Source: a bacterium (GTDB lineage: Bacteria > Patescibacteriota > Minisyncoccia > Phycocordibacterales > UBA5272). From it: a DNA stretch of 53,926 nt. The notes under the pieces are model-generated. The model ran no database searches, was not told the DNA's origin, and saw nothing but the letters and a program-made list of their open reading frames with translations. Positions 1 to 53,926 of the stretch are shown piece after piece (positions within the stretch are counted from its first letter, which is position 1; every line of letters begins with the position of its first letter). The position numbers were made by a program, and so were the translations under genes. The DNA is taken from NCBI GenBank assembly GCA_023267535.1, contig JAHFNC010000005.1, forward strand, positions 1 to 53,926, read 5' to 3'.

Positions 1-770
<770 letters not shown>

Positions 771-996
771 AGAGTGTGACAAAAGAAAAATAATTTGCAC
801 AATATGTGTAATATTCACGATATTATTTAGTTGAAAAAATAATATCGAACATTGTATTCTGTTTTCAAAAAGCTCTTTTTTGCGTAAATGAAAAACCAAT
901 CTTCATCAACACAAAGAAGTTTGTTTATTCTAAACGAAACAATAAATAAAGTCAAGGAAAGAAACAGGTAAATTATCCTTACTAAATAAAGGTATT

Positions 997-1536
997 TTAA
1001 CGCATGGGGAAACTTTGATTCTCAGGTGGAGGATTTAACTCTTTGGACATATCAACAAACTCATTTTTATCAAAAAAGAAAGCCCCTTCTACAATCTCAC
1101 TATTGATAAATTTTGGTAAGAAAATTTTATCTCCAGCCATCATCTCATCGTATGGAATAGCATTCATCTTAAAAAATTCAGGAGGCCCCATTTCATCGCC
1201 CTCTTTCGGAGTACCTTCATAATTTTCTACAAAATAAAAATACACTTCCATATCTGCTAAGTCTTTGGAAGTATTTCCTGGCCAAAAAAAAGAAATAACG
1301 CCGGTATACTCTAAATCTTTTTCGGTAATTTTTATTCCTGATTCATCAAACAGTTCACGAATAGCGGTTTCTGTTATAGTTTCGCCTTCTTCTTGCTTAC
1401 CACCATAACCATTCCATTTATCCAAACTTATTCCAAGAGTTCCGTCAGCGTGATGAATAGATTTCTTCTTTCTAGCCAAACAAATCTCCTCCCCTTTGAG
1501 TAGGAATACTACGGTGCATTTAGTTTTGGCTTGCAT
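997..1536 (-). CDS. NUDIX hydrolase
   Basis: Nudix box GGKQEEGETITETAIRELFDESG (GX5EX7REUXEEXGU pattern); 179 aa. Confidence 0.85.
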   Translation of the reverse strand: MQAKTKCTVVFLLKGEEICLARKKKSIHHADGTLGISLDKWNGYGGKQEEGETITETAIRELFDESGIKITEKDLEYTGVISFFWPGNTSKDLADMEVYFYFVENYEGTPKEGDEMGPPEFFKMNAIPYDEMMAGDKIFLPKFINSEIVEGAFFFDKNEFVDMSKELNPPPENQSFPMR

Positions 1537-1537
1537 A

Positions 1538-2098
1538 TTATTTTCTATTTTTTAGAGAAACAGTTAAAGAAAGAAGAATTAAAAATCCAAACAAAACAAA
1601 GGACATAAACGGAAATGATATGAATCCAAATTCCATAAATGATGGCTTGGCACAATCAACGGTGGATGCGACAACTGGGCATGGAATAAATTCTGAATAA
1701 CCCCACTGTAAGAAGCTATGGTAAAGAGCAACTATTTCACCAAAGATTGAAAGAATTAGTGTGTACGAGAAAATTTTGTAATCTTTTTTATAAAGAGCTA
1801 AAGCGTACAAAAATATTTGTGGATAAAGAGCTACTCTTTGAAACCAACAAAGTCCGCAAGGTAGAACTCCAAGATAATCAGAATAAAAAAGTGTAAGGGA
1901 AGCTGCACCTAATGTTCCTAAAAATCCAAAAGGTAAAGCATATCTATGTATAAAAGAAAAAAGTTTACACTCTTTTTTGGTAACAAATGAATAAATCAAA
2001 AGTAAAACCCAAATAACCAAAACGATTAAACCGACGATTGTAGCTATTGATAAATAGTAACTTAAAGAATCAATTAGGGGTTGTTTATCGTTAAACAT
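1538..2098 (-). CDS. Disulfide bond formation protein, DsbB/BdbC family
   Basis: Multi-TM protein with LPCGLCWFQRVALYP motif typical of BdbC/DsbB, plus a second Cys pair (CPVVASTVDC). Confidence 0.75.
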   Translation of the reverse strand: MFNDKQPLIDSLSYYLSIATIVGLIVLVIWVLLLIYSFVTKKECKLFSFIHRYALPFGFLGTLGAASLTLFYSDYLGVLPCGLCWFQRVALYPQIFLYALALYKKDYKIFSYTLILSIFGEIVALYHSFLQWGYSEFIPCPVVASTVDCAKPSFMEFGFISFPFMSFVLFGFLILLSLTVSLKNRK

Positions 2099-2129
2099 GA
2101 GAAAATTATAGCAGTTTTAAGGGGTATTT

Positions 2130-2157
2130 AAAAGCGCGACCGGAGGTCGCGCTTTTT
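2130..2157. terminator. Bidirectional intrinsic terminator
   Basis: aaaa-GCGCGAC-cggag-GTCGCGC-ttttt; 7-bp GC stem flanked by an A-run and a T-run. Confidence 0.7.
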
Positions 2158-2161
2158 ACAC

Positions 2162-2368
2162 CTAATGACAACCACCATGCGATGTCGGTCGTCCAATTGG
2201 ATGTTTTTCGATTTCTGAACCAAGACATTCAAAATAACAATCTTGGCAAACCTGATTACCATCAATCCTGTAATTACCTTCTTTGTCCATGACATCAAGA
2301 ACGTGACCACAGGAAGCTGGTTCTGGCTCACGAGGATCTTCCTCCAAGAATTGCTGGGCTGTTTTCAT
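2162..2368 (-). CDS. Small cysteine-rich hypothetical protein (68 aa)
   Basis: GGAGAAG SD about 6 nt upstream of the ATG. Cys pattern C-x27-CxxCxxxC...C. Followed by the terminator at 2130-2157. Confidence 0.5.
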   Translation of the reverse strand: MKTAQQFLEEDPREPEPASCGHVLDVMDKEGNYRIDGNQVCQDCYFECLGSEIEKHPIGRPTSHGGCH

Positions 2369-2417
2369 TGATCTTCTCCTTTCTTAATAAAGCAATACTA
2401 AACATAATCTATCATAT

Positions 2418-2454
2418 AAAAACAAAATCACATCAGGCGAAAGCGTGATGTGAT
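2418..2454 (-). terminator. Intrinsic terminator of the RT gene
   Basis: 9-bp stem atcacatca/tgatgtgat (2427-2435 / 2446-2454) capped by gc-GAAA-gc, followed on the minus strand by tttgttttt. Starts directly after the RT stop codon (2456-2458). Confidence 0.75.
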
Positions 2455-2455
2455 G

Positions 2456-3664
2456 TTAAAGCGGTGTAGTATTTGATACCGCTGATTCAAATTGTGAACA
2501 AAGAGCAAGAAGATTTCGGTCGCTTTTCGTTCTTACGGCGACGAAACGGGCATAATGTTTAAAATAAGTAACATGCCCTCTTAAAACATCCACATTACCT
2601 TCATGACGCGCAAGAAAAGTTCTTAGCATACCACGAAGTGCTCTACGCTTCTTTCCAGGAAAAGTAATTACCGCACCTCCGTTAATGTCAGTGGAAATTC
2701 CAAATCCAGTTATGGTGACTGTTCCTTGCCTCCTGTAAAGTACTTGTGATTTACGATGGTTAATCCCGAAGGAAGCAGAAGCCACAAACGCTCGTATTTT
2801 CTTTCTCACATCTTCCCAAATGGGGCGAAGTGAAGAAAAAACTAAATCGTCAGCATATTGCGAGAAGGTGATTTTTTTCTCACGGCAGAAATACCTTAGT
2901 GATTTATTAAGCATCATCTCGCAATATAAATTAAACAGATACGGCGACGACGGCGCTCCCGTGATGAGACCTCTTCCGTAAATGGAACGACAAAATGTTT
3001 CTACAAATCTTTTCATCCGAAGCATAAGTGGATCATTGAAGACTCCGTGTAGCACTTGATCTGACCGTATACCAAATCTCAAGTGATGGAAAAACTCATC
3101 GAGCTCCATCATGTACTTGTCGCTACGAACTAAGGCAACGAGAAGAACAGTCAGAAGGTCGGTGTTTAGCTCATCGTAAGCCTGACGAAAATCAATTTTG
3201 TAAAAATACTCGTTATTGATGTGAAGATTGGTATTCTGTATAGCTCTTGAACCAACAACAAAGGCTTTGGCAGAAGGTAATAAAACAAATCGCTTATACC
3301 TATCCCGCACATTAGAAGGAGTGCCTTCATCAATAAAGACCGCCAATTTGCTTTTGATAAAACTTTCAAAAAGTTTGTGAAGGATTTTCATCGGAAGATT
3401 TGGAGCACCTATATGGCGCCTTTTTATTATTCCGTTATTTCCTTCTTTAGAGACAACGTGAAATTCAAATCGTGGAATCATCCATCCTTTTTCAAAAACT
3501 TTTCCTTTCTTCGTCTCTGCTTTTTCTATGTTCTCAAGAATCAATTGAAGCTTTGTGAAAATAGAAAAAGGGTCAAGTTCTGGAACACCAACCGAAGAAA
3601 GCTTTGCCGTCATGTTCCTGACAAAGCTCGCTAGGTCTTTAGCTTTACTAATTTGCTTTGTCAT
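2456..3664 (-). CDS. Reverse transcriptase (stand-alone, 402 aa; retron-like / defence-RT-like, class unresolved)
   Basis: RT motifs: KRRHIGAPNLPMKILHKLF (RT1), GSRAIQNTNLH..FYKIDFRQAYD (RT2, NAxxH-like), GAPSSPYLFNLY (RT4), QYADDLVFSS (RT5), GINHRKSQV (RT6), VTITGFGIS (RT7). AGGAG lies 6 nt upstream of the ATG. Confidence 0.9.
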   Translation of the reverse strand: MTKQISKAKDLASFVRNMTAKLSSVGVPELDPFSIFTKLQLILENIEKAETKKGKVFEKGWMIPRFEFHVVSKEGNNGIIKRRHIGAPNLPMKILHKLFESFIKSKLAVFIDEGTPSNVRDRYKRFVLLPSAKAFVVGSRAIQNTNLHINNEYFYKIDFRQAYDELNTDLLTVLLVALVRSDKYMMELDEFFHHLRFGIRSDQVLHGVFNDPLMLRMKRFVETFCRSIYGRGLITGAPSSPYLFNLYCEMMLNKSLRYFCREKKITFSQYADDLVFSSLRPIWEDVRKKIRAFVASASFGINHRKSQVLYRRQGTVTITGFGISTDINGGAVITFPGKKRRALRGMLRTFLARHEGNVDVLRGHVTYFKHYARFVAVRTKSDRNLLALCSQFESAVSNTTPL

Positions 3665-4008
3665 TAGGAGCTCCTGTCAGAATAAATCAAAGAACGTAAA
3701 TCTCGGTATGGCACTGGGGAGAGTAAAAGGATAAACCTTATCCATACCGAAATGATGGGGTGCGCCCCGATGCTTCCATGGCGACCAGCGGTATCTCCTG
3801 CGTCAACTACGGAGAGCGTGCCGCCAAACTGCGCAAGTCGTCCGCCGAAGGCGGGGCACCCTAACAAAATGGAGCAATTAAGCCCCTTCTCACCACATCG
3901 CACACCTAAGCGTACTTACCATGATGAGATTTTACTGCTCTAATTTGAAACAGTTTATTACAATTCCCTCCACTCTTTTTTCCCCAGTGGCAGCCTCACA
4001 AGGAGGCA
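3665..4008 (-). ncRNA. RT-associated structured non-coding RNA (candidate msr/msd-like or DRT-type template RNA)
   Basis: Visibly GC-rich versus the AT-rich flanks. Many hairpins: gcctc/gaggc 3993-4007, CCGCC-ttc-GGCGG, GGGG-cgca-CCCC, tcggtatgg/ccataccga 3703-3711/3742-3750. Long-range inverted repeat cactgggga(gagt) 3712-3724 versus (actc)ttttttccccagtg 3972-3989. Several G-U pairs exist only in the minus sense. Confidence 0.55.
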
Positions 4009-4014
4009 AGAATA

Positions 4015-4043
4015 ATACTATAGAAATCACGAGGTGGTGTCAA
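4015..4043 (-). promoter_or_regulatory. Sigma70-type promoter for the ncRNA-RT unit
   Basis: Minus strand reads TTGACA (4043-4038), N17, TAGTAT (4020-4015). Predicted TSS is about 4008, at the first hairpin of the ncRNA. Confidence 0.5.
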
Positions 4044-4046
4044 ACT

Positions 4047-4077
4047 AAAAGGGCGACACCTTAGGTGTCGCCCTTTT
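4047..4077 (-). terminator. Intrinsic terminator after secF
   Basis: aaaaGGGCGACACCttaGGTGTCGCCCtttt. Confidence 0.8.
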
Positions 4078-4090
4078 AGTTATCAAACTG

Positions 4091-4981
4091 TTATTTCTTA
4101 TTCTTTAAATGTCTGTTATTCCACACCACTAACAATGGGCTTGCCACGAATATTGACGAATAAGTTCCAACAATCATTCCCATCATAAGAGTGAAAGCAA
4201 AAAACTTAGTGGTTACTGGACCAAACCAATAGAGAGCAACAAGAGCCAAAACAACGGTCACCGAAGTATTTATAGAGCGAGTAAAAGTTTGTCTTAAACT
4301 TATACCAACCACTTCGCCAAAATCTTTCTTAAGATTAAGTCTTAGGTTCTCGCGGATTCTATCAAACACCACAATCTTATCTGAAATAGAAATAGCAAGA
4401 ATTGTAAGAAGTGCAATCACAAACAATGTATCTATTTGTGCACCTCTTGCATAGGACAACCAAACATAAATTCCAGTTGGAAGTAAAATATCATGAACCA
4501 AAGTTACCATAGCGATGGTTCCATATTTCCAAGAAGAGACTGGTTTAGAAACTTCACGAAAGGCAAAGGCAATGAAAAGTAGAATTGCAAAAACAACAAT
4601 GACAATAGCAATTATAGCCTTCTTAGTCATTTCAGATCCCATGGTTGGACCAACAGAAACGATAGAGTCTTCTTTATATTGATACTGGTCGCCTTCTGTT
4701 AATATTGGCTTTATTTTAGAAGACATATCTTCATAACTCAAAGAAGAGATAAACTTGTAAGACGATGTTCCTGTTTGAAAGGCTTCAATTTGAAGCGTCT
4801 TGAATTGAGATAGTTCTACAGTTGAAGTCGGCGCAAGACCGACATAACTTGTTTCAATTATTGTTCCGCCAGTGAAGTCTATTCCCTTTTTGATTCCAAA
4901 TTTACTAATAGCAACAATTGAAATGATGGCAAGGGCAAGTGAGAGTCCGATGAATATTGATTTGTATTTTACGATAAACAT
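4091..4981 (-). CDS. secF: Protein translocase subunit SecF
   Basis: SecD/F-family TM bundle; immediately follows secD; 296 aa. Confidence 0.9.
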   Translation of the reverse strand: MFIVKYKSIFIGLSLALAIISIVAISKFGIKKGIDFTGGTIIETSYVGLAPTSTVELSQFKTLQIEAFQTGTSSYKFISSLSYEDMSSKIKPILTEGDQYQYKEDSIVSVGPTMGSEMTKKAIIAIVIVVFAILLFIAFAFREVSKPVSSWKYGTIAMVTLVHDILLPTGIYVWLSYARGAQIDTLFVIALLTILAISISDKIVVFDRIRENLRLNLKKDFGEVVGISLRQTFTRSINTSVTVVLALVALYWFGPVTTKFFAFTLMMGMIVGTYSSIFVASPLLVVWNNRHLKNKK

Positions 4982-5002
4982 AGTAGTAATTGTTATTAAT
5001 AA

Positions 5003-6289
5003 TTAGTTTTTGGAAAAACCAGAACCGAATAAAAACTTAACAAACGAAGACATTTTACTTGGAGCCACGGCTTGCAAGAACACTTTTGTTATAAGCTGTG
5101 CAGAAATTAGTGATACTACCGCTCCTAAAAAGAAAGTAAAAGCAAAACCTTTAACAATTGAAGTTCCAAACCAGAAAAGAATAACAGACACGATGATAGC
5201 AGCAATGTGTGAATCTCTAATTGATGTCCATGCACGATCAAACCCAGAAACAATAGCATCTTTTAAATTCTTTCCCCCTCTTAATTCTTCTTTTGTTCTT
5301 TCAAAAGTCAAAACATTGGCATCCACCGCAAGACCAACAGAAATAATAAATCCGGCTAGTCCTGCAGATGTAAGAGTAACTGGTATTAATTTAAACAATG
5401 AAAGCATGATTGAGCTGTAACTGATTAGCGCAACAGAGGCCACTACACCAGGAAGTCTGTACCAAATAATCATAAAGATGACGACAAGCAAGAAACCAAT
5501 CAAAGATGATTTTACTCCAGCGTTTATAGCTACAGAACCAAGTGATGGAGGAACAACAGTAGTTCCAGCAAGTGTAATTGGCACAGGAAGTGCGCCACTG
5601 TTTAGTCTTCCAACTAAAAGCTTAGCTTCAGTAACACTAAATCTTCCTGAGATGACCGCTGTGCCTTGTGTGATTTCTTGTTGAACAGTTGGAGCAGAGA
5701 TTGCCGACCCATCAAGGAATATTGCCACTTGCTTTCCAATATTATCTTTTGTTATTTGTGCAAATAATTTAGCTCCAGCATCATTAAAGACAAGCTCCAC
5801 CATTGGATTATTTGTGGTTGGATCAAAAACTAAATTACTCTTCTGTAAATATGTACCAGTAAGACCGGTGCTCACAAAGTTATCAACTGATATAGCTGTA
5901 CTGGTTGAAGCAGGTTTGGTTTTGTCTTCCGCACGAAATTCAAGAACAGGAGTTTCGCCAATTAATTTCTCAGCTTGTTTCAAATCAGTGACTCCTGGTA
6001 ATTCAACTACCAGTCTCCACTCTTTTGCTAGACGACTATATTCAGTTGTTACGGTTGGTTCCCTAACACCGAAAAGATTTACACGACGTTCAATAACATC
6101 ACGAAGTGCATTCACACTATCATCAACATTTGTCCCCGCTGGTAATTTTCCTGTATCAATTGAATAAGTAAGAGCTGATCCTCCGGCCAAATCAAGACCA
6201 AAAACGAAATTTCTTCCAGCTTTTACTAACCAAAAAGATAATAATAATAAAAACAATATCACCCACACTGCTTTAACTTTTTCTTGCAT
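5003..6289 (-). CDS. secD: Protein translocase subunit SecD
   Basis: N-terminal TM, periplasmic P1-like domain and C-terminal 5-TM SecD/F domain (LDLAGGS, GLAVDANVLTFER). Confidence 0.9.
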   Translation of the reverse strand: MQEKVKAVWVILFLLLLSFWLVKAGRNFVFGLDLAGGSALTYSIDTGKLPAGTNVDDSVNALRDVIERRVNLFGVREPTVTTEYSRLAKEWRLVVELPGVTDLKQAEKLIGETPVLEFRAEDKTKPASTSTAISVDNFVSTGLTGTYLQKSNLVFDPTTNNPMVELVFNDAGAKLFAQITKDNIGKQVAIFLDGSAISAPTVQQEITQGTAVISGRFSVTEAKLLVGRLNSGALPVPITLAGTTVVPPSLGSVAINAGVKSSLIGFLLVVIFMIIWYRLPGVVASVALISYSSIMLSLFKLIPVTLTSAGLAGFIISVGLAVDANVLTFERTKEELRGGKNLKDAIVSGFDRAWTSIRDSHIAAIIVSVILFWFGTSIVKGFAFTFFLGAVVSLISAQLITKVFLQAVAPSKMSSFVKFLFGSGFSKN

Positions 6290-6405
6290 AATGGTGAGAT
6301 TATATCACAAATATCCTTTGATTTTAAATCCTTAATTTTTGCCAAATCGGAGTTAGTGGTCGAAAAAATTTGTAACCAATAACTTATTGCTGTTATAATT
6401 AGACT

Positions 6406-6774
6406 ATGTTTAATATTTGGCCCTATCTTTTAAGATTATCCGTCTCTTTTTATTTTATCTATCCTCACGCAGAAAGTCTCTTAGCTGGTGTAAAAAAAGC
6501 TAAAATAGCCGTCTTTGGATGTTTAAATGAATATATCCCTCAAACGATTGCCTTTACCTTGTGGCACACTATGTTTGTTCTTCTGGGACTACTTATTTTA
6601 ATTTGGCCAAGACCGATTCTTCCTCTTATCTTTGCTTTGATTGTTTTGTCTACAGAATTATATGTAAATTTCTCAACTCACAGCTACACCGTATCTAATA
6701 TGCTCATCTTTATCTTGGTTCTTGTTTCTTTGGCTTTAATCATCTATCACGCAAGTAACAATTACACTAGATAG
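6406..6774 (+). CDS. Hypothetical membrane protein
   Basis: 122 aa with 3-4 hydrophobic segments; no recognised motif. Confidence 0.45.
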   Translation: MFNIWPYLLRLSVSFYFIYPHAESLLAGVKKAKIAVFGCLNEYIPQTIAFTLWHTMFVLLGLLILIWPRPILPLIFALIVLSTELYVNFSTHSYTVSNMLIFILVLVSLALIIYHASNNYTR

Positions 6775-6789
6775 ATAGCCCCGCCTATC

Positions 6790-8967
6790 ATGCTAAATAA
6801 AATTACCGACAAGAAACTTCAAATTACAAGTTTAGTAAATGAAGTAAATAGACTTTCTCCACAACACGCTTTAGGTTTACAAAAATTAAATATAGAAAAC
6901 ATTAAAGATCTCTTTTATCATTTTCCTGCTAGATATGTTGACGTTAGAGAAATTTCTGGAACCGTTAATCTAACCAAGGGACAAGCGGTGACTATTTACG
7001 GGATAATGGATAAGGTGACAATTAAAAGAAGCTTCCGTGGACACATGCCTATGACCGAATGTAATGTCATTGATAACTCTGGGAAAATTAGATGCATTTG
7101 GTTTAATCAAGCTTATATCGGAAAAATGTATCCCAATGAAACAAGAGTGCGAGTTTCAGGTGTTGTTCAGGAAGATTCTAGAGGATTTTTTTTATCCAAT
7201 CCACAAATCGAAAAAACTGGCATTGATCATCCAGAACATATCGACAGCTTATTTGCGAAAAATGCAGATGTAGAATTTTTAACACCTATCTACAGAGAAA
7301 CAAAGGGCGTGTCGTCTTTGTTCCTCTATACTCTAATTAAGAAAAGTGTAAACAAAGGTGTCTTAGAAAATTTGGAAGATCCGATACCAAAAGAAATTTT
7401 AGAAAAACTTCACCTTCCACAATTAAAAGAGGCTTTGCTTTATATTCATTTTCCAAAAAATGAAAAGTTGACAGTCGCCGCTAGAAAAAGATTTGCTTTT
7501 GAGGAAATATTTTATCTTCAAATAAAACAACAAGCCGAAAGAAAGAAAGTTAAACATTCAAAATCTTATAAAATAAATAAAAACCCTAAAGAACTAAAAG
7601 ATTTTATAAAATCATTTCCATTTAAACCAACAGAAGCACAATTAAATGCAATTGACCAAATATTAAATGATTTATCAAAACAAGAACCAATGGGAAGATT
7701 ACTTGAAGGCGACGTTGGTAGTGGAAAAACTTTTGTAGCAGCTGTGTGTTGTCATGAGATTATAAAAAACAAAGCCGACAATGGACAGATATTACAAGTG
7801 GCATATATGGCCCCTACCGAAATATTAGCCAAACAACATTTTGAAAGTTTTATAAAATTTTTTAAGAATACAAATATTGAAATTGGATTGTTAACTTCCA
7901 AAGGTTGCAAAAAATTTCCAAGTAAGACAAATACCGATAATTCTACAGATATTTCTCGCACTCAATTATTGAAGTGGATAAAAGAAGGAAAAATAAATAT
8001 AGTTATTGGAACACATTCCCTTATTCAAAAATCTGTAGAATTCGGTAATTTGGCATTTGTCATTATCGATGAACAGCACCGCTTCGGAGTTAAACAAAGA
8101 AAAGAATTGGTCCATAATAAATCAGAAAAAATACCACATTTATTATCAATGACGGCCACTCCTATTCCCCGCACCTTAGCCCTAACAATTTTTGGTGATC
8201 TTGATTTAACGGTGATAGATGAAATGCCAAAAGAAAGAAAACCAATTATCACTGAGATTGTTCCTGTGACCAAGAGAAAAGAAATCTACGAACACATCAG
8301 AAAAGAATTAAAAAATAAAAGACAAGTCTATGTGGTTTGTCCACGCATAGACGAACAAGATGAAGAAGAAAAACAAAAAAGAATTTTAAAGAGCGTGAAA
8401 GAAGAAGCCGAGAGATTATCCAGTGATGTCTTTCCAGAATTTATTGTTGATGTTTTGCATAGCAAAATGAAACCAAAAGAAAAAGAAGAGGTGATGCAAG
8501 ATTTCTTAGATAAGAAATCAGATATTTTAGTTGCCACTTCTGTGGTTGAAGTTGGAATAAATGTTCCCAATGCAAGCGTGATGGTAATAGAAGGAGCGGA
8601 CAGATTCGGTCTTGCTCAACTCCATCAATTACGTGGTCGTGTTGGTCGTGCCGAACATCAATCTTATTGTTACTTATTTACAGATAATATGGGAGAGTCT
8701 TCACAAAGAAGATTAATATCTTTAGTCAAATCAAAAAATGGTTTTGAACTTGCTGAGATTGACATGCTTAATCGCGGAATAGGAACATTAGCTGATGGAA
8801 AACAATGGGGAATGAGTGACATGGCGATGGAAGCTATAAAGAATCCAAAGCTAGTGGAGATTGCTAGAGAGGAGGCAAAAAAAATAATTGAAAAAGATGA
8901 AGAATTAAAAATGTATCCATTACTAAAAAGTATTACTGAGGACAAAGACAGCGTTCATATGGAGTAA
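6790..8967 (+). CDS. recG: ATP-dependent DNA helicase RecG
   Basis: Wedge/OB N-terminus, Walker A GDVGSGKT, DEQHRFG, TATPIPRT, QLRGRVGR. Confidence 0.92.
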   Translation: MLNKITDKKLQITSLVNEVNRLSPQHALGLQKLNIENIKDLFYHFPARYVDVREISGTVNLTKGQAVTIYGIMDKVTIKRSFRGHMPMTECNVIDNSGKIRCIWFNQAYIGKMYPNETRVRVSGVVQEDSRGFFLSNPQIEKTGIDHPEHIDSLFAKNADVEFLTPIYRETKGVSSLFLYTLIKKSVNKGVLENLEDPIPKEILEKLHLPQLKEALLYIHFPKNEKLTVAARKRFAFEEIFYLQIKQQAERKKVKHSKSYKINKNPKELKDFIKSFPFKPTEAQLNAIDQILNDLSKQEPMGRLLEGDVGSGKTFVAAVCCHEIIKNKADNGQILQVAYMAPTEILAKQHFESFIKFFKNTNIEIGLLTSKGCKKFPSKTNTDNSTDISRTQLLKWIKEGKINIVIGTHSLIQKSVEFGNLAFVIIDEQHRFGVKQRKELVHNKSEKIPHLLSMTATPIPRTLALTIFGDLDLTVIDEMPKERKPIITEIVPVTKRKEIYEHIRKELKNKRQVYVVCPRIDEQDEEEKQKRILKSVKEEAERLSSDVFPEFIVDVLHSKMKPKEKEEVMQDFLDKKSDILVATSVVEVGINVPNASVMVIEGADRFGLAQLHQLRGRVGRAEHQSYCYLFTDNMGESSQRRLISLVKSKNGFELAEIDMLNRGIGTLADGKQWGMSDMAMEAIKNPKLVEIAREEAKKIIEKDEELKMYPLLKSITEDKDSVHME

Positions 8968-9017
8968 TACTTCATTTGGTTTTTTACATTTTCTTTGATA
9001 TATTTTATATACAAAAC

Positions 9018-9053
9018 GCGTCTAAAGCTCTGACTGGTAGAGCGATTGTCTTT
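9018..9053 (+). pseudogene. tRNA 5'-half fragment (acceptor, D-arm and 5' anticodon stem)
   Basis: gcgtctaaagctctgactggtagagcgattgtctt parallels 9085-9118 of the intact tRNA. Its acceptor gcgtct is complementary to agacgc at 9231-9236. Confidence 0.5.
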
Positions 9054-9084
9054 TCTTAGGAAATGAGAACATTGTAAACAAAGT

Positions 9085-9157
9085 GCATCCGTAGCTCAGT
9101 TGGTAGAGCGATTGTCTTATACACAATTGGCCCCTGGTTCGAGTCCAGGCGGATGCA
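9085..9157 (+). tRNA. tRNA-Ile (anticodon UAU)
   Basis: Manual cloverleaf: acceptor gcatccg/cggatgc, D gctc-agttggta-gagc, anticodon stem attgt/acaat with loop cTTATAc, T arm cctgg-ttcgagt-ccagg, discriminator A. CCA is not encoded. Confidence 0.85.
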
Positions 9158-9188
9158 CTTTGGGTAGAATGTTCGAATGCCCCTAAGA

Positions 9189-9325
9189 TGCGTAGCACTA
9201 CACAATTGGCCCCTGGTTCGAGTCCAGGCAGACGCACTAATAGTTTAATAGCCTTACACGATTAGCCCACAGGTTCCTGGTCCAGCAGACGCACCTTAAG
9301 TCAGCTGTCTTACACAATTGACCTC
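9189..9325 (+). repeat. Array of partial/degenerate tRNA-Ile copies (internally deleted copy 9189-9236; 3' half 9252-9293; anticodon-arm fragment 9304-9325)
   Basis: 9200-9236 acacaattggcccctggttcgagtccaggcagacgca differs from 9121-9157 only in the acceptor. The later copies are progressively degenerate. Confidence 0.6.
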
Positions 9326-9400
9326 TTTGTAGATTTTTAAAAAGAATGTAAACTAATGACTAGTTGAACTTTTCTACTAATGATTTCAGGAGATTTTTTT

Positions 9401-9622
9401 ATGGCTCTGCCAGGTATTCCAACTGTGTTGGTGCTTCCCCCCAGTCTTTTGCCGTCGGCTTCGCCACCACAACCTATATGGAAAGAAGTGAAGGCAATAA
9501 ATGAACAAATATTAACAGGAGCACCCTCTACATCACCTTCGACAATTGTAAACATTGGTAATAGCCAAAAGGTTGGAGAGATTGGCTACGGAAATATATC
9601 ATCAAAAAATATTCGTTTCTAA
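9401..9622 (+). CDS. Small P/S-rich hypothetical protein (73 aa)
   Basis: AGGAG 8 nt upstream of the ATG at 9401; terminator at 9639-9669. An overlapping antisense ORF lacks an SD. Confidence 0.35.
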   Translation: MALPGIPTVLVLPPSLLPSASPPQPIWKEVKAINEQILTGAPSTSPSTIVNIGNSQKVGEIGYGNISSKNIRF

Positions 9623-9638
9623 TTAATATACAAACTTC

Positions 9639-9669
9639 AAAGCAGTTAGCGGTCACTAACTGCTTTTTC
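9639..9669 (+). terminator. Intrinsic terminator
   Basis: agcagttag-cggtca-ctaactgct followed by ttttt. Confidence 0.7.
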
Positions 9670-9785
9670 TATTTCTGTGGAACTAGTGCGTAGAAAATAT
9701 TTACAAAAATAAAAACAGGTATAGACTAAATATTAGCCCTTCTCTATAGAAATATATTGAAGGATTTCGTTCAAAAAAATTAAAC

Positions 9786-10074
9786 AAGGAGATTCAAAAA
9801 TATGGGGAATAGAACCTGTAGGTTTTTACCAGGTGGTTGCGACTGCTTACACGAGCAAGATAGCGCCAAATGCTCTGTCGTGAAGGGAGATTCCAAGGAA
9901 TGCGACGGAATGATTGGAACGATAGGAGCAAGGACAGAATTTGCAGTGGGGCGTGGTATCAGGTTGCGCGACAGAAAGCCAGATGGCCCCGGGCATCTAT
10001 CAGACGGGGCTTTCATCGCGAGATCTCCGGCAAGCAAGAGGAGTATTCGAATCTAGAACTCCTTTCCGAAACTT
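9786..10074 (+). ncRNA. GC-rich structured RNA, possible reduced RNase P RNA
   Basis: Independent unit between an AT-rich promoter-like region and the terminator at 10075. Contains GCGACAGAAAGCC (CR-II-like ACAGAAA), CCGGCAAGCAAGAGG (like CCGGAGCAAGGCCAAAUAGG) and AGAA-CUCCUUUC, which can pair with GAAGGGAG (P4-like). The canonical GGAAAGUCC is not present. Confidence 0.35.
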
Positions 10075-10098
10075 AAAGACAGTCCGAGGGCTGTCTTT
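10075..10098. terminator. Bidirectional terminator (structured RNA / ftsH)
   Basis: AAAGACAG-tccgaggg-CTGTCTTT with T-runs on both strands. Confidence 0.75.
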
Positions 10099-10103
10099 TA
10101 ATT

Positions 10104-12023
10104 TTATAAAATTATTTCTTCTTTCTTCTTTTTTGGAGTGATGCCGTTTACTAAAAGTAACTTTTCAAAATCTTCTCTTTCTAAACTTTCTACTCTCATC
10201 AATTCTTCGGCAATTGAAGTTAGAGCATCTCTTTTATCTATAATTATTTTTCTAGCTCTACTCCAAGAATCATCCATGATTCTTTTTATTTCGTCATCAA
10301 TCTTTTCACCAAAAGCTTCGCTGTAATCTTTTCCATACATGCTTCTTAAATAAGAATTTCTTTCATCGTGCTCAAGCGCCATAGGACCAAGCGTACTCAT
10401 ACCGTATTTTGTAACCATATTTCTAGCCATAGCTGTAGCAACCTGTAAATCATTTGATGGGCCAGTTGTTATGTCACCAAATATTTCTTTTTCAGCCACA
10501 TATCCACCGAGAGACATAGCGATGTCATCCAAAAATCTTTGTCTACTCATTAATCTAGTTTCATCAAAAGGAAGTTTAAGTGTATAACCACCAGCGTGAC
10601 CTCTCGCGATTATAGAAACTTTATGTACCGGATCAGCATCGGGTAAACATGATGCCACAAGTGCGTGCCCAGCTTCATGATAAGCAGTAATTTTCTTTTC
10701 TTCACTTGATAGCAAATGACTTTTTCTTTCAGGACCGAGCATAACTTTTTCAATCGCACGAATAAAATCATATTGTGCCACCATCTTTCTTTCTTCGCGG
10801 GCTGCAAGAATAGCTCCTTCATTCATTAAACTATAAAGATCAGCGCCAGAAAATCCAGGAGTTCTCTCAGCAATTATTTTTAGATTTACATCTTCAGCTA
10901 AAGGCTTTCCTCTTCCGTGAATTGCGAGTATTGCTTCGCGATCGCCTCTGTCTGGTAAATCAAGAGTTATACGACGATCAAATCTTCCTGGTCGTAATAG
11001 CGCCGGATCTAAGACGTCTGGTCTATTGGTTGCGGCCATAACAATTAAATTCTGTGTTGGCTCAAAACCATCCATCTCAACAAGTATTTGATTTAAAGTC
11101 TGCTCTCTTCCCTCTCCTTGTCCACCAATAGATAGCGCTCTAGCTCGACCAACAGCATCAATCTCATCAATGAAAATAATAGACGGTGCATTTTTCTTTG
11201 CCATTTCAAATAAATCTCTAACGCGCGATGCTCCAACGCCAACAAACATCTCTTCAAACTCGCTACCTGATAAATGGAAAAAAGGGACTCCTGCTTCTCC
11301 GGCTACCGCTCTGGCGAGCAATGTCTTTCCTGTTCCTGGCGCACCCATTAATAAAACACCTTTTGGAATTTGAGCGCCGATGTCTAGAAACTTTTTTGGA
11401 TTTCTTAAAAACTCAACTATTTCTAATAATTCTTCCTTCGCTTCTTTTGCTCCAGCTACATCTTTAAATGTAATTTTCTCTTTAGTGTCCCCTGGATAAA
11501 TTATTTTGGCACGAGACTGACCGAAAGAAAGAGCCTGCATGTTTGCTCCCTTGATTCCACGAACAAGCCACCAAAGCATTAGCACTACAAAAAGTATTGG
11601 CAAAAATGCAGAAAATATTCTTGTCCAATAATAAACACCAGTATCAGTTCCGATTGATACCGAAACTTTTGAAAGTGTTGTTGTACTCACCCCGTAATCT
11701 TTTAGTGTGTCTAATATTCCTGTACTCGATTCTTTTTTAGTGCTAACTTGTTGTCCGTCTGTTTTTTCGGCAATAACATCGTCTCCTTTAACAACGATAT
11801 TTTTTATACTGTTAGTTGAGACCAGAGAAGCAAGTTCAGATAATGGAATCTCTTTTGTAGTTGAAGTGCTTTGAATTAAGGAATAGCTCCACACTAAAAC
11901 CGCTAACACCAAAACTACAGTGAAAAAATTCTGGGAAAAGCTGAATATTTTCTTACCTTTTTCGTCCTTTCCTTTTATGCTCCTTATATTTGCCCTTATT
12001 TTATTGAGTGGATTCTTTTTCAT
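10104..12023 (-). CDS. ftsH: ATP-dependent zinc metalloprotease FtsH
   Basis: Two N-terminal TMs, AAA Walker A GAPGTGKT, Walker [19 protein letters not shown] zinc site. Confidence 0.95.
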
Positions 12024-12104
12024 ACCTTTAAGTTTAGCTATTATAACAAAAAGGGAGATTTTTTGCTTTTAAAAAAATATAAGAAAAAATGCTAAAATAT
12101 CGCT

Positions 12105-12539
12105 ATGAGATTAATAGAAAACAAAAAACTTGGACTCAGTTATTCTGTAGAAGATAAGATTGAGGCTGGAATTGAACTACTAGGAACTGAGGTAAAAGCA
12201 CTGCGCCAAAAACTCGGTTCTCTTGAAGGTGGAAAGGCTATTGTTCGTGGTGGAGAAGTTTTTCTTGTTGGTATTTTTATACCACCATATCAAGAAAATA
12301 ATACGCCAAAATCATATGACCCATATCGCACTAGAAAACTTCTGTTAAACAAGAGTGAAATACTAAAAATAATAAGATTAGAGGAATCAAAAAACTTGAC
12401 AATAGTGCCTATTTCATTGTATATTAAAAACAATCTCGTTAAGTGCGAGATTGGACTTTGTAAGAAAAAACAAAAAGGAGACAAGCGAGAAAATATTAAA
12501 AAAGATATCGCTCGTCGAGAATTAAAGAACGCAAAGTAA
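12105..12539 (+). CDS. smpB: SsrA-binding protein SmpB
   Basis: GIELLGTEVKALR and the basic C-terminal tail typical of SmpB; directly precedes the tmRNA. Confidence 0.92.
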   Translation: MRLIENKKLGLSYSVEDKIEAGIELLGTEVKALRQKLGSLEGGKAIVRGGEVFLVGIFIPPYQENNTPKSYDPYRTRKLLLNKSEILKIIRLEESKNLTIVPISLYIKNNLVKCEIGLCKKKQKGDKRENIKKDIARRELKNAK

Positions 12540-12544
12540 CTTAC

Positions 12545-12939
12545 GGGAGTGTACTTGGATTCGATAGATAAAAATGTTTTATATGTGCTGTGTCGAAAAA
12601 TCTTGATGATTCGTAAAACTTCAAGAACACATTGTTGCAAACAAAACTGCAGCAGCAATTCGTTCACCATATATGGCGTTCGGATTTGCTCCAGCATTCG
12701 CCTAATTTAGGCCAATCTGGTGTCGCCTATTTTTCACCAACTGAAATAGTAACGGCATAATACAAATTGGTGTAGATAGTTATATTGCACACATAATTAT
12801 TGAAACAATGTGCTTTGGTTAATTAACATTTGGTTTGTTTAATAATTAATTAGCCGAGAACACAAGAAGCAAACTAAACACTGTAGACTCATATATACAT
12901 CTTATTTACACGGCGGTTCGACCCCGCCCACTTCCACCA
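12545..12939 (+). ncRNA. ssrA: tmRNA (SsrA)
   Basis: 5' GGGAGUG pairs with 3' CACUUCC-ACCA, including a G3:U70 pair. GGAUUCGA D-like and GGUUCGACCCCGCC T-arm. Tag ORF 12637-12705 = ANKTAAAIRSPYMAFGFAPAFA*. Confidence 0.88.
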
Positions 12940-12980
12940 AATAACTAAAGCCACATCGATTGATGTGGCTTTAGTTATTT
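12939..12980 (+). terminator. Long hairpin terminator after tmRNA
   Basis: aaataactaaagccacatc-gatt-gatgtggctttagttattt. The stem can extend into CCACCA/TGGTGG. Confidence 0.7.
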
Positions 12981-12985
12981 GGTGG

Positions 12986-13160
12986 AATGGGAACGAGTGG
13001 TAAACCCACTCGTGTCAGGGTCGAACAGGAACACGAGGTTCCCTGTTCGAATGGAGTGAGAATAGGGCGTGTGACGCACGGGGTCGCGACTTTGAGTGTT
13101 TTGTAAGTGTAACCACGAAACAAAATACCAAAGTGGTGACCGACCCCCGACCCGCCACAG
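12986..13160 (+). repeat. tmRNA-flanking conserved element A (homologous to 53594-53805 in inverse orientation)
   Basis: Blocks cggggtcgcgactttgagtgtttt (13079-13102) and aaaataccaaagtggtgacc (13122-13141) match the rc of 53647-53671 (23/24) and 53598-53617 (20/20). Two preceding GC hairpins occupy equivalent positions. Confidence 0.6.
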
Positions 13161-13170
13161 CGCTTTATTT

Positions 13171-13800
13171 ATGCTAAAATTATTTTTAATGATTACCAAT
13201 ATAATAAATCACCTAGCTAGCATAATTACCGAAACCATAAACACAACTGGATATTTCGGTGTCTTCATATTAATGGCACTGGAAAGTTGTGGAATACCAG
13301 CGCCCTCTGAAATAATTATGCCGTTTGCTGGATTTTTAACAGCCATAGGCAGATTTAATTTCTGGACAGTTTCCTTCATGGGAGCAATTGGAAATCTGTT
13401 TGGTTCTTTGCTTGCTTATTACATAGGATACTTTGGTGGTAGGCCTCTGATAGAAAAATATGGAAAATATATTTTAATTTCAAAAAGAGAATTAGATATT
13501 GCTGATAATTGGTTTGTAAGGCACGGAAATGTAACTGTCTTTGTAGGACGACTACTTCCAGTTATACGAACATACATTTCCTTTCCAGCCGGAATAGCTA
13601 AGATGAATATAAAAAAGTTTTCTTTCTATACTTTTGTTGGGGCTTTTATATGGAGCGCCTTATTCACATATCTTGGAATTAAATTACAAAATAACTGGAC
13701 ACTGATTCACGACAAGCTTCATTATATTGATTATATTGTTGTAATCTTTATTGTCTATTTGGTTATATCTTACTTTTGGAAAAAGAAAATGGTAAAATAG
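13171..13800 (+). CDS. DedA family membrane protein
   Basis: GIPAPSEIIMPFAGF and RLLPVIRTYISFPAG motifs. Start moved to the ATG at 13171 because the upstream part of the ORF lies in GC-rich element A. Confidence 0.8.
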   Translation: MLKLFLMITNIINHLASIITETINTTGYFGVFILMALESCGIPAPSEIIMPFAGFLTAIGRFNFWTVSFMGAIGNLFGSLLAYYIGYFGGRPLIEKYGKYILISKRELDIADNWFVRHGNVTVFVGRLLPVIRTYISFPAGIAKMNIKKFSFYTFVGAFIWSALFTYLGIKLQNNWTLIHDKLHYIDYIVVIFIVYLVISYFWKKKMVK

Positions 13801-13804
13801 ACCT

Positions 13805-14011
13805 ATGTTAAATATAACAAACTTTACAAGCGGACAGTTTAAAATAGTTTTAATAATTGCTATTGTTTGGTCATTAATTTGGAAAGGTATGGCCCTTTGG
13901 AAATCAGCTAAGCATGGAGACAAAAAATGGTTCATTGCTATGTTGATTATAAATACTCTTGGTATTCTAGAGATACTGTATCTCTATGTCTTTAGTAAAA
14001 AGAAAAAGTAA
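13805..14011 (+). CDS. Small 2-TM membrane protein
   Basis: 68 aa; WKGMALWKSAKHGDKKWF between two hydrophobic helices. Confidence 0.55.
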   Translation: MLNITNFTSGQFKIVLIIAIVWSLIWKGMALWKSAKHGDKKWFIAMLIINTLGILEILYLYVFSKKKK

Positions 14012-14055
14012 TATTGCTTAATTAGTCTTTTACTGATAGCATTTAGAAAACAACT

Positions 14056-14568
14056 TTGGCAGAAAAAATAAACATCAACAATAATATTCGTTCATTCAAA
14101 CTACGCGTGATAGGAGCACACGGAGATAATTTAGGAGTAATTACTAAAGAAGAAGCTATAGCTCTAGCTAAGCAAGCTGGACTTGATTTGATTGAAGTCT
14201 CCCCTAACGCTGATCCTCCTGTGGCTCGCATTGCTGACTATGGAAAATATGTTTACGAGCTTTCCAAGAAACAAAAGGAAGTAAAGGCAAAATCCCATAC
14301 AACTGAAACAAAAAACATACAAATAAGTGTTTCTATTTCTGAACACGACATTATGATTAAAGCTAAACAGGCGGCCGAATGGATAAGAGAAGGACATCGT
14401 GTGAAAATTGACCTGCAACTAAAAGGAAGGACTAAATATATGGATGAAAAGTTCTTAAGAGAGAGAATGGATAGAATTTTAGCCGTTATTCCAGCCGAGT
14501 ACAAAATAGCTGAACCCCTTAAAAAGATTCCTAAATCAATGATGATTGTACTTGAAAAGGCTAAATAA
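14056..14568 (+). CDS. infC: Translation initiation factor IF-3
   Basis: Non-ATG (TTG) start as is typical for infC; LRVIGAHGDNLGV, DLIEVSPNADPPVARI; followed by rpmI-rplT. Confidence 0.9.
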   Translation: MAEKININNNIRSFKLRVIGAHGDNLGVITKEEAIALAKQAGLDLIEVSPNADPPVARIADYGKYVYELSKKQKEVKAKSHTTETKNIQISVSISEHDIMIKAKQAAEWIREGHRVKIDLQLKGRTKYMDEKFLRERMDRILAVIPAEYKIAEPLKKIPKSMMIVLEKAK

Positions 14569-14603
14569 GTGTGCTAGAATAGCGTGATTATCATTATAAG
14601 ATT

Positions 14604-14792
14604 ATGAAGACCAATAAATCAGTTTTAAAACGTTTGAGAGTAACAAAAAACGGAAAGATAATCGGCCGCAAGCCGGGTCTTAATCATTTCAATGCTAAAG
14701 CTCCTCGTAGAAAGCAATTAAACGCAAAGCGTGGACAAGAATTCGTTATGACAGGAAAAGAAAAGTCTCGTTTCCTTCCAGGTCTCCTATAA
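14604..14792 (+). CDS. rpmI: 50S ribosomal protein L35
   Basis: MKTNKSVLKRLRVTKNGKI..; conserved operon position. Confidence 0.9.
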   Translation: MKTNKSVLKRLRVTKNGKIIGRKPGLNHFNAKAPRRKQLNAKRGQEFVMTGKEKSRFLPGLL

Positions 14793-14815
14793 TCTTAAAA
14801 TTAACCTAAAAATAT

Positions 14816-15163
14816 ATGGCAAGAGTAAAAAGAAGTAAGATGGCAATGAAGCACAGAAGAAATGTGCTGAAGCAAGCGAAAGGCTATCGTTTTGGTCGTA
14901 GTAAAAAAGAAGTGGAAGCAAAAGTTGCTCTTCGTCATGCTGGAGCTTATGCTTTCGCTCACAGAAAAGATAAGAAAACTGATGCTAGAAGATTGTTTAC
15001 TGTAAGACTAAATGCTGGACTTCGCGAAATGGGAATTACATACAGCGTGTTTATTGATAAATTAACAAAGAAAGGAATGACTATCAATCGTAAAATGTTG
15101 TCAGAGTTAGCACAAAATAACCCAGACACATTTAAGAGAGTAGTGGATCAAGTTAACGCCTAA
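14816..15163 (+). CDS. rplT: 50S ribosomal protein L20
   Basis: MARVKRS..HRRNVLKQAKGYRFGRS. Confidence 0.93.
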   Translation: MARVKRSKMAMKHRRNVLKQAKGYRFGRSKKEVEAKVALRHAGAYAFAHRKDKKTDARRLFTVRLNAGLREMGITYSVFIDKLTKKGMTINRKMLSELAQNNPDTFKRVVDQVNA

Positions 15164-15170
15164 ACAATAT

Positions 15171-15202
15171 AAAAAGAGCGACACCTACGGTGTCGCTCTT
15201 TT
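15171..15202. terminator. Bidirectional terminator between convergent genes
   Basis: aaaaaGAGCGACACCtacGGTGTCGCTCtttt. Confidence 0.8.
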
Positions 15203-15207
15203 GTATT

Positions 15208-15783
15208 CTAAAGCCTTATATTGATTTCTCCATTTTCCTCCCTTTTATTTATCATTGCCACCAATTTTGAAACCATTATTTTAGGATCACTTTCAAAAAT
15301 AACACCATCATTCTGACGATTGCTATTATCTATTATATTTCTTATAACTTCATCTGTTGGCCATTCACCAACCAATATCCCAAGAGGCATATTCGCTTCC
15401 CAAGCAACTGTAAACTCATGTATCGTCCCTATTCTTCCACAACCAATAATAACGGCGTCCGCCGATCTCACCAACATCAAGTCTCTTCCAGGATAACCGA
15501 AGCCAGTATAAATAACTGTGTCCATTGCTTTAAGCGGAAGATGATATGTTTCCAAATGTTCTTTCTTGCTCGCGGCTGGAGATAGTCCGAAAGAAAATCC
15601 ACCTGCCTCCTTGGCACCTTCTGCGGTATACATCGGGAAGCCAGAAGTGGCGCCAGTAATTAATTGGCAACCTTGTCTTGCTATCTCACGACCTAATTCT
15701 TTAGCGATCGGTATGACAGAAGGTCCACAGTGTGCGATATCAGCAGCGCCGGACACTGCTATTGTTATTTTACTTGCTTTCAT
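15208..15783 (-). CDS. LOG/TIGR00725-like Rossmann-fold protein
   Basis: ITGATSG and GCGRIGTIHEF (PGGxGTxxE-like) motifs; 191 aa. Confidence 0.7.
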   Translation of the reverse strand: MKASKITIAVSGAADIAHCGPSVIPIAKELGREIARQGCQLITGATSGFPMYTAEGAKEAGGFSFGLSPAASKKEHLETYHLPLKAMDTVIYTGFGYPGRDLMLVRSADAVIIGCGRIGTIHEFTVAWEANMPLGILVGEWPTDEVIRNIIDNSNRQNDGVIFESDPKIMVSKLVAMINKREENGEINIRL

Positions 15784-15849
15784 TTAGATAAATTATATCA
15801 GAGCCAACTCATAGTCGCTAGGTTTATTAACGACATATAGAAGAAAAAA

Positions 15850-17223
15850 TTAATCCAATATAAGGACATCATTTTTTTCTGGAACATTAACAGCGACACC
15901 ATATTCTTCAAAGAGTCTTTGTCCCAAGAAATAAGCGCTTTTTGGTTCTCCCAAAACTACAAAAATCTTTTTTAAAGTACTGGCGGTTGAAGAAACAAAT
16001 TCAACTAAGTGATCAGAATCTTTATGTGCAGAAAATCCATGAATATTTATAATGTGAGCTCTAACTGGTATTACTTCACCGTGAATTATAACCTCCTTAG
16101 CATTATCAACTAATCTTCTTCCTAATGTGTAAGCGCTTTGATAACCAACAATTATGACAGATGATTTTGGATCAGGTAAATATCTCGCCTCGTGAAAAAG
16201 AACTCGACCGCCGTTTGACATACCGCTTCCGGCGATGATAACTTTTGGTCTTTCATCGTTTGAAATATTTTTACTATCTTCTGATGTTGGAGTTTTTATC
16301 AAACCTTTAAAAGCAAAAATGTCGTCTCCACTCTTTATTGTCTTTTCGACATTTTCATTAAACCAACTATCATACTTTTTATAAACTTTAGTTACATTGA
16401 TACCAAGCGGTGAATCAAGATAAATAGGAACTTCTGGAATTTGTTTATTTTCAACTAATTCATTAAAAGCAAGCATGAGTTCTTGTGTCCTCTCAATAGA
16501 GAAGGCCGGTATGACAACTGAGCCTCCGTTATTTATTGTCGAGATTAAAGAATCTTTCAAAATATCAACTCTCTTTTCTCTGTCTTTATGATTACGATCA
16601 CCGTAAACACTTTCCATAACTAAATAATCTATGTTGGTTAATTTAGTTGTATCTTTCATTAAAGGTGATGGTGTATTCCCCAAATCCCCCGTAAAAGCAA
16701 GGTTTTTCCCTTTATATCTTATTTCGATAATTGCTGAACCTAATATGTGACCAGAGTCATGAAAAACAAAAAGGGCGTCGCCATCATCAGTTTTAAAAGT
16801 GTAAGGCTTTTCGTATTCAACAATATCATTCCATAAGTGCATTGAATTTAAAACATCTTTTTCTTCGTAAAGCATTTCAATGTTTTCGTGCTTAGCTTCT
16901 TTGGAAAGAACTCCCATAGAATCAATCATAATAAGTTCAGCAATATCTCTCGTAGGTGCGGTGCTTACTATTTTTCCTTTAAATCCATCTCTTACTAATT
17001 TCGGAATTCTACCAACATGATCTAGATGAGAATGAGTAACAAAAAGTGCGTCAATAGAAGTAGTGTCATAAGTAAATGGTTCACGATTGATAGGAATGGA
17101 ATACCTCTCCCCTTGCACCAACCCACAGTCAATTAAAATTTTCCTACCACCTAATTCAACTAGAAAATTAGAACCAGTCGGCATCTGAGCTCCGTTTGCA
17201 AAAGTGACTTTAAAGGTAGACAT
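15850..17223 (-). CDS. MBL-fold beta-CASP ribonuclease (RNase J/CPSF-like)
   Basis: HSHLDHVG (HxHxDH), the later H and D motifs, and a C-terminal GFSAHKD beta-CASP signature. Confidence 0.85.
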   Translation of the reverse strand: MSTFKVTFANGAQMPTGSNFLVELGGRKILIDCGLVQGERYSIPINREPFTYDTTSIDALFVTHSHLDHVGRIPKLVRDGFKGKIVSTAPTRDIAELIMIDSMGVLSKEAKHENIEMLYEEKDVLNSMHLWNDIVEYEKPYTFKTDDGDALFVFHDSGHILGSAIIEIRYKGKNLAFTGDLGNTPSPLMKDTTKLTNIDYLVMESVYGDRNHKDREKRVDILKDSLISTINNGGSVVIPAFSIERTQELMLAFNELVENKQIPEVPIYLDSPLGINVTKVYKKYDSWFNENVEKTIKSGDDIFAFKGLIKTPTSEDSKNISNDERPKVIIAGSGMSNGGRVLFHEARYLPDPKSSVIIVGYQSAYTLGRRLVDNAKEVIIHGEVIPVRAHIINIHGFSAHKDSDHLVEFVSSTASTLKKIFVVLGEPKSAYFLGQRLFEEYGVAVNVPEKNDVLILD

Positions 17224-17249
17224 AAAATAGATTGTAGTTTAGTGATTAG

Positions 17250-17609
17250 TTATCTTTTTTTATAAATGAAATATGCTAAGGTAGCGCCGAATATTCCGTC
17301 AAATATATCTTTAATGGTGTCAAAAACTCCACCCCATTCCACTCCAAAGAAAATATAATTCAAATATTCATAAATTTCCCACAAAATAGCAACTATCAGT
17401 ATTGATATAAAAATTCTTTTGTAATTTATTTCTAAATTAAAATATTTTAATAATGAAATTGTCAGCGATGTTATAGCAATACCACCTAATATGTGAGTTG
17501 GAATATCAAGCCACCAAATTTCATAGAAAAGATTCATTGGTCCGAAGATAAAAGTTGCCACATAAAATATTACAAAAAGAAAAATGGCTGACAATATTAT
17601 ATTTTTCAT
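17250..17609 (-). CDS. Hypothetical 4-TM membrane protein
   Basis: Start moved to the internal ATG (MKNIILS...) because the longer ORF would read through the terminator hairpin at 17627-17657. Confidence 0.5.
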   Translation of the reverse strand: MKNIILSAIFLFVIFYVATFIFGPMNLFYEIWWLDIPTHILGGIAITSLTISLLKYFNLEINYKRIFISILIVAILWEIYEYLNYIFFGVEWGGVFDTIKDIFDGIFGATLAYFIYKKR

Positions 17610-17626
17610 AATCAAATTATAACATG

Positions 17627-17657
17627 AAAAAACCCGACTTTTGGTCGGATTTTTTTC
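17627..17657. terminator. Bidirectional terminator
   Basis: aaaaaaCCCGACttttGGTCGGattttttt. Confidence 0.65.
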
Positions 17658-17847
17658 AAGAACGCTTGAGCGCATCTACCTGAGTTTTTATTCCAGGTGG
17701 GTAAGATGAGGTCTATTTCTCAAAGTAAACCTACGCTCTATAACCCTAAGATGCAGTAACAGAGATAAATGTTCAAGCGTCCTAATTTGAGTATACGCTC
17801 GAGTAAAATAAGATGCAAGAGAAAATAATATGAAAAAATTTGGTAGG

Positions 17848-17877
17848 AAAAAACTCAAGTTTTCACTTGAGTTTTTT
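17848..17877. terminator. Bidirectional terminator
   Basis: aaaaaaCTCAAGttttcaCTTGAGtttttt. Confidence 0.65.
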
Positions 17878-18029
17878 CCAAAGTGGAGGTACTTCTTATG
17901 CATCTAGCTGAACTTTTATATTCAAGTGGGTAGAAAAAAACACAAACCACAGTCGATGCTTATAATTCATAACCCGTAGACACATATAAGCAGTTAGATG
18001 TATGAAGTACCTATCTTAATTATAGGAGT

Positions 18030-18212
18030 GTGGAAATAATAAGCAAGGAGCTGGCAAGCAAAATTTTTGTGGATTGTGTGGATAAATTAAAAAAATCAAG
18101 GAAAGACAAGGAAGAAATCAAAAAAGTCAGAAATCATTACAGATACGCGAAGCAAGGAGTTTTTGAAAGAAGTCGTAGAAGACTACGACGACTGACAAAA
18201 ATGAACTTGTGA
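18030..18212 (+). CDS. Small basic hypothetical protein (60 aa)
   Basis: ORF only; GTG start with a poorly spaced SD; K/R-rich. Confidence 0.25.
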   Translation: MEIISKELASKIFVDCVDKLKKSRKDKEEIKKVRNHYRYAKQGVFERSRRRLRRLTKMNL

Positions 18213-18245
18213 CAAAGTAGCTGGGGTGATTTATGACTTTTTGGT

Positions 18246-18845
18246 TTATTCTAAAATACCGTCTAGATTCACATCGTAAAGTATTTCGTCTTGAATTAAG
18301 CGGTAAGTTAGTATTTCGTTTTCATTAAACCAAATCGGTATTTCGTAATCAGCTTCAGATGGATTATCTGTACAGTGAATTAAATTTCTAACAGCACGGC
18401 CATCTATATCACAAATGTTATATGTATCAATGGTGAAGTCTCCGCGAATTGTTCCAACATCTGATGTTGCTGGTTCAGTTCCACCAACTAATTTCTTTAC
18501 AATAGTGACAGATGAATTTCCTTCAACAATAAATCCAACAACTGGACCAACAGTCATATACTTCACAAGTGCACGGATAATATCTTTTCCGTATTCAATC
18601 GCTTCTTTCTCAACTGGCATTCCAAGAGCTTTACGAGACTCAACTGCTCTTTCCCCTTTTTTTGTAAACCAAGCATCGTCTTTGTTGTAATGTTTCCAAC
18701 ATTGATCTTCAGTTGGGACAAACATCTTAAGACCGATAATCTTTAAACCGGTTCTTTCAATTCTTTTTATAATTTCACCAATCAAGGAGCGTTGTACTCC
18801 GTCTGGCTTTATCATTACATATGTGCGTTCTTTTTTTGGATGCAT
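18246..18845 (-). CDS. ndk: Nucleoside diphosphate kinase (extended form)
   Basis: YVMIKPDGVQR and the NLIHCTD active-site His; 199 aa, longer than the usual ~140 aa. Confidence 0.85.
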   Translation of the reverse strand: MHPKKERTYVMIKPDGVQRSLIGEIIKRIERTGLKIIGLKMFVPTEDQCWKHYNKDDAWFTKKGERAVESRKALGMPVEKEAIEYGKDIIRALVKYMTVGPVVGFIVEGNSSVTIVKKLVGGTEPATSDVGTIRGDFTIDTYNICDIDGRAVRNLIHCTDNPSEADYEIPIWFNENEILTYRLIQDEILYDVNLDGILE

Positions 18846-18856
18846 ACTTTATATTT

Positions 18857-19060
18857 TTAGCGGGATACATATGGAAGTAATCCCATAAAACGAGAGCGCT
18901 TTATAGCGTTAGCTAAAGCTCTTTGATTCTTAGCAGTAAGACCAGTCTTACGGCGAGATAAAATACGAGCGTGTGGATTTAAGAACTTAGCAAGAACTTC
19001 AGTGTCCTTGTAGTCAATAAATTTTACATTGTTTTGGTTAAAATAATCTTGTTTTTTCAT
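18857..19060 (-). CDS. rpsR: 30S ribosomal protein S18
   Basis: IDYKD..LKFLNP..ILSRRKTGLTAKNQR. Confidence 0.92.
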   Translation of the reverse strand: MKKQDYFNQNNVKFIDYKDTEVLAKFLNPHARILSRRKTGLTAKNQRALANAIKRSRFMGLLPYVSR

Positions 19061-19094
19061 AAATTTTAATAGTTAATATTCTAATGTGTTTTAT

Positions 19095-19216
19095 AAACTG
19101 GCAATAGTGCTGTATATGCGAGGCAGAGAAACTTTTTTCGACTAAGGTGTACAAATCGTACATCGCTGGAGAAAAAAGTTTTTCTAACGAAGTAGATGCA
19201 GTGCTAGTGACTGTTT
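19095..19216 (+). repeat. Three-tier hairpin repeat, copy R3
   Basis: Outer stem aaactggcaatagtgctg/cagtgctagtgactgttt; inner stem cagagaaactttttt/aaaaaagtttttctaa; apical tgtac-aaatc-gtaca. Shares the motifs (g)aggca and taacgaagtagatg with R1/R2. Confidence 0.7.
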
Positions 19217-19676
19217 AAAAAGGGATGTCTTCTACGTTGACATCAGTATCTCCATAATCAATCGTATCCAAATCACTTGCTGAAGAAGCTTTCGCTGGCG
19301 CTTGTGCTACCTGACCTCCTAAATCACCTTGTGATTGGAAACCGGCTGACTTTGGACCAAACTGAACTGACTCGGCAATAATTTCTGTGCGGTATTTTTT
19401 TCCTCCTCCGTTTGGATCATCCCAAGAACGAGTTTGAATTCTTCCCTCAATCATTACACCCTGCCCTTTCTTTAAATACTGAGCAGATGTTTCTGCTTGG
19501 CGACCGAAGATGACAATATTGTGGAATTCGGTTTGCTCTTGCTTGTTACCGGCTTGATCCTTATAAACACGATTAGTTGCTAAAGAAAACTGTGTAACTT
19601 TTGACCCAGAAGGAAGTGATTTCATTTCTGGTTCGCGAGTTAGATTTCCAAAAAGAAAAATTTTGTTTAGATACAT
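19215..19676 (-). CDS. ssb: Single-stranded DNA-binding protein
   Basis: OB fold (LFGNLTREPE...FHNIVIFGRQAE), G/Q-rich linker, acidic tail ending DIPF. Confidence 0.92.
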   Translation of the reverse strand: MYLNKIFLFGNLTREPEMKSLPSGSKVTQFSLATNRVYKDQAGNKQEQTEFHNIVIFGRQAETSAQYLKKGQGVMIEGRIQTRSWDDPNGGGKKYRTEIIAESVQFGPKSAGFQSQGDLGGQVAQAPAKASSASDLDTIDYGDTDVNVEDIPF

Positions 19677-19682
19677 ACTTCT

Positions 19683-20207
19683 TTATTTTACTTCTTCTTT
19701 TATTTCTTCGCTAGTAATAACATCTTCGATGACCCCATTATCGACTCCTTCATCTTCTAATGTTGTATCAATGTCCGTAAAGTCGGTTTCATTGTCTTTT
19801 AAGTCTTCTATCTTGATAATAGGAGCCTTTCTTGTAAAGACAGTGTTATCTTTTGATGTTTTTACCACCAAAAAACGAACAACTTGTTCATCTAGTTTTA
19901 GAGACTTTTCAATCTCTTTGATTTTAGCACCGTCAATCTCAAATTTAATCCATCCGAGATATCCTTCATTAAAACGAACGTTAATATTATTTTGGACGCG
20001 TATCATTTCGTAAGCAAGTTCACGCATATACGGAACTTCTTCAGAAATGAAGCTACCTCCTAGGGTAGCAATGGATTGCTTAAGTGCGTCTGCCTTCTTA
20101 AGCGCCGAATCTAGTTCAATTTTGTTATCAAAAATGAACGAAACTTCATAAATTCGGCTATCCACTGTGGTTTCATTATTTTCTGTCATAGGGTTATAAT
20201 CTAACAC
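19683..20207 (-). CDS. rpsF: 30S ribosomal protein S6 with acidic C-terminal extension
   Basis: RIYEVSFIF...; position in the rpsF-ssb-rpsR operon. Confidence 0.8.
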   Translation of the reverse strand: MLDYNPMTENNETTVDSRIYEVSFIFDNKIELDSALKKADALKQSIATLGGSFISEEVPYMRELAYEMIRVQNNINVRFNEGYLGWIKFEIDGAKIKEIEKSLKLDEQVVRFLVVKTSKDNTVFTRKAPIIKIEDLKDNETDFTDIDTTLEDEGVDNGVIEDVITSEEIKEEVK

Positions 20208-20263
20208 ATTTTAAGTAAAAAGAAAAGATTGGCCTAATTAACCTTCCCTTAGCTAGGGACAAT

Positions 20264-21151
20264 CTAAATCCCAAAAACTCTCTTACAATTTTCTCTTAAT
20301 TCTTCCATTACTTCTTGCTCGCCGTACTCACGAATCAAAGCTATTCTTCTAACAACTTCCTCTACATAAAAGGGATTATTTCTTTTCCCACGAAATGGGA
20401 CTGGGGTGGCGTACGGACTATCAGTTTCAGCGTGTATCATATTGAGTGGCACAAAATGCACAACATCGTCGTAGTCTTTTGTAAAAGTTATAACTCCAGA
20501 GAAGCTCATTGTGAATCCAATATTTAAAAATCTTTCGGCAATTGAAATATCGCCAGCGAAAAAATGAGCGTTGCCTTTCAATTTGCCTGCCTCGCCGGCA
20601 GGCGGGTCTCCGTAAGTTTTGTGATACTTTTCTAAAATCTCAAGCATGTCTTCATAGGCATCATAAGAATTGTTTGTCCCCCTGCCGTGGAGCATTAAAG
20701 GCTTTCCAATTTTTATTGAAAGTAAAATATGTTTTATAAAAAGCGATTTTTGTTTAGCTTTCTCTTCCTCAATATTTTCTTTTAGTCTAAAATAATCTAG
20801 ACCACACTCACCAATAGCTACAACTTTTTTTTCTCTAGCTAATTCTTCAAATAACTTTTCATCCCAGCCAGAGGCTGGTACACCTTCGGCAGAAACTTTT
20901 CCTATATCGTTTGGATGTATTCCAACACAAGCAAAAATATTTTCATGTTTATTGGCAAGTTCTATTGCCTTTTTTGAGTCTTCATAATCTGTTCCGACAA
21001 CAATGGTCGCCACCCCCCTTTCTTTCATTTTAGAAATCACCTCTTCACGGTCATTGTCATAGTCTTTGAAGTGTAAATGCGAATGTATATCAATGTAATT
21101 AAACATAGTAATTGATTCTGGTTTTGGTTCTGGTAAACTTTTTAGGGACAT
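20264..21151 (-). CDS. TatD family metal-dependent hydrolase
   Basis: IDIHSHL, GECGLDY, HAETDSP. The true start may be the internal MFNYIDIHSH. Confidence 0.85.
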   Translation of the reverse strand: MSLKSLPEPKPESITMFNYIDIHSHLHFKDYDNDREEVISKMKERGVATIVVGTDYEDSKKAIELANKHENIFACVGIHPNDIGKVSAEGVPASGWDEKLFEELAREKKVVAIGECGLDYFRLKENIEEEKAKQKSLFIKHILLSIKIGKPLMLHGRGTNNSYDAYEDMLEILEKYHKTYGDPPAGEAGKLKGNAHFFAGDISIAERFLNIGFTMSFSGVITFTKDYDDVVHFVPLNMIHAETDSPYATPVPFRGKRNNPFYVEEVVRRIALIREYGEQEVMEELRENCKRVFGI

Positions 21152-21160
21152 GATATCTAT

Positions 21161-21979
21161 TTAAAAATTGAAATAACCAAAGATTAGAGACTTTCTAATT
21201 TTATCATTTTTTATTAAAAATAGTATCTTAAGCAATGACCATAAAGATAGCTCCTGTAAATAAATATCCTTACAGTCAGTTATGGTTAAACGAAATTCTT
21301 TACCATAAGACTCGTACAAGACATTACTTACTTCTTCAATACACAAATCCCTGTTGGATGAAATACCACCACCTAAAGAACACAATACCACTTCTGGTAT
21401 ATGTACTCCCTTTTTGTTGCTTAAAAGCATCTTTAGTATAAATTTATAATCCGATGCTATTTTATACTTTTCATCAAAAAATCCAATATCTTCAAAGATG
21501 GACTTCTTAATAATCATGGTCTGATGTCTAAACGGCATTCTAAAAAATGCGACCTTTTCTTCACCTTTTTTCACTATATCTTTTTCATCATTTTTTCTTG
21601 ATTTAATAATTCTATCCGCATGAGAAAAATCGACGTTATTACCTCTAATAATACTTATAGACCTTTCAAAGAAAGATAGGTCTATAAGATAATCGTCTGT
21701 ATTCATAATATTTATAAATTCACCCTTAGCTAATTTGAGTCCTTTATTTAAAGCACTATATATACCACTATCTTTTTCTGAAATAAGACAATTAATCCAT
21801 CCTTTTTCTTCATATTTTTTTAACAATTCAAAAGTTCCATCAACTGAACCAGCGTCAACAATAATGTGTTCTATTTCCTTATATGACTGCCCATGTATAC
21901 TGTTCATCATTTTATGAAAATAATCTTCTCTTGAGGCGTCAGAACAAACATTCAAGCAAGGAGTTATAACAGTAATCAT
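21161..21979 (-). CDS. Glycosyltransferase family 2
   Basis: ITVITPCLN, VDAGSVDGT, NTDD (DxD). Confidence 0.8.
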   Translation of the reverse strand: MITVITPCLNVCSDASREDYFHKMMNSIHGQSYKEIEHIIVDAGSVDGTFELLKKYEEKGWINCLISEKDSGIYSALNKGLKLAKGEFINIMNTDDYLIDLSFFERSISIIRGNNVDFSHADRIIKSRKNDEKDIVKKGEEKVAFFRMPFRHQTMIIKKSIFEDIGFFDEKYKIASDYKFILKMLLSNKKGVHIPEVVLCSLGGGISSNRDLCIEEVSNVLYESYGKEFRLTITDCKDIYLQELSLWSLLKILFLIKNDKIRKSLIFGYFNF

Positions 21980-21991
21980 AAAACAAGCATC

Positions 21992-23491
21992 TTATTGTAA
22001 ACGATTAAACAACGGTTTTTCTGGCATTTTATTTTCACGAATGCATTCCAGAATCTTGTCTGAGGTTTTTGGTAGAAAAGGTTCTATCGTAACCGAAATC
22101 TGTAACAAACTATGCAAAATACCTTTCAGTAAACTTTTTGCTTCATTCTCGTTAGTCTTTATTAGTTTAAACGGCTCTTTCTTTTGTATTAGTAAATCAA
22201 TATCACTAACCGAAAACATTATACTTTGTAGTGCTTTGTTTAAATTAAAACTTTCTATATCATTATACAAAGAAACTGTCCCCATTTTTTCCGTATTCTT
22301 TATTGTGTTTATAGATGATTCGCTGACATCAATGGACACCCCGTAACTCGTTGCCATTTTCATTACTCTACTTGTGAGATTTCCAATTCCATTTGCTAAA
22401 TTAGATTGATAACTTTGTTTAATACTCTCTATAGAAATTCCACCATCTTCAAAAGAAGAAATATCGTGGAGCAAAACAAATCTTAAAACATCTTCCGGAT
22501 AATCGGTAACGTCTTTAAACATTTCAATCACTTCAAACGGATTAATAACATTGCCAAGTGATTTACTCATCTTTATTCCGTCAGTTCCAGTTATAAATCC
22601 ATTGATAATAATGTTGGTAGAAAGCGGAAGCCCTGCTGACATAAGCATTGCTTGCCACATCGCTGATTGCTGACGGAGATTATCTTTTCCACAATACTGC
22701 ACCACTTCTCTTTTTTCTGCACCAATTTGTTCCCAATATTTTTTGTAATTATCTCCATTTGGCCAATCGAGTGTAGAAATGTAATTAGTTAAAGCATCAA
22801 ACCAAACATACATCACATGAGCTTCATCATTTGGCACAGGAATACCCCACGGCATTTTTTCTTTAAGTCGTGAGACAGAAAAATCTTCAAGACCACGCTC
22901 TAGAAAACTTTTAATTTCGTTAAAACGAAAATCGGGAATTACAAAATTTTTATTTTCATTATAATAATCAAGCAATGGTTTTTGATATTTAGAAAACTTG
23001 AAAAAATAATTTTCTTCTTCTCTTATTTCAATTTCTCTGTCGGGATGAAGTTCGCATCTACCGTTCACTAGTTCGCTATCTGTTTTTTCAAGCTCACAAC
23101 CAACGCAATATTTTATTTTATATTCTTTTTTATAAATATCCCCTTTCTCTAGACATTTGTTCCAAATTTCTACACAAGCTTTAATATGTTTTTCATCAGT
23201 AGTGCGAATAAAATGCACGTCGTCGCTTATATTTAAAAGAGATAGTAGATCCTTAAAATTCTTAGCTGATTTATCTACGAATTCCTGAGGAGTAATTCCA
23301 GCTTTAACTGCATTTTCATAAATCTTTGCTCCATGCTCATCAGTTCCAGTATTAAAAAATACATCATAACCTAATGATTTCTTATATCTAGCAATAACAT
23401 CCGCCCTAATTATTTCCATAGCAAAACCAATGTGAGGTTCGGAATTCACATAAGGAAGTGTCGTGGTTATGTAAAATGGCTTATCCTGCAT
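21992..23491 (-). CDS. metG: Methionyl-tRNA synthetase
   Basis: PYVNSEPHIGF (HIGH-type), CxxC knuckles, KMSKSLGN. Confidence 0.93.
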   Translation of the reverse strand: MQDKPFYITTTLPYVNSEPHIGFAMEIIRADVIARYKKSLGYDVFFNTGTDEHGAKIYENAVKAGITPQEFVDKSAKNFKDLLSLLNISDDVHFIRTTDEKHIKACVEIWNKCLEKGDIYKKEYKIKYCVGCELEKTDSELVNGRCELHPDREIEIREEENYFFKFSKYQKPLLDYYNENKNFVIPDFRFNEIKSFLERGLEDFSVSRLKEKMPWGIPVPNDEAHVMYVWFDALTNYISTLDWPNGDNYKKYWEQIGAEKREVVQYCGKDNLRQQSAMWQAMLMSAGLPLSTNIIINGFITGTDGIKMSKSLGNVINPFEVIEMFKDVTDYPEDVLRFVLLHDISSFEDGGISIESIKQSYQSNLANGIGNLTSRVMKMATSYGVSIDVSESSINTIKNTEKMGTVSLYNDIESFNLNKALQSIMFSVSDIDLLIQKKEPFKLIKTNENEAKSLLKGILHSLLQISVTIEPFLPKTSDKILECIRENKMPEKPLFNRLQ

Positions 23492-24530
23492 GCGCTTTTC
23501 TTTTTTCTACATCGGCAACAATTTCCATAATAACTGAAGCCATAGGAACAGCAAGTAACACTCCCCAAAGACCAGCTAACTTAGCACCGATAACTAAAGA
23601 TATAATCACAACCACCGCAGGAACACCAACTAATTTATTCATAACACTAGGATAAAGCACGTGACTTTCAAACTGACTTATAATTACATAAATTATGACA
23701 ACTATCCAAAGTAAAGATGTCCCTCCGTGAACCCACGCAACGAAAAACGCGGGAACCATAGCGAGAGTTAGTCCAACCATTGGAACAAGTTCACCAAAGA
23801 AAGCTAAAACTGCAATCAGTGCTGCGTAAGGAAGTCCTAAAATCAAATTCGGAATATAAACGAGTAAAGCCACCAAAAAAGAAAGCAGGAATTGACCTTG
23901 CAACCAGAGTGAAATTTTTCTTTGAGAACGATCCCAGAGGTCTTCAATGTAACTCTCGTAAACTTTCGGGAAAACTAATCTCAAAAACTTCTTAACTCCA
24001 CCATCTTGTAAAGATAAATAAAATGACAAAACAAAAGTAAGAATGACATTTAATATACTAGACAAAACAAAAGAAGTTGTAGTGAAGAAACTACTTGAAC
24101 CAAAAATCATATCTTTTATAACGGTAAGAATCTGACCTTTGGATATTGTTTTTGCCAAATCCATCATAGATGTAGACAAATCTTTGAAGCCCATATCTTT
24201 TCCAAAAATCTGAACTGAATTAAGAAGTTGTGGTAATGATGCGATAAATTTCGCAATATCATCAGCCATTGGTGGAATGAATAGAAAAGCAGCCGAGGCC
24301 ACTGAAGCAATAAGTAGGATAAAAATCAAAGGAACAGAAAGCCATCTAGGAATTTTAAATTTTGATAAAAATTTAACTGGTATTTCGACAGCGGAAGCAA
24401 GAACTACCGCAACTAAAAGTGCTACTACCACTTCTCTGGCATAATAAAGTATGGCAAAGAGTGCAATAAAAAATGCGGTTTTTATAATCGTCCCAGAAGA
24501 TATAGAAATATTGATATTATTATCTTTCAT
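23481..24530 (-). CDS. AI-2E/PerM family transporter
   Basis: 8-TM profile and ELVPMVG-type motif. Start set at MKDNNIN; overlaps the metG start by 11 nt. Confidence 0.8.
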   Translation of the reverse strand: MKDNNINISISSGTIIKTAFFIALFAILYYAREVVVALLVAVVLASAVEIPVKFLSKFKIPRWLSVPLIFILLIASVASAAFLFIPPMADDIAKFIASLPQLLNSVQIFGKDMGFKDLSTSMMDLAKTISKGQILTVIKDMIFGSSSFFTTTSFVLSSILNVILTFVLSFYLSLQDGGVKKFLRLVFPKVYESYIEDLWDRSQRKISLWLQGQFLLSFLVALLVYIPNLILGLPYAALIAVLAFFGELVPMVGLTLAMVPAFFVAWVHGGTSLLWIVVIIYVIISQFESHVLYPSVMNKLVGVPAVVVIISLVIGAKLAGLWGVLLAVPMASVIMEIVADVEKRKAHAG

Positions 24531-24578
24531 AAAGGCATAATAACACAAAAAAACCAATCAGTTTAGTGTGGGTTAGGT

Positions 24579-26468
24579 TTATTGAGATGACACAGTATTT
24601 GCTCCAATCTGCCAATCTTCTTTGTAAATGACAGTATTTAATGGAGACAATGTAGTTTTTACATGAGCCTGTGTAGTGACCTCATCGGCCTCAAGAGCAA
24701 TAGATGATGTTAAGTTAGGAGAAGACGCAACCTGACTAACTGAAGGTCTCACGGAAACTTGTATATCAATACTCTTAGATGTCCCTGCTCCAACATCACC
24801 AACACTCCAAATGACTATTTTATTTTTTTCATCATAAACAACTTTTTGATTATTAGAAAATACATTCATCCAAGATACGTAGTAAGGTAATATAAATGTT
24901 ACTCTTCCGTTAGTTATCGCATTTTGAGCAGAGGCAATAATGTGTAATGTATAAGTTGTATCTTTATTTGGCACCGGAGGAATAGGTCCGCTATTTTTGA
25001 AAGGAGAATTTGTATAACTAACCCAGCCATTTATATTAGCCGTTCCTAGTACGTTCCAAGATTTTGATAGGCTGGCGGTTACATCATCATTACCAGAACC
25101 ATTAGCAATTCCAGTTACATCTAATTTAAGTGCCGGAGAACTATTTCCTTTGGAAACAACAGGAACATAAAATCTAAGTGTTCCCTGCCCACCTAAACCA
25201 ATAGAACTAAGTTCGGGATTGGTTATGTGATCCCAAGTAATAGTCTGTTTTGAAGAATCAAAGTATCCACCGTCTGCGGTTATAGAATCGGCAATTGGAG
25301 CATCACCATAAATGTGAGCCACAATTTTTAAATTAGTTAAAGTACTACTAGCGTTGTTTGAATAATTTATAACTAAAGTAGGTTTGTCTCCATACTTTAA
25401 TGAATTGGTTCCGCCGCTTCCAGAATCAAGCGATACAGAAAGTGAAAGTGGAGTCTTTTTAAGAGTTATATCTTTTGAATAAGAAGAATAAACAACCCCG
25501 ATTTCGTTGGCGCTAGAAGACATAGAGCCCGAAAGAGCTTTGATAGTCATATTTTCACCAGTGTTACCATCAAATGAACCAGAAAAAGAAATTGTTATTT
25601 TTTGACCTAACTGCAAATTATCAATCTGCCAAACATTGTTTCTATTAATTGGTTTTGGATTTACACTTGTTAAATTAAAGTTAGTAGGAAAGGAAAGCGA
25701 AACCAAAAAAGAATCAGTTGTCGTAGAAGTATTATTTTGTATCGTTAATTTATAATCTCCGTTCTGTCCTTGAGATAAAGTATCCGGGCCGTCTATAGAA
25801 AGTGATACTGGCGGAGTTTTTAATATGGTTGTAATGATAGAAGTTTTGCTAAAAGTGGCGCTTGCTCCAGCAATTTGATATTCAAGCTTGGCGGAAATAT
25901 TTCTAACATCAGCTTCGGCACCGTATAACTGAACTTGGAAATTATTTTTTTGATAATCATTAGCTGTTATTTGTCCAATTTCCCTTTTATCAAAAATCAT
26001 TTGATTTTGGTCTTGAGCCCCGATACCCTTATTGTAAGAAATTGTTAAAACCGCGTTTTGCAAAGTAGCATTATTTCTATTATGAATATCAACACTTAAA
26101 TCAGTTATTTCTCCTCCCTCAACATAAGGTTTTATATTGGTAACCAAATCTATGTTATCGCTAGACACCACACTTCTATAAGAAATCATTCTCCATCCAG
26201 TATAAAAAAGTGCAATAATTAATAAAAAAACAGAGATGAAAAAAACTTTCATTCCAAAACTTACTCCAGTGCTTTTTAAATTTCTGTTAAGAAAAATATC
26301 CGGCGTACTATCAGCCCACGATTTTGGTAAATCATAAGCCTTATCTTTTCTTATTTCGTGAATCTTTACATCTTCTTGTTTACCTTTTCTGCTATAGAGA
26401 CTATTCTCTAAATCATCAACTCTATGAAGTTCACCTCTTTTGTTTGATTCTTCGGGATTGTTATCCAT
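24579..26468 (-). CDS. Large N-terminally anchored extracellular beta-rich protein (hypothetical)
   Basis: One TM near residue 75, then S/T/N/G-rich segments consistent with repeated beta-sandwich-like units; no catalytic motif. Confidence 0.6.
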   Translation of the reverse strand: MDNNPEESNKRGELHRVDDLENSLYSRKGKQEDVKIHEIRKDKAYDLPKSWADSTPDIFLNRNLKSTGVSFGMKVFFISVFLLIIALFYTGWRMISYRSVVSSDNIDLVTNIKPYVEGGEITDLSVDIHNRNNATLQNAVLTISYNKGIGAQDQNQMIFDKREIGQITANDYQKNNFQVQLYGAEADVRNISAKLEYQIAGASATFSKTSIITTILKTPPVSLSIDGPDTLSQGQNGDYKLTIQNNTSTTTDSFLVSLSFPTNFNLTSVNPKPINRNNVWQIDNLQLGQKITISFSGSFDGNTGENMTIKALSGSMSSSANEIGVVYSSYSKDITLKKTPLSLSVSLDSGSGGTNSLKYGDKPTLVINYSNNASSTLTNLKIVAHIYGDAPIADSITADGGYFDSSKQTITWDHITNPELSSIGLGGQGTLRFYVPVVSKGNSSPALKLDVTGIANGSGNDDVTASLSKSWNVLGTANINGWVSYTNSPFKNSGPIPPVPNKDTTYTLHIIASAQNAITNGRVTFILPYYVSWMNVFSNNQKVVYDEKNKIVIWSVGDVGAGTSKSIDIQVSVRPSVSQVASSPNLTSSIALEADEVTTQAHVKTTLSPLNTVIYKEDWQIGANTVSSQ

Positions 26469-26514
26469 ATTACAATTATAACACTTTTATATTTTGTCGA
26501 TACACAACTGAAAA

Positions 26515-27069
26515 CTAAAATTGCATTTCTTTTAATACGCTATGTAAGTGGGACTTTACCGCACTAAAGTTAAGAAGTAAATGTGTATATAAATCATCCA
26601 CTGAAAAAGAAACATACTCTTTTAACGATTTTGCTCCAATAACATTGGCATCTGCAAATCCAAGATCAACCAAGATAATATAATAAAGTAAAATTTTTGT
26701 TTTATTTTTATCAAAAGAATCTTTTTTATCGTCTATTTCTAAAATCTTATCAAAAAGTTTTTTATAAGCCCCTTCTCCACGAACAAATCTTTCAAGCAAT
26801 ACAGCAGTTTCAGAAAGAAAATCTGATTTTTTAGAAACACTTTCAGCACCAGTCAATCGCCAGACCTCGCGACCTTTAACTATTGTGATTAATGATTTCC
26901 TACCAACTAATAAATGTGACCGTAATTTACTTTCTAGTTTCCTAATACTTTTAGCGTGAACAAAAATCATTCCATAATCTCTAGTGAAAAATTTATAGAC
27001 TCTATCATTTTCTCCATTATCAAAATAATTTATAACAATACTTTCAGTTGTGTGTTTTTCAATCGCCAT
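26515..27069 (-). CDS. recO: DNA repair protein RecO (short form)
   Basis: N-terminal OB region resembles RecO (..NDRVYKFFTRDYGMIFVHAKSIRKLESKL...); 184 aa. Confidence 0.6.
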   Translation of the reverse strand: MAIEKHTTESIVINYFDNGENDRVYKFFTRDYGMIFVHAKSIRKLESKLRSHLLVGRKSLITIVKGREVWRLTGAESVSKKSDFLSETAVLLERFVRGEGAYKKLFDKILEIDDKKDSFDKNKTKILLYYIILVDLGFADANVIGAKSLKEYVSFSVDDLYTHLLLNFSAVKSHLHSVLKEMQF

Positions 27070-27090
27070 AATCTGTAATCAATATCAAAT

Positions 27091-30000
27091 TTAGTTGATA
27101 GAGAATACGATATCACCAAAGGAAAGTTTTACAGTTGTTCCTTCTATGTTTTTATCTTCTTTTATTTCTCCAATTTTACAAGTGGCTTTTAGTAAATCTA
27201 AACTATTAAAATTAGACAAAGAAGAAACAGAAATATTTACAATATCTTTTGGTGATAATCCTTTTTCTTTACGGACATCTTGAATAGCACGCATAAGATT
27301 TCTAATATCTCCCTCTTTTATAAGTTCATCTGTTAAATTAATATCCAAAGAGACCTCTTCCCCTTTCTTTATTTCTTTAACATTTACTTCGTCTTTAATT
27401 ATTTCAAGATATTCATTTCCTAATTCTGTTTTTACATACAAAGTTTGTAATGGCTGACGAACAGCGATCTTACTTTCAGTTCTTTTCATCAAAGCTACCG
27501 AAACAATCTCTCTAGCTTCTTTCATGTAAGTAATAACTTCAGTGTCTATATTTCCTCCCTTTGGCCAGCTTTCTAAATGAACACTTTCTTTTTCACCGTC
27601 TAGTGTTTTGTATATTCTTTCTGATAAAAATGGCATAACTGGAGCTGTGACTTTGGCAAATTCAATTAATACAAATTTTAATGTTTGAGAGGATTTTACT
27701 TTTTCATTTTCCCCTTCATCGCCTTTTAATCTGCTTCTTGATCTTCTAACAAACCAAACAGATAAGTCATCAACGAATTGATCAACTGGACGAGTGGCTT
27801 CATCAAGACAATACTTTTGATAGCCAGCAGTTGTGCTTTTAATAACCTCATTAATTCTAGAAATTATCCATCTATCTAAAATATTTTTTGAATCAGATGA
27901 TGATTTTACATTATCAGTTTTGTTCATTTCGTATAATGACAAGACATTTTCCATTCTCAGTATTATTTTTTTGTATGATTCTTCAACCATATCGTCTGAG
28001 AAAGAAATATTTTCTCCTTTAACAACTGGAGATGAAAGTAAAACAAATCTAATAGCATCAACACCAAATTTTTCTGCTAACTCCATCGGATCAGTAAAAT
28101 TATTTTCACTCTTAGAAAGTTTTTTACCACCTTCTGCTAGAACAAGCCCGTTCACAATAACATTTTTGTACGGTGCTTTATCAAATAATCCGACCCCCAA
28201 GTTAATCAAAGAATAAAACCAACCCCGAGTCTGATCCATTCCTTCAGCAATAAATTCTGCTGGATAACTTTTTTCAAAAAGTTTTTTATTTTCAAATGGA
28301 TAGTGAATAGAGGCGAAAGGCATAGAACCAGACTCAAACCAACAATCAAAGACATCTGGGATTCTTTTCATGTCTTCTCCTTTGCTGTCTGTAATAACTA
28401 CTTCATCTATATATGGACGATGAAGATTTACTGCCCCAGTTTCATCACGAGGAACAATTTTATAATTTATCTTTCTTATTTCAGCATTATCCAAATACAA
28501 ATTACCTGACCGAATATTTTCCTCTGCCAATATAGACTCTTCTGTTAAAAGTTCAGAGCCTACTATCATCATCCTGGCTGGACTACCGTGAGTTACAAAT
28601 AAAATATTTTTATTTGTATAATTTTTCTCGCAATCCATTATGACGCTCATTACTCTATTCATTACATCTTGATGTGATTCCCCTCCTTCTATTGTGTAAT
28701 TAAATTGTAGATATTTTTTACCAACTTCTTTTTCTAAGACTCCAACATCTTTTCCGTCATATATTCCGGCATTATCTTCAGACAATCTATTATCAAAAAT
28801 AACTTCTTTATTATCTTTTATAATCTCAGCGGTTTCTTTGGCACGAATAACAGGCGATGAAAACATTACATCAATATTTAAATCTTTTACATAATCTTTC
28901 TGCTTTTCTACTTGAAATTTACCATCTTCTGTAAGATGATTATTGGTATCGTTTCCTTTATCAACCATATGAAAGACATTAGAATTTGCTTGTCCGTGGC
29001 GCATCACATAGTATGTATTTTTTGGTTTTTGTTTATTTCTTTCGGCAAGTTCAACAAGTGACCCAATCATTGTGACTTCATTCTCTGATTTCCAAACAGG
29101 AAGTGGGGCTCCCCAATATCTTGTTCTTGATACCGCCCACTCTCTTGCGCCTTCCAACCACTTTCCAAATCGCCCATCACGAATATGTTCTGGAGTCCAA
29201 CCGATTTTACTATTTTCCGAAAGCAATTTTTCCTTCATCTTTGGAACATCAACAAACCAGGAAGATGTCGCGTAATTTAGAAGCGGAGTTTTACATCTCC
29301 AACAAAGTGGATAGGAGTGAATCAATTTTTCTTTAGCAAAAAGTTTTCCATTGTGGGCCAACCATTTTATTATTTCTATATCAGCTGATTGTGTGTCCCC
29401 TACTTTCTTTACTTTCATTCCGGCAAAGTCGGTAACTTCTTCTGTAAACTCGCCATTCATTTTTACGTGCTTAATTATTGGAAGATTATTTTCTTTCGCT
29501 AAATTCATATCATCTTCTCCAAAAGCAGGCGCAATGTGAACGACTCCAGTTCCGGTTTCTGTGGTTACAAAATCTGCTCCCCAAATTTTATAAATATTTT
29601 CTTTGTTTTTTATCTCAGCCTTTTCAAAATAATTAAATAAAGATTTATAGGCTTTACCAATTAACTTTTCTCCTTTAAATTCATCAACAATTTTGTGGTC
29701 TGGGCTATTTTTAAAAACATCCTCCATCCTATCTTTTGCAACAATAAAATTGTTGCTGACGCCTTCGGTTACACTTTCAACTTTTACATAATCAATATCT
29801 TTACCAATAGCTAAAGCGACATTCCCAGGAAGTGTCCAAGGAGTAGTAGTCCAGGCTAAAATAAAAGTATTTGGCTCGTCAACTAACTCAAACTTGGCAG
29901 TGACAGAAATATCAGTAACATCTTCGTAATTCATTCCGACTTCTGATTGAGCAAGTGGAGTCTCACATCTTGGACAAATGTGCATCATCTTATTCCCTTC

Positions 30001-30525
30001 GTAAGCTAACCCTTTGTTGTGTAACTCCTTCCACGCCCACCAAATACTTTCGGTATAAGTTGCATCCATTGTTTTGTATGGATGTTCCATATCTACAAAT
30101 CTTCCGAATCTTGGAATAACATCTTTCCATTCTTTATCATAAGTAAGCACACTTTCATAAGCTTCTTTATTAAACTTATCAATTCCGTATTCTTCAATAT
30201 CTTTCTTTGATGATAGATTTAATTTCTTTTCAATTAAATTTTCAATTGGAAGACCGTGACAATCCCAACCCCAAACACGACGAACCCTCTTTCCGTTCAT
30301 TGTTTCGTATCTTGGAATTGCATCTTTAATTGTGCCGGCTAAAATATGCCCAAAGTGTGGTAGCCCTGTAGCAAAAGGAGGCCCGTCATAAAAAGAAAAA
30401 TCTCCAATCGGTTCACCATCCGCAGGAGTTTCTACAGATTTTTCAAAAATCTTATTTTCTTTCCAAAAAGAAAGAACTTCAACTTCTTTTTCATTTACAG
30501 TCTTAGCTTTTTTAGAATCTGACAT
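27091..30525 (-). CDS. ileS: Isoleucyl-tRNA synthetase with inserted histidine-phosphatase domain
   Basis: GLPHFGH (HIGH), editing-domain TTTPWTLPGN, KLSKS, DCWFESGSMP. Extra RHG...SSPVIRAKETA...FVTHG domain inserted at about nt 28440-29040. Confidence 0.93.
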   Translation of the reverse strand: MSDSKKAKTVNEKEVEVLSFWKENKIFEKSVETPADGEPIGDFSFYDGPPFATGLPHFGHILAGTIKDAIPRYETMNGKRVRRVWGWDCHGLPIENLIEKKLNLSSKKDIEEYGIDKFNKEAYESVLTYDKEWKDVIPRFGRFVDMEHPYKTMDATYTESIWWAWKELHNKGLAYEGNKMMHICPRCETPLAQSEVGMNYEDVTDISVTAKFELVDEPNTFILAWTTTPWTLPGNVALAIGKDIDYVKVESVTEGVSNNFIVAKDRMEDVFKNSPDHKIVDEFKGEKLIGKAYKSLFNYFEKAEIKNKENIYKIWGADFVTTETGTGVVHIAPAFGEDDMNLAKENNLPIIKHVKMNGEFTEEVTDFAGMKVKKVGDTQSADIEIIKWLAHNGKLFAKEKLIHSYPLCWRCKTPLLNYATSSWFVDVPKMKEKLLSENSKIGWTPEHIRDGRFGKWLEGAREWAVSRTRYWGAPLPVWKSENEVTMIGSLVELAERNKQKPKNTYYVMRHGQANSNVFHMVDKGNDTNNHLTEDGKFQVEKQKDYVKDLNIDVMFSSPVIRAKETAEIIKDNKEVIFDNRLSEDNAGIYDGKDVGVLEKEVGKKYLQFNYTIEGGESHQDVMNRVMSVIMDCEKNYTNKNILFVTHGSPARMMIVGSELLTEESILAEENIRSGNLYLDNAEIRKINYKIVPRDETGAVNLHRPYIDEVVITDSKGEDMKRIPDVFDCWFESGSMPFASIHYPFENKKLFEKSYPAEFIAEGMDQTRGWFYSLINLGVGLFDKAPYKNVIVNGLVLAEGGKKLSKSENNFTDPMELAEKFGVDAIRFVLLSSPVVKGENISFSDDMVEESYKKIILRMENVLSLYEMNKTDNVKSSSDSKNILDRWIISRINEVIKSTTAGYQKYCLDEATRPVDQFVDDLSVWFVRRSRSRLKGDEGENEKVKSSQTLKFVLIEFAKVTAPVMPFLSERIYKTLDGEKESVHLESWPKGGNIDTEVITYMKEAREIVSVALMKRTESKIAVRQPLQTLYVKTELGNEYLEIIKDEVNVKEIKKGEEVSLDINLTDELIKEGDIRNLMRAIQDVRKEKGLSPKDIVNISVSSLSNFNSLDLLKATCKIGEIKEDKNIEGTTVKLSFGDIVFSIN

Positions 30526-30786
30526 CTATCTAATATATCAAAAAAACCACCAGAAAAGAAGAATCCCCAATCTGCAAGCAGTTGGGGGTTTGATACAAAA
30601 CTCTGGCCGGGTGGGTGGCTCAGAACTTGTTGGAGTCGCCGACGATGGCGGTGATGGTGGCGAAAGCAGGCGGGGAGTGAATCGGCATAGCGATATCTCC
30701 TAATCAACGGTGATAGAAAGGGCGAAACGGCACGATGTGCTGTGCTTCTAATATATTATCACATCTCCTATGGTGCGACAATTCCC
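30526..30786 (-). promoter_or_regulatory. GC-rich structured 5' leader of ileS (T-box-like or other riboregulator; unresolved)
   Basis: About 260 nt between the upstream terminator and the ileS ATG. Multiple hairpins (CCCCAA..TTGGGG, CGCC..GGCG, CUGaGCC..GGCcAG); long-range CCACCA/UGGUGG followed by a U-run; CCGUUG (F-box-like); two AGGAGAU copies. Confidence 0.4.
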
Positions 30787-30822
30787 AAAAAAAAATACCC
30801 GCGACTTTAGATTGCGGGTATA
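30787..30822 (-). terminator. Intrinsic terminator after the histidine-phosphatase gene
   Basis: TACCCGC-aatctaaagtc-GCGGGTA followed by a U9 run on the minus strand. Confidence 0.75.
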
Positions 30823-30836
30823 CAAAATGTAACAAA

Positions 30837-31646
30837 TTATGATGCGTGTCTGGTATAGCGATTTACTTCATCAAATAAATCTTGATTGGTGAATTTTTTA
30901 CGCTCAATATATTTCCACCCAAGGTCTCCCTCTTTGTCCCATGGACACACCGAACGAACAGTTAGCATACGGGTATTTGTTACCAGTCTATTTTCTGGAT
31001 CATGTCTGGAATACCAGATTATTTGGCAATTACGGATTTTGTCAGCTGTGTCTTCTGATTTTTCTAAACGCAAGAAATCATCATGACCTAAGCCTTCTAT
31101 TTTAAACTGAATGGCTCTCATAACATGACCATGACAAACAACAATGACAGATCCGTTAGGATTGTTTCTAGCTATGCTGTCCAAAAAATCCGCCTTTATA
31201 CGCAGACATAGCGCAGCGAAAGATTCACCACCACCCGCCGGCACAGAAAGAAATGGACTAAACTTATATTGAGTTTGCTCCAAAGGAAAAAGTTTATCTC
31301 TCACATCACGAGGAAGATTATCCATAAGAGCCATATCACGCTCACGCAATTGAACATCAACACTCCATAAGGCAGATTGAAGTCCTAGGTGTGCGGCGGT
31401 CTCCTTTGCTCTAATGTAATCAGAAACAAGATAACGATCTATTGGGAAAGTAATATTGTCTCTCAACCAAGAAGCAGCGGACTGTGCCTGCTTGATGCCA
31501 AGATCAGTTAATCTGAATTCTCGACTATGTCTGTTAAGAAAATCATTAGTAAAAAAACTATTGTCTCCCTGTTCACTTGCTTTGGTGGCAATATTTCCTT
31601 CAGATTGACCATGCCTGACTAGAATAAGATTTTTAGGTAGTGTCAT
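30837..31646 (-). CDS. Histidine phosphatase (phosphoglycerate mutase) family protein
   Basis: LVRHGQSEGN, SDYIRAKETA, VVCHGHVMRA. Confidence 0.8.
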   Translation of the reverse strand: MTLPKNLILVRHGQSEGNIATKASEQGDNSFFTNDFLNRHSREFRLTDLGIKQAQSAASWLRDNITFPIDRYLVSDYIRAKETAAHLGLQSALWSVDVQLRERDMALMDNLPRDVRDKLFPLEQTQYKFSPFLSVPAGGGESFAALCLRIKADFLDSIARNNPNGSVIVVCHGHVMRAIQFKIEGLGHDDFLRLEKSEDTADKIRNCQIIWYSRHDPENRLVTNTRMLTVRSVCPWDKEGDLGWKYIERKKFTNQDLFDEVNRYTRHAS

Positions 31647-31726
31647 TATTATGCTTCCTTTCTTGAAATTAAATAGTGCTTCTACAAAAACACTACCATA
31701 GTGAAAATATTATGTCTATTTATAAA

Positions 31727-33409
31727 TTACATCTCGTCTGGGGCGACAATTCCCAAGATATATAACCCCTTGTTGATAATATTTTTGGTGGTACGGCACA
31801 AATCAATATGGTATTTATTTACTTCATTAGCTTCACTTATAATTCTAACTCTTCCATAAAATGCATTAAATGCTCTAGTTAACTGAGTCAGATGAATAAC
31901 AATATGTTGCGGAGCATTTTCTTCATAAGATTTATTTAAAGTATTAGCAAATGAATTTATCAATCTTTCTATTTCAATTTCTTTCTCTGCATTAGTAGTA
32001 ATACTTTTAGCGTCACAACATTTTAGAATAAGCTGAGTGAGTCTAGCATGAGTGTACTGCAAATACGGACCAGAGTCACCATCAAAAGAAATTGATTTTT
32101 CAAAATCAAAAACGATATCTTTCCCAGGTGCAATTTTTAGAATTGAATATTTAATTGCTGAGACAGCGACATCATTTATTAACTGCTCTCTCTTCTCTCC
32201 TTGTATTCTTCCACTATCAAATTTATCTTTTAATCTTTCCTTCACTTCTTCAATCAAATCTTCTGCTTGAATTACTTCCCCCGTTCTTGACGACATCTTT
32301 CCTTCAGGAAGACGAAGCATTCCGTGGGAAACATGTTTTAGTTTATCTGAAAGATTTTTATCAATCTCTGATAACACCGCTTTTATAACTTTAAAGTATT
32401 CATCGATTTCATTTCCAGTGACTACAATTGAAATATCATTTCCCGGAACAAGTTCTTCTTTCTTTAAACAATTTCCTAATTCTTTAGCTTCGTAAGTTGG
32501 AAGTCTTTCGCTGTTTATAAAAACTCTAGTGTGTAATCCAACCTTCTCACCTTTATAGACTACCGCTCCTTCACTTTGTTCAAAAACAGTATCAATATTT
32601 TTTAAAACTAAATCTCTACCAACCACTGCCACTTCACTTTCAAAAATATAAAAATCAAACTTTGTCCCAAGTTTCTTATAAATGGTTTCAAAATAATCTA
32701 TACTCCACTTTTTTCCTAAATCATAAATTTTATTTATATCTTCGTCAGTTCTTTCAAAAATAGCTTTATTTATAATAGCTATATCTGCTTTTTTTTCTTC
32801 ACTTTCAGCTAAAGCTTCCATTCCAAATGTATAAGCCTTACCTAGAAAAGCTACCTTTTCTCTAAGCGTTGCAGTTTCCAATGGCATTTGTTCGCCCATA
32901 TTTTTAATACCCCAAATGGTTGCAGCGACATGCATACCAACATCTCCCTGATAACAAACTCGTGTGACAGTGGCGCCAACTGATTCATAAATTCTGGCAA
33001 TTGATTCGCCTATTGCGTTTGGAACAAGATGTCCAATGTGAAAAAGTTTGAAAGGATTAGGGTCGGTGTATTCACAAATAACTTTCTTTGCATTTAGAAT
33101 ATCTAATTTAAGTTCTTCGCTTATGTAAGCGAAAGCTTCTTGTGTTCTTACTTCATCTTTTAAATAAAAATTAATAAAGCCAGGATTCGCTACTTCAATT
33201 CTTTCCACTATTGAAGATAATTTTTCTTTCAATATCTCTGTGACATCTTTAGCACATTCGGCTGGATACATTTCCTGTTTTTTACCTAAAGGAAAAGCGA
33301 TGTTAGTAGAATAATCACCATAGGAAATTTCTTCTGGCTGTTCCAAAGAAAAGATAACTCCCTCAGATAATTCGGATAGTGCGCTTTTTATCTTCTGATA
33401 ATTCGTCAT
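31727..33409 (-). CDS. argS: Arginyl-tRNA synthetase
   Basis: NPFKLFHIGH (HIGH), MSSRTG, C-terminal anticodon-binding domain ending ..DEM. Confidence 0.93.
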   Translation of the reverse strand: MTNYQKIKSALSELSEGVIFSLEQPEEISYGDYSTNIAFPLGKKQEMYPAECAKDVTEILKEKLSSIVERIEVANPGFINFYLKDEVRTQEAFAYISEELKLDILNAKKVICEYTDPNPFKLFHIGHLVPNAIGESIARIYESVGATVTRVCYQGDVGMHVAATIWGIKNMGEQMPLETATLREKVAFLGKAYTFGMEALAESEEKKADIAIINKAIFERTDEDINKIYDLGKKWSIDYFETIYKKLGTKFDFYIFESEVAVVGRDLVLKNIDTVFEQSEGAVVYKGEKVGLHTRVFINSERLPTYEAKELGNCLKKEELVPGNDISIVVTGNEIDEYFKVIKAVLSEIDKNLSDKLKHVSHGMLRLPEGKMSSRTGEVIQAEDLIEEVKERLKDKFDSGRIQGEKREQLINDVAVSAIKYSILKIAPGKDIVFDFEKSISFDGDSGPYLQYTHARLTQLILKCCDAKSITTNAEKEIEIERLINSFANTLNKSYEENAPQHIVIHLTQLTRAFNAFYGRVRIISEANEVNKYHIDLCRTTKNIINKGLYILGIVAPDEM

Positions 33410-33472
33410 ACCATAATCCTACATCATTTTTGACGCAAAAAGAAGCGGAAACATCTAGTCCCGCTTCTTTAG

Positions 33473-34024
33473 CTATTTCTTAAAGCGCCTTTCATATTCA
33501 AAGAATTCAACTTTGGTATCCTTGCCGTCACCGATATCTTCTTCTATAAAAAAGTCTCTTATCAGATGATAGTTCGGATACAACTTAGCAACTGTGAGAG
33601 CTTGTTTAAAAACAAAAGTCCTGTCGGTAACAAGAATATCTTTATGAACAATTGTCAGATAGATATAGTTGGCAATCGGAAGAACAGAGGCCCACAACCG
33701 AGCTCCACCAATAATAAAAACTTTTTCGGTGGTGGCTTTTTCTATGGCTTCATCTATATTGCCAACTAACCTAACTCCGTCTGGAAGTTTTAATCTTCCG
33801 TTAGAAGACACAACAATATTTTCTCTGTCAGGTAATGGTTTTATGGGTAATGAATCCCATGTGCCTCTACCCATGACGACAGTTTTTCCTTTTGTGACTT
33901 CTTTAAACCTGCTTAAGTCATATGAAGACTTCCATGGAATTTCTTCTTTACCACTTAATTTGTTTTTGATTCCATAAACACCATTTAAAGAGACTGCGCA
34001 AATTATTGCTATTTTTTTAGACAT
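33473..34024 (-). CDS. folA: Dihydrofolate reductase
   Basis: IPWKSS..DLSRFKEVTKGKTVVMGRGTWDSLP..PLPDRENIVVS..FIIGGARLW. Start set at MSKKIAI. Confidence 0.8.
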   Translation of the reverse strand: MSKKIAIICAVSLNGVYGIKNKLSGKEEIPWKSSYDLSRFKEVTKGKTVVMGRGTWDSLPIKPLPDRENIVVSSNGRLKLPDGVRLVGNIDEAIEKATTEKVFIIGGARLWASVLPIANYIYLTIVHKDILVTDRTFVFKQALTVAKLYPNYHLIRDFFIEEDIGDGKDTKVEFFEYERRFKK

Positions 34025-34093
34025 ACTTTGTTCCCCCATTAAAGAACCGCTTCAGACACAATATAGAAAAAAATAAAACTAAGCAAATGTTTA

Positions 34094-34516
34094 TTAGTGG
34101 CCGGAACTTCCAAAACCTTTGTCCCCTCTAGTTGAATCATTCAAAGAATCTACGTATTCTAATTCAACTTTTTCATATTTTTGAATAATTATTTGAGCAA
34201 TTTTTTTACCAGCTGTAAAATTTATTTTTTCATTGGTCATATTTATCATAACAATAAACACCTCCCCTCTGTAACCAGAATCAATAACACCTCCTAAAGT
34301 TTTCACACCGAGGGCACCAATTGATGACTTATCCCAAACAAGCATGACACATCCGTCTGGTACCTGGACAGATAAACCAGTAGCTACCTTTGTAGGAACA
34401 TCAGGCAATAACTCAACATAATTTGAACAGCAAACATCTAGACCAGCATCTGTCTCGTGAGCATAAGGAATAATACCAATCACATCACTATTTAATTTCT
34501 TAACAAATAATTTCAT
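34094..34516 (-). CDS. dut: dUTP diphosphatase
   Basis: AGLDV, GVIDSGYRGE, RGDKGFGSSG. Confidence 0.9.
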   Translation of the reverse strand: MKLFVKKLNSDVIGIIPYAHETDAGLDVCCSNYVELLPDVPTKVATGLSVQVPDGCVMLVWDKSSIGALGVKTLGGVIDSGYRGEVFIVMINMTNEKINFTAGKKIAQIIIQKYEKVELEYVDSLNDSTRGDKGFGSSGH

Positions 34517-34570
34517 TTGCCTATTATAACAAAAATAAAAAGCGGCTCGCTTTGCGAACCGCTTAAAGGA

Positions 34571-35704
34571 CTATTGCCAGTGCAGAAATTGTTTTGGCAA
34601 TCTTGTTTCAATTTGTTTACGGTAGGTCCCAGAATCGGCGTAAGAAGCAGTCTTGTTACGCATTCTTTCAAAAACAAAACGTGCGACTGGATCTTTGTGT
34701 CTTAGGACCATATCGTAAGGAGCCAAAACCTCAAGCGTTGCTGTTCCAAAAAATCCTGGATCAAAGAAACCAGCAAAGTGTGAAAAGAAAAGGCCAAGAC
34801 GTGGGTCTAACGAACGAAGCTCTGCACAAAGATAGTCCGGAATCCTGAGCATCTCATTTGTTGAAAAAAGATAATGCTCACCAGCGCGAAGTCTTACAAA
34901 ACCACTTTGAGGATCTCCTTTGATGGCTTCTTCGGCATAGACCGGAGAAAAATACTCTCTCGGGTCAACGTTGCGCGAAGACAAATCAAGTGCGCGGCGA
35001 GTTTTCTTAGCTCTAAACCCAACAAGCTTTTTACCTTCAGCAAAGAGAGTGCAAAAGACAGAGCCGTCGTTACTGAACAAAGAAAGTTTACCTTGCGGAT
35101 AAGGAGACTCGTCCCTTCTGTAAAGAATATCCCCTTCTTGCAAAGTTCGACGAAGGTCATCCTCATTAAAGCGAGTATCTCCATCAAAAACTCGAAGTTG
35201 GTTATAGCACTCAAGTTGGGTGAGAATAACTGGATAAATAAGTGGCTGTAAAACCAACCAAATATTTCCAGTGTAGCCTTCGTTTTTCTTGTCGACGGTA
35301 TCAAACCAACCTAATCTATCAGCCAAAGTTCGAACAAGTAAAAAATTCCTTCCAGATGTTGACTTGGCATTGGCATAAGCATACATGCCAGGAGAAAAAT
35401 TCACGTTGACACTGGATTTGGCCACGTATTCATATCCAGGTATCATTTCGTGACCTAAAGAAATGCTCTTTGCTCCCATCATTTCAAGAGTGTTATAGAC
35501 ATCTTCATTCCCTTGGCCACGTGGACGAAAAAGTTTCTCAACCTTGTACATGTCAGAACTAGTGACGGTTAGGTCAATTGATGCGGGCCCGACGTGCTCA
35601 TCCTTAAATCCAGGAAGAGTATTTATACGATTGTTTTTTATCAATCCTTTCAAGTCATTCTGACTAAAGACACCTATTTTTGATTCCATTACGATTACCT
35701 CCAT
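34571..35704 (-). CDS. dCTP deaminase family protein (large two-domain DCD type)
   Basis: Two dUTPase-like halves; C-terminal FAGFFDPGFFGTATLEV resembles the dcd active-site region. Confidence 0.7.
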   Translation of the reverse strand: MEVIVMESKIGVFSQNDLKGLIKNNRINTLPGFKDEHVGPASIDLTVTSSDMYKVEKLFRPRGQGNEDVYNTLEMMGAKSISLGHEMIPGYEYVAKSSVNVNFSPGMYAYANAKSTSGRNFLLVRTLADRLGWFDTVDKKNEGYTGNIWLVLQPLIYPVILTQLECYNQLRVFDGDTRFNEDDLRRTLQEGDILYRRDESPYPQGKLSLFSNDGSVFCTLFAEGKKLVGFRAKKTRRALDLSSRNVDPREYFSPVYAEEAIKGDPQSGFVRLRAGEHYLFSTNEMLRIPDYLCAELRSLDPRLGLFFSHFAGFFDPGFFGTATLEVLAPYDMVLRHKDPVARFVFERMRNKTASYADSGTYRKQIETRLPKQFLHWQ

Positions 35705-35739
35705 TTTAAAAAACGGTCTGGAATAACACTATCACAAAC

Positions 35740-35769
35740 AAAAAATCTCACCAAGTGGTGAGATTTTTT
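35740..35769. terminator. Bidirectional terminator downstream of rplK/R1
   Basis: aaaaaaTCTCACCaagtGGTGAGAtttttt. Confidence 0.75.
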
Positions 35770-35783
35770 GTTTAATTATTTGT

Positions 35784-35908
35784 AAAAATAAGAAAAATGG
35801 TTTAGATACAAGGCACAGGGAATTTTTACGACCAAGACATACAGCTGGTATGGCGCGTGGAGGAAAAATTCCCTGTAACGCAGTAAATGAAATTTTTTTG
35901 TTATTTTT
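35784..35908 (+). repeat. Three-tier hairpin repeat, copy R1
   Basis: Outer aaaaataagaaaaat/atttttttgttattttt; inner cacagggaattttt/aaaaattccctgt; apical catac-agctg-gtatg. Abuts the rplK stop codon. Confidence 0.75.
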
Positions 35909-36317
35909 AAGCTACTTTTATACCTATTGAGCGAGCGGTTCCCTCAATAATTTTCATTGCTTGTTCAACAGTATGAGCTGTTAAATCTTTTAATTTTGTT
36001 TCAGCAATTTGGCGAATTTGCTCTTTTGAAATTTTACCAGCACCTCCTTTACTATTTCCTTTAGCAACACCAGCTGCTTTCATAACAAGCGATGTAGCTG
36101 TTGGGGTCTTGATTACAAAGTCATAAGTTCTGTCTTCATAAACATAGATATTAACAGAAAGTCTTCCTTGCATTCCAGCAGTTGCAGAGTTAAATTTGTT
36201 TACGAAATCACCAATCTGAACACCAGCCTGACCAAGGGCCGGACCAAGTGGAGGAGCAGGGGTTGCTTTACCTGCTTCTATCTGAACTTTTACGTACTTT
36301 GTTATTTTCTTTGCCAT
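35907..36317 (-). CDS. rplK: 50S ribosomal protein L11
   Basis: KVQIEAGKATPAPPLGPALGQAGV. Confidence 0.94.
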   Translation of the reverse strand: MAKKITKYVKVQIEAGKATPAPPLGPALGQAGVQIGDFVNKFNSATAGMQGRLSVNIYVYEDRTYDFVIKTPTATSLVMKAAGVAKGNSKGGAGKISKEQIRQIAETKLKDLTAHTVEQAMKIIEGTARSIGIKVA

Positions 36318-36379
36318 GATATTAGTTTTGCTACTTTAACATTTTTTTAAATAAGTTTCAAGGTTTTTCTGTAACGCCC

Positions 36380-36508
36380 ATAAAATCGCAAAAATTGTTT
36401 TAGATACAAGGCACAGGGAATTTTTACGACCAAGACATACAATTAGTATGGCGCGTGGAGGAAAAATTCCCTGTAACGCAGTAGATGAAATGATTTTTGC
36501 GATTTTAT
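36380..36508 (+). repeat. Three-tier hairpin repeat, copy R2
   Basis: The core of about 92 nt is nearly identical to R1. The outer stem is completely different but still complementary (ataaaatcgcaaaaat/atttttgcgattttat). Overlaps the nusG stop codon. Confidence 0.75.
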
Positions 36509-37050
36509 ATTTTTTTGACTTGAAGGAAATCAAGTTCTACTGGGGTCTCGCGACCAAACATATTAACCAAAACCTTTAGTTTTCCACGTGCAGTGTCCAC
36601 TTCTGAAACTTTTCCTTCAAAATCCTTAAATGGACCATCATTTATTCTAACCATTTCGCCAAGAGCAATTGTTATTTCGTGTTCAATTTCGGAACTATTC
36701 ATTCTACTAAACAAATAATCAATTTCCTGTTGTGAAAGTGGAACAGGTAATGTTCCGGCACCGACGAAACCAGTTACACGAGGAGTGTTGCGAACAACAT
36801 ACCAAGAGTTATCATCCACAATCATATCTACTAGAACGTATCCAGGATATATCTTTTCCTCAACTTCAACTCTTTTATTCCCCTTAACTTTTATCTTTTT
36901 TTCAATTGGAACAACCACAGCAAAAATTTTGTTCTCCATTCCTAGAGAATCTATACGCTGCTTCAAATTACGCTGTACAGCGTTTTCGTATCCACTATAT
37001 GTATGAATAGCGTACCAATGACGCTCTCCTCCTGTTTCTTGCTTTGACAT
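36505..37050 (-). CDS. nusG: Transcription termination/antitermination protein NusG
   Basis: WYAIHTYSGYENAV NGN domain and a C-terminal KOW (GEMVRINDGPFKDFEGKV). Confidence 0.92.
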   Translation of the reverse strand: MSKQETGGERHWYAIHTYSGYENAVQRNLKQRIDSLGMENKIFAVVVPIEKKIKVKGNKRVEVEEKIYPGYVLVDMIVDDNSWYVVRNTPRVTGFVGAGTLPVPLSQQEIDYLFSRMNSSEIEHEITIALGEMVRINDGPFKDFEGKVSEVDTARGKLKVLVNMFGRETPVELDFLQVKKI

Positions 37051-37060
37051 AATTTTATAA

Positions 37061-37243
37061 TTACTTAGTTAAAAGTTTAGTAAGAACGGTTTTTAGAACA
37101 AAATCAACGCCACCCAAAGAAATTGCTACAACTAAAGATATTATTATCACTAATATAGTGAAATTAATAGTTTGAGAAGTCGTTGGCCAAGTAACTTGTC
37201 TTAGCTCTTCTTTGGTCGCTTTTAGATAATCTACTAGTTTCAT
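37061..37243 (-). CDS. secE: Preprotein translocase subunit SecE
   Basis: 60 aa, ELRQVTWPT followed by a single TM; upstream of nusG. Confidence 0.8.
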   Translation of the reverse strand: MKLVDYLKATKEELRQVTWPTTSQTINFTILVIIISLVVAISLGGVDFVLKTVLTKLLTK

Positions 37244-37347
37244 AATTTTCTTATTTTAAAAAACACCCCTTCGGGCATTTATTTAAATCAATAATACCAA
37301 AATAGAGAAAAATGTCAAACGGGCTTGGATTATTGAGTATTTAGCTC

Positions 37348-38130
37348 TTATTTAAGGAAATAAGTAATACTGACATCAATTTTGACACTATTTTCCCCTG
37401 TTGGAACGGTCACATCTTGCTGTGCACCACCCAATCCTTTATTTGAAACAGCTCCCATGCTCATAACCGCTGGATAATAATTATTATTATTTTCAGAGTA
37501 TTGAGAAATTTCTCCAAGAGACACACCTAAATCACTGGCTAACTTTTGCGCTTTTTCTTTAGCGTTAACTATCGCCTTTTCTCTAGCTTGTGCTTTTAGA
37601 TTATCTGGATTTTCAATTTCAAATGATGGACCGTATACATTTGTAATATTTTCAGTTCCCAACAAAGCAAAGACATCTCCTACTTTTGTCGTGTCTCTAA
37701 CTTTCACTTCAACCCCCTGCATAACCTCGTATCCATCTAATTTTTGTTTTGAACCACATCCTTCAGGCACTAAACAATAACTGTTATACGAATATTTTGG
37801 ATTTATTGAATATGAGGTTGTTTTTATATCTTTCTCATCAATACCCAAATCTTTTAGTTTTGAAACTGTCGCCTTTATTTTATCTTCAGACATGCTTTGT
37901 GCTAGAGATACAGTCTTAGCAACCTCGTCTACAGTAAAACTAATCTTTGAAATATCTGGCTTAGCGGTCACTTCTCCGTCCCCTGCTACAGTAATAGTTG
38001 CAACTTGGCCGTTTGGATGGCTTAGTGATTTCCATTCACTGTAAGCAACGGAAAGAGCTAAAACTGTTAAGGAGACAGCTAAAACAATTCCAGACATGAA
38101 TAACTTACCTTTGTATTTTTCTAGTTCCAT
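37348..38130 (-). CDS. SIMPL/DUF541 domain protein
   Basis: N-terminal TM; pattern typical of the 26-kDa periplasmic immunogenic protein family (..GYEVMQGVEVKVRD..AREKAIVNAKEKAQ..). Confidence 0.75.
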   Translation of the reverse strand: MELEKYKGKLFMSGIVLAVSLTVLALSVAYSEWKSLSHPNGQVATITVAGDGEVTAKPDISKISFTVDEVAKTVSLAQSMSEDKIKATVSKLKDLGIDEKDIKTTSYSINPKYSYNSYCLVPEGCGSKQKLDGYEVMQGVEVKVRDTTKVGDVFALLGTENITNVYGPSFEIENPDNLKAQAREKAIVNAKEKAQKLASDLGVSLGEISQYSENNNNYYPAVMSMGAVSNKGLGGAQQDVTVPTGENSVKIDVSITYFLK

Positions 38131-38148
38131 ATGTTTTTATATTAATTT

Positions 38149-39306
38149 TTATAATCTGCCAACTGCGTACATATACGTCAATAATGCAATTATAACAAAA
38201 AACATAGCTATAGCGATATGAACCAATCTATTCTCTTCTTTTGAAATTGGAGCTTTGGCAAATACAATATTACCGACATACACTGTTTTTTTAGATTGAT
38301 TGTCAGGTGATTTTTCTTTATCTTCATCTTTTTGTTTTGGTCCCATCACATTCCCATTAAAAACAGACTTGTAATGAGAGAAAGGCCAGACACTTTTTGA
38401 AGATTCAAAAGGTTTAAGTGGTAAACCCTCTGGTAATTCTTGCTCTTTTTTAGCTTTTTCTAATTTCTCTCTTTCTTCTTTTATTTCTAAAAGTAACTCC
38501 TTCTCATCTTCAATAACCAAGGACTCACTTTCCTTTTTTTCAATTTTTGGAGTTTTTTTTACCTCTTCTTTTTGTATGACTTGCTCGTGAGGAACCTCTG
38601 ACATTCTAGATAATACCTCTTCATCAGGTAACAAAACTTCTTTATCAATCACAACTTCTTCTTTCTTTTCTACAACAGGAACTGGCACCTCTTCTATTTT
38701 AATAGGAGCTTCGACAATTGGAGTAACAACCTCCACTGGCTCTATTTCTTTTACTTCTTCAATCACTGGAAGTGGATTTTCTGCAACAACAGGAATTTCT
38801 TCCTTTTTTTCTTCTATTACTGGTTCTACAATTGGCATTATTATAGGAGCTTCTATTTTTTCCTCCGCAACTGGAGTTACTTTGACTTCTATTTTATTTT
38901 CTATAACTGTAGGAATTTCCGAAACAGCTAAAGCAGCCGCCAAAATATCTTTGTTAGTATCTTGTTTAATCGGCTGCTCTAATAGAAAATCATTTGCTTC
39001 ATTTCCATCTGGAAGAAGTTTTTCTTCTGTTTTTATTTCTGTGTTTGTTGTTTCTTCTGCAACGCTAACATTTTCTACACCATTTAACCTATCGTTTATT
39101 TTATCAAATGGGGTTTCTTGTTTATTTTCTTCTTTTACAATAGATACCCCATTCTGATAATCGTGTTCGAACATAAACATAGCTTCTGTTATGTTCTTTT
39201 CTTCCCAACCTGATGCTAAAAGTAGTCTCTTTAAAGTAGCCCCGTCTAATCCAGGATTTAATTTGATTATTTCGTCTAGAGCGTTTTTAACATCTGTCAG
39301 ATTCAT
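38149..39306 (-). CDS. E/V/P/K-rich low-complexity protein with C-terminal TM anchor
   Basis: Start set at MNLTDVK (TAAgATG junction with the upstream gene). Long PV(I/V)EE(K/V)-type degenerate repeats; C-terminal hydrophobic helix. Confidence 0.55.
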   Translation of the reverse strand: MNLTDVKNALDEIIKLNPGLDGATLKRLLLASGWEEKNITEAMFMFEHDYQNGVSIVKEENKQETPFDKINDRLNGVENVSVAEETTNTEIKTEEKLLPDGNEANDFLLEQPIKQDTNKDILAAALAVSEIPTVIENKIEVKVTPVAEEKIEAPIIMPIVEPVIEEKKEEIPVVAENPLPVIEEVKEIEPVEVVTPIVEAPIKIEEVPVPVVEKKEEVVIDKEVLLPDEEVLSRMSEVPHEQVIQKEEVKKTPKIEKKESESLVIEDEKELLLEIKEEREKLEKAKKEQELPEGLPLKPFESSKSVWPFSHYKSVFNGNVMGPKQKDEDKEKSPDNQSKKTVYVGNIVFAKAPISKEENRLVHIAIAMFFVIIALLTYMYAVGRL

Positions 39307-39307
39307 C

Positions 39308-41338
39308 TTATTTCTTTGCCTTGGTTGGAGTTGCGGCCTTTGGCTCAAGAGAATTCATTAAATCAGTCAATGAAGAATTATTTGGATTCTGCTTGATAAG
39401 CTCAGTAGCAATCATCTTAGCCAAATCTGGTCTTCCGCCGTCACGAAGAGCGACAGCTAGGAAATATGCGGTATTAGCGTTAGTTTGATCAATCTTAAGA
39501 GCTTCTTGGAAGGAAGAAATTGCGTTTTGGTAGTCTTTCTTTCCGTAGAACAATAATCCGGCTTGAGTATATACTGCAGGGTCGCTAGGAGCGTTTTTCT
39601 CAGCTTGAAGAGCATATGTTAGAGCGTCATCCACATTATTGTTAGAAGCTTCTAATTGGCTCATAAAGTACTGTGCATCTGCGAAGTTTGTCTTCTTAGC
39701 AAGAGCTTGTGTTAAATAACTCTTAACCCCTTCTTTTGTACCTGCTGATGACTCAAGACGAGCTAAAGTTATGTATAGATAAGGGTTTCCATTATAAAGG
39801 TTTGTTGCGTCAGTGTATGACTTCTTAGCACTGGCGTAAGCCTTATCCTTGTCAAAAGGAATTGCTAATTCGTAAGCACGTCCCAATGAAACATAATTTT
39901 GGTAATTGTAAGAACCATTCTTCACAGCATTAAGACCAGCATCTACTGCGTATTTTGCTTTTTCTAGATAAGCAGCCTTGATTTCGTCAGGACCAGTCTC
40001 ATTTGAATTGATAATCAGCTTTTCTTTAGAGATAGCATACTCAACCTGAGCTCGGTAGAAACCGTCATAAGGGTAAATACTTGTAGCTTTGCCAAGTAAA
40101 GCCTCAACTTCAGGAGTTGCTCCCTTTGTAGCGAAGATACTTTGTGCATTATTGAAGTAAATTGTTGCCGCTGCTTTTTTGAAAGTTAGAAATCCGTGAA
40201 TAGTAAACAAAGCAACTATTGGAATAAACACGTAAACAGCCATCTTTGCTGGATGAAATTCACCAAGTGGATGCTTAGCAAGACCAAGCCCTGCTAAAAC
40301 TGCCCAAACTATCAACATTGAGTAGGAGAATGGAACAACCCAAGAGATAATTGCGAAATATAACAAAACAGTTGTAATCAATCCAAAAATAACTTTATCT
40401 TTAGTGTCTGTTGCTCTCTTGTATGATTGGTAGGTAGAAACAAGAGATCCAAGGACCAAGAACAAGAAGGCTAGAACTCCGACAATACCTATAGTTGAAA
40501 GGAAAGTCATCATTGTTCCAGAAGCTTGGTTGAAATCAACTCCGAACAAAGGAGATTCTATAACGCTACTTGGTCTATATAGTTGCCATGCACGGACGAA
40601 ATCTCCGGCACCAACACCAAATATTCCTTTGTTTACAAGAACTTGTTGGCCAACAGCTAGTGAAAGTGAAAAACTTGGTCTTGTGTCCCCTTTGATTCCA
40701 GCCATAACTAGAACAAGAGCGATAACGACAGCAGTTACTGCCACTACAGTTCTATACTTTATATGAACATTTGATACTTTTGCATAAATAAGCAAAGCAA
40801 TTACTGATATTCCAACGTAAACAATAAGTGAGGTCGCTGAAGAGAATCCTGAAAGTGGAGCAGATAACCATGTAGACATTTGACCTGAGAATATTGTTGA
40901 GAAGATGAAGACAAGACTGGCAATGCCGAGTATGGCAATCATAATTTGCTTTAGTCTGTTGCGGAAATTCTCAGGCAGAGTTCTAACTAAATACATAGTT
41001 GCTGGTATTCCCATTAGAGAAACTGCTGAGAAAGGATTGATACCCTCTCCAAAAAGAGTTCCCTTATTGTTTGAGAATATATAAGATAGAACTAAGGCTA
41101 AAGAAAAGGCACTGTAAGCAATTAACTCGAAACGAGACACTGGATGCCAAGTTTTAGTTAGAATCGCTACTATAATATATGATAATAAGGCAATAGCAAT
41201 GGCCGCGGTCATTGTTATGTAATATGTAACATCAGGCGAAAATGTAGTTGCTGGTACGAAAAATAACGGTGACCCAACAATCACAAAGGCTGTTGCATAC
41301 TTATAAATACTGGAAAGCACTTTAATAAAGATTTTCAT
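39308..41338 (-). CDS. O-antigen ligase-like polytopic membrane protein with C-terminal TPR repeats
   Basis: About 10-12 TM segments followed by TPR-like A/Y/L repeats (..YYRAQVEYA.., ..AYFLAVALRD..). Confidence 0.65.
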   Translation of the reverse strand: MKIFIKVLSSIYKYATAFVIVGSPLFFVPATTFSPDVTYYITMTAAIAIALLSYIIVAILTKTWHPVSRFELIAYSAFSLALVLSYIFSNNKGTLFGEGINPFSAVSLMGIPATMYLVRTLPENFRNRLKQIMIAILGIASLVFIFSTIFSGQMSTWLSAPLSGFSSATSLIVYVGISVIALLIYAKVSNVHIKYRTVVAVTAVVIALVLVMAGIKGDTRPSFSLSLAVGQQVLVNKGIFGVGAGDFVRAWQLYRPSSVIESPLFGVDFNQASGTMMTFLSTIGIVGVLAFLFLVLGSLVSTYQSYKRATDTKDKVIFGLITTVLLYFAIISWVVPFSYSMLIVWAVLAGLGLAKHPLGEFHPAKMAVYVFIPIVALFTIHGFLTFKKAAATIYFNNAQSIFATKGATPEVEALLGKATSIYPYDGFYRAQVEYAISKEKLIINSNETGPDEIKAAYLEKAKYAVDAGLNAVKNGSYNYQNYVSLGRAYELAIPFDKDKAYASAKKSYTDATNLYNGNPYLYITLARLESSAGTKEGVKSYLTQALAKKTNFADAQYFMSQLEASNNNVDDALTYALQAEKNAPSDPAVYTQAGLLFYGKKDYQNAISSFQEALKIDQTNANTAYFLAVALRDGGRPDLAKMIATELIKQNPNNSSLTDLMNSLEPKAATPTKAKK

Positions 41339-41466
41339 TTTGTTTGTTAATTTGATTGATTTAATTTTTTAATAATTCTGTAACATTAATTATAACAAAA
41401 AATCTTTTTTTTCTATGTGGACAGAGGGGATAATTAATTGATAATTTAAATTATAATAAGAATATT

Positions 41467-41673
41467 ATGGAAGACATTCAAAATACAGAAAATAATAACG
41501 GTGTAGAGATACCACAGACTGATGTTAATCTTGTAGTCCAAGAGGGTGTTGGCATAAATGCTTACAGTTTTTTGAGAAAAGTTTTAATATCACTTTTAGT
41601 ACTTCTTTGTGTGTTCGCTTTTATAGCCCTTATCTATGTAAACGGAAAGACTATATATGAACACGGTCTATAA
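41467..41673 (+). CDS. Small single-TM protein
   Basis: ORF with a C-terminal hydrophobic helix; overlaps the next gene by 17 nt. Confidence 0.4.
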   Translation: MEDIQNTENNNGVEIPQTDVNLVVQEGVGINAYSFLRKVLISLLVLLCVFAFIALIYVNGKTIYEHGL

Positions 41674-43243
41674 AAAGACAGTTGAAAACGATGTATCCCC
41701 TCTTTTTATTACATTAAAGGAAAAAATAAAAGGTGACATCAGTTGCTCTTATCAAACATTAGCCTCACACAGTGTGGATAATTCAAATTGCCAAGTCTGG
41801 CCACAAGCGGTTGTTTTTCCAAAAACAGTAAACGATATCAAGGAAATTATAGATTTTGCTAAAGAATACAATATGCCTATTTCTCCACGTGGAAATGGCT
41901 CACTAGACGATGGTGGGTCATTAACCGAAGGAATACATCTTGATATGACAAAGTATTTTTCTGAAATAAAAACTATTAATGTTATAAACAGTTTAATTAC
42001 AGTAGAAAGTGGTGTTTCTAATAAATACATAAAAGAAAAATTAAAATCTTGGGGACTAGAAATACCGATAATTACAGAAGAAAATGAAACTGGGACTATT
42101 GGTGGATTAGTTTCTTCAAAACACATAAGTTCTTCATTTTTGGAACATGGAAGTATAAGAGAATGGGTGGAAGGAATAAATATAGTTCTTTCAAACAAAG
42201 AAGAACATCAAATAAGAGACGGGGTGGCACCAAGTAGTGGGCTTTTAGAAATTTATGAAAAAACTTTCCCCTTGATATCAAGAAATCTTTCTTATATAAA
42301 TGGTGCCAAGAACAATTGTAGAGTTGATAATTCTGGATTTGATATTTGGAATCAATCCATAAGTGGCAGACAGCTGATTGATATCATTGTTGGATCTGGT
42401 GGAACATTGGGAATCATAACCTCGATTACACTTAGAACTACGCCGATAAAAAGAAAAGAGGTTTCTTTATTGTTAGAAATAAATTCATATAAAGACTTAC
42501 AAAAATCAATAGATATTTTAAAAGATGCTGGCTTAGAGAGAGTTAATTTAATTGATACAAACTCAATTATTTTGGCTGGTAAAAATTTTGAAAGTATAAC
42601 CAAAGAAATAAAACTAAAAGAAGACACAAAATTTTGTTTATTAGGAACGCTCCGTGCTAATGACGAAGAAAGATTGGAACATAAAGCGAAAATCATTCTT
42701 TCAAAAATACATCTTGATGAAAAAGATAAAAGAATATTAAATCACGAGGAAGCAAGTGCATATAAAAAACTAGTGTCATCACCAAAAGAAATTCTAAGTA
42801 TTTATTCTAAAAAAAGATTGCCTGTTATAAACTTTTTGGACAGTTTGATTGTTGAGGTTAGCCAAGTTTCAAATTTTATAAAAGAACTGGAAGAAATTTT
42901 ACAGAATAAAGGTATGACCTTTCTAATCTCTGGAAATGTAGCTTTTGGTCATGTTAGTATTTTATTTATTTACGATATTTCAAACGACGAAATGTGTGAC
43001 AAATTATTTTTGTTTACCAGAGATATTTTTTCATTAACAAAAAAATATAATGGTGGTATTTGTGGTTACGGAAACGACGGATTAATTCGCACCCCTTTTT
43101 TAAATGTGATGTATGGAAGTAAGATAACAGAATTATTTAACGAAATAAAAAATATCTGGGATGCAGAAAATATTTTTAACCCAAGCAAAAAAACTTACGC
43201 TTCACTTTCTTATTTAAAACAACATCTTAGAAAGATAAACTAG
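41657..43243 (+). CDS. FAD-binding (PCMH-type) oxidase/dehydrogenase
   Basis: PISPRGNGSLDDGGS and GTIGGLV motifs of the FAD_binding_4 family. Confidence 0.7.
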   Translation: MNTVYKKTVENDVSPLFITLKEKIKGDISCSYQTLASHSVDNSNCQVWPQAVVFPKTVNDIKEIIDFAKEYNMPISPRGNGSLDDGGSLTEGIHLDMTKYFSEIKTINVINSLITVESGVSNKYIKEKLKSWGLEIPIITEENETGTIGGLVSSKHISSSFLEHGSIREWVEGINIVLSNKEEHQIRDGVAPSSGLLEIYEKTFPLISRNLSYINGAKNNCRVDNSGFDIWNQSISGRQLIDIIVGSGGTLGIITSITLRTTPIKRKEVSLLLEINSYKDLQKSIDILKDAGLERVNLIDTNSIILAGKNFESITKEIKLKEDTKFCLLGTLRANDEERLEHKAKIILSKIHLDEKDKRILNHEEASAYKKLVSSPKEILSIYSKKRLPVINFLDSLIVEVSQVSNFIKELEEILQNKGMTFLISGNVAFGHVSILFIYDISNDEMCDKLFLFTRDIFSLTKKYNGGICGYGNDGLIRTPFLNVMYGSKITELFNEIKNIWDAENIFNPSKKTYASLSYLKQHLRKIN

Positions 43244-43650
43244 TATTTTCTTCCTTTTACTAAATGTTTTATTTGTTCCTTGGCATCGTAACTTCCTCTT
43301 ACAATATCTCTTGCCCAGATACGAAATTCTCTTCCCCATTCACCTTTCACACGAAAACCAATAGCGATAATAACATCTGGATTATAAACAAAAATTTTTC
43401 TAGTTACTTCTTTTTTCCCTTCTTTCTGAGTTATAAATAAAATTCTTTCAGAAACCGCTTTTAGCATTTCTTTTTCTCTGTAAATTTTCTTTAAGTGATC
43501 ATTCACTGTTGGAATAGTTCTTCCGTAAATTCTAGCAATTCTTTTTTGTGTACTCCACACTTCACCATCAACAATAAACACACCCTCTTTAACTAAAGCC
43601 GGTTCATCCTTTAAATGTATATGCGGAATATCTCTAGATTGTATAGCCAT
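43240..43650 (-). CDS. RhuM-like DNA-binding protein (short)
   Basis: ..VWSTQKRIARIYGRTIPTVNDHLKKIY..NPDVIIAIGFRVKGEWGREFRIWA resembles the RhuM family core. Confidence 0.55.
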   Translation of the reverse strand: MAIQSRDIPHIHLKDEPALVKEGVFIVDGEVWSTQKRIARIYGRTIPTVNDHLKKIYREKEMLKAVSERILFITQKEGKKEVTRKIFVYNPDVIIAIGFRVKGEWGREFRIWARDIVRGSYDAKEQIKHLVKGRKY

Positions 43651-43693
43651 ATAAAAAGTATATCAAAAATGTCTCTCTTATGAATTTTAATTA

Positions 43694-45199
43694 TTAAAAA
43701 CCAGGGAAATAATCAGTCTTAATATCTTTTCCTTTAACATTAATTTCTTTTAATTCTTTACTAAATGTTTCTACCATTCCATGAGGACCTGATATATACC
43801 ACACTCTTTCACTAGCATCGGGAACAATTGAAAGAAGCATCTCTTTATTTAAAGCTCCAACTAAAATATTTCCGATACTAGCCCCTTCTCCGACTACAAA
43901 AAATTTTGTCAGCCATGTTTTTTCATCAAATTCACTTTTATAAGCGGCATCTTTCATTGACCTTATACAATAAATTAATTTTATATCGCGGGGATTTTGT
44001 TCTGTAACGGTGTCAATCATTGCTTTCATTGGGGTGATACCAATACCTCCGGCAATGAAACCAATTTTTTTCTTTTTATCTTTTGGTAAAACGAAATCTC
44101 CGGCGATGTTTGTCATATTTATAGCTTGTCCGGGATTTAAACTCATCAATCCTTTCTTAAATTCGCTACTTGGAATACTCATTTTTATTCCAAGTCTAAG
44201 TTCTTTGTTATTTGGAGCGCTAGCAATTGTAAAATATCTACGATTGCCACGAGTATCTGACATGGCTGAAGGAGTTGTAAATTCAGCAAACTGCCCAGCC
44301 TTCCAAGGTTTTAGATGTTTGCTTGTAAAAATAAATTCGTAAGTTAAAGCCCCTATTTCTCTTATATCTTTAAGAAGTAAAATACTAGTTTCCTTTGGTG
44401 AAATAATTAAAGAAACAAAGTTAACAACAACAAGAGCCAGCTCCGGAGTTAGTCCTAACCCAAATAATGTCGTTACATCTGAAAATAAAATTCCAGCCAA
44501 TATTCCATAAACTATTTGTCCCCAATTACTTGCTGGAGTTGTTAGTGGTTCGGTGAGCATTATTCCTAGGAAGAAAAATATCGGGGATAAAGTTAGCGCT
44601 CCAATAAATAATTGGCCAGAGTTAAGAATAGATTCATTTAAATAAAAAGTTTTAAATATAAGAGAAAATAAAACAGACAGTAGGAATGCAGTGGCCATAG
44701 AAAATCGTCTAACTTTGTAAACAATAACAAGAGCCATGACTGCCATTACTGGAATAAGATAACTAACTGTTCCAATCCACCAATCGGCACCAAAATAAAA
44801 ACCATAGCCAGTTAAAACAACGGCCACGGCGGCTGGATTAAAGATGTGTCTTTTTCTCCAAACCAAAATATATTTTGAAGCCTGAGCCAAAATTGCCACC
44901 CATGAATCTAGTAATATTACTTGTAAAAGTGGAGCTGGTGGAATAATTAAAACAAGAATTAAAGCTGTGATGTAAACAGATTCGTCATTGGTAACAACCC
45001 TAAAAGCTTTGGCCAAAATATAGTTGGCTAATACGCTTACTGAGACAATATACAAACATTGTGTAATTAAATCTATAGGCGTAGGTGAAATTAATTTAAA
45101 ATAAGAAAGAGCTAAGGCTAATACGAATAAAAGACAAAGAGAGTAGAGGACAATGCGATACATTGTTGTGTTTTGTATTAATCTAAGAATTTTTTGCAT
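43694..45199 (-). CDS. RnfD/NqrB-like membrane domain fused to FNR-type FAD/NAD(P)-binding reductase
   Basis: N-terminal polytopic region with HIFNPAA. C-terminal RRYFTIAS (RxYS), GGIGITP and a terminal ..DYFPGF. Confidence 0.7.
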   Translation of the reverse strand: MQKILRLIQNTTMYRIVLYSLCLLFVLALALSYFKLISPTPIDLITQCLYIVSVSVLANYILAKAFRVVTNDESVYITALILVLIIPPAPLLQVILLDSWVAILAQASKYILVWRKRHIFNPAAVAVVLTGYGFYFGADWWIGTVSYLIPVMAVMALVIVYKVRRFSMATAFLLSVLFSLIFKTFYLNESILNSGQLFIGALTLSPIFFFLGIMLTEPLTTPASNWGQIVYGILAGILFSDVTTLFGLGLTPELALVVVNFVSLIISPKETSILLLKDIREIGALTYEFIFTSKHLKPWKAGQFAEFTTPSAMSDTRGNRRYFTIASAPNNKELRLGIKMSIPSSEFKKGLMSLNPGQAINMTNIAGDFVLPKDKKKKIGFIAGGIGITPMKAMIDTVTEQNPRDIKLIYCIRSMKDAAYKSEFDEKTWLTKFFVVGEGASIGNILVGALNKEMLLSIVPDASERVWYISGPHGMVETFSKELKEINVKGKDIKTDYFPGF

Positions 45200-45201
45200 A
45201 A

Positions 45202-45942
45202 TTAATTTATGAATTTTGATAATCCTGTGGTAGATACTGCTTCTTTATTATTGTATACCATATAGCCTTCAAAATCTTCCATTTGTTCAAGTTTATAAAT
45301 GGAAGATTTACCTTCGGCAAAAAATGGCGTAGAAAATCTATCAGCTTCAAGGGCATTTTTAGCAATCACTGTCAGACTAGAAATATCTGTTGCCATTTTA
45401 CCAGTGTGTGGATTATAAATATGTTCCCCTCTTTCATAATTTCCGCTCGTTGCAATGCCAGCATTAGTTACTGATAAGACTTTTATAATTTCGTCTTTGT
45501 TAAATGGATTTCTAATTCCTATTTTCCATTTCTCTCCCTTTTCGTTTAAGCCGGCAACTTCAATATCGCCGGCAATTTCAACCAAAAAATTTTTCAATCC
45601 TTTTTCTTTTAAAAGATTGCAGGCTTGATGTATAGCAAAACCTTTTACAATGCCGAGTAGTTCGTATTTTCCATCTCTTAAATATTCAAAATATCCGTCA
45701 GTTTCTTTTTTTGTTTTTTCAGCAAGAGTGATTATCTCTTTTACTAATGGATGCCAATCTTTTTCTTTTATTTCTCCTCTATTTATTTTAGAAATGTAAG
45801 AAAATTCGTCGAAAGAATTAAAAATATTATTAATCAAATCAAAATAAGACAATATTTCGTCAACATTTTCTTGTATAGCTCTCTCATCAACAAGGACAAT
45901 AAAAACAGGCATTGTCATTTTTGTTGTCTCTACTTTAATCAT
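45202..45942 (-). CDS. apbE: FAD:protein FMN transferase (ApbE family, short)
   Basis: GIATSGNYERGEHI motif; adjacent to the FMN-binding and RnfD-like genes. Confidence 0.75.
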   Translation of the reverse strand: MIKVETTKMTMPVFIVLVDERAIQENVDEILSYFDLINNIFNSFDEFSYISKINRGEIKEKDWHPLVKEIITLAEKTKKETDGYFEYLRDGKYELLGIVKGFAIHQACNLLKEKGLKNFLVEIAGDIEVAGLNEKGEKWKIGIRNPFNKDEIIKVLSVTNAGIATSGNYERGEHIYNPHTGKMATDISSLTVIAKNALEADRFSTPFFAEGKSSIYKLEQMEDFEGYMVYNNKEAVSTTGLSKFIN

Positions 45943-46479
45943 TTATATCTTAGCTTGGCTAAGTGCATCACCGAGTGACTCTACGAATCCGGCAGATGTT
46001 CTTGATGCCCCTGACACGGAATTAACACTTGCACTTTGTGCAGATATTGCTTCGCTGATTAATATAGGCATCGCGTTATTAGCTTTTCTAAGAGAGGTTG
46101 GGTTATCGTTTGGATAAGACAAAAATGAAACATTAGTTAGTTTACCGTTGTTTACTAAAGCTTGAACTTGAACAATTCCGTAATAAACATCAACTGCTCT
46201 TCCTGTATAAGTTCCATCTACGAAAAGCCCTTTTGGGGCTGGAGCTGGTTTTGGGGTCGGCACCGGAGTTGGCGTCGGTTTTGGTTTTGGCGTAATTACT
46301 GGATTATTTGTTGTATCGCCAGAAGAACCATCATTTGATGGTAATGGTTGTATTGTATTTCGATCTACAATTACAGTATTTGAATTTGTGTTGGTATTAT
46401 TTTGACTCACTAAAGAATGTTCATAATATGAATATCCTAAAAAAGACAAAACTATAGTTAATGATAGTATTACTGGCAT
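45943..46479 (-). CDS. FMN-binding domain protein, membrane anchored with P/T-rich linker
   Basis: N-terminal TM, PKPKPTPTPVPTPKPAPAP linker, FMN_bind-type GIVQVQALV...SGASRTS flavinylation motif. Confidence 0.7.
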   Translation of the reverse strand: MPVILSLTIVLSFLGYSYYEHSLVSQNNTNTNSNTVIVDRNTIQPLPSNDGSSGDTTNNPVITPKPKPTPTPVPTPKPAPAPKGLFVDGTYTGRAVDVYYGIVQVQALVNNGKLTNVSFLSYPNDNPTSLRKANNAMPILISEAISAQSASVNSVSGASRTSAGFVESLGDALSQAKI

Positions 46480-46508
46480 AAATTTAAAATAAAATGAGTA
46501 TGTATTCC

Positions 46509-46537
46509 ATTATAAATGCACTTTTAGTTATTGACAA
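46509..46537 (-). promoter_or_regulatory. Sigma70-type promoter for the flavin operon
   Basis: Minus strand reads TTGTCA, N17, TATAAT. Confidence 0.4.
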
Positions 46538-46648
46538 CCTATTTCTTTCATTCTCTCTTTCTCGTGTACTGTATTATTGCCAAAAACAAAACAACTACTA
46601 GAGTTCACCTGTATTATACGTGTTATAAACACTGATGGGTGCATTAAA

Positions 46649-47518
46649 TTAATTACTATTTAAAATAGAAATAAATTCATTCATACCGTCTCTGACAAGA
46701 TATCCTTTCAAACTAAGTAGGTTGTCGTGATAAGAACCTTTAAATAGAGTTCTGAGTGTTCTATATCCAGCGTCACGAGCTACAGAAGAAATGCGATCAT
46801 CACTGTAACCATAAGGTGTAGCAAAATCTTTTATAACAATTCCTAACTTCTTTTCAAGAATTCTTTTACTCTCAAAAACCTCGCGATGTAAATCACTGTC
46901 AGATAATTTTTTAAGAAGCGGATGGCTCATTGTGTGGCTACCCATGGTCATACCAGCATCCCTCATCTCTTTGATTTGACTCCAGCTAAGAAAAGCTGGT
47001 GCCCCTACTGGATCTATGTAGATGTAAAAGAGTGCTTTAAAATTATATTTTTTAAGTAATGGAAAAGCATACTCATACTGACTTTTCCAGCCATCATCAA
47101 AAGTAATCATAACTGGCTTAGTGACATCAGTTACGACTTTCCCAGTTGTTTTATCAACAAAAAGATCGTTTGGAGAAATAACATGATAGCCATTATCTCT
47201 TAAATATATAAGTTGCTGTTCAAAATTTTCTGGAGTTATGTCATACAAATCTTGTTCCTTTGTTTCTCCCAAAAAAAATGGTCTGACATTATGATAAACA
47301 AAAACTGTAATCTTCTGTTCTTCTACAGTGTGTGGCTCTTCTGGTTTACTTTGAACTTTTTGTTCTTCTTGCACAACAAAATTAATATCAAGATATTTAT
47401 GAACAAGATTAACTACCATTTTCTTTTCTGCACCAGAGGCGAATGGCCAGAGAGAGAAAAAGATCATGAAAAGAGAAATAAGAAAAAGAAAAATTTCGTG
47501 ATGTTTAACCCATTTCAT
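46649..47518 (-). CDS. Polysaccharide deacetylase (NodB family)
   Basis: MITFDDGW, HTMSHP. Confidence 0.85.
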   Translation of the reverse strand: MKWVKHHEIFLFLISLFMIFFSLWPFASGAEKKMVVNLVHKYLDINFVVQEEQKVQSKPEEPHTVEEQKITVFVYHNVRPFFLGETKEQDLYDITPENFEQQLIYLRDNGYHVISPNDLFVDKTTGKVVTDVTKPVMITFDDGWKSQYEYAFPLLKKYNFKALFYIYIDPVGAPAFLSWSQIKEMRDAGMTMGSHTMSHPLLKKLSDSDLHREVFESKRILEKKLGIVIKDFATPYGYSDDRISSVARDAGYRTLRTLFKGSYHDNLLSLKGYLVRDGMNEFISILNSN

Positions 47519-47545
47519 ATATTAAAAAGAGTTTATCACGTAATA

Positions 47546-49408
47546 TTATTTAATCCTTGCTCTAACAGAATTTAATAATGGGAAAAAGTCTGAAATGAAA
47601 TTATATGCAGCGGCACCAGGGGGACCAATGAAACTAGCAAAAACTAAGAAAAGACCAAAAGCATTTGTAACTCCCCAAATACCGAAATCTTCTTTGGATA
47701 TTAGATTAACATCTCTAGCTAGAGAAATTATTTTTGGTATAGCTGACAAATTATCATGCATCAGTACTATTTGTGCCGACTCAATTGCCGAATCAGAACC
47801 AAGTGCCCCCATAGCAATACCAACATGTGAGATAGACAAGGCGGCAGCATCATTTACTCCATCCCCCACCATAGCTACTTTATATTCTTTATGAAAATCT
47901 CTTAGTCTGTTTAATTTATCTTCAGGTAGTAGGTTGGCGTGAACATCTTTGATGCCGATTTTTTTGGCTACACTCTTTGCCACTCTTTCATTGTCCCCTG
48001 TTAACATCACAACTTTTTTAATTCCTAAGGCATATAATTCTTTGACCATCTCTTTAGCATCTTTCTTTATGGTGTCGGCGGCTGAAAAGAAACCAACAAC
48101 AACACCGCCCTTTGCAAAGTAAGAAATACTATCTCCTTTTTCTTCAAACTCTTTAACTTTATCTTTAATTGAATCGTCAAAAGTAATTTTTTTCTGTTCC
48201 ATTAAAGCCTCATTTCCTAAAACAATTTCTTCTCCTTTTATTTTTGTAATTACTCCTCTTCCACCTATATAATCTGACTCATCTGGATATTCTTCTTTCT
48301 CACCTTTCTCTTCACCGTATTCAACTATTGCTTTTGCTAGTGGATGATGTGATCTTCTGGAGGCAATCGTTCCTAATTTTATCAATTCTTCTTCGCTTGA
48401 TTTTGAAGTGGCATAAACGGAAGATACTTTTAATTTACCTGTGGTTAGTGTTCCTGTCTTGTCAAAAACAACTACTTCAATTTTTCCCAATGTCTCTAAA
48501 TGCTTTCCGCCTTTAATAATTATTCCTTTTTGAGCCGCTGAGCCAATAGCTCTTAGATAACCAAGTGGAATAGCGACAGCGATATCATCAGCACAAACCA
48601 CAAGTACGACAGATAAGACAAGTGGCAGATTGTTGGTAATCATAACTAATAAGAAAGAACCGATAAAAACTGTGGCCAAATAATATTTTCCAAATTTCTC
48701 ACCAAGAGTTTGGGTTTGTGGTTTTTCTTTCTGGGCGGTTTCAATAAGAGAAATAATTTTCTCAAGAGTCGTATCTTTACCAACAAGAAGTGTTTTTATT
48801 TTTATACTCCCTGATACAATCAGAGTTCCACTATTGGCTTTATTGTTAACACCTTTTTCTATTGGCACTGATTCACCAGTTAAAGATGACTCATTTACTG
48901 AGGCATCACCGGAGATTATATTGCCGTCTATCGGTATGTATTCACCAGTATCAACCACCACAACGTCGCCAACTTTTACATCTTTTAGTTTTACTTCCTT
49001 AATCAAGCCATTAACTTCAACTTTTGCTTTCTCTGGACGAAGTTTAAGAAGTGAGTCTATGTTTTTTCTAGTTCTAGTCTCAGTTATGTCTTGCAAAATT
49101 CTCGCCGAAGAAAGCATAAGAGAAATAAATACTGCTGATGACCATTCTTTACTGACAATAGAAAAAACAAGAGCAATTGATGCCAACATGTCCATTGACG
49201 CCCATTCTCTTTTTAATACCGACGATACGGCACTAACAAAAACAGGAAGAGTTCCAAAAAATGTAAAAAGTATAAGTATGTTATCGTCTGAATCTGCAAC
49301 CGGAAATAGATGAAGATAATAAATAGCTAAAACAACAACTAAAGAAACAGACAAAAAGATATCTAGATGATATTGGTATTTAGAATAATAAAAAACAGCT
49401 TTCTTCAT
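47546..49408 (-). CDS. P-type cation-transporting ATPase (P1B-like, no N-terminal metal-binding domain)
   Basis: TGES, DKTGTLT, TGDN, GDGVNDAAAL. The TM6 motif reads CAD instead of CPC. Confidence 0.88.
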   Translation of the reverse strand: MKKAVFYYSKYQYHLDIFLSVSLVVVLAIYYLHLFPVADSDDNILILFTFFGTLPVFVSAVSSVLKREWASMDMLASIALVFSIVSKEWSSAVFISLMLSSARILQDITETRTRKNIDSLLKLRPEKAKVEVNGLIKEVKLKDVKVGDVVVVDTGEYIPIDGNIISGDASVNESSLTGESVPIEKGVNNKANSGTLIVSGSIKIKTLLVGKDTTLEKIISLIETAQKEKPQTQTLGEKFGKYYLATVFIGSFLLVMITNNLPLVLSVVLVVCADDIAVAIPLGYLRAIGSAAQKGIIIKGGKHLETLGKIEVVVFDKTGTLTTGKLKVSSVYATSKSSEEELIKLGTIASRRSHHPLAKAIVEYGEEKGEKEEYPDESDYIGGRGVITKIKGEEIVLGNEALMEQKKITFDDSIKDKVKEFEEKGDSISYFAKGGVVVGFFSAADTIKKDAKEMVKELYALGIKKVVMLTGDNERVAKSVAKKIGIKDVHANLLPEDKLNRLRDFHKEYKVAMVGDGVNDAAALSISHVGIAMGALGSDSAIESAQIVLMHDNLSAIPKIISLARDVNLISKEDFGIWGVTNAFGLFLVFASFIGPPGAAAYNFISDFFPLLNSVRARIK

Positions 49409-49475
49409 TAGGATATATTATAGCAGTTGATAGGAACCGATTATAGGAAAAGTGATTACCCTACTCTTGAAAATG

Positions 49476-49649
49476 CTATTGTAAAAACCATTTCATTTTA
49501 ATATACATAGCAAGCATGCCAATTGCGTAACCCGCCACAAATATAGCAATACGTTTAAAATTAGCACCACCATTCATGAAATATCCTACACATAACAAAA
49601 TAAACAAAATAATAGCGACGACAATGAAGTATCCAGTTAATGTTTTCAT
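49476..49649 (-). CDS. Small 2-TM hypothetical protein (57 aa, below the ORF-track cutoff)
   Basis: Manual translation: MKTLTGYFIVVAIILFILLCVGYFMNGGANFKRIAIFVAGYAIGMLAMYIKMKWFLQ*. Confidence 0.35.
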   Translation of the reverse strand: MKTLTGYFIVVAIILFILLCVGYFMNGGANFKRIAIFVAGYAIGMLAMYIKMKWFLQ

Positions 49650-49665
49650 ATTTTAATTATACACC

Positions 49666-51429
49666 TTAGCTATCCCTCTTTCCATGAAGAAGCATTTCAA
49701 CGGCATGTTCCATTGAACCAGCAAGTGTGATTCCGCCTGCATTCACAAAAAATATTTCATCAGCATTTTCAATTGTATTTAAACGGTGAGCAATAATAAC
49801 AATCGTCGTCTCTCTTGGTAACTTTTTCAAAATATCATCAAGCAATTGTTCTGTCACCGTATCAATATTGGCTGTCGCTTCATCAAGAATAAGAAGTAGC
49901 GGATTACGAAGAACAGCACGCATGAAGGCAATGAGCTGTTTCTGACCAAGAGAGAGTGCATCCCCTGATGTTGATACTTTTGCTTCAAGTCCTCCTTCAA
50001 AGCGCACAAGCAAGCTCTCAAGTCCGGCGTCATGTATTACTTTTACAAGAGCTTCATTAGAATAATCTTTATACGCTTCATTTCCATAGAGAATATTCTC
50101 TCGCACAGTGCCTGAAAAGAGTGTAGGTTCTTGCAAAATAAAACCAACTTTACTTGTACGATCTGCTACACCTAAAGAGCGAATATCATGACCATTTAAA
50201 TACACTGTGCCTTCTGACGGATCATAAAGACGCGCCATAAGCGAGGCCGTAGTAGTTTTTCCTCCACCGGTTGGACCAACAAGAGCATAAGTCTTACCTT
50301 GTTCGAGTACGAAATTTACATTATGTAAAACTTCTTTATCATCAGTGTATCTAAAAGAAACATCTTTAAACTCAAGCAATGCATTACTTGTATATTTTTC
50401 TCCATTATCCAAAGAGACTACTTCCATTTCGTTTTGCATATGAAGTATCGCAGATATTCTATCCCATCCGGCTAGAGCGACTTGGAAGTTAGACCACAAT
50501 ACAGCAAGCTGACGAAGCGGATTATAAAAGTTTGTAACATAAGAAAGAAAACCAATAAGAAGTCCAATTGTAAAACTTCCTGCTGTAATCAGATACATAC
50601 CATACGCAAGAACAACTAGTTGTGCGATATTAGCTGAAAGACCAAAAACGGGTGTGAAGGTGTTATTTGCAATGCCAGCTATGACTGCTGATTTATAGTT
50701 GTCATCATTTGCAACTTGAAAACGTTTGCGAAAAAAATCACGACGATTAAATGCCACAACTACTTTAAAATTATTTATACTCTCAGAAACTTCAGCAGAA
50801 AGTCCACCGGTGGAAGTAAGTGAGGTGGCATTGGAACGCTTAACCCAAGAGGATAGAAGTCGTGTAAATATAAACAATATAGCAGCTGGTGCAAGTGTGG
50901 CTAAACCTAATTTTAAGTTAATGGCAAGAAGAAATATTGCCGCCCCAAACATAATTACAATACTGCCAACAAACTGAACTAATGTTTGAGAGAAAAATTG
51001 GTTGAGTTTATCGGTATCGTTATTGATACGTGAAATAAGATCCCCTGCTTTATTGGCATTAAAAAAAGCAACGGGCAATTCTTGAAGCTTGCTAAATATC
51101 TTGGTGCGCAAATTAAAAAGCACACGCTGTCCCATACCACCCATCAGTCTGGTCTGCGCATAACTCGTAAACAATCCGACAAAATAAAGTGAAAGTAAAA
51201 TTAAGGCAAACATCATGACACCACTAAATTGCTTAGCTACAATATATGTATCGACAACATGCGCTATAAGAAGTGGTGCCGTAAGGTTAATTAGTGAGTT
51301 AGCAAGAGTTACAATTCCAGCGTAGATAAGAATACTCTGCTCACCAGATAGTAATAGCCATAAGCCCTGTATCGCTTCCCACGATGAAAGCTTTTTTTTA
51401 TTTTGTTCGGAATTAAGTTCGTAGTTCAT
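49666..51429 (-). CDS. ABC transporter permease/ATPase (exporter half-transporter)
   Basis: 6-TM domain, Walker A GPTGGGKT, signature LSLGQKQ, Walker B LLILDEAT. Start set at MNYELN, overlapping the upstream gene by 17 nt. Confidence 0.88.
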   Translation of the reverse strand: MNYELNSEQNKKKLSSWEAIQGLWLLLSGEQSILIYAGIVTLANSLINLTAPLLIAHVVDTYIVAKQFSGVMMFALILLSLYFVGLFTSYAQTRLMGGMGQRVLFNLRTKIFSKLQELPVAFFNANKAGDLISRINNDTDKLNQFFSQTLVQFVGSIVIMFGAAIFLLAINLKLGLATLAPAAILFIFTRLLSSWVKRSNATSLTSTGGLSAEVSESINNFKVVVAFNRRDFFRKRFQVANDDNYKSAVIAGIANNTFTPVFGLSANIAQLVVLAYGMYLITAGSFTIGLLIGFLSYVTNFYNPLRQLAVLWSNFQVALAGWDRISAILHMQNEMEVVSLDNGEKYTSNALLEFKDVSFRYTDDKEVLHNVNFVLEQGKTYALVGPTGGGKTTTASLMARLYDPSEGTVYLNGHDIRSLGVADRTSKVGFILQEPTLFSGTVRENILYGNEAYKDYSNEALVKVIHDAGLESLLVRFEGGLEAKVSTSGDALSLGQKQLIAFMRAVLRNPLLLILDEATANIDTVTEQLLDDILKKLPRETTIVIIAHRLNTIENADEIFFVNAGGITLAGSMEHAVEMLLHGKRDS

Positions 51430-53218
51430 AGGTGTTAGTTGAGCGTTGTGAATCATATATTTGAACATATTCTGGAGAGGTGTGCATGAGTTCCTCGTGT
51501 TTGCCGTAAGCAAGAATTTCCCCCTCCATAATTAAAATTATTTGATCGTATGATTCAATAGGAGCAATTTTTTGTGTAATTGAAACAAGTGTGATGTCTG
51601 GATAATTTTTTTCAATATTTGCAAGAATTTTTTGTTCAGTTTGAGAGTCCACTCGTGCCGTAAAATCATCAAGAAACAAAATACTTGGATCAAGTGCCAG
51701 CGCTCGTGCCAGCATGAGTCGTTGTTTCTGTCCGCCCGAGAGTGATGTCCCTCTCTCTGAAACAAGGCTATCTAAACCTTTAGGTAAGGTACTTAAAAAA
51801 TCTGTAAGCTCAGCAGTATCAACAGCTTTTTGTAATGATGCATCAGTTACCGTAGTACTAAAAGCAATATTCTCGCGCACGGTTGTATTAAAAAGTACAC
51901 TATCTTGAAAAACAAGACCTATTTGCGGATAAAATGAAGCACGTTGGTAATTATCGAGTGGTCTATCATCATAGTTTACTCCACCTGTTTGTGGTAATGT
52001 AAGTCCCGCCATTACGTTTAATAGTTGAGTTTTACCAGCCGCGGTTGGACCAATAATAGCGGTCTTGGTGTGTGGATTAATTACAAGAGAAACATTTTTT
52101 AGTACAGGTTTTTCACCATACATAAGTGTTACATCTTTAACATTTATATTGCCTAGAAGAGAATCAGTGATAGTCCCCTCATCTTTCTCGTCTGGTACTT
52201 TTAAAACTTCATGAATACGCATATATGACGCACCCGCTTGCGCAATAATGTTACTCATAAATCCAATGACGAGAACCGGGAAAATAAGAATCATAATGTA
52301 ACTGTTAAATGCAGCAAATGAACCAAGAGTCATGGAACCATTTGTGACATAAAATCCTCCCAAAGTAACAACTGTTAGTGTGCCCATACTGGAAACAAAG
52401 GTGATAATGGGAATCATAAATGAAAAAAGTTTGAGTATGTTGGTACCAATACTGCGAGCACGAGCATTTGCTCCCTCAAACTTCTCATACTCAAAACGTT
52501 TCGAATTAAGCACACGAATAAGCGCCGCCCCCATGATACTTTCACTGATAACCTTATTTAACCAATCAATCACCTCACGACTCTGTGTGAAAAGTGTTCG
52601 CACCATACGCAATATAACGAAAAATGTAATACCAATAATTGGAAGTATTGTGAGCACGGCAAGTGCAAGCCTCCAATCAATAGTAAGTAAAATAATTGTA
52701 GCCCCAATAATAATAACTATAGATGAAACAAGTGAGACAATCGCTTGGGCAACAAACATCTTAATGGAATCAATATCTGAAGTAATGTTGGTAAGGAGTT
52801 TTGACGGATTTTTATCTTCAATAAAACGATAACTTTGTCGCGAAATTTTGCTAACAAGTTGTAATCGTAAATCACGCGCGACTTTTTCTGAGGCATACAC
52901 TTGAACAATGCTTTGTAAGTATGTGAAAACAAATATACCAAGCGCAAACCCTCCAAATTGGATTATAAGTCCTGACATATCGAGTGTCCTTTGAAGATAT
53001 GAATCAATCATGCGGGAAATAAGTTTCGGTAAATACAGGGTGAGGATATTTGCGGCAATAGCGAGAATGACAAGCCATGTAATCATGACACGATATGGAA
53101 TAAGAACACTAAAAACACTTGGTGATTTTGGAATCGGTTCAAATGGTATATCAGAAACTGGTAGCCCCTCTGTATTTTCGACAGTTATTTCTTTTTGTTT
53201 TGTTATTTTTTCAGTCAT
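51413..53218 (-). CDS. ABC transporter permease/ATPase (exporter half-transporter)
   Basis: Walker A GPTAAGKT, LSGGQKQR, Walker B ILFLDDFT. Likely a heterodimer partner of the downstream gene. Confidence 0.9.
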   Translation of the reverse strand: MTEKITKQKEITVENTEGLPVSDIPFEPIPKSPSVFSVLIPYRVMITWLVILAIAANILTLYLPKLISRMIDSYLQRTLDMSGLIIQFGGFALGIFVFTYLQSIVQVYASEKVARDLRLQLVSKISRQSYRFIEDKNPSKLLTNITSDIDSIKMFVAQAIVSLVSSIVIIIGATIILLTIDWRLALAVLTILPIIGITFFVILRMVRTLFTQSREVIDWLNKVISESIMGAALIRVLNSKRFEYEKFEGANARARSIGTNILKLFSFMIPIITFVSSMGTLTVVTLGGFYVTNGSMTLGSFAAFNSYIMILIFPVLVIGFMSNIIAQAGASYMRIHEVLKVPDEKDEGTITDSLLGNINVKDVTLMYGEKPVLKNVSLVINPHTKTAIIGPTAAGKTQLLNVMAGLTLPQTGGVNYDDRPLDNYQRASFYPQIGLVFQDSVLFNTTVRENIAFSTTVTDASLQKAVDTAELTDFLSTLPKGLDSLVSERGTSLSGGQKQRLMLARALALDPSILFLDDFTARVDSQTEQKILANIEKNYPDITLVSITQKIAPIESYDQIILIMEGEILAYGKHEELMHTSPEYVQIYDSQRSTNTYELRT

Positions 53219-53453
53219 TTTTTTGCATGCTTATGAGAAACCATATAGATTTTCTTCCACAAACAGAAAACCGCAAGAACTCTTATTAGTCTATCTTACT
53301 ATATGGTGACGAATTAATAAGCCTTTTTCTTACTTCTTATTCTACTACTGCTTTTATTTTAGACAAATGAGTTAGGGCGTGTGCCTTATCCAACCTTCGC
53401 TCATTTCAATCGCTACGGTTTTGAGCCCGCGGATAGGCACTGCAAAACCGATT

Positions 53454-53572
53454 ACAGCAAAAATGCTCGAAGTACACGAAGCGCAGAAACTTTTTGAGGA
53501 AGGCGTATATAGACATACGACGACTGAAAAAAGTTTCTAGCGCGACAAAGTAATTCGAGATATTTTTGCTGT
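53454..53572 (+). repeat. Three-tier hairpin repeat, copy R4
   Basis: Outer acagcaaaaatgctcgaa/ttcgagatatttttgctgt; inner gcagaaacttttt/aaaaaagtttctagc; apical cgtat-atagac-atacg. Confidence 0.65.
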
Positions 53573-53577
53573 TAGCG

Positions 53578-53593
53578 GTGTGCCTATCCGGAT
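53578..53593. repeat. 16-nt exact duplicate of the tRNA-His 3' end (att-like)
   Basis: gtgtgcctatccggat is identical at 53578-53593 and 53806-53821. A degenerate third copy gtgtgccttatcc lies at 53379-53391, and an inverted 11-mer cggataggcac at 53430-53440. Confidence 0.8.
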
Positions 53594-53805
53594 ATTTGGT
53601 CACCACTTTGGTATTTTTATTTCGCACATTTGAACCCAGTGCTCACAAAAACACTCAAAGTCTCGACCCCGTTCGAAAACCGACAAGTATTTGCTTCGCA
53701 AATCTTGTATACCGGTTTTCTGTTCAAATCCACGTAACAGTGCTTGGGCACTGTTACTGGATAGACACACAACAGAAAAACCCCTTTCGGGGTTTTTCTT
53801 ATGTT
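53594..53805 (-). repeat. tRNA-His-flanking conserved element B (homolog of element A), bounded by 16-nt direct repeats
   Basis: See element A. Also contains the hairpins gtaacagtgc-ttgg-gcactgttac and agaaaaacccc-tttc-ggggtttttct. Confidence 0.6.
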
Positions 53806-53806
53806 G

Positions 53807-53879
53807 TGTGCCTATCCGGATTTGAACCGGAACTGAGGGCTCCACAAGCCCGCGTGCTAACCATTACACTATAGGCACC
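53807..53879 (-). tRNA. tRNA-His (anticodon GUG)
   Basis: rc = GGTGCCTATAGTGTAATGGTTAGCACGCGGGCTTGTGGAGCCCTCAGTTCCGGTTCAAATCCGGATAGGCACA. Extra 5' G(-1), anticodon loop cuuGUGga, T arm ccgg-ttcaaat-ccgg. Confidence 0.88.
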
Positions 53880-53926
53880 ATATACTAGAATTCGTTTCCG
53901 AATTAGGATTTTACTTTAACACAAAA

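Follow-up and report, generated by a model that had tools for sequence, protein, structure and literature searches.

The locus raises the question of whether a reverse transcriptase (RT) that is preceded by a large structured RNA and accompanied by no effector gene belongs with the retrons, or with DRT2 and DRT9, the defence RTs to which an original prediction had likened it. By analysing the window, that is, the whole stretch of 53,926 nucleotides, together with homologous loci, it was found that the locus is probably a stand-alone retron-type cassette, in which a promoter of its own, an msr-msd-like non-coding RNA (ncRNA) and a retron-clade RT are carried on one transcript without any effector. 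Within the retron family, the cassette represents a small branch that had not been described before; this branch is distributed mainly in ultra-small (Patescibacteria/CPR) bacteria and lacks the usual toxin gene.

The whole unit, about 1.6 kb with a single protein gene, lies on the minus strand, and every element is found where the original prediction had placed it. The features are as follows:

4043-4015, minus strand: sigma-70-type promoter, with TTGACA at 4043-4038, a 17-nt spacer and TAGTAT at 4020-4015
4007-3993, minus strand: 5'-terminal small hairpin GCCUC-CUUGU-GAGGC; a small hairpin occurs at the same place in several subclade-1 RNAs
3989-3965, minus strand: 5' strand of the long-range closing helix P1, composed of P1a CACUGGGGA (3989-3981), a 5-nt bulge and P1b GAGUGGAGGGA (3975-3965)
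3953-3935, minus strand: variable hairpin P2, within the P1-to-P3 interval
3933-3867, minus strand: conserved RNA core P3/P4, recognised by a match to covariance model R1, by covariation and by detection across subclades
3861-3758, minus strand: long GC-rich imperfect hairpin of 104 nt, seen in the fold and differing in sequence and length between homologues
3753-3700, minus strand: 3' domain, with the S3 arms around the P1 3' strand
3695-3689, minus strand: GUUCUUU, a conserved pyrimidine tract located after S3 and before the ribosome-binding site
3675-3671, minus strand: Shine-Dalgarno sequence AGGAG, followed after 6 nt by the ATG at 3664
3664-2456, minus strand: RT gene, 402 aa, recognised by its ORF, Pfam domain, motifs, and profile and fold matches
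2454-2417, minus strand: terminator-like hairpin (2454-2427) followed by UUUUGUUUUU, recognised by fold and shuffle z-score

The promoter agrees with the consensus at 10 of 12 positions and is the top-scoring site within 1900-4400, a region in which four promoter-like sites were observed against 5.4 expected, so that a single site is not above chance. A comparable -35/-10 pair is located immediately 5' of the RNA at nearly every homologous locus. Transcription is predicted to start near 4008, and the RNA and the RT would be co-transcribed from this single promoter. At the other end, a hairpin (-13.6 kcal/mol, z = -4.1) begins 2 nt past the RT stop codon, as had been described; the attribute “strong”, however, has to be reduced to “plausible”, since the hairpin is A/U-rich, has a 10-nt loop and was not picked up by a consensus terminator scan. 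The unit is flanked upstream by secF (4981-4091), which has its own terminator, and secD, and downstream by a 68-aa ORF, DsbB, a Nudix protein and the 16S rRNA.

The RT displays the motif QYADDLVFS, and RVT_1 is its sole Pfam domain; the predicted translation start, catalytic YADD site and absence of an additional domain were thus all recovered. Two regions, X and Y, have been defined as hallmarks of retron RTs (Mestre et al. 2020, PMC7736814). In the window protein, region X reads N144-T-N-L-H148 (N144-x3-H148), 10 residues ahead of the catalytic D158, while region Y (I318-T-G320) follows the Y270-A-D-D273 site. Across 18 sequences H148 is invariant and N144 nearly so, the consensus being N-V-x-x-H with the A position unconserved. 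As for region Y, T319 is invariant, and several members show VTK or VTN with a G two residues on, so this retron feature is present in the window protein and only partly in the family.

Profile searches gave a concordant picture. Among the best 25 PADLOC matches, 24 were retron RT models, with II-A (80 bits), III-A (75) and I-B (70) at the top, one was a CRISPR-associated RT model (45.9 bits), and none was a DRT model. The NCBIfam model retron_St85_RT scored 86.6 bits against a cut-off of 235, and Drt2 (NF041746) 20.4 bits against a cut-off of 390. In a profile search of the PDB, the RTs of retrons Ec83, Ec86, Ec78 and Ec67 were matched at 1e-17 to 1e-14, the DRT2 structure 9c0i at E = 1.4e-5, and 9ioa at about 1e-5; we take the latter to be a DRT9 chain, because the fold search again lists its entries as DRT9. 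The AlphaFold model of the RT (pLDDT 91.5) was then compared by Foldseek: the nine best matches were retron RTs (Eco2, Eco7, I-A, Ec86, Ec83), led by the Retron-Eco2 RT with E = 3e-12, while 9c0i ranked 23rd and the DRT9 structures 26th or lower. Judged by sequence profiles and modelled fold, the RT is a member of the retron clade and not a DRT2/DRT9, group II or DGR enzyme. The resemblance to DRT2/DRT9 put forward in the original prediction therefore holds for the gene architecture but not for the RT, whose relationship to them extends only to the generic RT fold. At the same time, none of the typed retron models (I-XIII, Ec107-like) matched at member level and no retron family model reached its cut-off; on its sequence the protein fits no retron type I-XIII, and PADLOC scores of about 80 bits assign none.

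Between the promoter and the RT start lies a leader of about 345 nt (about 4008-3665), in good agreement with the GC-rich, hairpin-dense RNA of about 340 nt that had been predicted. Its GC content is 49% overall and 56.5% at 3701-3900, compared with 35.5% for the window, and its minimum free energy of -125.6 kcal/mol (z = -2.69) was matched by 2 of 100 shuffled sequences. No Rfam family was found in the leader, either at gathering scores across the window or at E <= 10 for positions 3600-4100; the partial matches named “CsrC” and “DapZ” (4019-4100) correspond to the secF terminator hairpin. A 79-aa ORF within the leader (3903-3664) was discarded as a gene, because its similarity to an ORF of locus L009 (41% identity over 32 aa) falls on the conserved P3/P4 RNA core and the remainder is unalignable.

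The leader is closed by P1, whose 5' strand is, by analogy, the counterpart of a retron flanking inverted repeat. The P1-to-P3 interval, enriched in GUA[G/A/U] motifs, leads to the core, in which P3 (UCUCAUCAUG...UGUGGUGAGA) encloses an inner hairpin and the conserved loop GGUAAG, and P4 consists of GGGGC-loop-GCUCC. This core is likely the RT recognition module, comparable to an msr. The long hairpin that follows, with a GC content of 67% (measured over a 106-nt stretch), is a candidate for the template, comparable to an msd. In the 3' domain, the S3 5' arm AUUUCGGUAUGG (3753-3742) is succeeded by a linker, the P1b 3' strand (3731-3721), the P1a 3' strand UCCCCAGUG (3720-3712) and the S3 3' arm CCAUACCGAGAU (3711-3700), and the enclosure of the P1 3' strand by S3 results in a pseudoknot topology.

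This architecture was compared across 16 loci with a complete upstream region, belonging to two subclades, and a homologous RNA with the same layout was present directly 5' of the RT in all of them. P1 was found in 16/16 RNAs. In P1a, 8 of 9 pairs show compensatory changes, one column taking the forms UA, CG, AU and GC, and the share of paired cells, 92.9%, drops to 33-52% on sliding the partner. In 13 of the 16 RNAs, the best helix between the 5' and 3' parts (P1a or P1b) was better than shuffles (p <= 0.04). Compensatory changes also affect 5 of 8 pairs of P3, with 97.7% of cells paired, and all three pairs of its inner hairpin, and S3 adjoins the P1 3' strand in every RNA (16/16). Covariance model R1 gave one match in the window (68 bits, E = 1.9e-15), and over 2.1 Mb of sequence from 253 loci, most of which belong to other retron-like RTs, its matches were confined to family loci. 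A second model, R2, trained on subclade 1 only, recovered the RNAs of subclade 2 with E-values from 7e-7 to 2e-4; no control match was better than E = 2.4. The inverted repeats of retron type that had been anticipated are thus embodied in a covarying closing helix, and the RNA is a dedicated, conserved partner of the RT. Of the outcomes that the original prediction had named as telling against it, two can be computed, and for both the opposite was found: the RT groups apart from group II RTs, and conservation with covariation is seen in the upstream RNA.

Across the family the RNA measures about 300-450 nt, and the middle hairpin ranges from 92 to 190 nt, varying in sequence and carrying indels even between close relatives, which is the behaviour expected of retron msd regions. 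To our knowledge, the leader RNA is considerably longer than known retron ncRNAs, and we know of no described retron with a conserved pseudoknot-type 3' hairpin. For the more distant RT relatives L015 and L016, the covariance models gave no match to the core motif at E <= 1; in L016, a GC-rich gene-free gap of 340-570 nt, depending on the start codon chosen, is located upstream of the RT.

The absence of an effector is equally consistent. No gene is conserved as a neighbour across 17 loci, where the neighbours are housekeeping genes, and no PADLOC or Pfam effector was found beside the RT. Neighbours were rejected as effectors, their sharing being limited to local synteny between close genomes. 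In the window, the 68-aa Cys-rich ORF, DsbB and further neighbours had no PADLOC match, and the Nudix protein gave a match of just 22 bits to a single PADLOC model (PDC-S07), confined to a short segment containing its Nudix box.

The view that retrons need ncRNA, RT and effector, from which the comparison with DRT2/DRT9 had set out, proves too strong, since an effector-less category is already known: stand-alone (msr-msd)-RT cassettes, documented in the Retron-Eco5/Ec107 branch of RT clade 2 and in clade 11, are counted as retrons (Mestre et al. 2020, PMC7736814). These groups share with the present cassette a retron-clade RT, a contiguous upstream ncRNA and the lack of an effector gene, and some of them also show restricted taxonomy and signs of vertical inheritance. 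They occur, however, mostly in Gammaproteobacteria and Actinobacteria, whereas the present family resides mostly in Patescibacteria, and its RNA is larger, with its own conserved core, a 3' pseudoknot hairpin and no Rfam match. The lineage differs from the Ec107-like one, as the PADLOC model RT_Ec107-like scores just 65.9 bits. The canonical tripartite retrons I-XIII (Ec86/Eco1, Ec78/Eco7, Ec83) provide the closest RTs by profile and fold and have in common with the cassette the region X (N-x3-H) and region Y (V/I-T-G) motifs, a same-strand upstream ncRNA, flanking inverted repeats and a long variable hairpin, but the cassette has neither an effector gene nor a fused effector domain and reaches no type-specific model. 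Even the “minimal” Retron-Eco2 (Ec67, type I-C), which likewise comprises one protein-coding gene and an ncRNA, possesses a C-terminal Toprim nuclease domain as effector, whereas the 402-aa RT of the cassette stops after the thumb.

A mechanism can be proposed for such a retron-type cassette. The RT, translated from the 3' part of the transcript, would bind the 5' leader of the same transcript at the conserved P3/P4 core and at the P1/S3 junction. P1 would take the role of the retron a1/a2 repeats and position a priming nucleotide of the 5' part beside the template, just upstream of the P1 3' strand. Copying of the variable GC-rich hairpin would then yield an msDNA-like cDNA that is single-stranded, forms a hairpin and is about 100-190 nt long. 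Synthesis of cDNA, its mode of priming and the biological role of the cassette, including the defence role and the reverse-transcribed effector product proposed in the original prediction, are all inferred here. As to the role, the RT-RNA-DNA particle alone could act in anti-phage sensing or as a decoy, an effector could be encoded elsewhere, or the cassette could have a domesticated, non-defence function.

A different, and unlikely, explanation is that the logic of DRT2/DRT9 evolved within the retron clade, with the RT-ncRNA pair as the whole system and the reverse-transcription product as the effector. That product could be a concatemeric cDNA that creates a new gene; alternatively, it could be a homopolymer or a long ssDNA that sequesters phage proteins. 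It would not be a 2'-5' branched, toxin-guarding msDNA. DRT2 (UG2) and DRT9 (UG28) indeed consist of an RT and a large structured ncRNA without effector gene, their cDNA product being the effector; similarly, the cassette has two components and no effector in 17/17 loci, and an RNA that, like theirs, is large and elaborate. Short GUA-containing motifs repeated in the 5' part and the conserved pyrimidine tract 3' of the structured part also agree with this explanation, as does the result that no positionally conserved G was identified after P1a or P1b, the retron branching G position, in the family RNAs. However, the tract is short and interrupted, and the RT is distant from those of DRT2 and DRT9, which belong to the UG/Abi lineage, the DRT9 enzyme being UG28-type and about 500 aa. 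A conserved ORF of DRT2 style in the template region was rejected: since the central region is unconserved in sequence, has a length that is not a multiple of three and accumulates indels between close relatives, it encodes no conserved ORF, and stop-free frames are uninformative at its 56-76% GC. Nothing in the cassette points to a rolling-circle or homopolymer template.

Also unlikely is the alternative that the cassette is a retron-like element which has been domesticated and inherited vertically, and which serves the cell outside phage defence, for example in the nucleic-acid metabolism of organisms with reduced genomes. This alternative concerns the role only and is compatible with the proposed cDNA mechanism. 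The loci are set among housekeeping genes rather than in defence islands, the settings including secDF, dnaJ/dnaK, dnaE and the release-factor region, and a ribosomal protein operon in the distant relative L016. Synteny is retained while RT and neighbours diverge together, the identities of RT versus neighbours in four pairs of related genomes being 48 vs 50-58%, 68 vs 82%, 78 vs 84% and 64 vs 70-73%. Such divergence in step, in a housekeeping setting, is atypical for defence systems. It gives no support to the idea, raised in the original prediction, that the unit had been acquired, and points to no recent acquisition; the high GC content invoked for that idea stems from the RNA structure. 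In addition, 2.9 million viral contigs contained no family member, the closest match being 25% identical, and the same possibility has been raised for vertically inherited retrons (Mestre et al. 2020, PMC7736814). Against domestication, the family is rare and patchy (about 45 clusters at 50% identity among 1.84 billion representative proteins), genomic context differs among its deeper branches, and one member is apparently frameshifted (L013/L014). Moreover, all retron-clade systems whose role is known to us act in defence. Most members with a label are MAGs of Parcubacteria, Saccharibacteria and Patescibacteria, in keeping with the undescribed clade in CPR-type hosts that had been surmised; there is also one GC-rich “Bdellovibrionales” group.

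It is very improbable that the upstream RNA is a mere cis-regulatory leader of the RT mRNA, serving as an autoregulatory binding site or a terminator/antiterminator switch and providing no template. Such a leader would account for the conserved elements that stop just short of the ribosome-binding site and for loci L251, L006 and L253, in which a canonical terminator hairpin with a U-tract replaces the pyrimidine tract between RNA and ORF and overlaps the S3 3' arm, but it would leave the RT without a substrate; a length of about 300-450 nt and a large GC-rich hairpin that evolves fast exceed the needs of a leader, and flanking inverted repeats with a variable hairpin fit the layout of a retron template. 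Finally, a mobile retroelement or its remnant (group II intron, G2L-type RT) or a diversity-generating retroelement is scarcely credible: although the module lies on opposite sides of dsbB in two related genomes, group II RTs occur among the structural matches and CPR bacteria commonly carry DGRs, TIGR04416, the model for group II maturases, reaches 34.8 bits where its cut-off is 300, Rfam gave no intron RNA family even at E <= 10, the window holds no second copy of the RT or the RNA, no family member occurs in the viral contigs, no second copy of any leader part that could form a template/variable repeat pair exists in the 54-kb window, and terminal repeats and an integrase are absent.

Returning to the stand-alone retron-type cassette, a broader reading can tentatively be offered: it would be an RT-ncRNA pair of ancient origin that ultra-small episymbionts have inherited mostly vertically and that needs no protein effector. 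Either the cDNA or ribonucleoprotein would itself be active, or the pair would have a non-defence cellular function, and the 3' pseudoknot with the terminator may act as a switch between RNA alone and RT.

The role of effector-less, or “orphan”, retrons has been a question since 2020, and this family represents a compact test case with rich comparative data and a defined RNA architecture whose helices are testable. The defence repertoire and RNA biology of Patescibacteria/CPR bacteria are poorly known, and a literature search found no paper connecting these bacteria with retrons. Should the RT produce a long, GC-rich ssDNA hairpin from a single-gene cassette of this size, the system may be of interest for ssDNA production and genome editing. 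If the cDNA or the ribonucleoprotein itself proves to be the active agent, a principle like that known from DRT9/DRT2 would have arisen independently inside the retron clade.

The layout originally predicted for the cassette (promoter, leader, AGGAG-ATG, 402-aa YADD reverse transcriptase (RT), hairpin) proved accurate, and its elements were located on the minus strand of the window, followed by one small open reading frame (ORF):

4043-4038 and 4020-4015, minus strand: promoter, TTGACA and TAGTAT with a 17-nt spacer
Between promoter and RT gene, minus strand: leader of ~345 nt
3675-3671, minus strand: ribosome-binding site AGGAG, 6 nt before the ATG at 3664
3664-2456, minus strand: RT ORF, 402 aa, containing QYADDLVFS
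2454-2427, minus strand: terminator-like hairpin (-13.6 kcal/mol, z = -4.1), then UUUUGUUUUU
2162-2368, minus strand: Cys-rich 68-aa ORF with a strong ribosome-binding site of its own, just 3' of the RT terminator

The description of the hairpin as a strong terminator was an overstatement. The leader has a GC content of 49% (peak 56.5%) against 35.5% across the window, and folds at -125.6 kcal/mol (z = -2.69 against shuffles). The genes secD and secF precede the cassette, whose promoter begins directly after secF's own intrinsic terminator; on the downstream side come the 68-aa ORF and the genes for DsbB, a Nudix protein and 16S rRNA. Sub-threshold Rfam matches at 4019-4100 ("CsrC", "DapZ" and similar) are simply the secF terminator (GGGCGACACC-UAAG-GGUGUCGCCC plus a U-tract). 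The remaining window is housekeeping, including FtsH, an RNase J-like protein, IleRS, ArgRS and ABC transporters. It also holds a tRNA-Ile with anticodon TAT (UAU) at 9085-9158 (plus strand), an uncommon solution for decoding AUA, generally found where TilS is absent. The IleRS-like class I aminoacyl-tRNA synthetase (1144 aa, 27091-30525, minus strand) carries a histidine-phosphatase domain (His_Phos_1, residues 506-654) inserted between the halves of its catalytic domain.

Classification of the RT by profiles, proposed as a check with the original prediction, ranked retron models best. RVT_1 is its sole Pfam domain, and the best 25 PADLOC matches were retron RT models except for one CRISPR-associated RT model (II-A 80 bits, III-A 75, I-B 70, Ec107-like 66). 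Among NCBIfam models, retron_St85_RT reached 86.6 bits (below its cut-off of 235), group II maturase 34.8 (cut-off 300) and Drt2 20.4 (cut-off 390). Against PDB sequences, the family profile retrieved the RTs of retrons Ec83, Ec86, Ec78 and Ec67 at 1e-17 to 1e-14, whereas DRT2 and chain 9ioa, which we take to be DRT9, appeared near 1e-5. The AlphaFold2 model was confident (pLDDT 91.5), and a Foldseek search of the PDB with it returned retron RTs in the top nine places, with DRT2 at rank 23 and DRT9 at rank 26. The proposed likeness to DRT2/DRT9 thus holds for the architecture, an RT plus ncRNA lacking an effector, but not for the RT lineage. In the family alignment, catalytic D158 and Y-A-D-D 270-273 are kept, as is an N-x3-H motif (N144, invariant H148) immediately before motif A. 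The window RT has (V/I)-T-G at 318-320, while some family members have the region Y G in a shifted position. These two motifs are regions X and Y, hallmarks of retron RTs (Mestre et al., 2020; PMC7736814). Its C-terminus falls after the thumb, an effector domain being absent, and its N-terminal 65 residues form two helices missing from other family members.

A word-indexed search recovered only 17 RT relatives (32-48% identity). When 1.84 billion representatives were searched exhaustively with a profile, ~45 clusters emerged down to ~1e-58, counted where a single-stretch match covered most or all of the RT; beyond them lie ordinary 300-aa retron-like RTs near 1e-50, also untyped by PADLOC (~100 bits). 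The labelled genomes are Parcubacteria and Saccharibacteria MAGs, with one further GC-rich group whose short contig was assigned to a Bdellovibrionales bin. No family member was found in 2.9 million viral contigs. At two retrieved loci, L013 (~1650-1793) and similarly L014, both MAG contigs of ~1.1-1.3x coverage, the RT frame is broken near the C-terminus; the gene is a pseudogene unless the break is a sequencing error. More distant stand-alone relatives (28-33% identity) occur in Patescibacteria and Saccharibacteria MAGs. One of these, L016 (5216-6765, 28% identity, YLDD for YADD, Saccharibacteria), is likewise stand-alone; 5' of its RT, a GC-rich region free of genes extends for up to ~570 nt (340 nt by the longest ORF call), and the ribosomal protein genes L3-L4-L23-L2 lie ~0.9 kb downstream of it, beyond a single ORF on the opposite strand.

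The RNA was compared across 17 distinct loci, 16 with a complete upstream region. In each, 390-520 nt 5' of the RT are free of genes, and a TTGAC(A/T)-type promoter stands immediately 5' of the RNA in nearly all. A single layout is common to them, in this order:

P1: long-range closing helix, usually bipartite (P1a, a 5'-strand-only bulge or inserted hairpin, P1b); in the window, P1a is CACUGGGGA/UCCCCAGUG and P1b is GAGUGGAGGGA/UCCUUUUACUC
Variable hairpin region after the P1 5' strand, rich in GUA[G/A/U] motifs
Conserved core: P3, AUCAURGYAAG-hairpin-UGUGGU, and P4, AGGGGC-loop-GCUCC
GC-rich hairpin region: 92-190 nt, 56-76% GC, conserved in neither sequence nor length
S3: 3' hairpin with the P1 3' strand inside its loop and its 3' arm abutting P1, hence a pseudoknot topology
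3' end: pyrimidine tract (3695-3689 in the window), then the ribosome-binding site

Covariation in this RNA is clear, and the upstream conservation put forward for checking was found. Compensatory changes occur in 5/8 pairs of P3 (97.7% of cells paired), in all three pairs of its inner hairpin, and in 8/9 pairs of P1a, one column of which runs through all four Watson-Crick pairs; P4 keeps its sequence and covaries little. In P1a, 92.9% of cells pair against 33-52% with the partner slid, a figure that is partly circular because the mini-alignment was cut in pairing register. Independently of that alignment, the best helix joining the 5' region to the 3' region (P1a or P1b) exceeded composition-matched shuffles in 13 of 16 RNAs (p <= 0.04), and S3 did so in 10 of 16 (p < 0.05). 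Searched against 253 loci (2.1 Mb in total, for the most part loci of other retron-like RTs), the core covariance model matched family loci only, with one site in the window (3933-3867) and none in L016. A model built from subclade 1 alone placed the RNA correctly in 4/5 subclade-2 loci (RT identity 34-44%) at E = 7e-7 to 2e-4, the best control reaching E = 2.4. No Rfam 15 family matches the leader.

GUA[G/A/U] is threefold enriched between P1 and P3 (window 3935-3989 and family loci), a count reached in 0/2000 shuffles; the motifs often read UGUAGCAAA or AGUAUCAC, with a tandem copy in L009. They may provide the context of a priming G or a protein-binding repeat; no positionally conserved G as priming nucleotide was found among family RNAs. 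Between ncRNA and RT ORF, just 5' of the RT start, L251 (~1120-1160), L006 and L253 carry a canonical terminator hairpin with U-tract, the 5' arm of which overlaps the 3' arm of S3; the window has the pyrimidine tract alone there. The overlap hints that transcription could yield either the RNA alone or RNA plus RT, and a terminator/antiterminator switch at S3 is possible in these three loci.

The predicted lack of an effector gene was borne out. No conserved gene stands beside the cassette among retrieved loci, whose contexts include secF, dnaJ/dnaK, dnaE, UvrD, a release-factor region and glyoxalase, and adjacent small ORFs matched no PADLOC or Pfam effector. Neither Pfam nor PADLOC recognized the Cys-rich 68-aa ORF, and no other family RT has a counterpart of it alongside. 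In L007, a GC-rich "Bdellovibrionales" member, the RT faces a convergent phage Mu Gam-like gene (1747-2286, minus strand), which was not seen in other loci. All-against-all comparison of flanking ORFs found local synteny between related genomes only:

Window and L009: RT identity 48%; neighbours DsbB 58%, Nudix 50%
L006 and L251: RT identity 68%; neighbour DnaE 82%
L005 and L007: RT identity 78%; neighbour 84%
L012 and L013: RT identity 64%; neighbours 70-73%

RT identity tracks neighbour identity in these pairs, which points to long residence rather than recent transfer; the acquisition originally suggested was overstated. The window (997-4043) and L009 (204-2838) share the dsbB-Nudix block, yet the cassette does not keep to one side of dsbB: L009 has it between dsbB and Nudix, the window upstream of the 68-aa ORF and dsbB. 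This points to local rearrangement or independent insertion.

The cassette is most simply read as a retron-type (msr-msd)-RT unit without effector. P1 would be the counterpart of the retron a1/a2 repeats, which fits the retron-like inverted repeats of the original prediction, P3/P4 that of the RT-recognition part of msr, and the fast-evolving GC-rich hairpin that of msd, from which cDNA would be synthesized. The accompanying premise that retrons need an effector is too strong, since stand-alone (msr-msd)-RT cassettes are already known in the Retron-Eco5/Ec107 branch of clade 2 and in clade 11; whether their effectors act in trans or they have another function was left undecided (Mestre et al., 2020; PMC7736814). 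Compared with these, the present family is a different lineage, as the low Ec107-like score indicates, with a larger, distinctive RNA and a different host range. The protease-less type XI-like retrons of a 2026 preprint belong to other lineages and do have accessory genes. A coding template as in DRT2 is unlikely, the GC-rich region varying in both sequence and length. A group II intron, given the maturase score and the unmatched leader, and a DGR, given that no part of the leader recurs in the 54-kb window, are excluded within the limits of the tools.

A literature search found no paper linking retrons to Patescibacteria. The cassette is real and well defined, probably a stand-alone retron unit, with an unusually informative conserved RNA, and it matters both for the role of effector-less retrons and for this host group.

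Follow-up and report, generated by a model that had tools for sequence, protein, structure and literature searches.

Directly upstream of a reverse transcriptase (RT) gene, and on its strand, a stretch of patescibacterial DNA 53,926 nucleotides long (contig JAHFNC010000005.1; hereafter ‘the window’) encodes a structured RNA that is real, is folded as described below, and is specific to the clade of this RT, which is itself retron-like. With moderate confidence, we take region 3700–4008 of the minus strand to be a structured non-coding RNA of ~310–345 nt that serves the RT gene directly downstream as its dedicated partner, is built in the manner of retron msr-msd RNAs, and acts by a mechanism of the kind that we infer below. 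The features on which this reading rests are collected in Table 1.

Table 1. Positions of the RNA elements and of the associated RT gene in the window.
Feature	Position	Strand	Basis and remarks
RT, 402 aa, retron clade, outside described types	2456..3664	-	Pfam RVT_1
Shine-Dalgarno AGGAG of the RT gene	3671..3675	-	direct reading
GUUCUUU motif, candidate anti-Shine-Dalgarno	3689..3695	-	conserved 3' of L3 across the family
L3, 3' arm of local hairpin: CCAUACCGAGAU	3700..3711	-	repeat I1, homologs; directly adjoins a2
a2 outer arm, P1a 3' strand: UCCCCAGUG	3712..3720	-	direct reading, inverted repeat, homologs
a2 inner arm, P1b 3' strand: UCCUUUUACUC	3721..3731	-	fold and homologs
L5, 5' arm of local hairpin: AUUUCGGUAUGG	3742..3753	-	repeat I1, homologs
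P4, long imperfect GC-rich hairpin, variable msd-like candidate template	3758..3861	-	minimum-free-energy fold
P3, hairpin GGGGC-UUAAUU-GCUCC	3871..3886	-	RNAalifold; within R1 model match
P2, conserved core helix CUCAUCAUGG-UAAG-(inner hairpin)-GAU-GUGGUGAG	3889..3928	-	RNAalifold, covariance model
P1.1, small hairpin ACUGUUU-CAAAUUA-GAGCAGU	3934..3954	-	minimum-free-energy fold only; weakly conserved
a1 inner arm, P1b 5' strand: GAGUGGAGGGA	3965..3975	-	pairs with 3721-3731; contains GGAGGG
5-nt bulge AAAAA (5 T on the plus strand), between P1a and P1b	3976..3980	-	fold
a1 outer arm, P1a 5' strand: CACUGGGGA	3981..3989	-	direct reading, inverted repeat, homolog alignment
P0, 5' terminal hairpin GCCUC-CUUGU-GAGGC	3993..4007	-	minimum-free-energy fold
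Promoter-like site TTGACA, 17-nt spacer, TAGTAT	4015..4043	-	consensus scan, 10/12 matches

An initial annotation of this DNA had likened the repeats upstream of the RT gene to those of retrons, and hidden Markov models, motifs, and predicted fold all describe the RT itself as retron-like. The best PADLOC match is the retron RT_II-A model (80 bits, partial), and the best profile match in the PDB is the RT of Ec83 (E = 1e-17), compared with E = 1.4e-5 for DRT2 and values of ~1e-5 for DRT2, DRT9, and group II-like RTs. The signature of the retron RT clade is an NAxxH motif combined with a VTG triplet (PMC7736814); in a motif alignment to Ec83, NTNLH of the window RT corresponds to NAKIH and ITG to VTG, i.e. 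relaxed versions of the retron motifs, and the family consensus is NVxxH plus xTG, with N144, H148, T319, and the G of TG conserved at 90% or more. The AlphaFold2 model (pLDDT 91.5) predicts a stand-alone RT that has three helices in its thumb, a short helical extension at its N-terminus, and no extra domain; its top Foldseek matches are the retron RTs Eco2, Eco7, I-A, Ec86, and Ec83, with Eco2 ranked first. By sequence profile and predicted fold, the protein is clearly retron-related and closest to retron RTs. None of the retron-type models of PADLOC and NCBIfam reached its trusted cut-off, which counts against a retron assignment: for the NCBIfam model retron_St85_RT, whose cut-off is 235, the score is 86.6 bits, and sister proteins of the RT attain just ~100 bits with retron models. 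With the NCBIfam Drt2 model, the RT obtains 20.4 bits where 390 would be needed. The family also carries a conserved N-terminal extension of ~60–90 aa that classical retron RTs (~310 aa) lack.

The RNA is closed by a long-range helix, P1, part of which had been reported in the initial annotation as a retron-like a1/a2 inverted repeat. Direct reading places every element of that repeat where it had been described (cactgggga at 3712–3720, gagt at 3721–3724, actc at 3972–3975, and tccccagtg at 3981–3989) and likewise yields the spacing of 247 nt between a1 and a2 and of 48 nt between the end of a2 and the RT start codon (ATG, 3664). An inverted-repeat search returns the same element as repeat I2, with arms of 12 nt at 3709–3720 and 3981–3992 that are 92% complementary and 260 nt apart. 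In the minimum-free-energy fold, P1 is longer than had been noticed: it is a two-part helix in which 9 bp (P1a) are followed by a 5-nt bulge and 11 bp (P1b), the inner part pairing GAGUGGAGGGA with UCCUUUUACUC. A 5-nt bulge occurs at the equivalent place in four homologous loci (L002, L004, L081, and L082). The four G-U pairs of P1b form in the minus sense only, and since G-U pairs exist solely in that sense, the RNA is fixed to the strand of the RT, as had been proposed.

Within the window alone, the evidence for the long-range repeat is just marginally above chance (best ungapped helix, p ~0.035 against dinucleotide shuffles; whole-RNA fold, z = -2.9). What makes it more than chance is its conservation, with compensation, in homologs. 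Covariation analysis, which the initial annotation had recommended, identifies a1/a2 as a genuine covarying closing helix: P1 is kept with many compensatory changes in 16/18 homologous RT loci from Patescibacteria and Bdellovibrionales, and P1a is the best long-range helix in 16/18 homologs (Fisher p = 5e-13). When 16 homologs were placed in a constructed alignment, 91.5% of P1a cells were paired and 10/11 pairs showed compensatory changes, values that were reached by none of 500 shuffles. A helix resembling P1b is found inside P1a in ~12/18 homologs (Fisher p = 4.5e-10 against shuffles), and RNAalifold, applied to a natural alignment of six group-2 RNAs, recovered P1a, P1b, P2, and P3 independently.

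The hairpins P2 and P3 form the conserved core of the RNA. Both covary in an RNAalifold analysis of 17 sequences, in which the P2 pairs between columns 26–30 and 72–76 are each backed by two to six compensatory sequences. A covariance model of the P2–P3 core (R1) scores 69.4 bits at positions 3864–3935 of the window and finds one match per family locus; the loci of distant RTs, of which more than 60 were searched, and the rest of the window gave no match. Its silence at distant RT loci implies that the RNA is restricted to the clade of its own RT. No Rfam 15 family matches window positions 3665–4010 at gathering score, and with E up to 10 that interval yields solely weak, chance-level matches (E >= 4, far below gathering scores); the RNA regions of 12 homologous loci gave no Rfam match either. 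The RNA is a new family and a candidate for addition to RNA databases. In the same relaxed search (E up to 10), stronger Rfam matches sit on the terminator of the neighbouring secF gene, outside the RNA.

Between this core and a2 lies P4, a region of 104 nt in the window with a GC content of 60%, compared with ~37% in its flanks. Some homologs have several separate hairpins at this position, and P4 is hypervariable among close relatives, whereas the flanking helices appear ~90% conserved by eye. The msd regions of retrons and the template region of DRT2 are likewise variable (PMC12039810). P4 is separated from a2 by ~30 nt, L5 included, a distance that counts against a retron interpretation. 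At the 5' side of the RNA, the promoter-like site listed in Table 1 suggests a transcript start near position 4008, ~19 nt before a1, in keeping with the ~20 nt between the predicted start site and this arm given in the initial annotation. Comparable -35/-10 pairs, read by eye, lie upstream of the RNA in three homologous loci (L172, L168, and L164); most group-1 homologs have a small hairpin ahead of a1, as P0 is in the window; and at every homologous locus, a gene-free gap of ~390–520 nt with a GC-rich island precedes the RT gene.

A second conserved helix surrounds a2. It was detected as repeat I1 (12-nt arms at 3700–3711 and 3742–3753, 92% complementary, 30 nt apart), which overlaps I2 by 3 nt (3709–3711). 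The resulting L5/L3 hairpin is present in 18/18 homologs despite differing sequences (Fisher p = 2.6e-12; RNAalifold pair counts agree); in the window it shares 3 nt with a1/a2, and in homologs it lies 0–5 nt from a2. The earlier suggestion of a local hairpin that encloses a2 and is mutually exclusive with a1/a2 has thus gained the backing of the whole family, the two helices being in competition; for 15/16 RNAs, the predicted stability of the P1 state exceeds that of the L5/L3 state. A kissing loop or full pseudoknot of P1 and L5/L3 was ruled out on geometry because 0 nt separate a2 from L3 and P1 spans ~20 bp; a pseudoknot of P1a alone with L5/L3 is possible. To our knowledge, nothing comparable to the conserved L5/L3 hairpin is known from retron RNAs. 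Farther towards the RT gene, RNAalifold predicts for group 2 that the GUUCUUU motif base-pairs with the ribosome-binding site of the RT; most isolated 3' tails also show this pairing, at weak energies. The competing helices around a2 offer a testable handle on the control of initiation or of RT expression.

Taken together with the terminal helix, the order of conserved hairpins and variable hairpin region bears out the proposal that the geometry of this locus is that of retron a1/a2 repeats around an msr-msd. On balance, we favour a retron-like RNA–RT module whose RNA is constructed like an msr-msd. In such a module, P1, formed by a1 and a2, would enclose the hairpins by which the RT recognizes the RNA (P1.1, P2, and P3) and, after them, P4; the RT would bind the conserved RNA core and copy P4 into a small single-stranded DNA that would be the equivalent of retron msDNA. 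The L5/L3 hairpin, which encloses a2 and would be incompatible with full P1, and GUUCUUU, which would pair with the RT ribosome-binding site, may together gate P1 formation, definition of the RNA 3' end, and RT translation. A cDNA from P4, its priming mode, and a cellular role are the parts of this scheme that we infer. One detail of the initial annotation does not fit: the residues of GGAGGG, suggested there as branch-site Gs, are paired inside the conserved P1b. Across the family, there is no conserved branching G or pair of opposing Gs at the inner end of P1, where P1b is flanked by A/A in the window and by any of the four bases elsewhere in the family, and the bulge of the window reads AAAAA; the helix ends in this comparison were placed computationally, and a shifted register is possible.

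That result bears on a rival reading, in which the RNA partners the RT in a non-retron way: the core would be a scaffold; a short or otherwise defined template would be copied by protein priming or repeat addition, as in DRT9, DRT10, or DRT2; and P1 and L5/L3 would be template-boundary or pseudoknot elements. Besides the missing branching G, the conserved N-terminal extension of the RT is consistent with such a mode of action, as is the two-component, effector-less make-up, which DRT2 and DRT9 share (PMC12039810, PMC12483538). Reasoning from geometry, P1a and L5/L3 could also form an H-type pseudoknot if P1b were open. We nevertheless consider this reading rather unlikely: the RT is far closer to retron RTs by PDB profile (1e-17 versus 1e-5), Drt2 score (20 bits), and Foldseek ranking; P1 is predicted to dominate L5/L3 thermodynamically; and no conserved short repeat-template motif was identified. 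More doubtful still is the idea that the region is solely a cis-regulatory leader that never serves as a template, with P1, L5/L3 plus a U-rich tract, and the pairing of GUUCUUU with the Shine-Dalgarno sequence as alternative folds that set termination or translation of the RT. At ~250 nt, a conserved multi-hairpin core joined to a hypervariable GC-rich domain far exceeds what attenuation needs, and the characterized RTs of retrons, DRT2, DRT9, and DRT10 use a dedicated upstream RNA as template or scaffold (PMC7736814, PMC12039810, PMC12483538, PMC12632851). The elements that would suit a leader are the direct competition of P1 with L5/L3, a conserved pyrimidine-rich motif 1–5 nt after L5/L3, canonical terminators at that post-L5/L3 position in three loci (L167, L171, and L006), and the anti-Shine-Dalgarno pairing found by RNAalifold together with the paired ribosome-binding site of most isolated 3' tails; regulation and templating are, however, compatible with each other.

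The remaining alternatives concern open frames. Two long stop-free frames exist as had been described, one of 79 aa on the minus strand (3664..3903) and one of 63 aa on the plus strand (3752..3943), and the suspicion that they are artefacts of composition proved justified, as the longest frames of the window are within the lengths expected from dinucleotide shuffles (sense p = 0.24, antisense p = 0.17). Neither frame has a Pfam or PADLOC match. The initial annotation had also asked whether the 79-codon frame is conserved as a protein gene; among homologs, neither its frame nor its position is kept. The longest sense frame varies in frame and position; in L165 and L082 it does not exceed 36 codons when the corresponding frame is considered, and across all frames of L165, L173, L170, and L082 its maximum is ~57 codons. 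Protein-coding readings of the 79- and 63-codon frames were accordingly rejected, as domains and frame conservation are absent and lengths are those of shuffles. It is extremely improbable that the minus-strand frame (3903–3667) is a real small protein gene coupled to the RT by the TAATG overlap: an open reading frame is indeed listed there, and the source annotation of L161 calls a 91-aa gene overlapping the RT start, but no gene is called in the other loci, and what is conserved is helical pairing, including G-U pairs and compensatory changes, rather than codons.

Only slightly better placed, and still very unlikely, is a neo-like process in which a template segment is copied into concatemers whose endless open frame would encode an effector made de novo. 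The initial annotation had raised this prospect, for which the absence of an effector gene and the variability of the central region, as in the DRT2 template region, can be cited; the neo gene of DRT2 is antisense too (PMC12039810), and across the family antisense stop trinucleotides are mildly depleted (128 observed versus ~167 expected from shuffles, as summed values). The frames themselves give the prospect no support. Antisense frames of homologs occupy inconsistent segments and share no start codon, the antisense frame signal combined over the family is borderline, and a scan of the window found no promoter-like match on the antisense strand inside the RNA. In an indirect assessment, a stop-free concatenated frame of the DRT2 type was not found either. 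The antisense strand is stop-poor because the RNA is G-rich, and this composition, together with sequence relatedness, can explain the weak depletion of stops. The RT, moreover, lies outside the DRT2 clade. With frames at shuffle level and unconserved, neither a small protein nor a DRT2/neo-like endless open reading frame is supported.

Compared with described retrons, such as Ec86/Eco1 and Ec83, which have been sorted into types I–XIII (Mestre et al. 2020; PMC7736814), the retron-like module favoured here has an RNA that directly precedes the RT on its strand, terminal repeats a1 and a2 that hybridize into a closing helix, short conserved hairpins (P1.1, P2, and P3) followed by the long variable hairpin region P4 in an msr/msd layout, and an RT with NxxxH and xTG motifs whose nearest neighbours in sequence and fold are retron RTs. 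It departs from them in several respects. Every described retron type includes an effector (PMC7736814). Neither a conserved effector gene nor a fused effector domain accompanies this RT; all-against-all BLAST of neighbouring open reading frames disclosed only lineage-level synteny and spurious frames inside the RT gene. The RT falls below the cut-off of any type, a conserved branching G or opposing Gs were not found, the closing helix is two-part with a conserved bulge, and the conserved L5/L3 hairpin surrounds a2 in competition with P1. With ~250 nt between a1 and a2, the RNA is also larger than is typical; a canonical terminator separates RNA and RT in L167, L171, and L006, unlike in typical retrons; and the hosts, Patescibacteria and Bdellovibrionales, differ.

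DRT2 (UG2) combines an RT with a pseudoknotted non-coding RNA and synthesizes a neo gene, which lies on the antisense strand (PMC12039810). The locus resembles DRT2 in having two components, an RT and an upstream non-coding RNA, with no separate effector, and in that the central RNA region is the least conserved and helices bracket the candidate template. It is unlike DRT2 in the clade of its RT, in the lack of a conserved stop-free antisense frame, and, in the window scan, of an antisense promoter-like match inside the RNA. Retron Eco2 (Ec67), a ‘minimal’ single-protein retron (PMC12916289), is similarly compact, and its RT is the top structural match of the RT model; Eco2 carries an RT-Toprim nuclease effector fusion, whereas the protein of the window is RT only.

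These comparisons allow a tentative proposal, which we regard as possible though far from probable: a self-contained, effector-less, retron-clade RT–ncRNA module in the reduced genomes of episymbiotic Patescibacteria and predatory Bdellovibrionales, in which a conserved conformational switch between P1 and L5/L3, together with pairing of the Shine-Dalgarno sequence, would control when reverse transcription occurs, and the cDNA of the hypervariable P4 would itself be the functional output, whether decoy, sensor, or de novo coding product, following the ‘product is the effector’ logic of DRT2 and DRT9. A retron-related RT lineage that has a large, well-conserved RNA and no partner gene is unlike every described type, and the genomes of its hosts are very small. 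Should the module prove active, retron-type reverse transcription may serve a toxin-free function, or else the role of effector may fall to the DNA product or to the RT itself; either outcome would widen the concept of retrons. The RNA might also provide a compact source of RT-DNA for editing tools.

The lineage formed by this RT and its RNA is rare, small, and undescribed. Among 1.84 billion representative proteins, it comprises ~32 full-length RT clusters at 50% identity, none of which bears a function name in any source. Viral contigs hold no close relatives of the RT, all matches being partial and at most ~34% identical. Literature searches combining retrons with Patescibacteria, CPR, or Bdellovibrio returned nothing; a 2026 preprint on non-coding RNA mining with genome language models mentions RT-associated non-coding RNAs, and a prior description there is possible. 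The known hosts are Patescibacteria and Bdellovibrionales, and the genes next to the RT are housekeeping genes that change from lineage to lineage (secDF, dnaJ/dnaK, dnaE, and uvrD). In the sister group, whose proteins are ~300 aa long, the RT of locus L006 also has an a1/a2 pair upstream.

The best-supported reading of the region upstream of the reverse transcriptase (RT) gene is that it encodes a dedicated RNA partner of an orphan RT of the retron clade, laid out like an msr-msd RNA. This region comprises the 345 nt from the RT start to a promoter-like site and forms a GC island (52–60% versus about 37% in the flanks) within a low-GC chromosome segment (about 35–40% GC). In Rfam, no family reached its gathering score in the 345 nt, and matches inside it at E up to 10 were weak and at chance level, with stronger ones on a neighbouring terminator. 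The 68-aa ORF downstream of the RT gene has no match in Pfam, PADLOC or NCBIfam and no counterpart beside RT homologs. Strong GC-rich hairpins between A and T runs, resembling bidirectional terminators, occur at two sites.

Features of the window, with coordinates on the contig
Feature	Position	Strand	Remark
Partial 16S rRNA gene	1–769	minus	at window edge
NUDIX gene	997–1536	minus	
DsbB gene	1538–2098	minus	
Terminator-like hairpin	2128–2160		AAAAGCGCGACCGGAGGUCGCGCUUUUU; between 68-aa ORF and DsbB
Orphan ORF, 68 aa	2162–2368	minus	Cys/His-containing (MKTAQQFLEEDPREPEPASCGH...CQDCYFEC...HGGCH); 87 nt downstream of RT
RT gene, 402 aa	2456–3664	minus	
GUUCUUU motif to ribosome-binding site	3671–3695	minus	
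Inverted repeat I1 (local hairpin L5/L3)	3742–3753 (L5) / 3700–3711 (L3)	minus	
Inverted repeat I2 (a1/a2)	3709–3720 / 3981–3992	minus	
GGUAAG-like motif, copy 2	3733–3741	minus	GGAUAAGG; L5–a2 linker
P4 hairpin	3758–3861	minus	
GGUAAG-like motif, copy 1	3912–3920	minus	CAUGGUAAGU; P2 internal loop
Promoter-like site	4043–4015	minus	TTGACA-17-TAGTAT
Terminator-like hairpin	4045–4083		AAAAGGGCGACACCUAAGGUGUCGCCCUUUU; insulates RNA promoter from upstream gene read as secF
secF, secD		minus	beyond RT and RNA region; named from position and length
tRNA gene	9085–9157		
tmRNA gene	12545–12939	plus	
tRNA gene	53807–53878		

The initial annotation had proposed, at coordinates that all proved correct on checking, a retron-like inverted repeat (a1/a2) and long stop-free frames. 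An inverted-repeat search returned two repeats overlapping by 3 nt (I1 and I2), and the minimum-free-energy fold of the minus-strand RNA at 3665–4010 (−125.6 kcal/mol, z = −2.9) lengthens the a1/a2 helix (P1) to an outer helix of 9 bp (P1a), a 5-nt AAAAA bulge and an inner helix of 11 bp (P1b; GAGUGGAGGGA with UCCUUUUACUC). Four G–U pairs in inner P1 are possible in the RT sense only, in agreement with the earlier placement of the RNA on the RT strand. Judged from the window alone, the a1/a2 pairing is marginal (p about 0.035 versus dinucleotide shuffles). In 16 of 18 homologs P1 ranks first among the long-range helices, always with a1 315–420 nt and a2 50–66 nt upstream of the RT start (combined Fisher p = 5e-13, over sequences related to each other). 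The arms of the repeat change in a compensatory way. The window, for example, has CACUGGGGA/UCCCCAGUG; the counterparts are CACCGGGGAGGCA/UGCCUCCCCGGUG and CGCCGGAGGG/CCCUCUGGUG in the homologous loci L168 and L165, GCCAGGAAGA/UCUUCCUGGC in both L081 and L082, and GUCAGGAAGAG/CUCUUCCUGAC in L173. When P1 was aligned by anchoring on its conserved GG/CC core, 91.5% of cells paired, compared with 67% in shuffles and ≤56% with partners slid. Picking the segments for complementarity makes this percentage too high, though it leaves the contrast with shuffled partners unaffected. Double changes affect 10 of 11 pairs, and the observed score was reached by none of 500 shuffles. About 12 of the 18 homologs have P1b (Fisher p = 4.5e-10), several of them with the 5-nt bulge of the window, and RNAalifold predicted P1a, P1b and the core hairpins P2 and P3 unaided from an unbiased MAFFT alignment of the six RNAs of group 2, a subset of the homologs. 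At the sister-group locus L006, a1 and a2 pair as GCUUGGGGAU/AUCCCCAAGC.

The interior of the RNA divides into a conserved and a variable part. Searched with nhmmer, the window RNA matches the upstream regions of L161, L165, L172, L001 and L162, and a P2–P3 covariance model finds exactly one match per family locus (44–69 bits, the divergent L170 excepted) and none in >60 loci of more distant RTs or elsewhere in the window. Both P2 (CUCAUCAUGG-UAAG...GAU-GUGGUGAG) and P3 covary (17 sequences). The GC-rich P4, between P3 and L5, is a single long hairpin in the window and is hypervariable among close relatives, in which all other elements are, by eye, roughly 90% conserved. On the msr-msd-like reading, the terminal a1/a2 helix would close the RNA, the conserved hairpins would be bound by the RT and the variable hairpin domain would be the likely template. 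The RNA contains two copies of a GGUAAG-like motif, in the window as well as in L161, L162, L165 and L001, the second copy reading GGUAAGAC and GGGUAAGU in homologs.

The RT carries RVT_1 as its only Pfam domain. Its strong PADLOC matches are all retron RTs (top match RT_II-A, 80 bits, partial), and NCBIfam models score it at 86.6 bits for retron_St85_RT (cut-off 235) and 20 bits for Drt2 (cut-off 390). Against PDB sequences, the family profile matches the retron RTs Ec83, Ec86, Ec78 and Ec67 at 1e-17 to 1e-14; the values for DRT2, the 9ioa RT and RTs of the group II intron type are about 1e-4 to 1e-5. Aligned to Ec83, NTNLH falls on the retron motif NAKIH and ITG on VTG (family consensus NVxxH and xTG). 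The AlphaFold2 model (pLDDT 91.5) consists of the RT alone with a short N-terminal helical extension, and in Foldseek retron RTs rank above GsI-IIC, DRT2, G2L4, DRT9 and DGR RTs. The family is small, with 18 close homologs among 5.8 billion clustered proteins and about 32 full-length clusters >230 bits among 1.84 billion representatives; named hosts are Bdellovibrionales, Parcubacteria, Saccharibacteria and other Patescibacteria, and IMG/VR viral contigs hold no close relative. Below it lies a far more numerous group of proteins about 300 aa long (P0047–P0163; 150–210 bits on the family profile, about 100 bits only on PADLOC retron models), and no source gives a function name for either set. 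Within this group one locus was inspected, L006 of a Patescibacteria genome; it too carries an a1/a2 RNA upstream of the RT, and these unnamed RTs may form a broad unclassified retron-like clade.

Retrons, unlike this system, have a branching G that can be recognised, come with an effector and carry an RT assignable to a described type, and because all three are missing here we file the system as a variant of the retron kind outside the described types. The retron hallmark sought at the inner end of a1/a2 is a pair of opposing Gs (PMC7736814); across the family this end has neither a conserved G nor a flanking opposing-G pair, and the GGAGGG residues suggested earlier as branch sites are paired inside P1b. 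Among the 20 homologous loci collected, a gene-free gap of roughly 390–520 nt with a GC-rich island always precedes the RT, and the neighbours are housekeeping genes that vary by lineage (dnaJ/RT/dnaK-grpE, dnaE, uvrD, secDF). Since these neighbours are lineage-specific and all-against-all BLAST of flanking ORFs recovered lineage-level synteny only, there is no conserved effector. DNA synthesis, its priming and the function of the module are points that we infer, and a non-retron templating mode is an alternative to the retron-like one. Another is neo-like synthesis, which in DRT2 is marked by a unit whose length is a multiple of three, split antisense promoter motifs and flanking ACA motifs (PMC12039810). 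Its sole, weak hint is a mild family-wide depletion of antisense stop trinucleotides (128 observed versus about 167 expected, as sums). A scan of the window found no antisense promoter-like match inside the RNA, and antisense frames of homologs occupy inconsistent segments with no common start. The long stop-free frames singled out initially lie within dinucleotide-shuffle expectation (p = 0.24 sense, p = 0.17 antisense), the antisense ones being long because the RNA is G-rich. Nor does the 79-codon sense frame behave as a gene: the longest sense frame shifts in frame and position among homologs, the corresponding frame spans ≤36 codons in L165 and L082, and any frame spans at most about 57 codons in L165, L173, L170 and L082.

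A purely regulatory leader is the remaining alternative, and a regulatory layer may also accompany a retron-like partner RNA. The local hairpin L5/L3, which encloses a2, recurs in 18 of 18 homologs with 6–14 bp of unrelated sequence (Fisher p = 2.6e-12), and RNAalifold pair counts for seven group-1 RNAs concur. L3 lies 0–5 nt from a2, and in the window it shares 3 nt with the extended P1a. Full P1 and L5/L3 therefore exclude each other, as the proposal of mutually exclusive folds had it; judging from this geometry, a pseudoknot is sterically conceivable with P1a alone. Predicted energies favour the P1 state by 5–19 kcal/mol in 15 of 16 RNAs. In group 2 (L173, L002, L003, L004, L081 and L082), a conserved GGAUC...GAUCC pairing, which has no clear counterpart in the window, encloses the whole a1 strand; since L5/L3 encloses a2 likewise, each strand of P1 can be hidden in the loop of a local hairpin, which looks like a symmetric two-state design. 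This enclosure sits at RNA 5′ ends (e.g. L081, about 805–850). After L3, in the window and homologs alike, a conserved GUUCUUU motif is complementary to the RT ribosome-binding site GGAGG via G–U pairs. RNAalifold pairs it with the RT Shine–Dalgarno sequence in group 2, and simple folds pair the ribosome-binding site in most homologs' isolated tails, with weak energies; such predicted pairing may control RT translation. Canonical intrinsic terminators separate RNA and RT in L167 (about 3940–3975), L171 (about 1150–1180) and L006 (2810–2845), as in GGCGCCCC-UGCU-GGGGUGCC-UUUUCUUUU, and beyond the L006 terminator lies a separate promoter-like site (TTGACC-16-TAGGGT). This arrangement implies that some lineages transcribe the RNA as an independent unit. 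Together, the group-2 enclosure of a1, the GUUCUUU pairing and these terminators suggest a regulatory layer on RNA 3′-end formation, RT translation, or both.

The position of the RT–RNA module relative to DsbB and NUDIX differs between the window and L161. Elsewhere tRNA genes adjoin the module (L003, 4082–4156; L081, 85–171; L164, 1–49), on both sides in L169 (2893–2965 and 5295–5367). This adjacency and the shifted position may be traces of earlier mobility of the module or of its island-like insertion.

Follow-up and report, generated by a model that had tools for sequence, protein, structure and literature searches.

How should one read a hairpin of about 120 nucleotides that recurs at the ends of genes, keeps its internal loops and changes the sequence of its base from copy to copy while the pairing is preserved? 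The question arises in a window of 53,926 nucleotides (the whole stretch of DNA that was analysed), which originates from groundwater metagenomes and in which a preliminary description had recorded four copies of such a hairpin, R1 to R4, all in the same orientation. Each of the four is found on the plus strand where it had been placed, and each folds as one long hairpin with a minimum free energy of −37 to −54 kcal/mol and a z-score of −5.8 to −11, while 0 of 200 shuffled sequences fold as well. A first covariance model, built from these four, finds one more copy, R5, which lies after ndk and had been missed, so that covariance-model search gives five copies in the window. A second covariance model was built from 25 copies aligned with MAFFT. 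Here, R1 to R5 always denote copies of the element, while model R1 and model R2 denote the first and the second covariance model.

The copies in the window and their fold

The five copies and their surroundings are the following.

18121-18242, plus strand: R5, with a fold that extends out to 18115-18248 and an outer stem that reaches the ndk stop codon (18246-18248); model R1 50 bits, model R2 98.2 bits; −50.0 (plus) versus −35.4 (minus) kcal/mol
18246-18845, minus strand: ndk (Pfam NDK)
18857-19060, minus strand: rpsR (Pfam S18)
19095-19216, plus strand: R3, between the ssb stop codon (19215-19217) and the rpsR start (19060); model R2 103.1 bits; −48.3 versus −21.9 kcal/mol
19215-19676, minus strand: ssb (Pfam SSB)
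19683-20207, minus strand: rpsF (Pfam S6)
34571-35704, minus strand: dcd
35736-35773, no strand: terminator-like symmetrical GC hairpin with A-run and T-run, from a terminator scan and direct reading of the sequence
35784-35908, plus strand: R1, whose end meets the rplK stop codon (35907-35909, minus strand); model R2 99.9 bits; −37.4 (plus) versus −29.4 (minus) kcal/mol
35907-36317, minus strand: rplK (open reading frame and Pfam L11)
36333-36361, minus strand: promoter-like site of rplK (TTGAAA, 17 nt, TG-n-TAAAGT) from a promoter scan, just past R2 on the gene strand
36380-36508, plus strand: R2, with its outer stem over the nusG stop codon (36505-36507); model R2 111.4 bits; −54.0 (plus) versus −43.2 (minus) kcal/mol
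36505-37050, minus strand: nusG (Pfam NusG/KOW)
37061-37243, minus strand: secE
53451-53574, plus strand: R4, core, with an extended stem at 53431-53594; model R2 92.7 bits
53806-53878, minus strand: tRNA-His

Since rplK, nusG and ssb lie on the minus strand, the elements, read on the plus strand, end at the stop codons of these genes and are antisense to them. The contact with the three stop codons had been described correctly, but not its direction, according to which R1, R2 and R3 would begin there. R3 sits within the gene row rpsF-ssb-rpsR (Pfam SSB, S18 and S6). R4 follows a fragment that resembles the 3' end of tRNA-His and not a protein gene; the extended stem of R4 consists of this fragment in inverted 11-bp copies, CGGATAGGCAC at 53431-53441 and GTGCCTATCCG at 53584-53594, and the region of 221 nucleotides has a fold energy of −83.9 kcal/mol.

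To illustrate the arrangement, take the two copies on either side of rplK. On the gene strand, the rplK stop codon is followed by the complement of R1 and this, in turn, by the GC hairpin at 35736-35773. Alignment with relatives that have an empty site shows that the promoter-like site of rplK is kept where the element is absent, and that nusG is then directly followed by the rplK promoter. R1 and R2 share a core of 107 nucleotides at 93% identity; measured against each other, core and outer stem have identities of 0.95 and 0.54, and the outermost 9 to 10 base pairs are unrelated yet complementary, in agreement with the preliminary description. R1 and R2 are points at which Logan contigs from the source samples end, and the element family is thus a marker that can break assemblies; a clean joint between presence and absence was not found at the elements in the DNA contigs of these samples. 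The organism has no coverage in the three metatranscriptomes listed for the same study, nor in two that share 16S words.

From base to apex, the element consists of an outer stem that varies, a lower internal loop that is conserved, an inner stem with a T-run and an A-run, an upper loop and an apical hairpin of 5 base pairs, and this three-tier layout, already recognized from the first four copies, is seen both in the folds and in the alignment. Its size is 116 to 167 nucleotides, typically about 120, and its GC content varies between 26% and 63%. The C of a UAC/GUA helix, the pair G29-C102 and A101 within a conserved (A/G)AC are invariant or nearly so, insertions of 20 to 45 nucleotides are tolerated at the apex, and the outermost 9 to 14 base pairs are the least conserved part. 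A likeness to K-turns, box C/D, sarcin-ricin, UAA/GAN or Cas12a-repeat motifs was judged by eye and rejected, as the pairing pattern fits none of them, and the 2x2 loop is GA/GA in only 29 of 106 copies.

When the whole window is compared with Rfam 15, only rRNA, tmRNA and two tRNAs reach the gathering threshold and no element is matched, while a permissive scan of 35700-36560 gives sub-threshold families of hairpin type only, the best of which is MicC with 29.9 bits against a threshold of 90. A description of the family was not found in the literature searched, so that the original statement that no known motif is matched stands, and the elements have no likeness to the 5' half of the organism's own 16S rRNA or to its tmRNA.

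A family at gene ends among relatives

The search for further copies by covariance model, which the preliminary description had proposed, covered 85 Paceibacteria loci (1.38 Mb) fetched around nusG, with NusG homologues labelled as Nomurabacteria, Paceibacterota or Parcubacteria. Model R2 finds 36 copies in these loci, all on the strand opposite nusG, and a further 88 matches in 70 metagenome loci. The latter loci were picked by a subtype-specific DNA pattern over a metagenome collection, since a general IUPAC pattern for the whole family, at about 20 bits, was judged too weak for large collections. In viral contigs no copy was found; a type-A pattern had no match and a type-B pattern one chance match inside an open reading frame. 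The genes followed by copies include nusG, rplK, ssb, ndk, nrdA, nrdB (twice), glyA, SIMPL (three times) and CYTH, with a tRNA fragment in addition, and the family is thereby not specific to the ribosomal-protein operons of the original description. The order of the flanked genes nusG, rplK, ssb and ndk is conserved across relatives. In the sampled loci of these lineages there is one element per approximately 3 to 10 kb, a density that extrapolates to about 1% to 3% of a genome spent on a structured element of 120 nucleotides.

The pairing is strongly supported by covariation. For four copies from the window, RNAalifold gives 37 pairs, 18 of which have compensatory changes. For the 25 copies aligned independently with MAFFT, 88.5% of the pair cells are canonical, compared with 65.9±1.1% in shuffled alignments and 39% to 49% when the 3' partners are slid, and 180 cells are changed on both sides, compared with 56±5.7 in shuffles. 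The joint alignment contains 106 copies, and for the 103 distinct ones, aligned to the model, the canonical fraction is 93.1%, against 62.1% for shuffled and 38% to 48% for slid partners. Double changes occur in all 35 of the 35 pairs and amount to 982 cells, against 276±14 in shuffles, so that the compensatory changes first noted in four copies hold for the family. As there are more than 100 members elsewhere, and as covariation is far above both the shuffled and the slid controls, chance can be excluded as the origin of the fold.

How old is the family, and does it move? The median identity of the cores amounts to 0.575 for copies of one genome and to 0.54 for copies of different genomes, where the between-genome value is inflated because only a subtype pattern was scanned. 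An identity of about 57% within a genome means that there has been no recent burst and that the family is old and selected. The only pairs that are alike are neighbours that flank a single gene or riboswitch (0.95, 0.89 and 0.81), and this points to local gene conversion. The site after nusG is filled in 15 genomes, some with only about 70% NusG identity, and that after rplK in 6, and filled and empty genomes are intermixed on a rough tree of NusG and L11. For the orthologous post-nusG copies of loci L013 and L015, the core identity is 0.96 and that of the outer stem 0.71, with pairing kept, while the upstream intergenic flank has, as judged by eye, largely diverged. The empty sites that had been asked for in relatives do occur, as in L016, the sister of the filled L013, but the indel between these two has at its edges the self-complementary AAACGT(TT) of the stem base, which would agree with a deletion between these short repeats as well as with an empty site.

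A mobile hairpin of MITE type, as had been considered, does not hold: with the low identity within genomes goes an absence of conserved terminal inverted repeats common to all copies and of target-site duplications, the longest direct repeats at the boundaries being like those of a mixed-pair control and any longer ones self-complementary stem sequence. Among about 48 open reading frames scanned in the window, some of which match no family, there is no Pfam match to a transposase, an integrase or an HUH/RAYT domain. A retron-like reverse transcriptase is encoded at 2456-3664, far from all five copies, and tblastn finds no relatives of it in 1.86 Mb of element-bearing and related loci; a link to retron msr/msd was rejected, as the elements are not beside the reverse transcriptase of the window. 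It follows that the family is old and that each copy is preserved by selection, which acts on its pairing and on its loop sequences.

Orientation, strand asymmetry and transcripts

Let the strand on which the covariance model finds the fold, antisense to the followed gene in a typical copy, be called the model strand. Its 3' end lies at most 15 nucleotides from the stop codon of a convergent open reading frame in 31 of the 36 nusG-locus copies and in 46 of the 70 metagenome copies that have a neighbour, and overlaps of up to 16 nucleotides are common, so that the suspected tie to gene ends is borne out when the copies are mapped against stop codons. The 5' end is that tight in 0 of 68 metagenome copies; the 5' side nearly always keeps at least 20 nucleotides, and the smallest gap, 5 nucleotides, belongs to a single copy of the nusG-locus set. 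The uniform orientation of 36 out of 36 copies near nusG, where 24% of the genes are opposite, suggested coupling to replication, which was rejected because the metagenome loci show both orientations and follow the local direction of the genes. Opposite orientations behind opposite genes are found within single loci, L092 and L117, and in L092 a plus-strand gene followed by a minus-strand element and a minus-strand gene followed by a plus-strand element occur within 2.3 kb.

The next start codon is 20 to 60 nucleotides away in at least 14 copies, and there the polymerase of the operon must read through. About ten copies are sense-oriented, none of which abuts a stop codon, and two of these, in locus L153, are found on either side of a SAM riboswitch (60.4 bits in Rfam) that precedes an open reading frame read by eye as metK. 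Tandem copies 5 to 12 nucleotides apart and head-to-head pairs also occur. Each typical copy is located inside the transcription unit of the gene that it follows, where it starts at or overlaps the stop codon and precedes the next cistron or the terminator, and it is turned so that the strand that folds well, with G·U pairs, purine·purine mismatches and purine-rich conserved loops, is the antisense (template) strand.

The difference between the strands is large. In 96 of 100 copies the model strand folds better, by about 10 kcal/mol. For the nusG-locus copies this is so in 26 of 27, with a mean difference of −10.4 kcal/mol, and for copies found independently by a fixed-sequence DNA pattern in 70 of 73 with RNA parameters (mean −47.4 versus −36.7 kcal/mol) and in 71 of 73 with DNA parameters (mean −24.5 versus −19.7 kcal/mol). 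In the helices of the model strand, G·U exceeds A·C by 220 to 80, and by 128 to 58 in copies outside the training set of the model, while in the mRNA sense there are 6.2% C·A mismatches and 2.3% G·U pairs. When read as mRNA, R3 has a z-score of −1.3 and folds no better than shuffled sequence. The model strand is composed of 35% A, 23% G, 27% T and 15% C, and its unpaired positions are 39% A and 28% G; such purine-rich loops are the usual make-up of real structured RNAs, as in the loops of rRNA and riboswitches. Changes from C to T are in excess on the non-template strand and would give the opposite asymmetry, for which reason the asymmetry is read as selection. A selected fold that lies antisense to the gene argues, further, against the plain mRNA-stabilising hairpin that had been among the first suggestions, another of which, a protein-binding site, may still apply.

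What transcripts can be expected? On the gene strand, a GC-rich hairpin with a T-run is found 5 to 55 nucleotides beyond the element in 30 of 109 copies (28%), compared with 5 of 103 control stretches. Those of the hairpins that were inspected by eye, among them the one at 35736-35773 behind R1, are symmetrical, each preceded by an A-run and followed by a T-run. Such copies show the order gene, element complement, terminator; the mRNA then carries the weaker complement, and polymerases that arrive on the model strand from further upstream would be blocked. In front of the elements on this strand, no fixed distance shows an enrichment of promoter-like hexamers; 25 nucleotides ahead of one sense-oriented copy, L153:666-785, lies an extended −10 box, TGTTATAAT. 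As judged by eye, a U-run follows the hairpin in about 60% of the 36 aligned copies from the nusG loci and is absent from R3.

The reading that is placed first, as a tentative proposal drawn from sequence and well short of being probable, is that of a polar hairpin which acts in RNA of antisense polarity as a barrier or a mark at the gene boundary. Nucleic acid of this polarity would form a long, stable and sequence-specific hairpin at the element, and its most conventional carrier would be RNA from polymerases that enter the gene from its 3' side, having started at a convergent neighbour or at promoters that are divergent or arise spuriously in AT-rich DNA. The hairpin could then stop, mark or destabilise antisense transcripts at the boundary, probably with the aid of a protein that recognises the conserved loops. 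Transcribed as mRNA, this DNA would form a hairpin weaker by about 10 kcal/mol, with C·A and pyrimidine mismatches near its base, that the operon's own transcription and translation can pass. The outer stem, of which only pairing would be required, could for that reason drift and recruit the local gene end, and neighbouring copies may be homogenised through gene conversion.

The polar-hairpin reading accounts for the asymmetry, the fixed orientation and the sense read-through, and it loses weight through the terminators nearby, the lack of U-runs in part of the copies and the sense-oriented pair in the leader of L153. Where a symmetrical GC hairpin with T-run is present (30 of 109), it would already stop antisense polymerases and make a further barrier redundant, and if transcription from upstream expresses metK in L153, the fold is no efficient terminator in its strong orientation. 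It also counts against this reading that simple termination would not require conserved internal loops.

Next in rank, and likewise doubtful, is an element that acts at the level of mRNA, in the manner of REP, ERIC or SMAG repeats, and whose active form is the complement in 3' UTRs or intercistronic mRNA. It might block 3'-to-5' exonucleases, set differential stability within an operon or join stop and next start codon, and a protein such as S1 or a cold-shock protein might recognise its pyrimidine-rich loops. Given the 30 of 109 terminators and the short gaps, the sequence supports a single route of expression, namely transcription together with the upstream gene. The coupling to stop codons is tight, the complement still folds (at the mean of −36.7 kcal/mol given above), and REPs, which are mostly found downstream of coding regions, are thought to act as RNA (PMC3733652). 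The pairing, however, is selected on the other strand, as seen from the excess of C·A over G·U in the mRNA sense, from the 96 of 100 copies that fold worse as mRNA and from R3, and a hairpin ahead of a terminator hairpin is redundant for protection of the 3' end. The third place is given to a single-stranded DNA element, an unlikely solution in which the folded antisense strand, or possibly cDNA, would be the substrate of a strand-specific DNA enzyme, such as a recombinase, a transposase or a protein of nucleoid or topology, as RAYT acts on REP hairpins and IntI on attC with its bottom strand folded. The orientation relative to genes would then be secondary, in that compact and fully transcribed genomes would tolerate only the weak strand in mRNA. 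The asymmetry does hold with DNA parameters, no promoter is needed and the conserved loops suit recognition by protein; the distribution over close relatives is patchy, one core type is met at different sites, there are sense-oriented exceptions as well as tandem and head-to-head pairs, R4 is set among tRNA-fragment repeats, and attC sites likewise measure about 60 to 140 bp, lie after the stops of open reading frames and fold on the complementary strand. Against a DNA enzyme speak the window's scanned reading frames, with no transposase, integrase or HUH match in Pfam, the absence of target-site duplications and of recent copies, the core genes in conserved order, the missing boxes that define attC, and a retron-like reverse transcriptase that has no relative near other copies; transcription, moreover, exposes the non-template strand and not the strand that folds.

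The two remaining explanations carry much less weight. Independent genes for small RNAs, each with its own promoter on the model strand and an end at the stop codon of its neighbour, would produce a protein-binding RNA or a cis-antisense regulator. The composition of the loops and the use of G·U resemble real structured RNA, the 5' side is nearly always free for at least 20 nucleotides and L153:666-785 has its extended −10 box, but a positional promoter signal is lacking, many copies have terminator-like hairpins 9 to 40 nucleotides upstream, and a tandem spacing of 5 to 12 nucleotides and gaps of 20 nucleotides to the next start leave no room for promoters, so that such genes are improbable. 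Ordinary intrinsic terminators, or chance palindromes in AT-rich DNA, would explain the A-rich 5' arm, the T-rich 3' arm and the position at gene ends, and are the most improbable of all for an element of 120 nucleotides with conserved loops and the invariant G29-C102 and A101, which has copies inside operons, is often followed by a separate canonical terminator and shows covariation that excludes chance. An intrinsic terminator would have a short GC-rich stem and a U-tract ending the unit, while the stem here is long and AT-rich.

Irrespective of the carrier, the family presents a puzzle, in that the element is co-transcribed with its gene and yet has its fold selected on the other strand. 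Stated broadly, in a claim that is itself tentative, it may be a new gene-boundary signal, fixed at core genes, in which folded nucleic acid of antisense polarity, be it template DNA, cDNA or antisense RNA, is read by a putative dedicated CPR protein. If this is true, the signal would be a functional parallel to attC or REP/RAYT and might organise recombination, topology or transcript boundaries genome-wide. The CPR, or Patescibacteria, make up a large share of bacterial diversity and are uncultured, with tiny genomes that have almost no spare DNA. The covariance model, the alignment of more than 100 copies and the strictness of the positional rule make the family a well-defined and testable handle on the marking of gene ends in these organisms, and the solution could reveal either a new means by which AT-rich, streamlined genomes insulate their genes from antisense transcription or a new system for recognition of single-stranded DNA.

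Comparison with known gene-end repeats

REP/BIME and the GTAG-tagged repeats (SMAG) that go with RAYT are likewise interspersed extragenic palindromes, located mostly after coding regions and co-transcribed with them (PMC3733652). They sit between co-directional and convergent open reading frames, and RAYT reads one specific DNA strand of them as a hairpin (PMC3733652). REPs are GC-rich, 20 to 40 bp long, conserved in sequence within a genome and tagged with GTAG/CGTC at one end, and they are found in either orientation and frequently as inverted pairs. The elements described here, in contrast, are about 120 nucleotides long, with three tiers, conserved internal loops, about 57% identity within a genome and an orientation that is fixed relative to the gene. 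The short GC-rich tagged palindrome that defines the REP/RAYT class is absent from them, GTAG being found only within the 3' lower loop and stem.

Similar in size are ERIC (127 bp), Correia/NEMIS, RUP and BOX, imperfect palindromes that lie between genes in transcribed DNA and whose RNA hairpins can affect the fate of mRNA. These repeats are conserved in sequence and occur in either orientation, and those of MITE type have terminal inverted repeats and target duplications, whereas the elements here are most variable at their ends, lack a duplication and have their selected fold antisense to the gene. Bidirectional intrinsic terminators share with them an A-tract, a hairpin, a T-tract and a site at the gene end. 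Compared with such terminators, the elements are five times longer and strand-asymmetric, have conserved loops, are present inside operons and are often followed by a separate terminator.

The attC sites of integrons are imperfect palindromes of 57 to 141 bp (123 to 126 bp for the Vibrio cholerae repeats) that lie directly after the stop codons of open reading frames. Structure is better conserved in them than sequence, the active form arises from folding of the strand complementary to the open reading frame and not of the other, and the terminal structure is variable, in likeness to the apical insertions of the present family. The definition of attC rests on R''/R' boxes (RYYYAAC/GTTRRRY) at the stem base, on extrahelical bases and on the integron integrase. 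In the present elements, the stem base varies and the conserved (A/G)AC lies in the internal loop without a GTT partner, with only C102-G29 paired; the genes are core genes in conserved order instead of cassettes, and no integrase domain was matched in the window.

The closest known kinds are thus the REP/BIME/SMAG and ERIC-type repeats and, conceptually, the attC sites of integrons. Within the class of gene-end palindromes, the family is unusual in its strict antisense orientation, its abutment to stop codons and its deep covariation combined with conserved internal loops.

Surroundings of nusG and rplK

Some relatives carry, at the site just past the nusG stop codon, which is occupied by the element copy R2 in the window, long hairpins that lie outside the element family:

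L024, ~744-930: unrelated post-nusG hairpin
L030, ~10555-10720: unrelated post-nusG hairpin, with the better fold on the sense strand
L001, 10547-10724: unrelated post-nusG hairpin

The post-nusG site seems to attract hairpin elements generally. In L003, a close relative, a pair of genes (bAvd and RVT_1) resembling a diversity-generating retroelement lies at 3046-4435, about 1.7 kb upstream of nusG. At 34571-36317, the window has dcd, dut and DHFR genes after rplK instead of rplA, rplJ or rplL, as is also the case in relatives. Ribosomal protein L1 is reportedly absent from part of the Parcubacteria.

In the metagenome locus L153 (666-1140), two copies of the element, both in the sense orientation, flank a SAM-I riboswitch (787-896; 60.4 bits), which precedes an open reading frame identified by eye as metK. 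An extended -10 box, TGTTATAAT, is found 25 nt upstream of the first of these copies.

RNA genes and tRNA fragments

In the stretch 9085-9330 of the window, the 3' 40 nt of the tRNA-Ile with anticodon tat recur downstream of it with 95% identity at 9199-9238, and two further, decayed copies of the 3' end follow at ~9255-9296 and 9310-9325. These copies are a trace of integration and excision events that took place repeatedly at this tRNA. Degenerate 3'-end fragments also occur downstream of the tRNA-His gene:

53806-53878, minus strand: tRNA-His

Here several such fragments are scattered in both orientations between 53420 and 53800, and an inverted pair of them encloses R4, the element copy with its core at 53451-53574. 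In comparison with the bacterial model, the 16S rRNA has a 44-nt insertion near position 80, in its 5' half (1-769, minus strand).

Histidine-phosphatase domains at the IleRS gene

27091-30525, minus strand: isoleucyl-tRNA synthetase (IleRS), interrupted at residues 506-654 by the insertion of a histidine-phosphatase domain (His_Phos_1)
30837-31646, minus strand: stand-alone His_Phos_1 gene, which on the gene strand precedes the one for IleRS

The same insertion in isoleucyl-tRNA synthetase is found in the relatives L001, L003, L005 and L008. A 43-nt direct repeat (family D9, 79% identity) has one copy ahead of the IleRS gene (30758-30800) and the other where the ArgRS gene has its 3' end (31726-31768).

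A retron-like reverse transcriptase

2456-3664, minus strand: reverse transcriptase (RT), 402 aa, with retron RTs as best matches
2162-2368: cysteine-rich open reading frame, 68 aa, downstream of the RT

When 1.86 Mb of element-bearing and related loci were searched by tblastn, no relatives of the window RT were found in other loci. Its best matches are NCBIfam retron_St85_RT (1.7e-24) and PADLOC RT_II-A, all of them under the curated cut-offs. Upstream of the RT (3665-4000), some 300 nt form a GC-rich stretch, atypical for this AT-rich genome. The RT, the GC-rich stretch and the cysteine-rich frame have the look of a retron-like system, here in the genome of a CPR bacterium, and the inverted repeats that bound the GC-rich stretch, CCACTGGGGA and TCCCCAGTG, resemble the a1 and a2 repeats of retrons.
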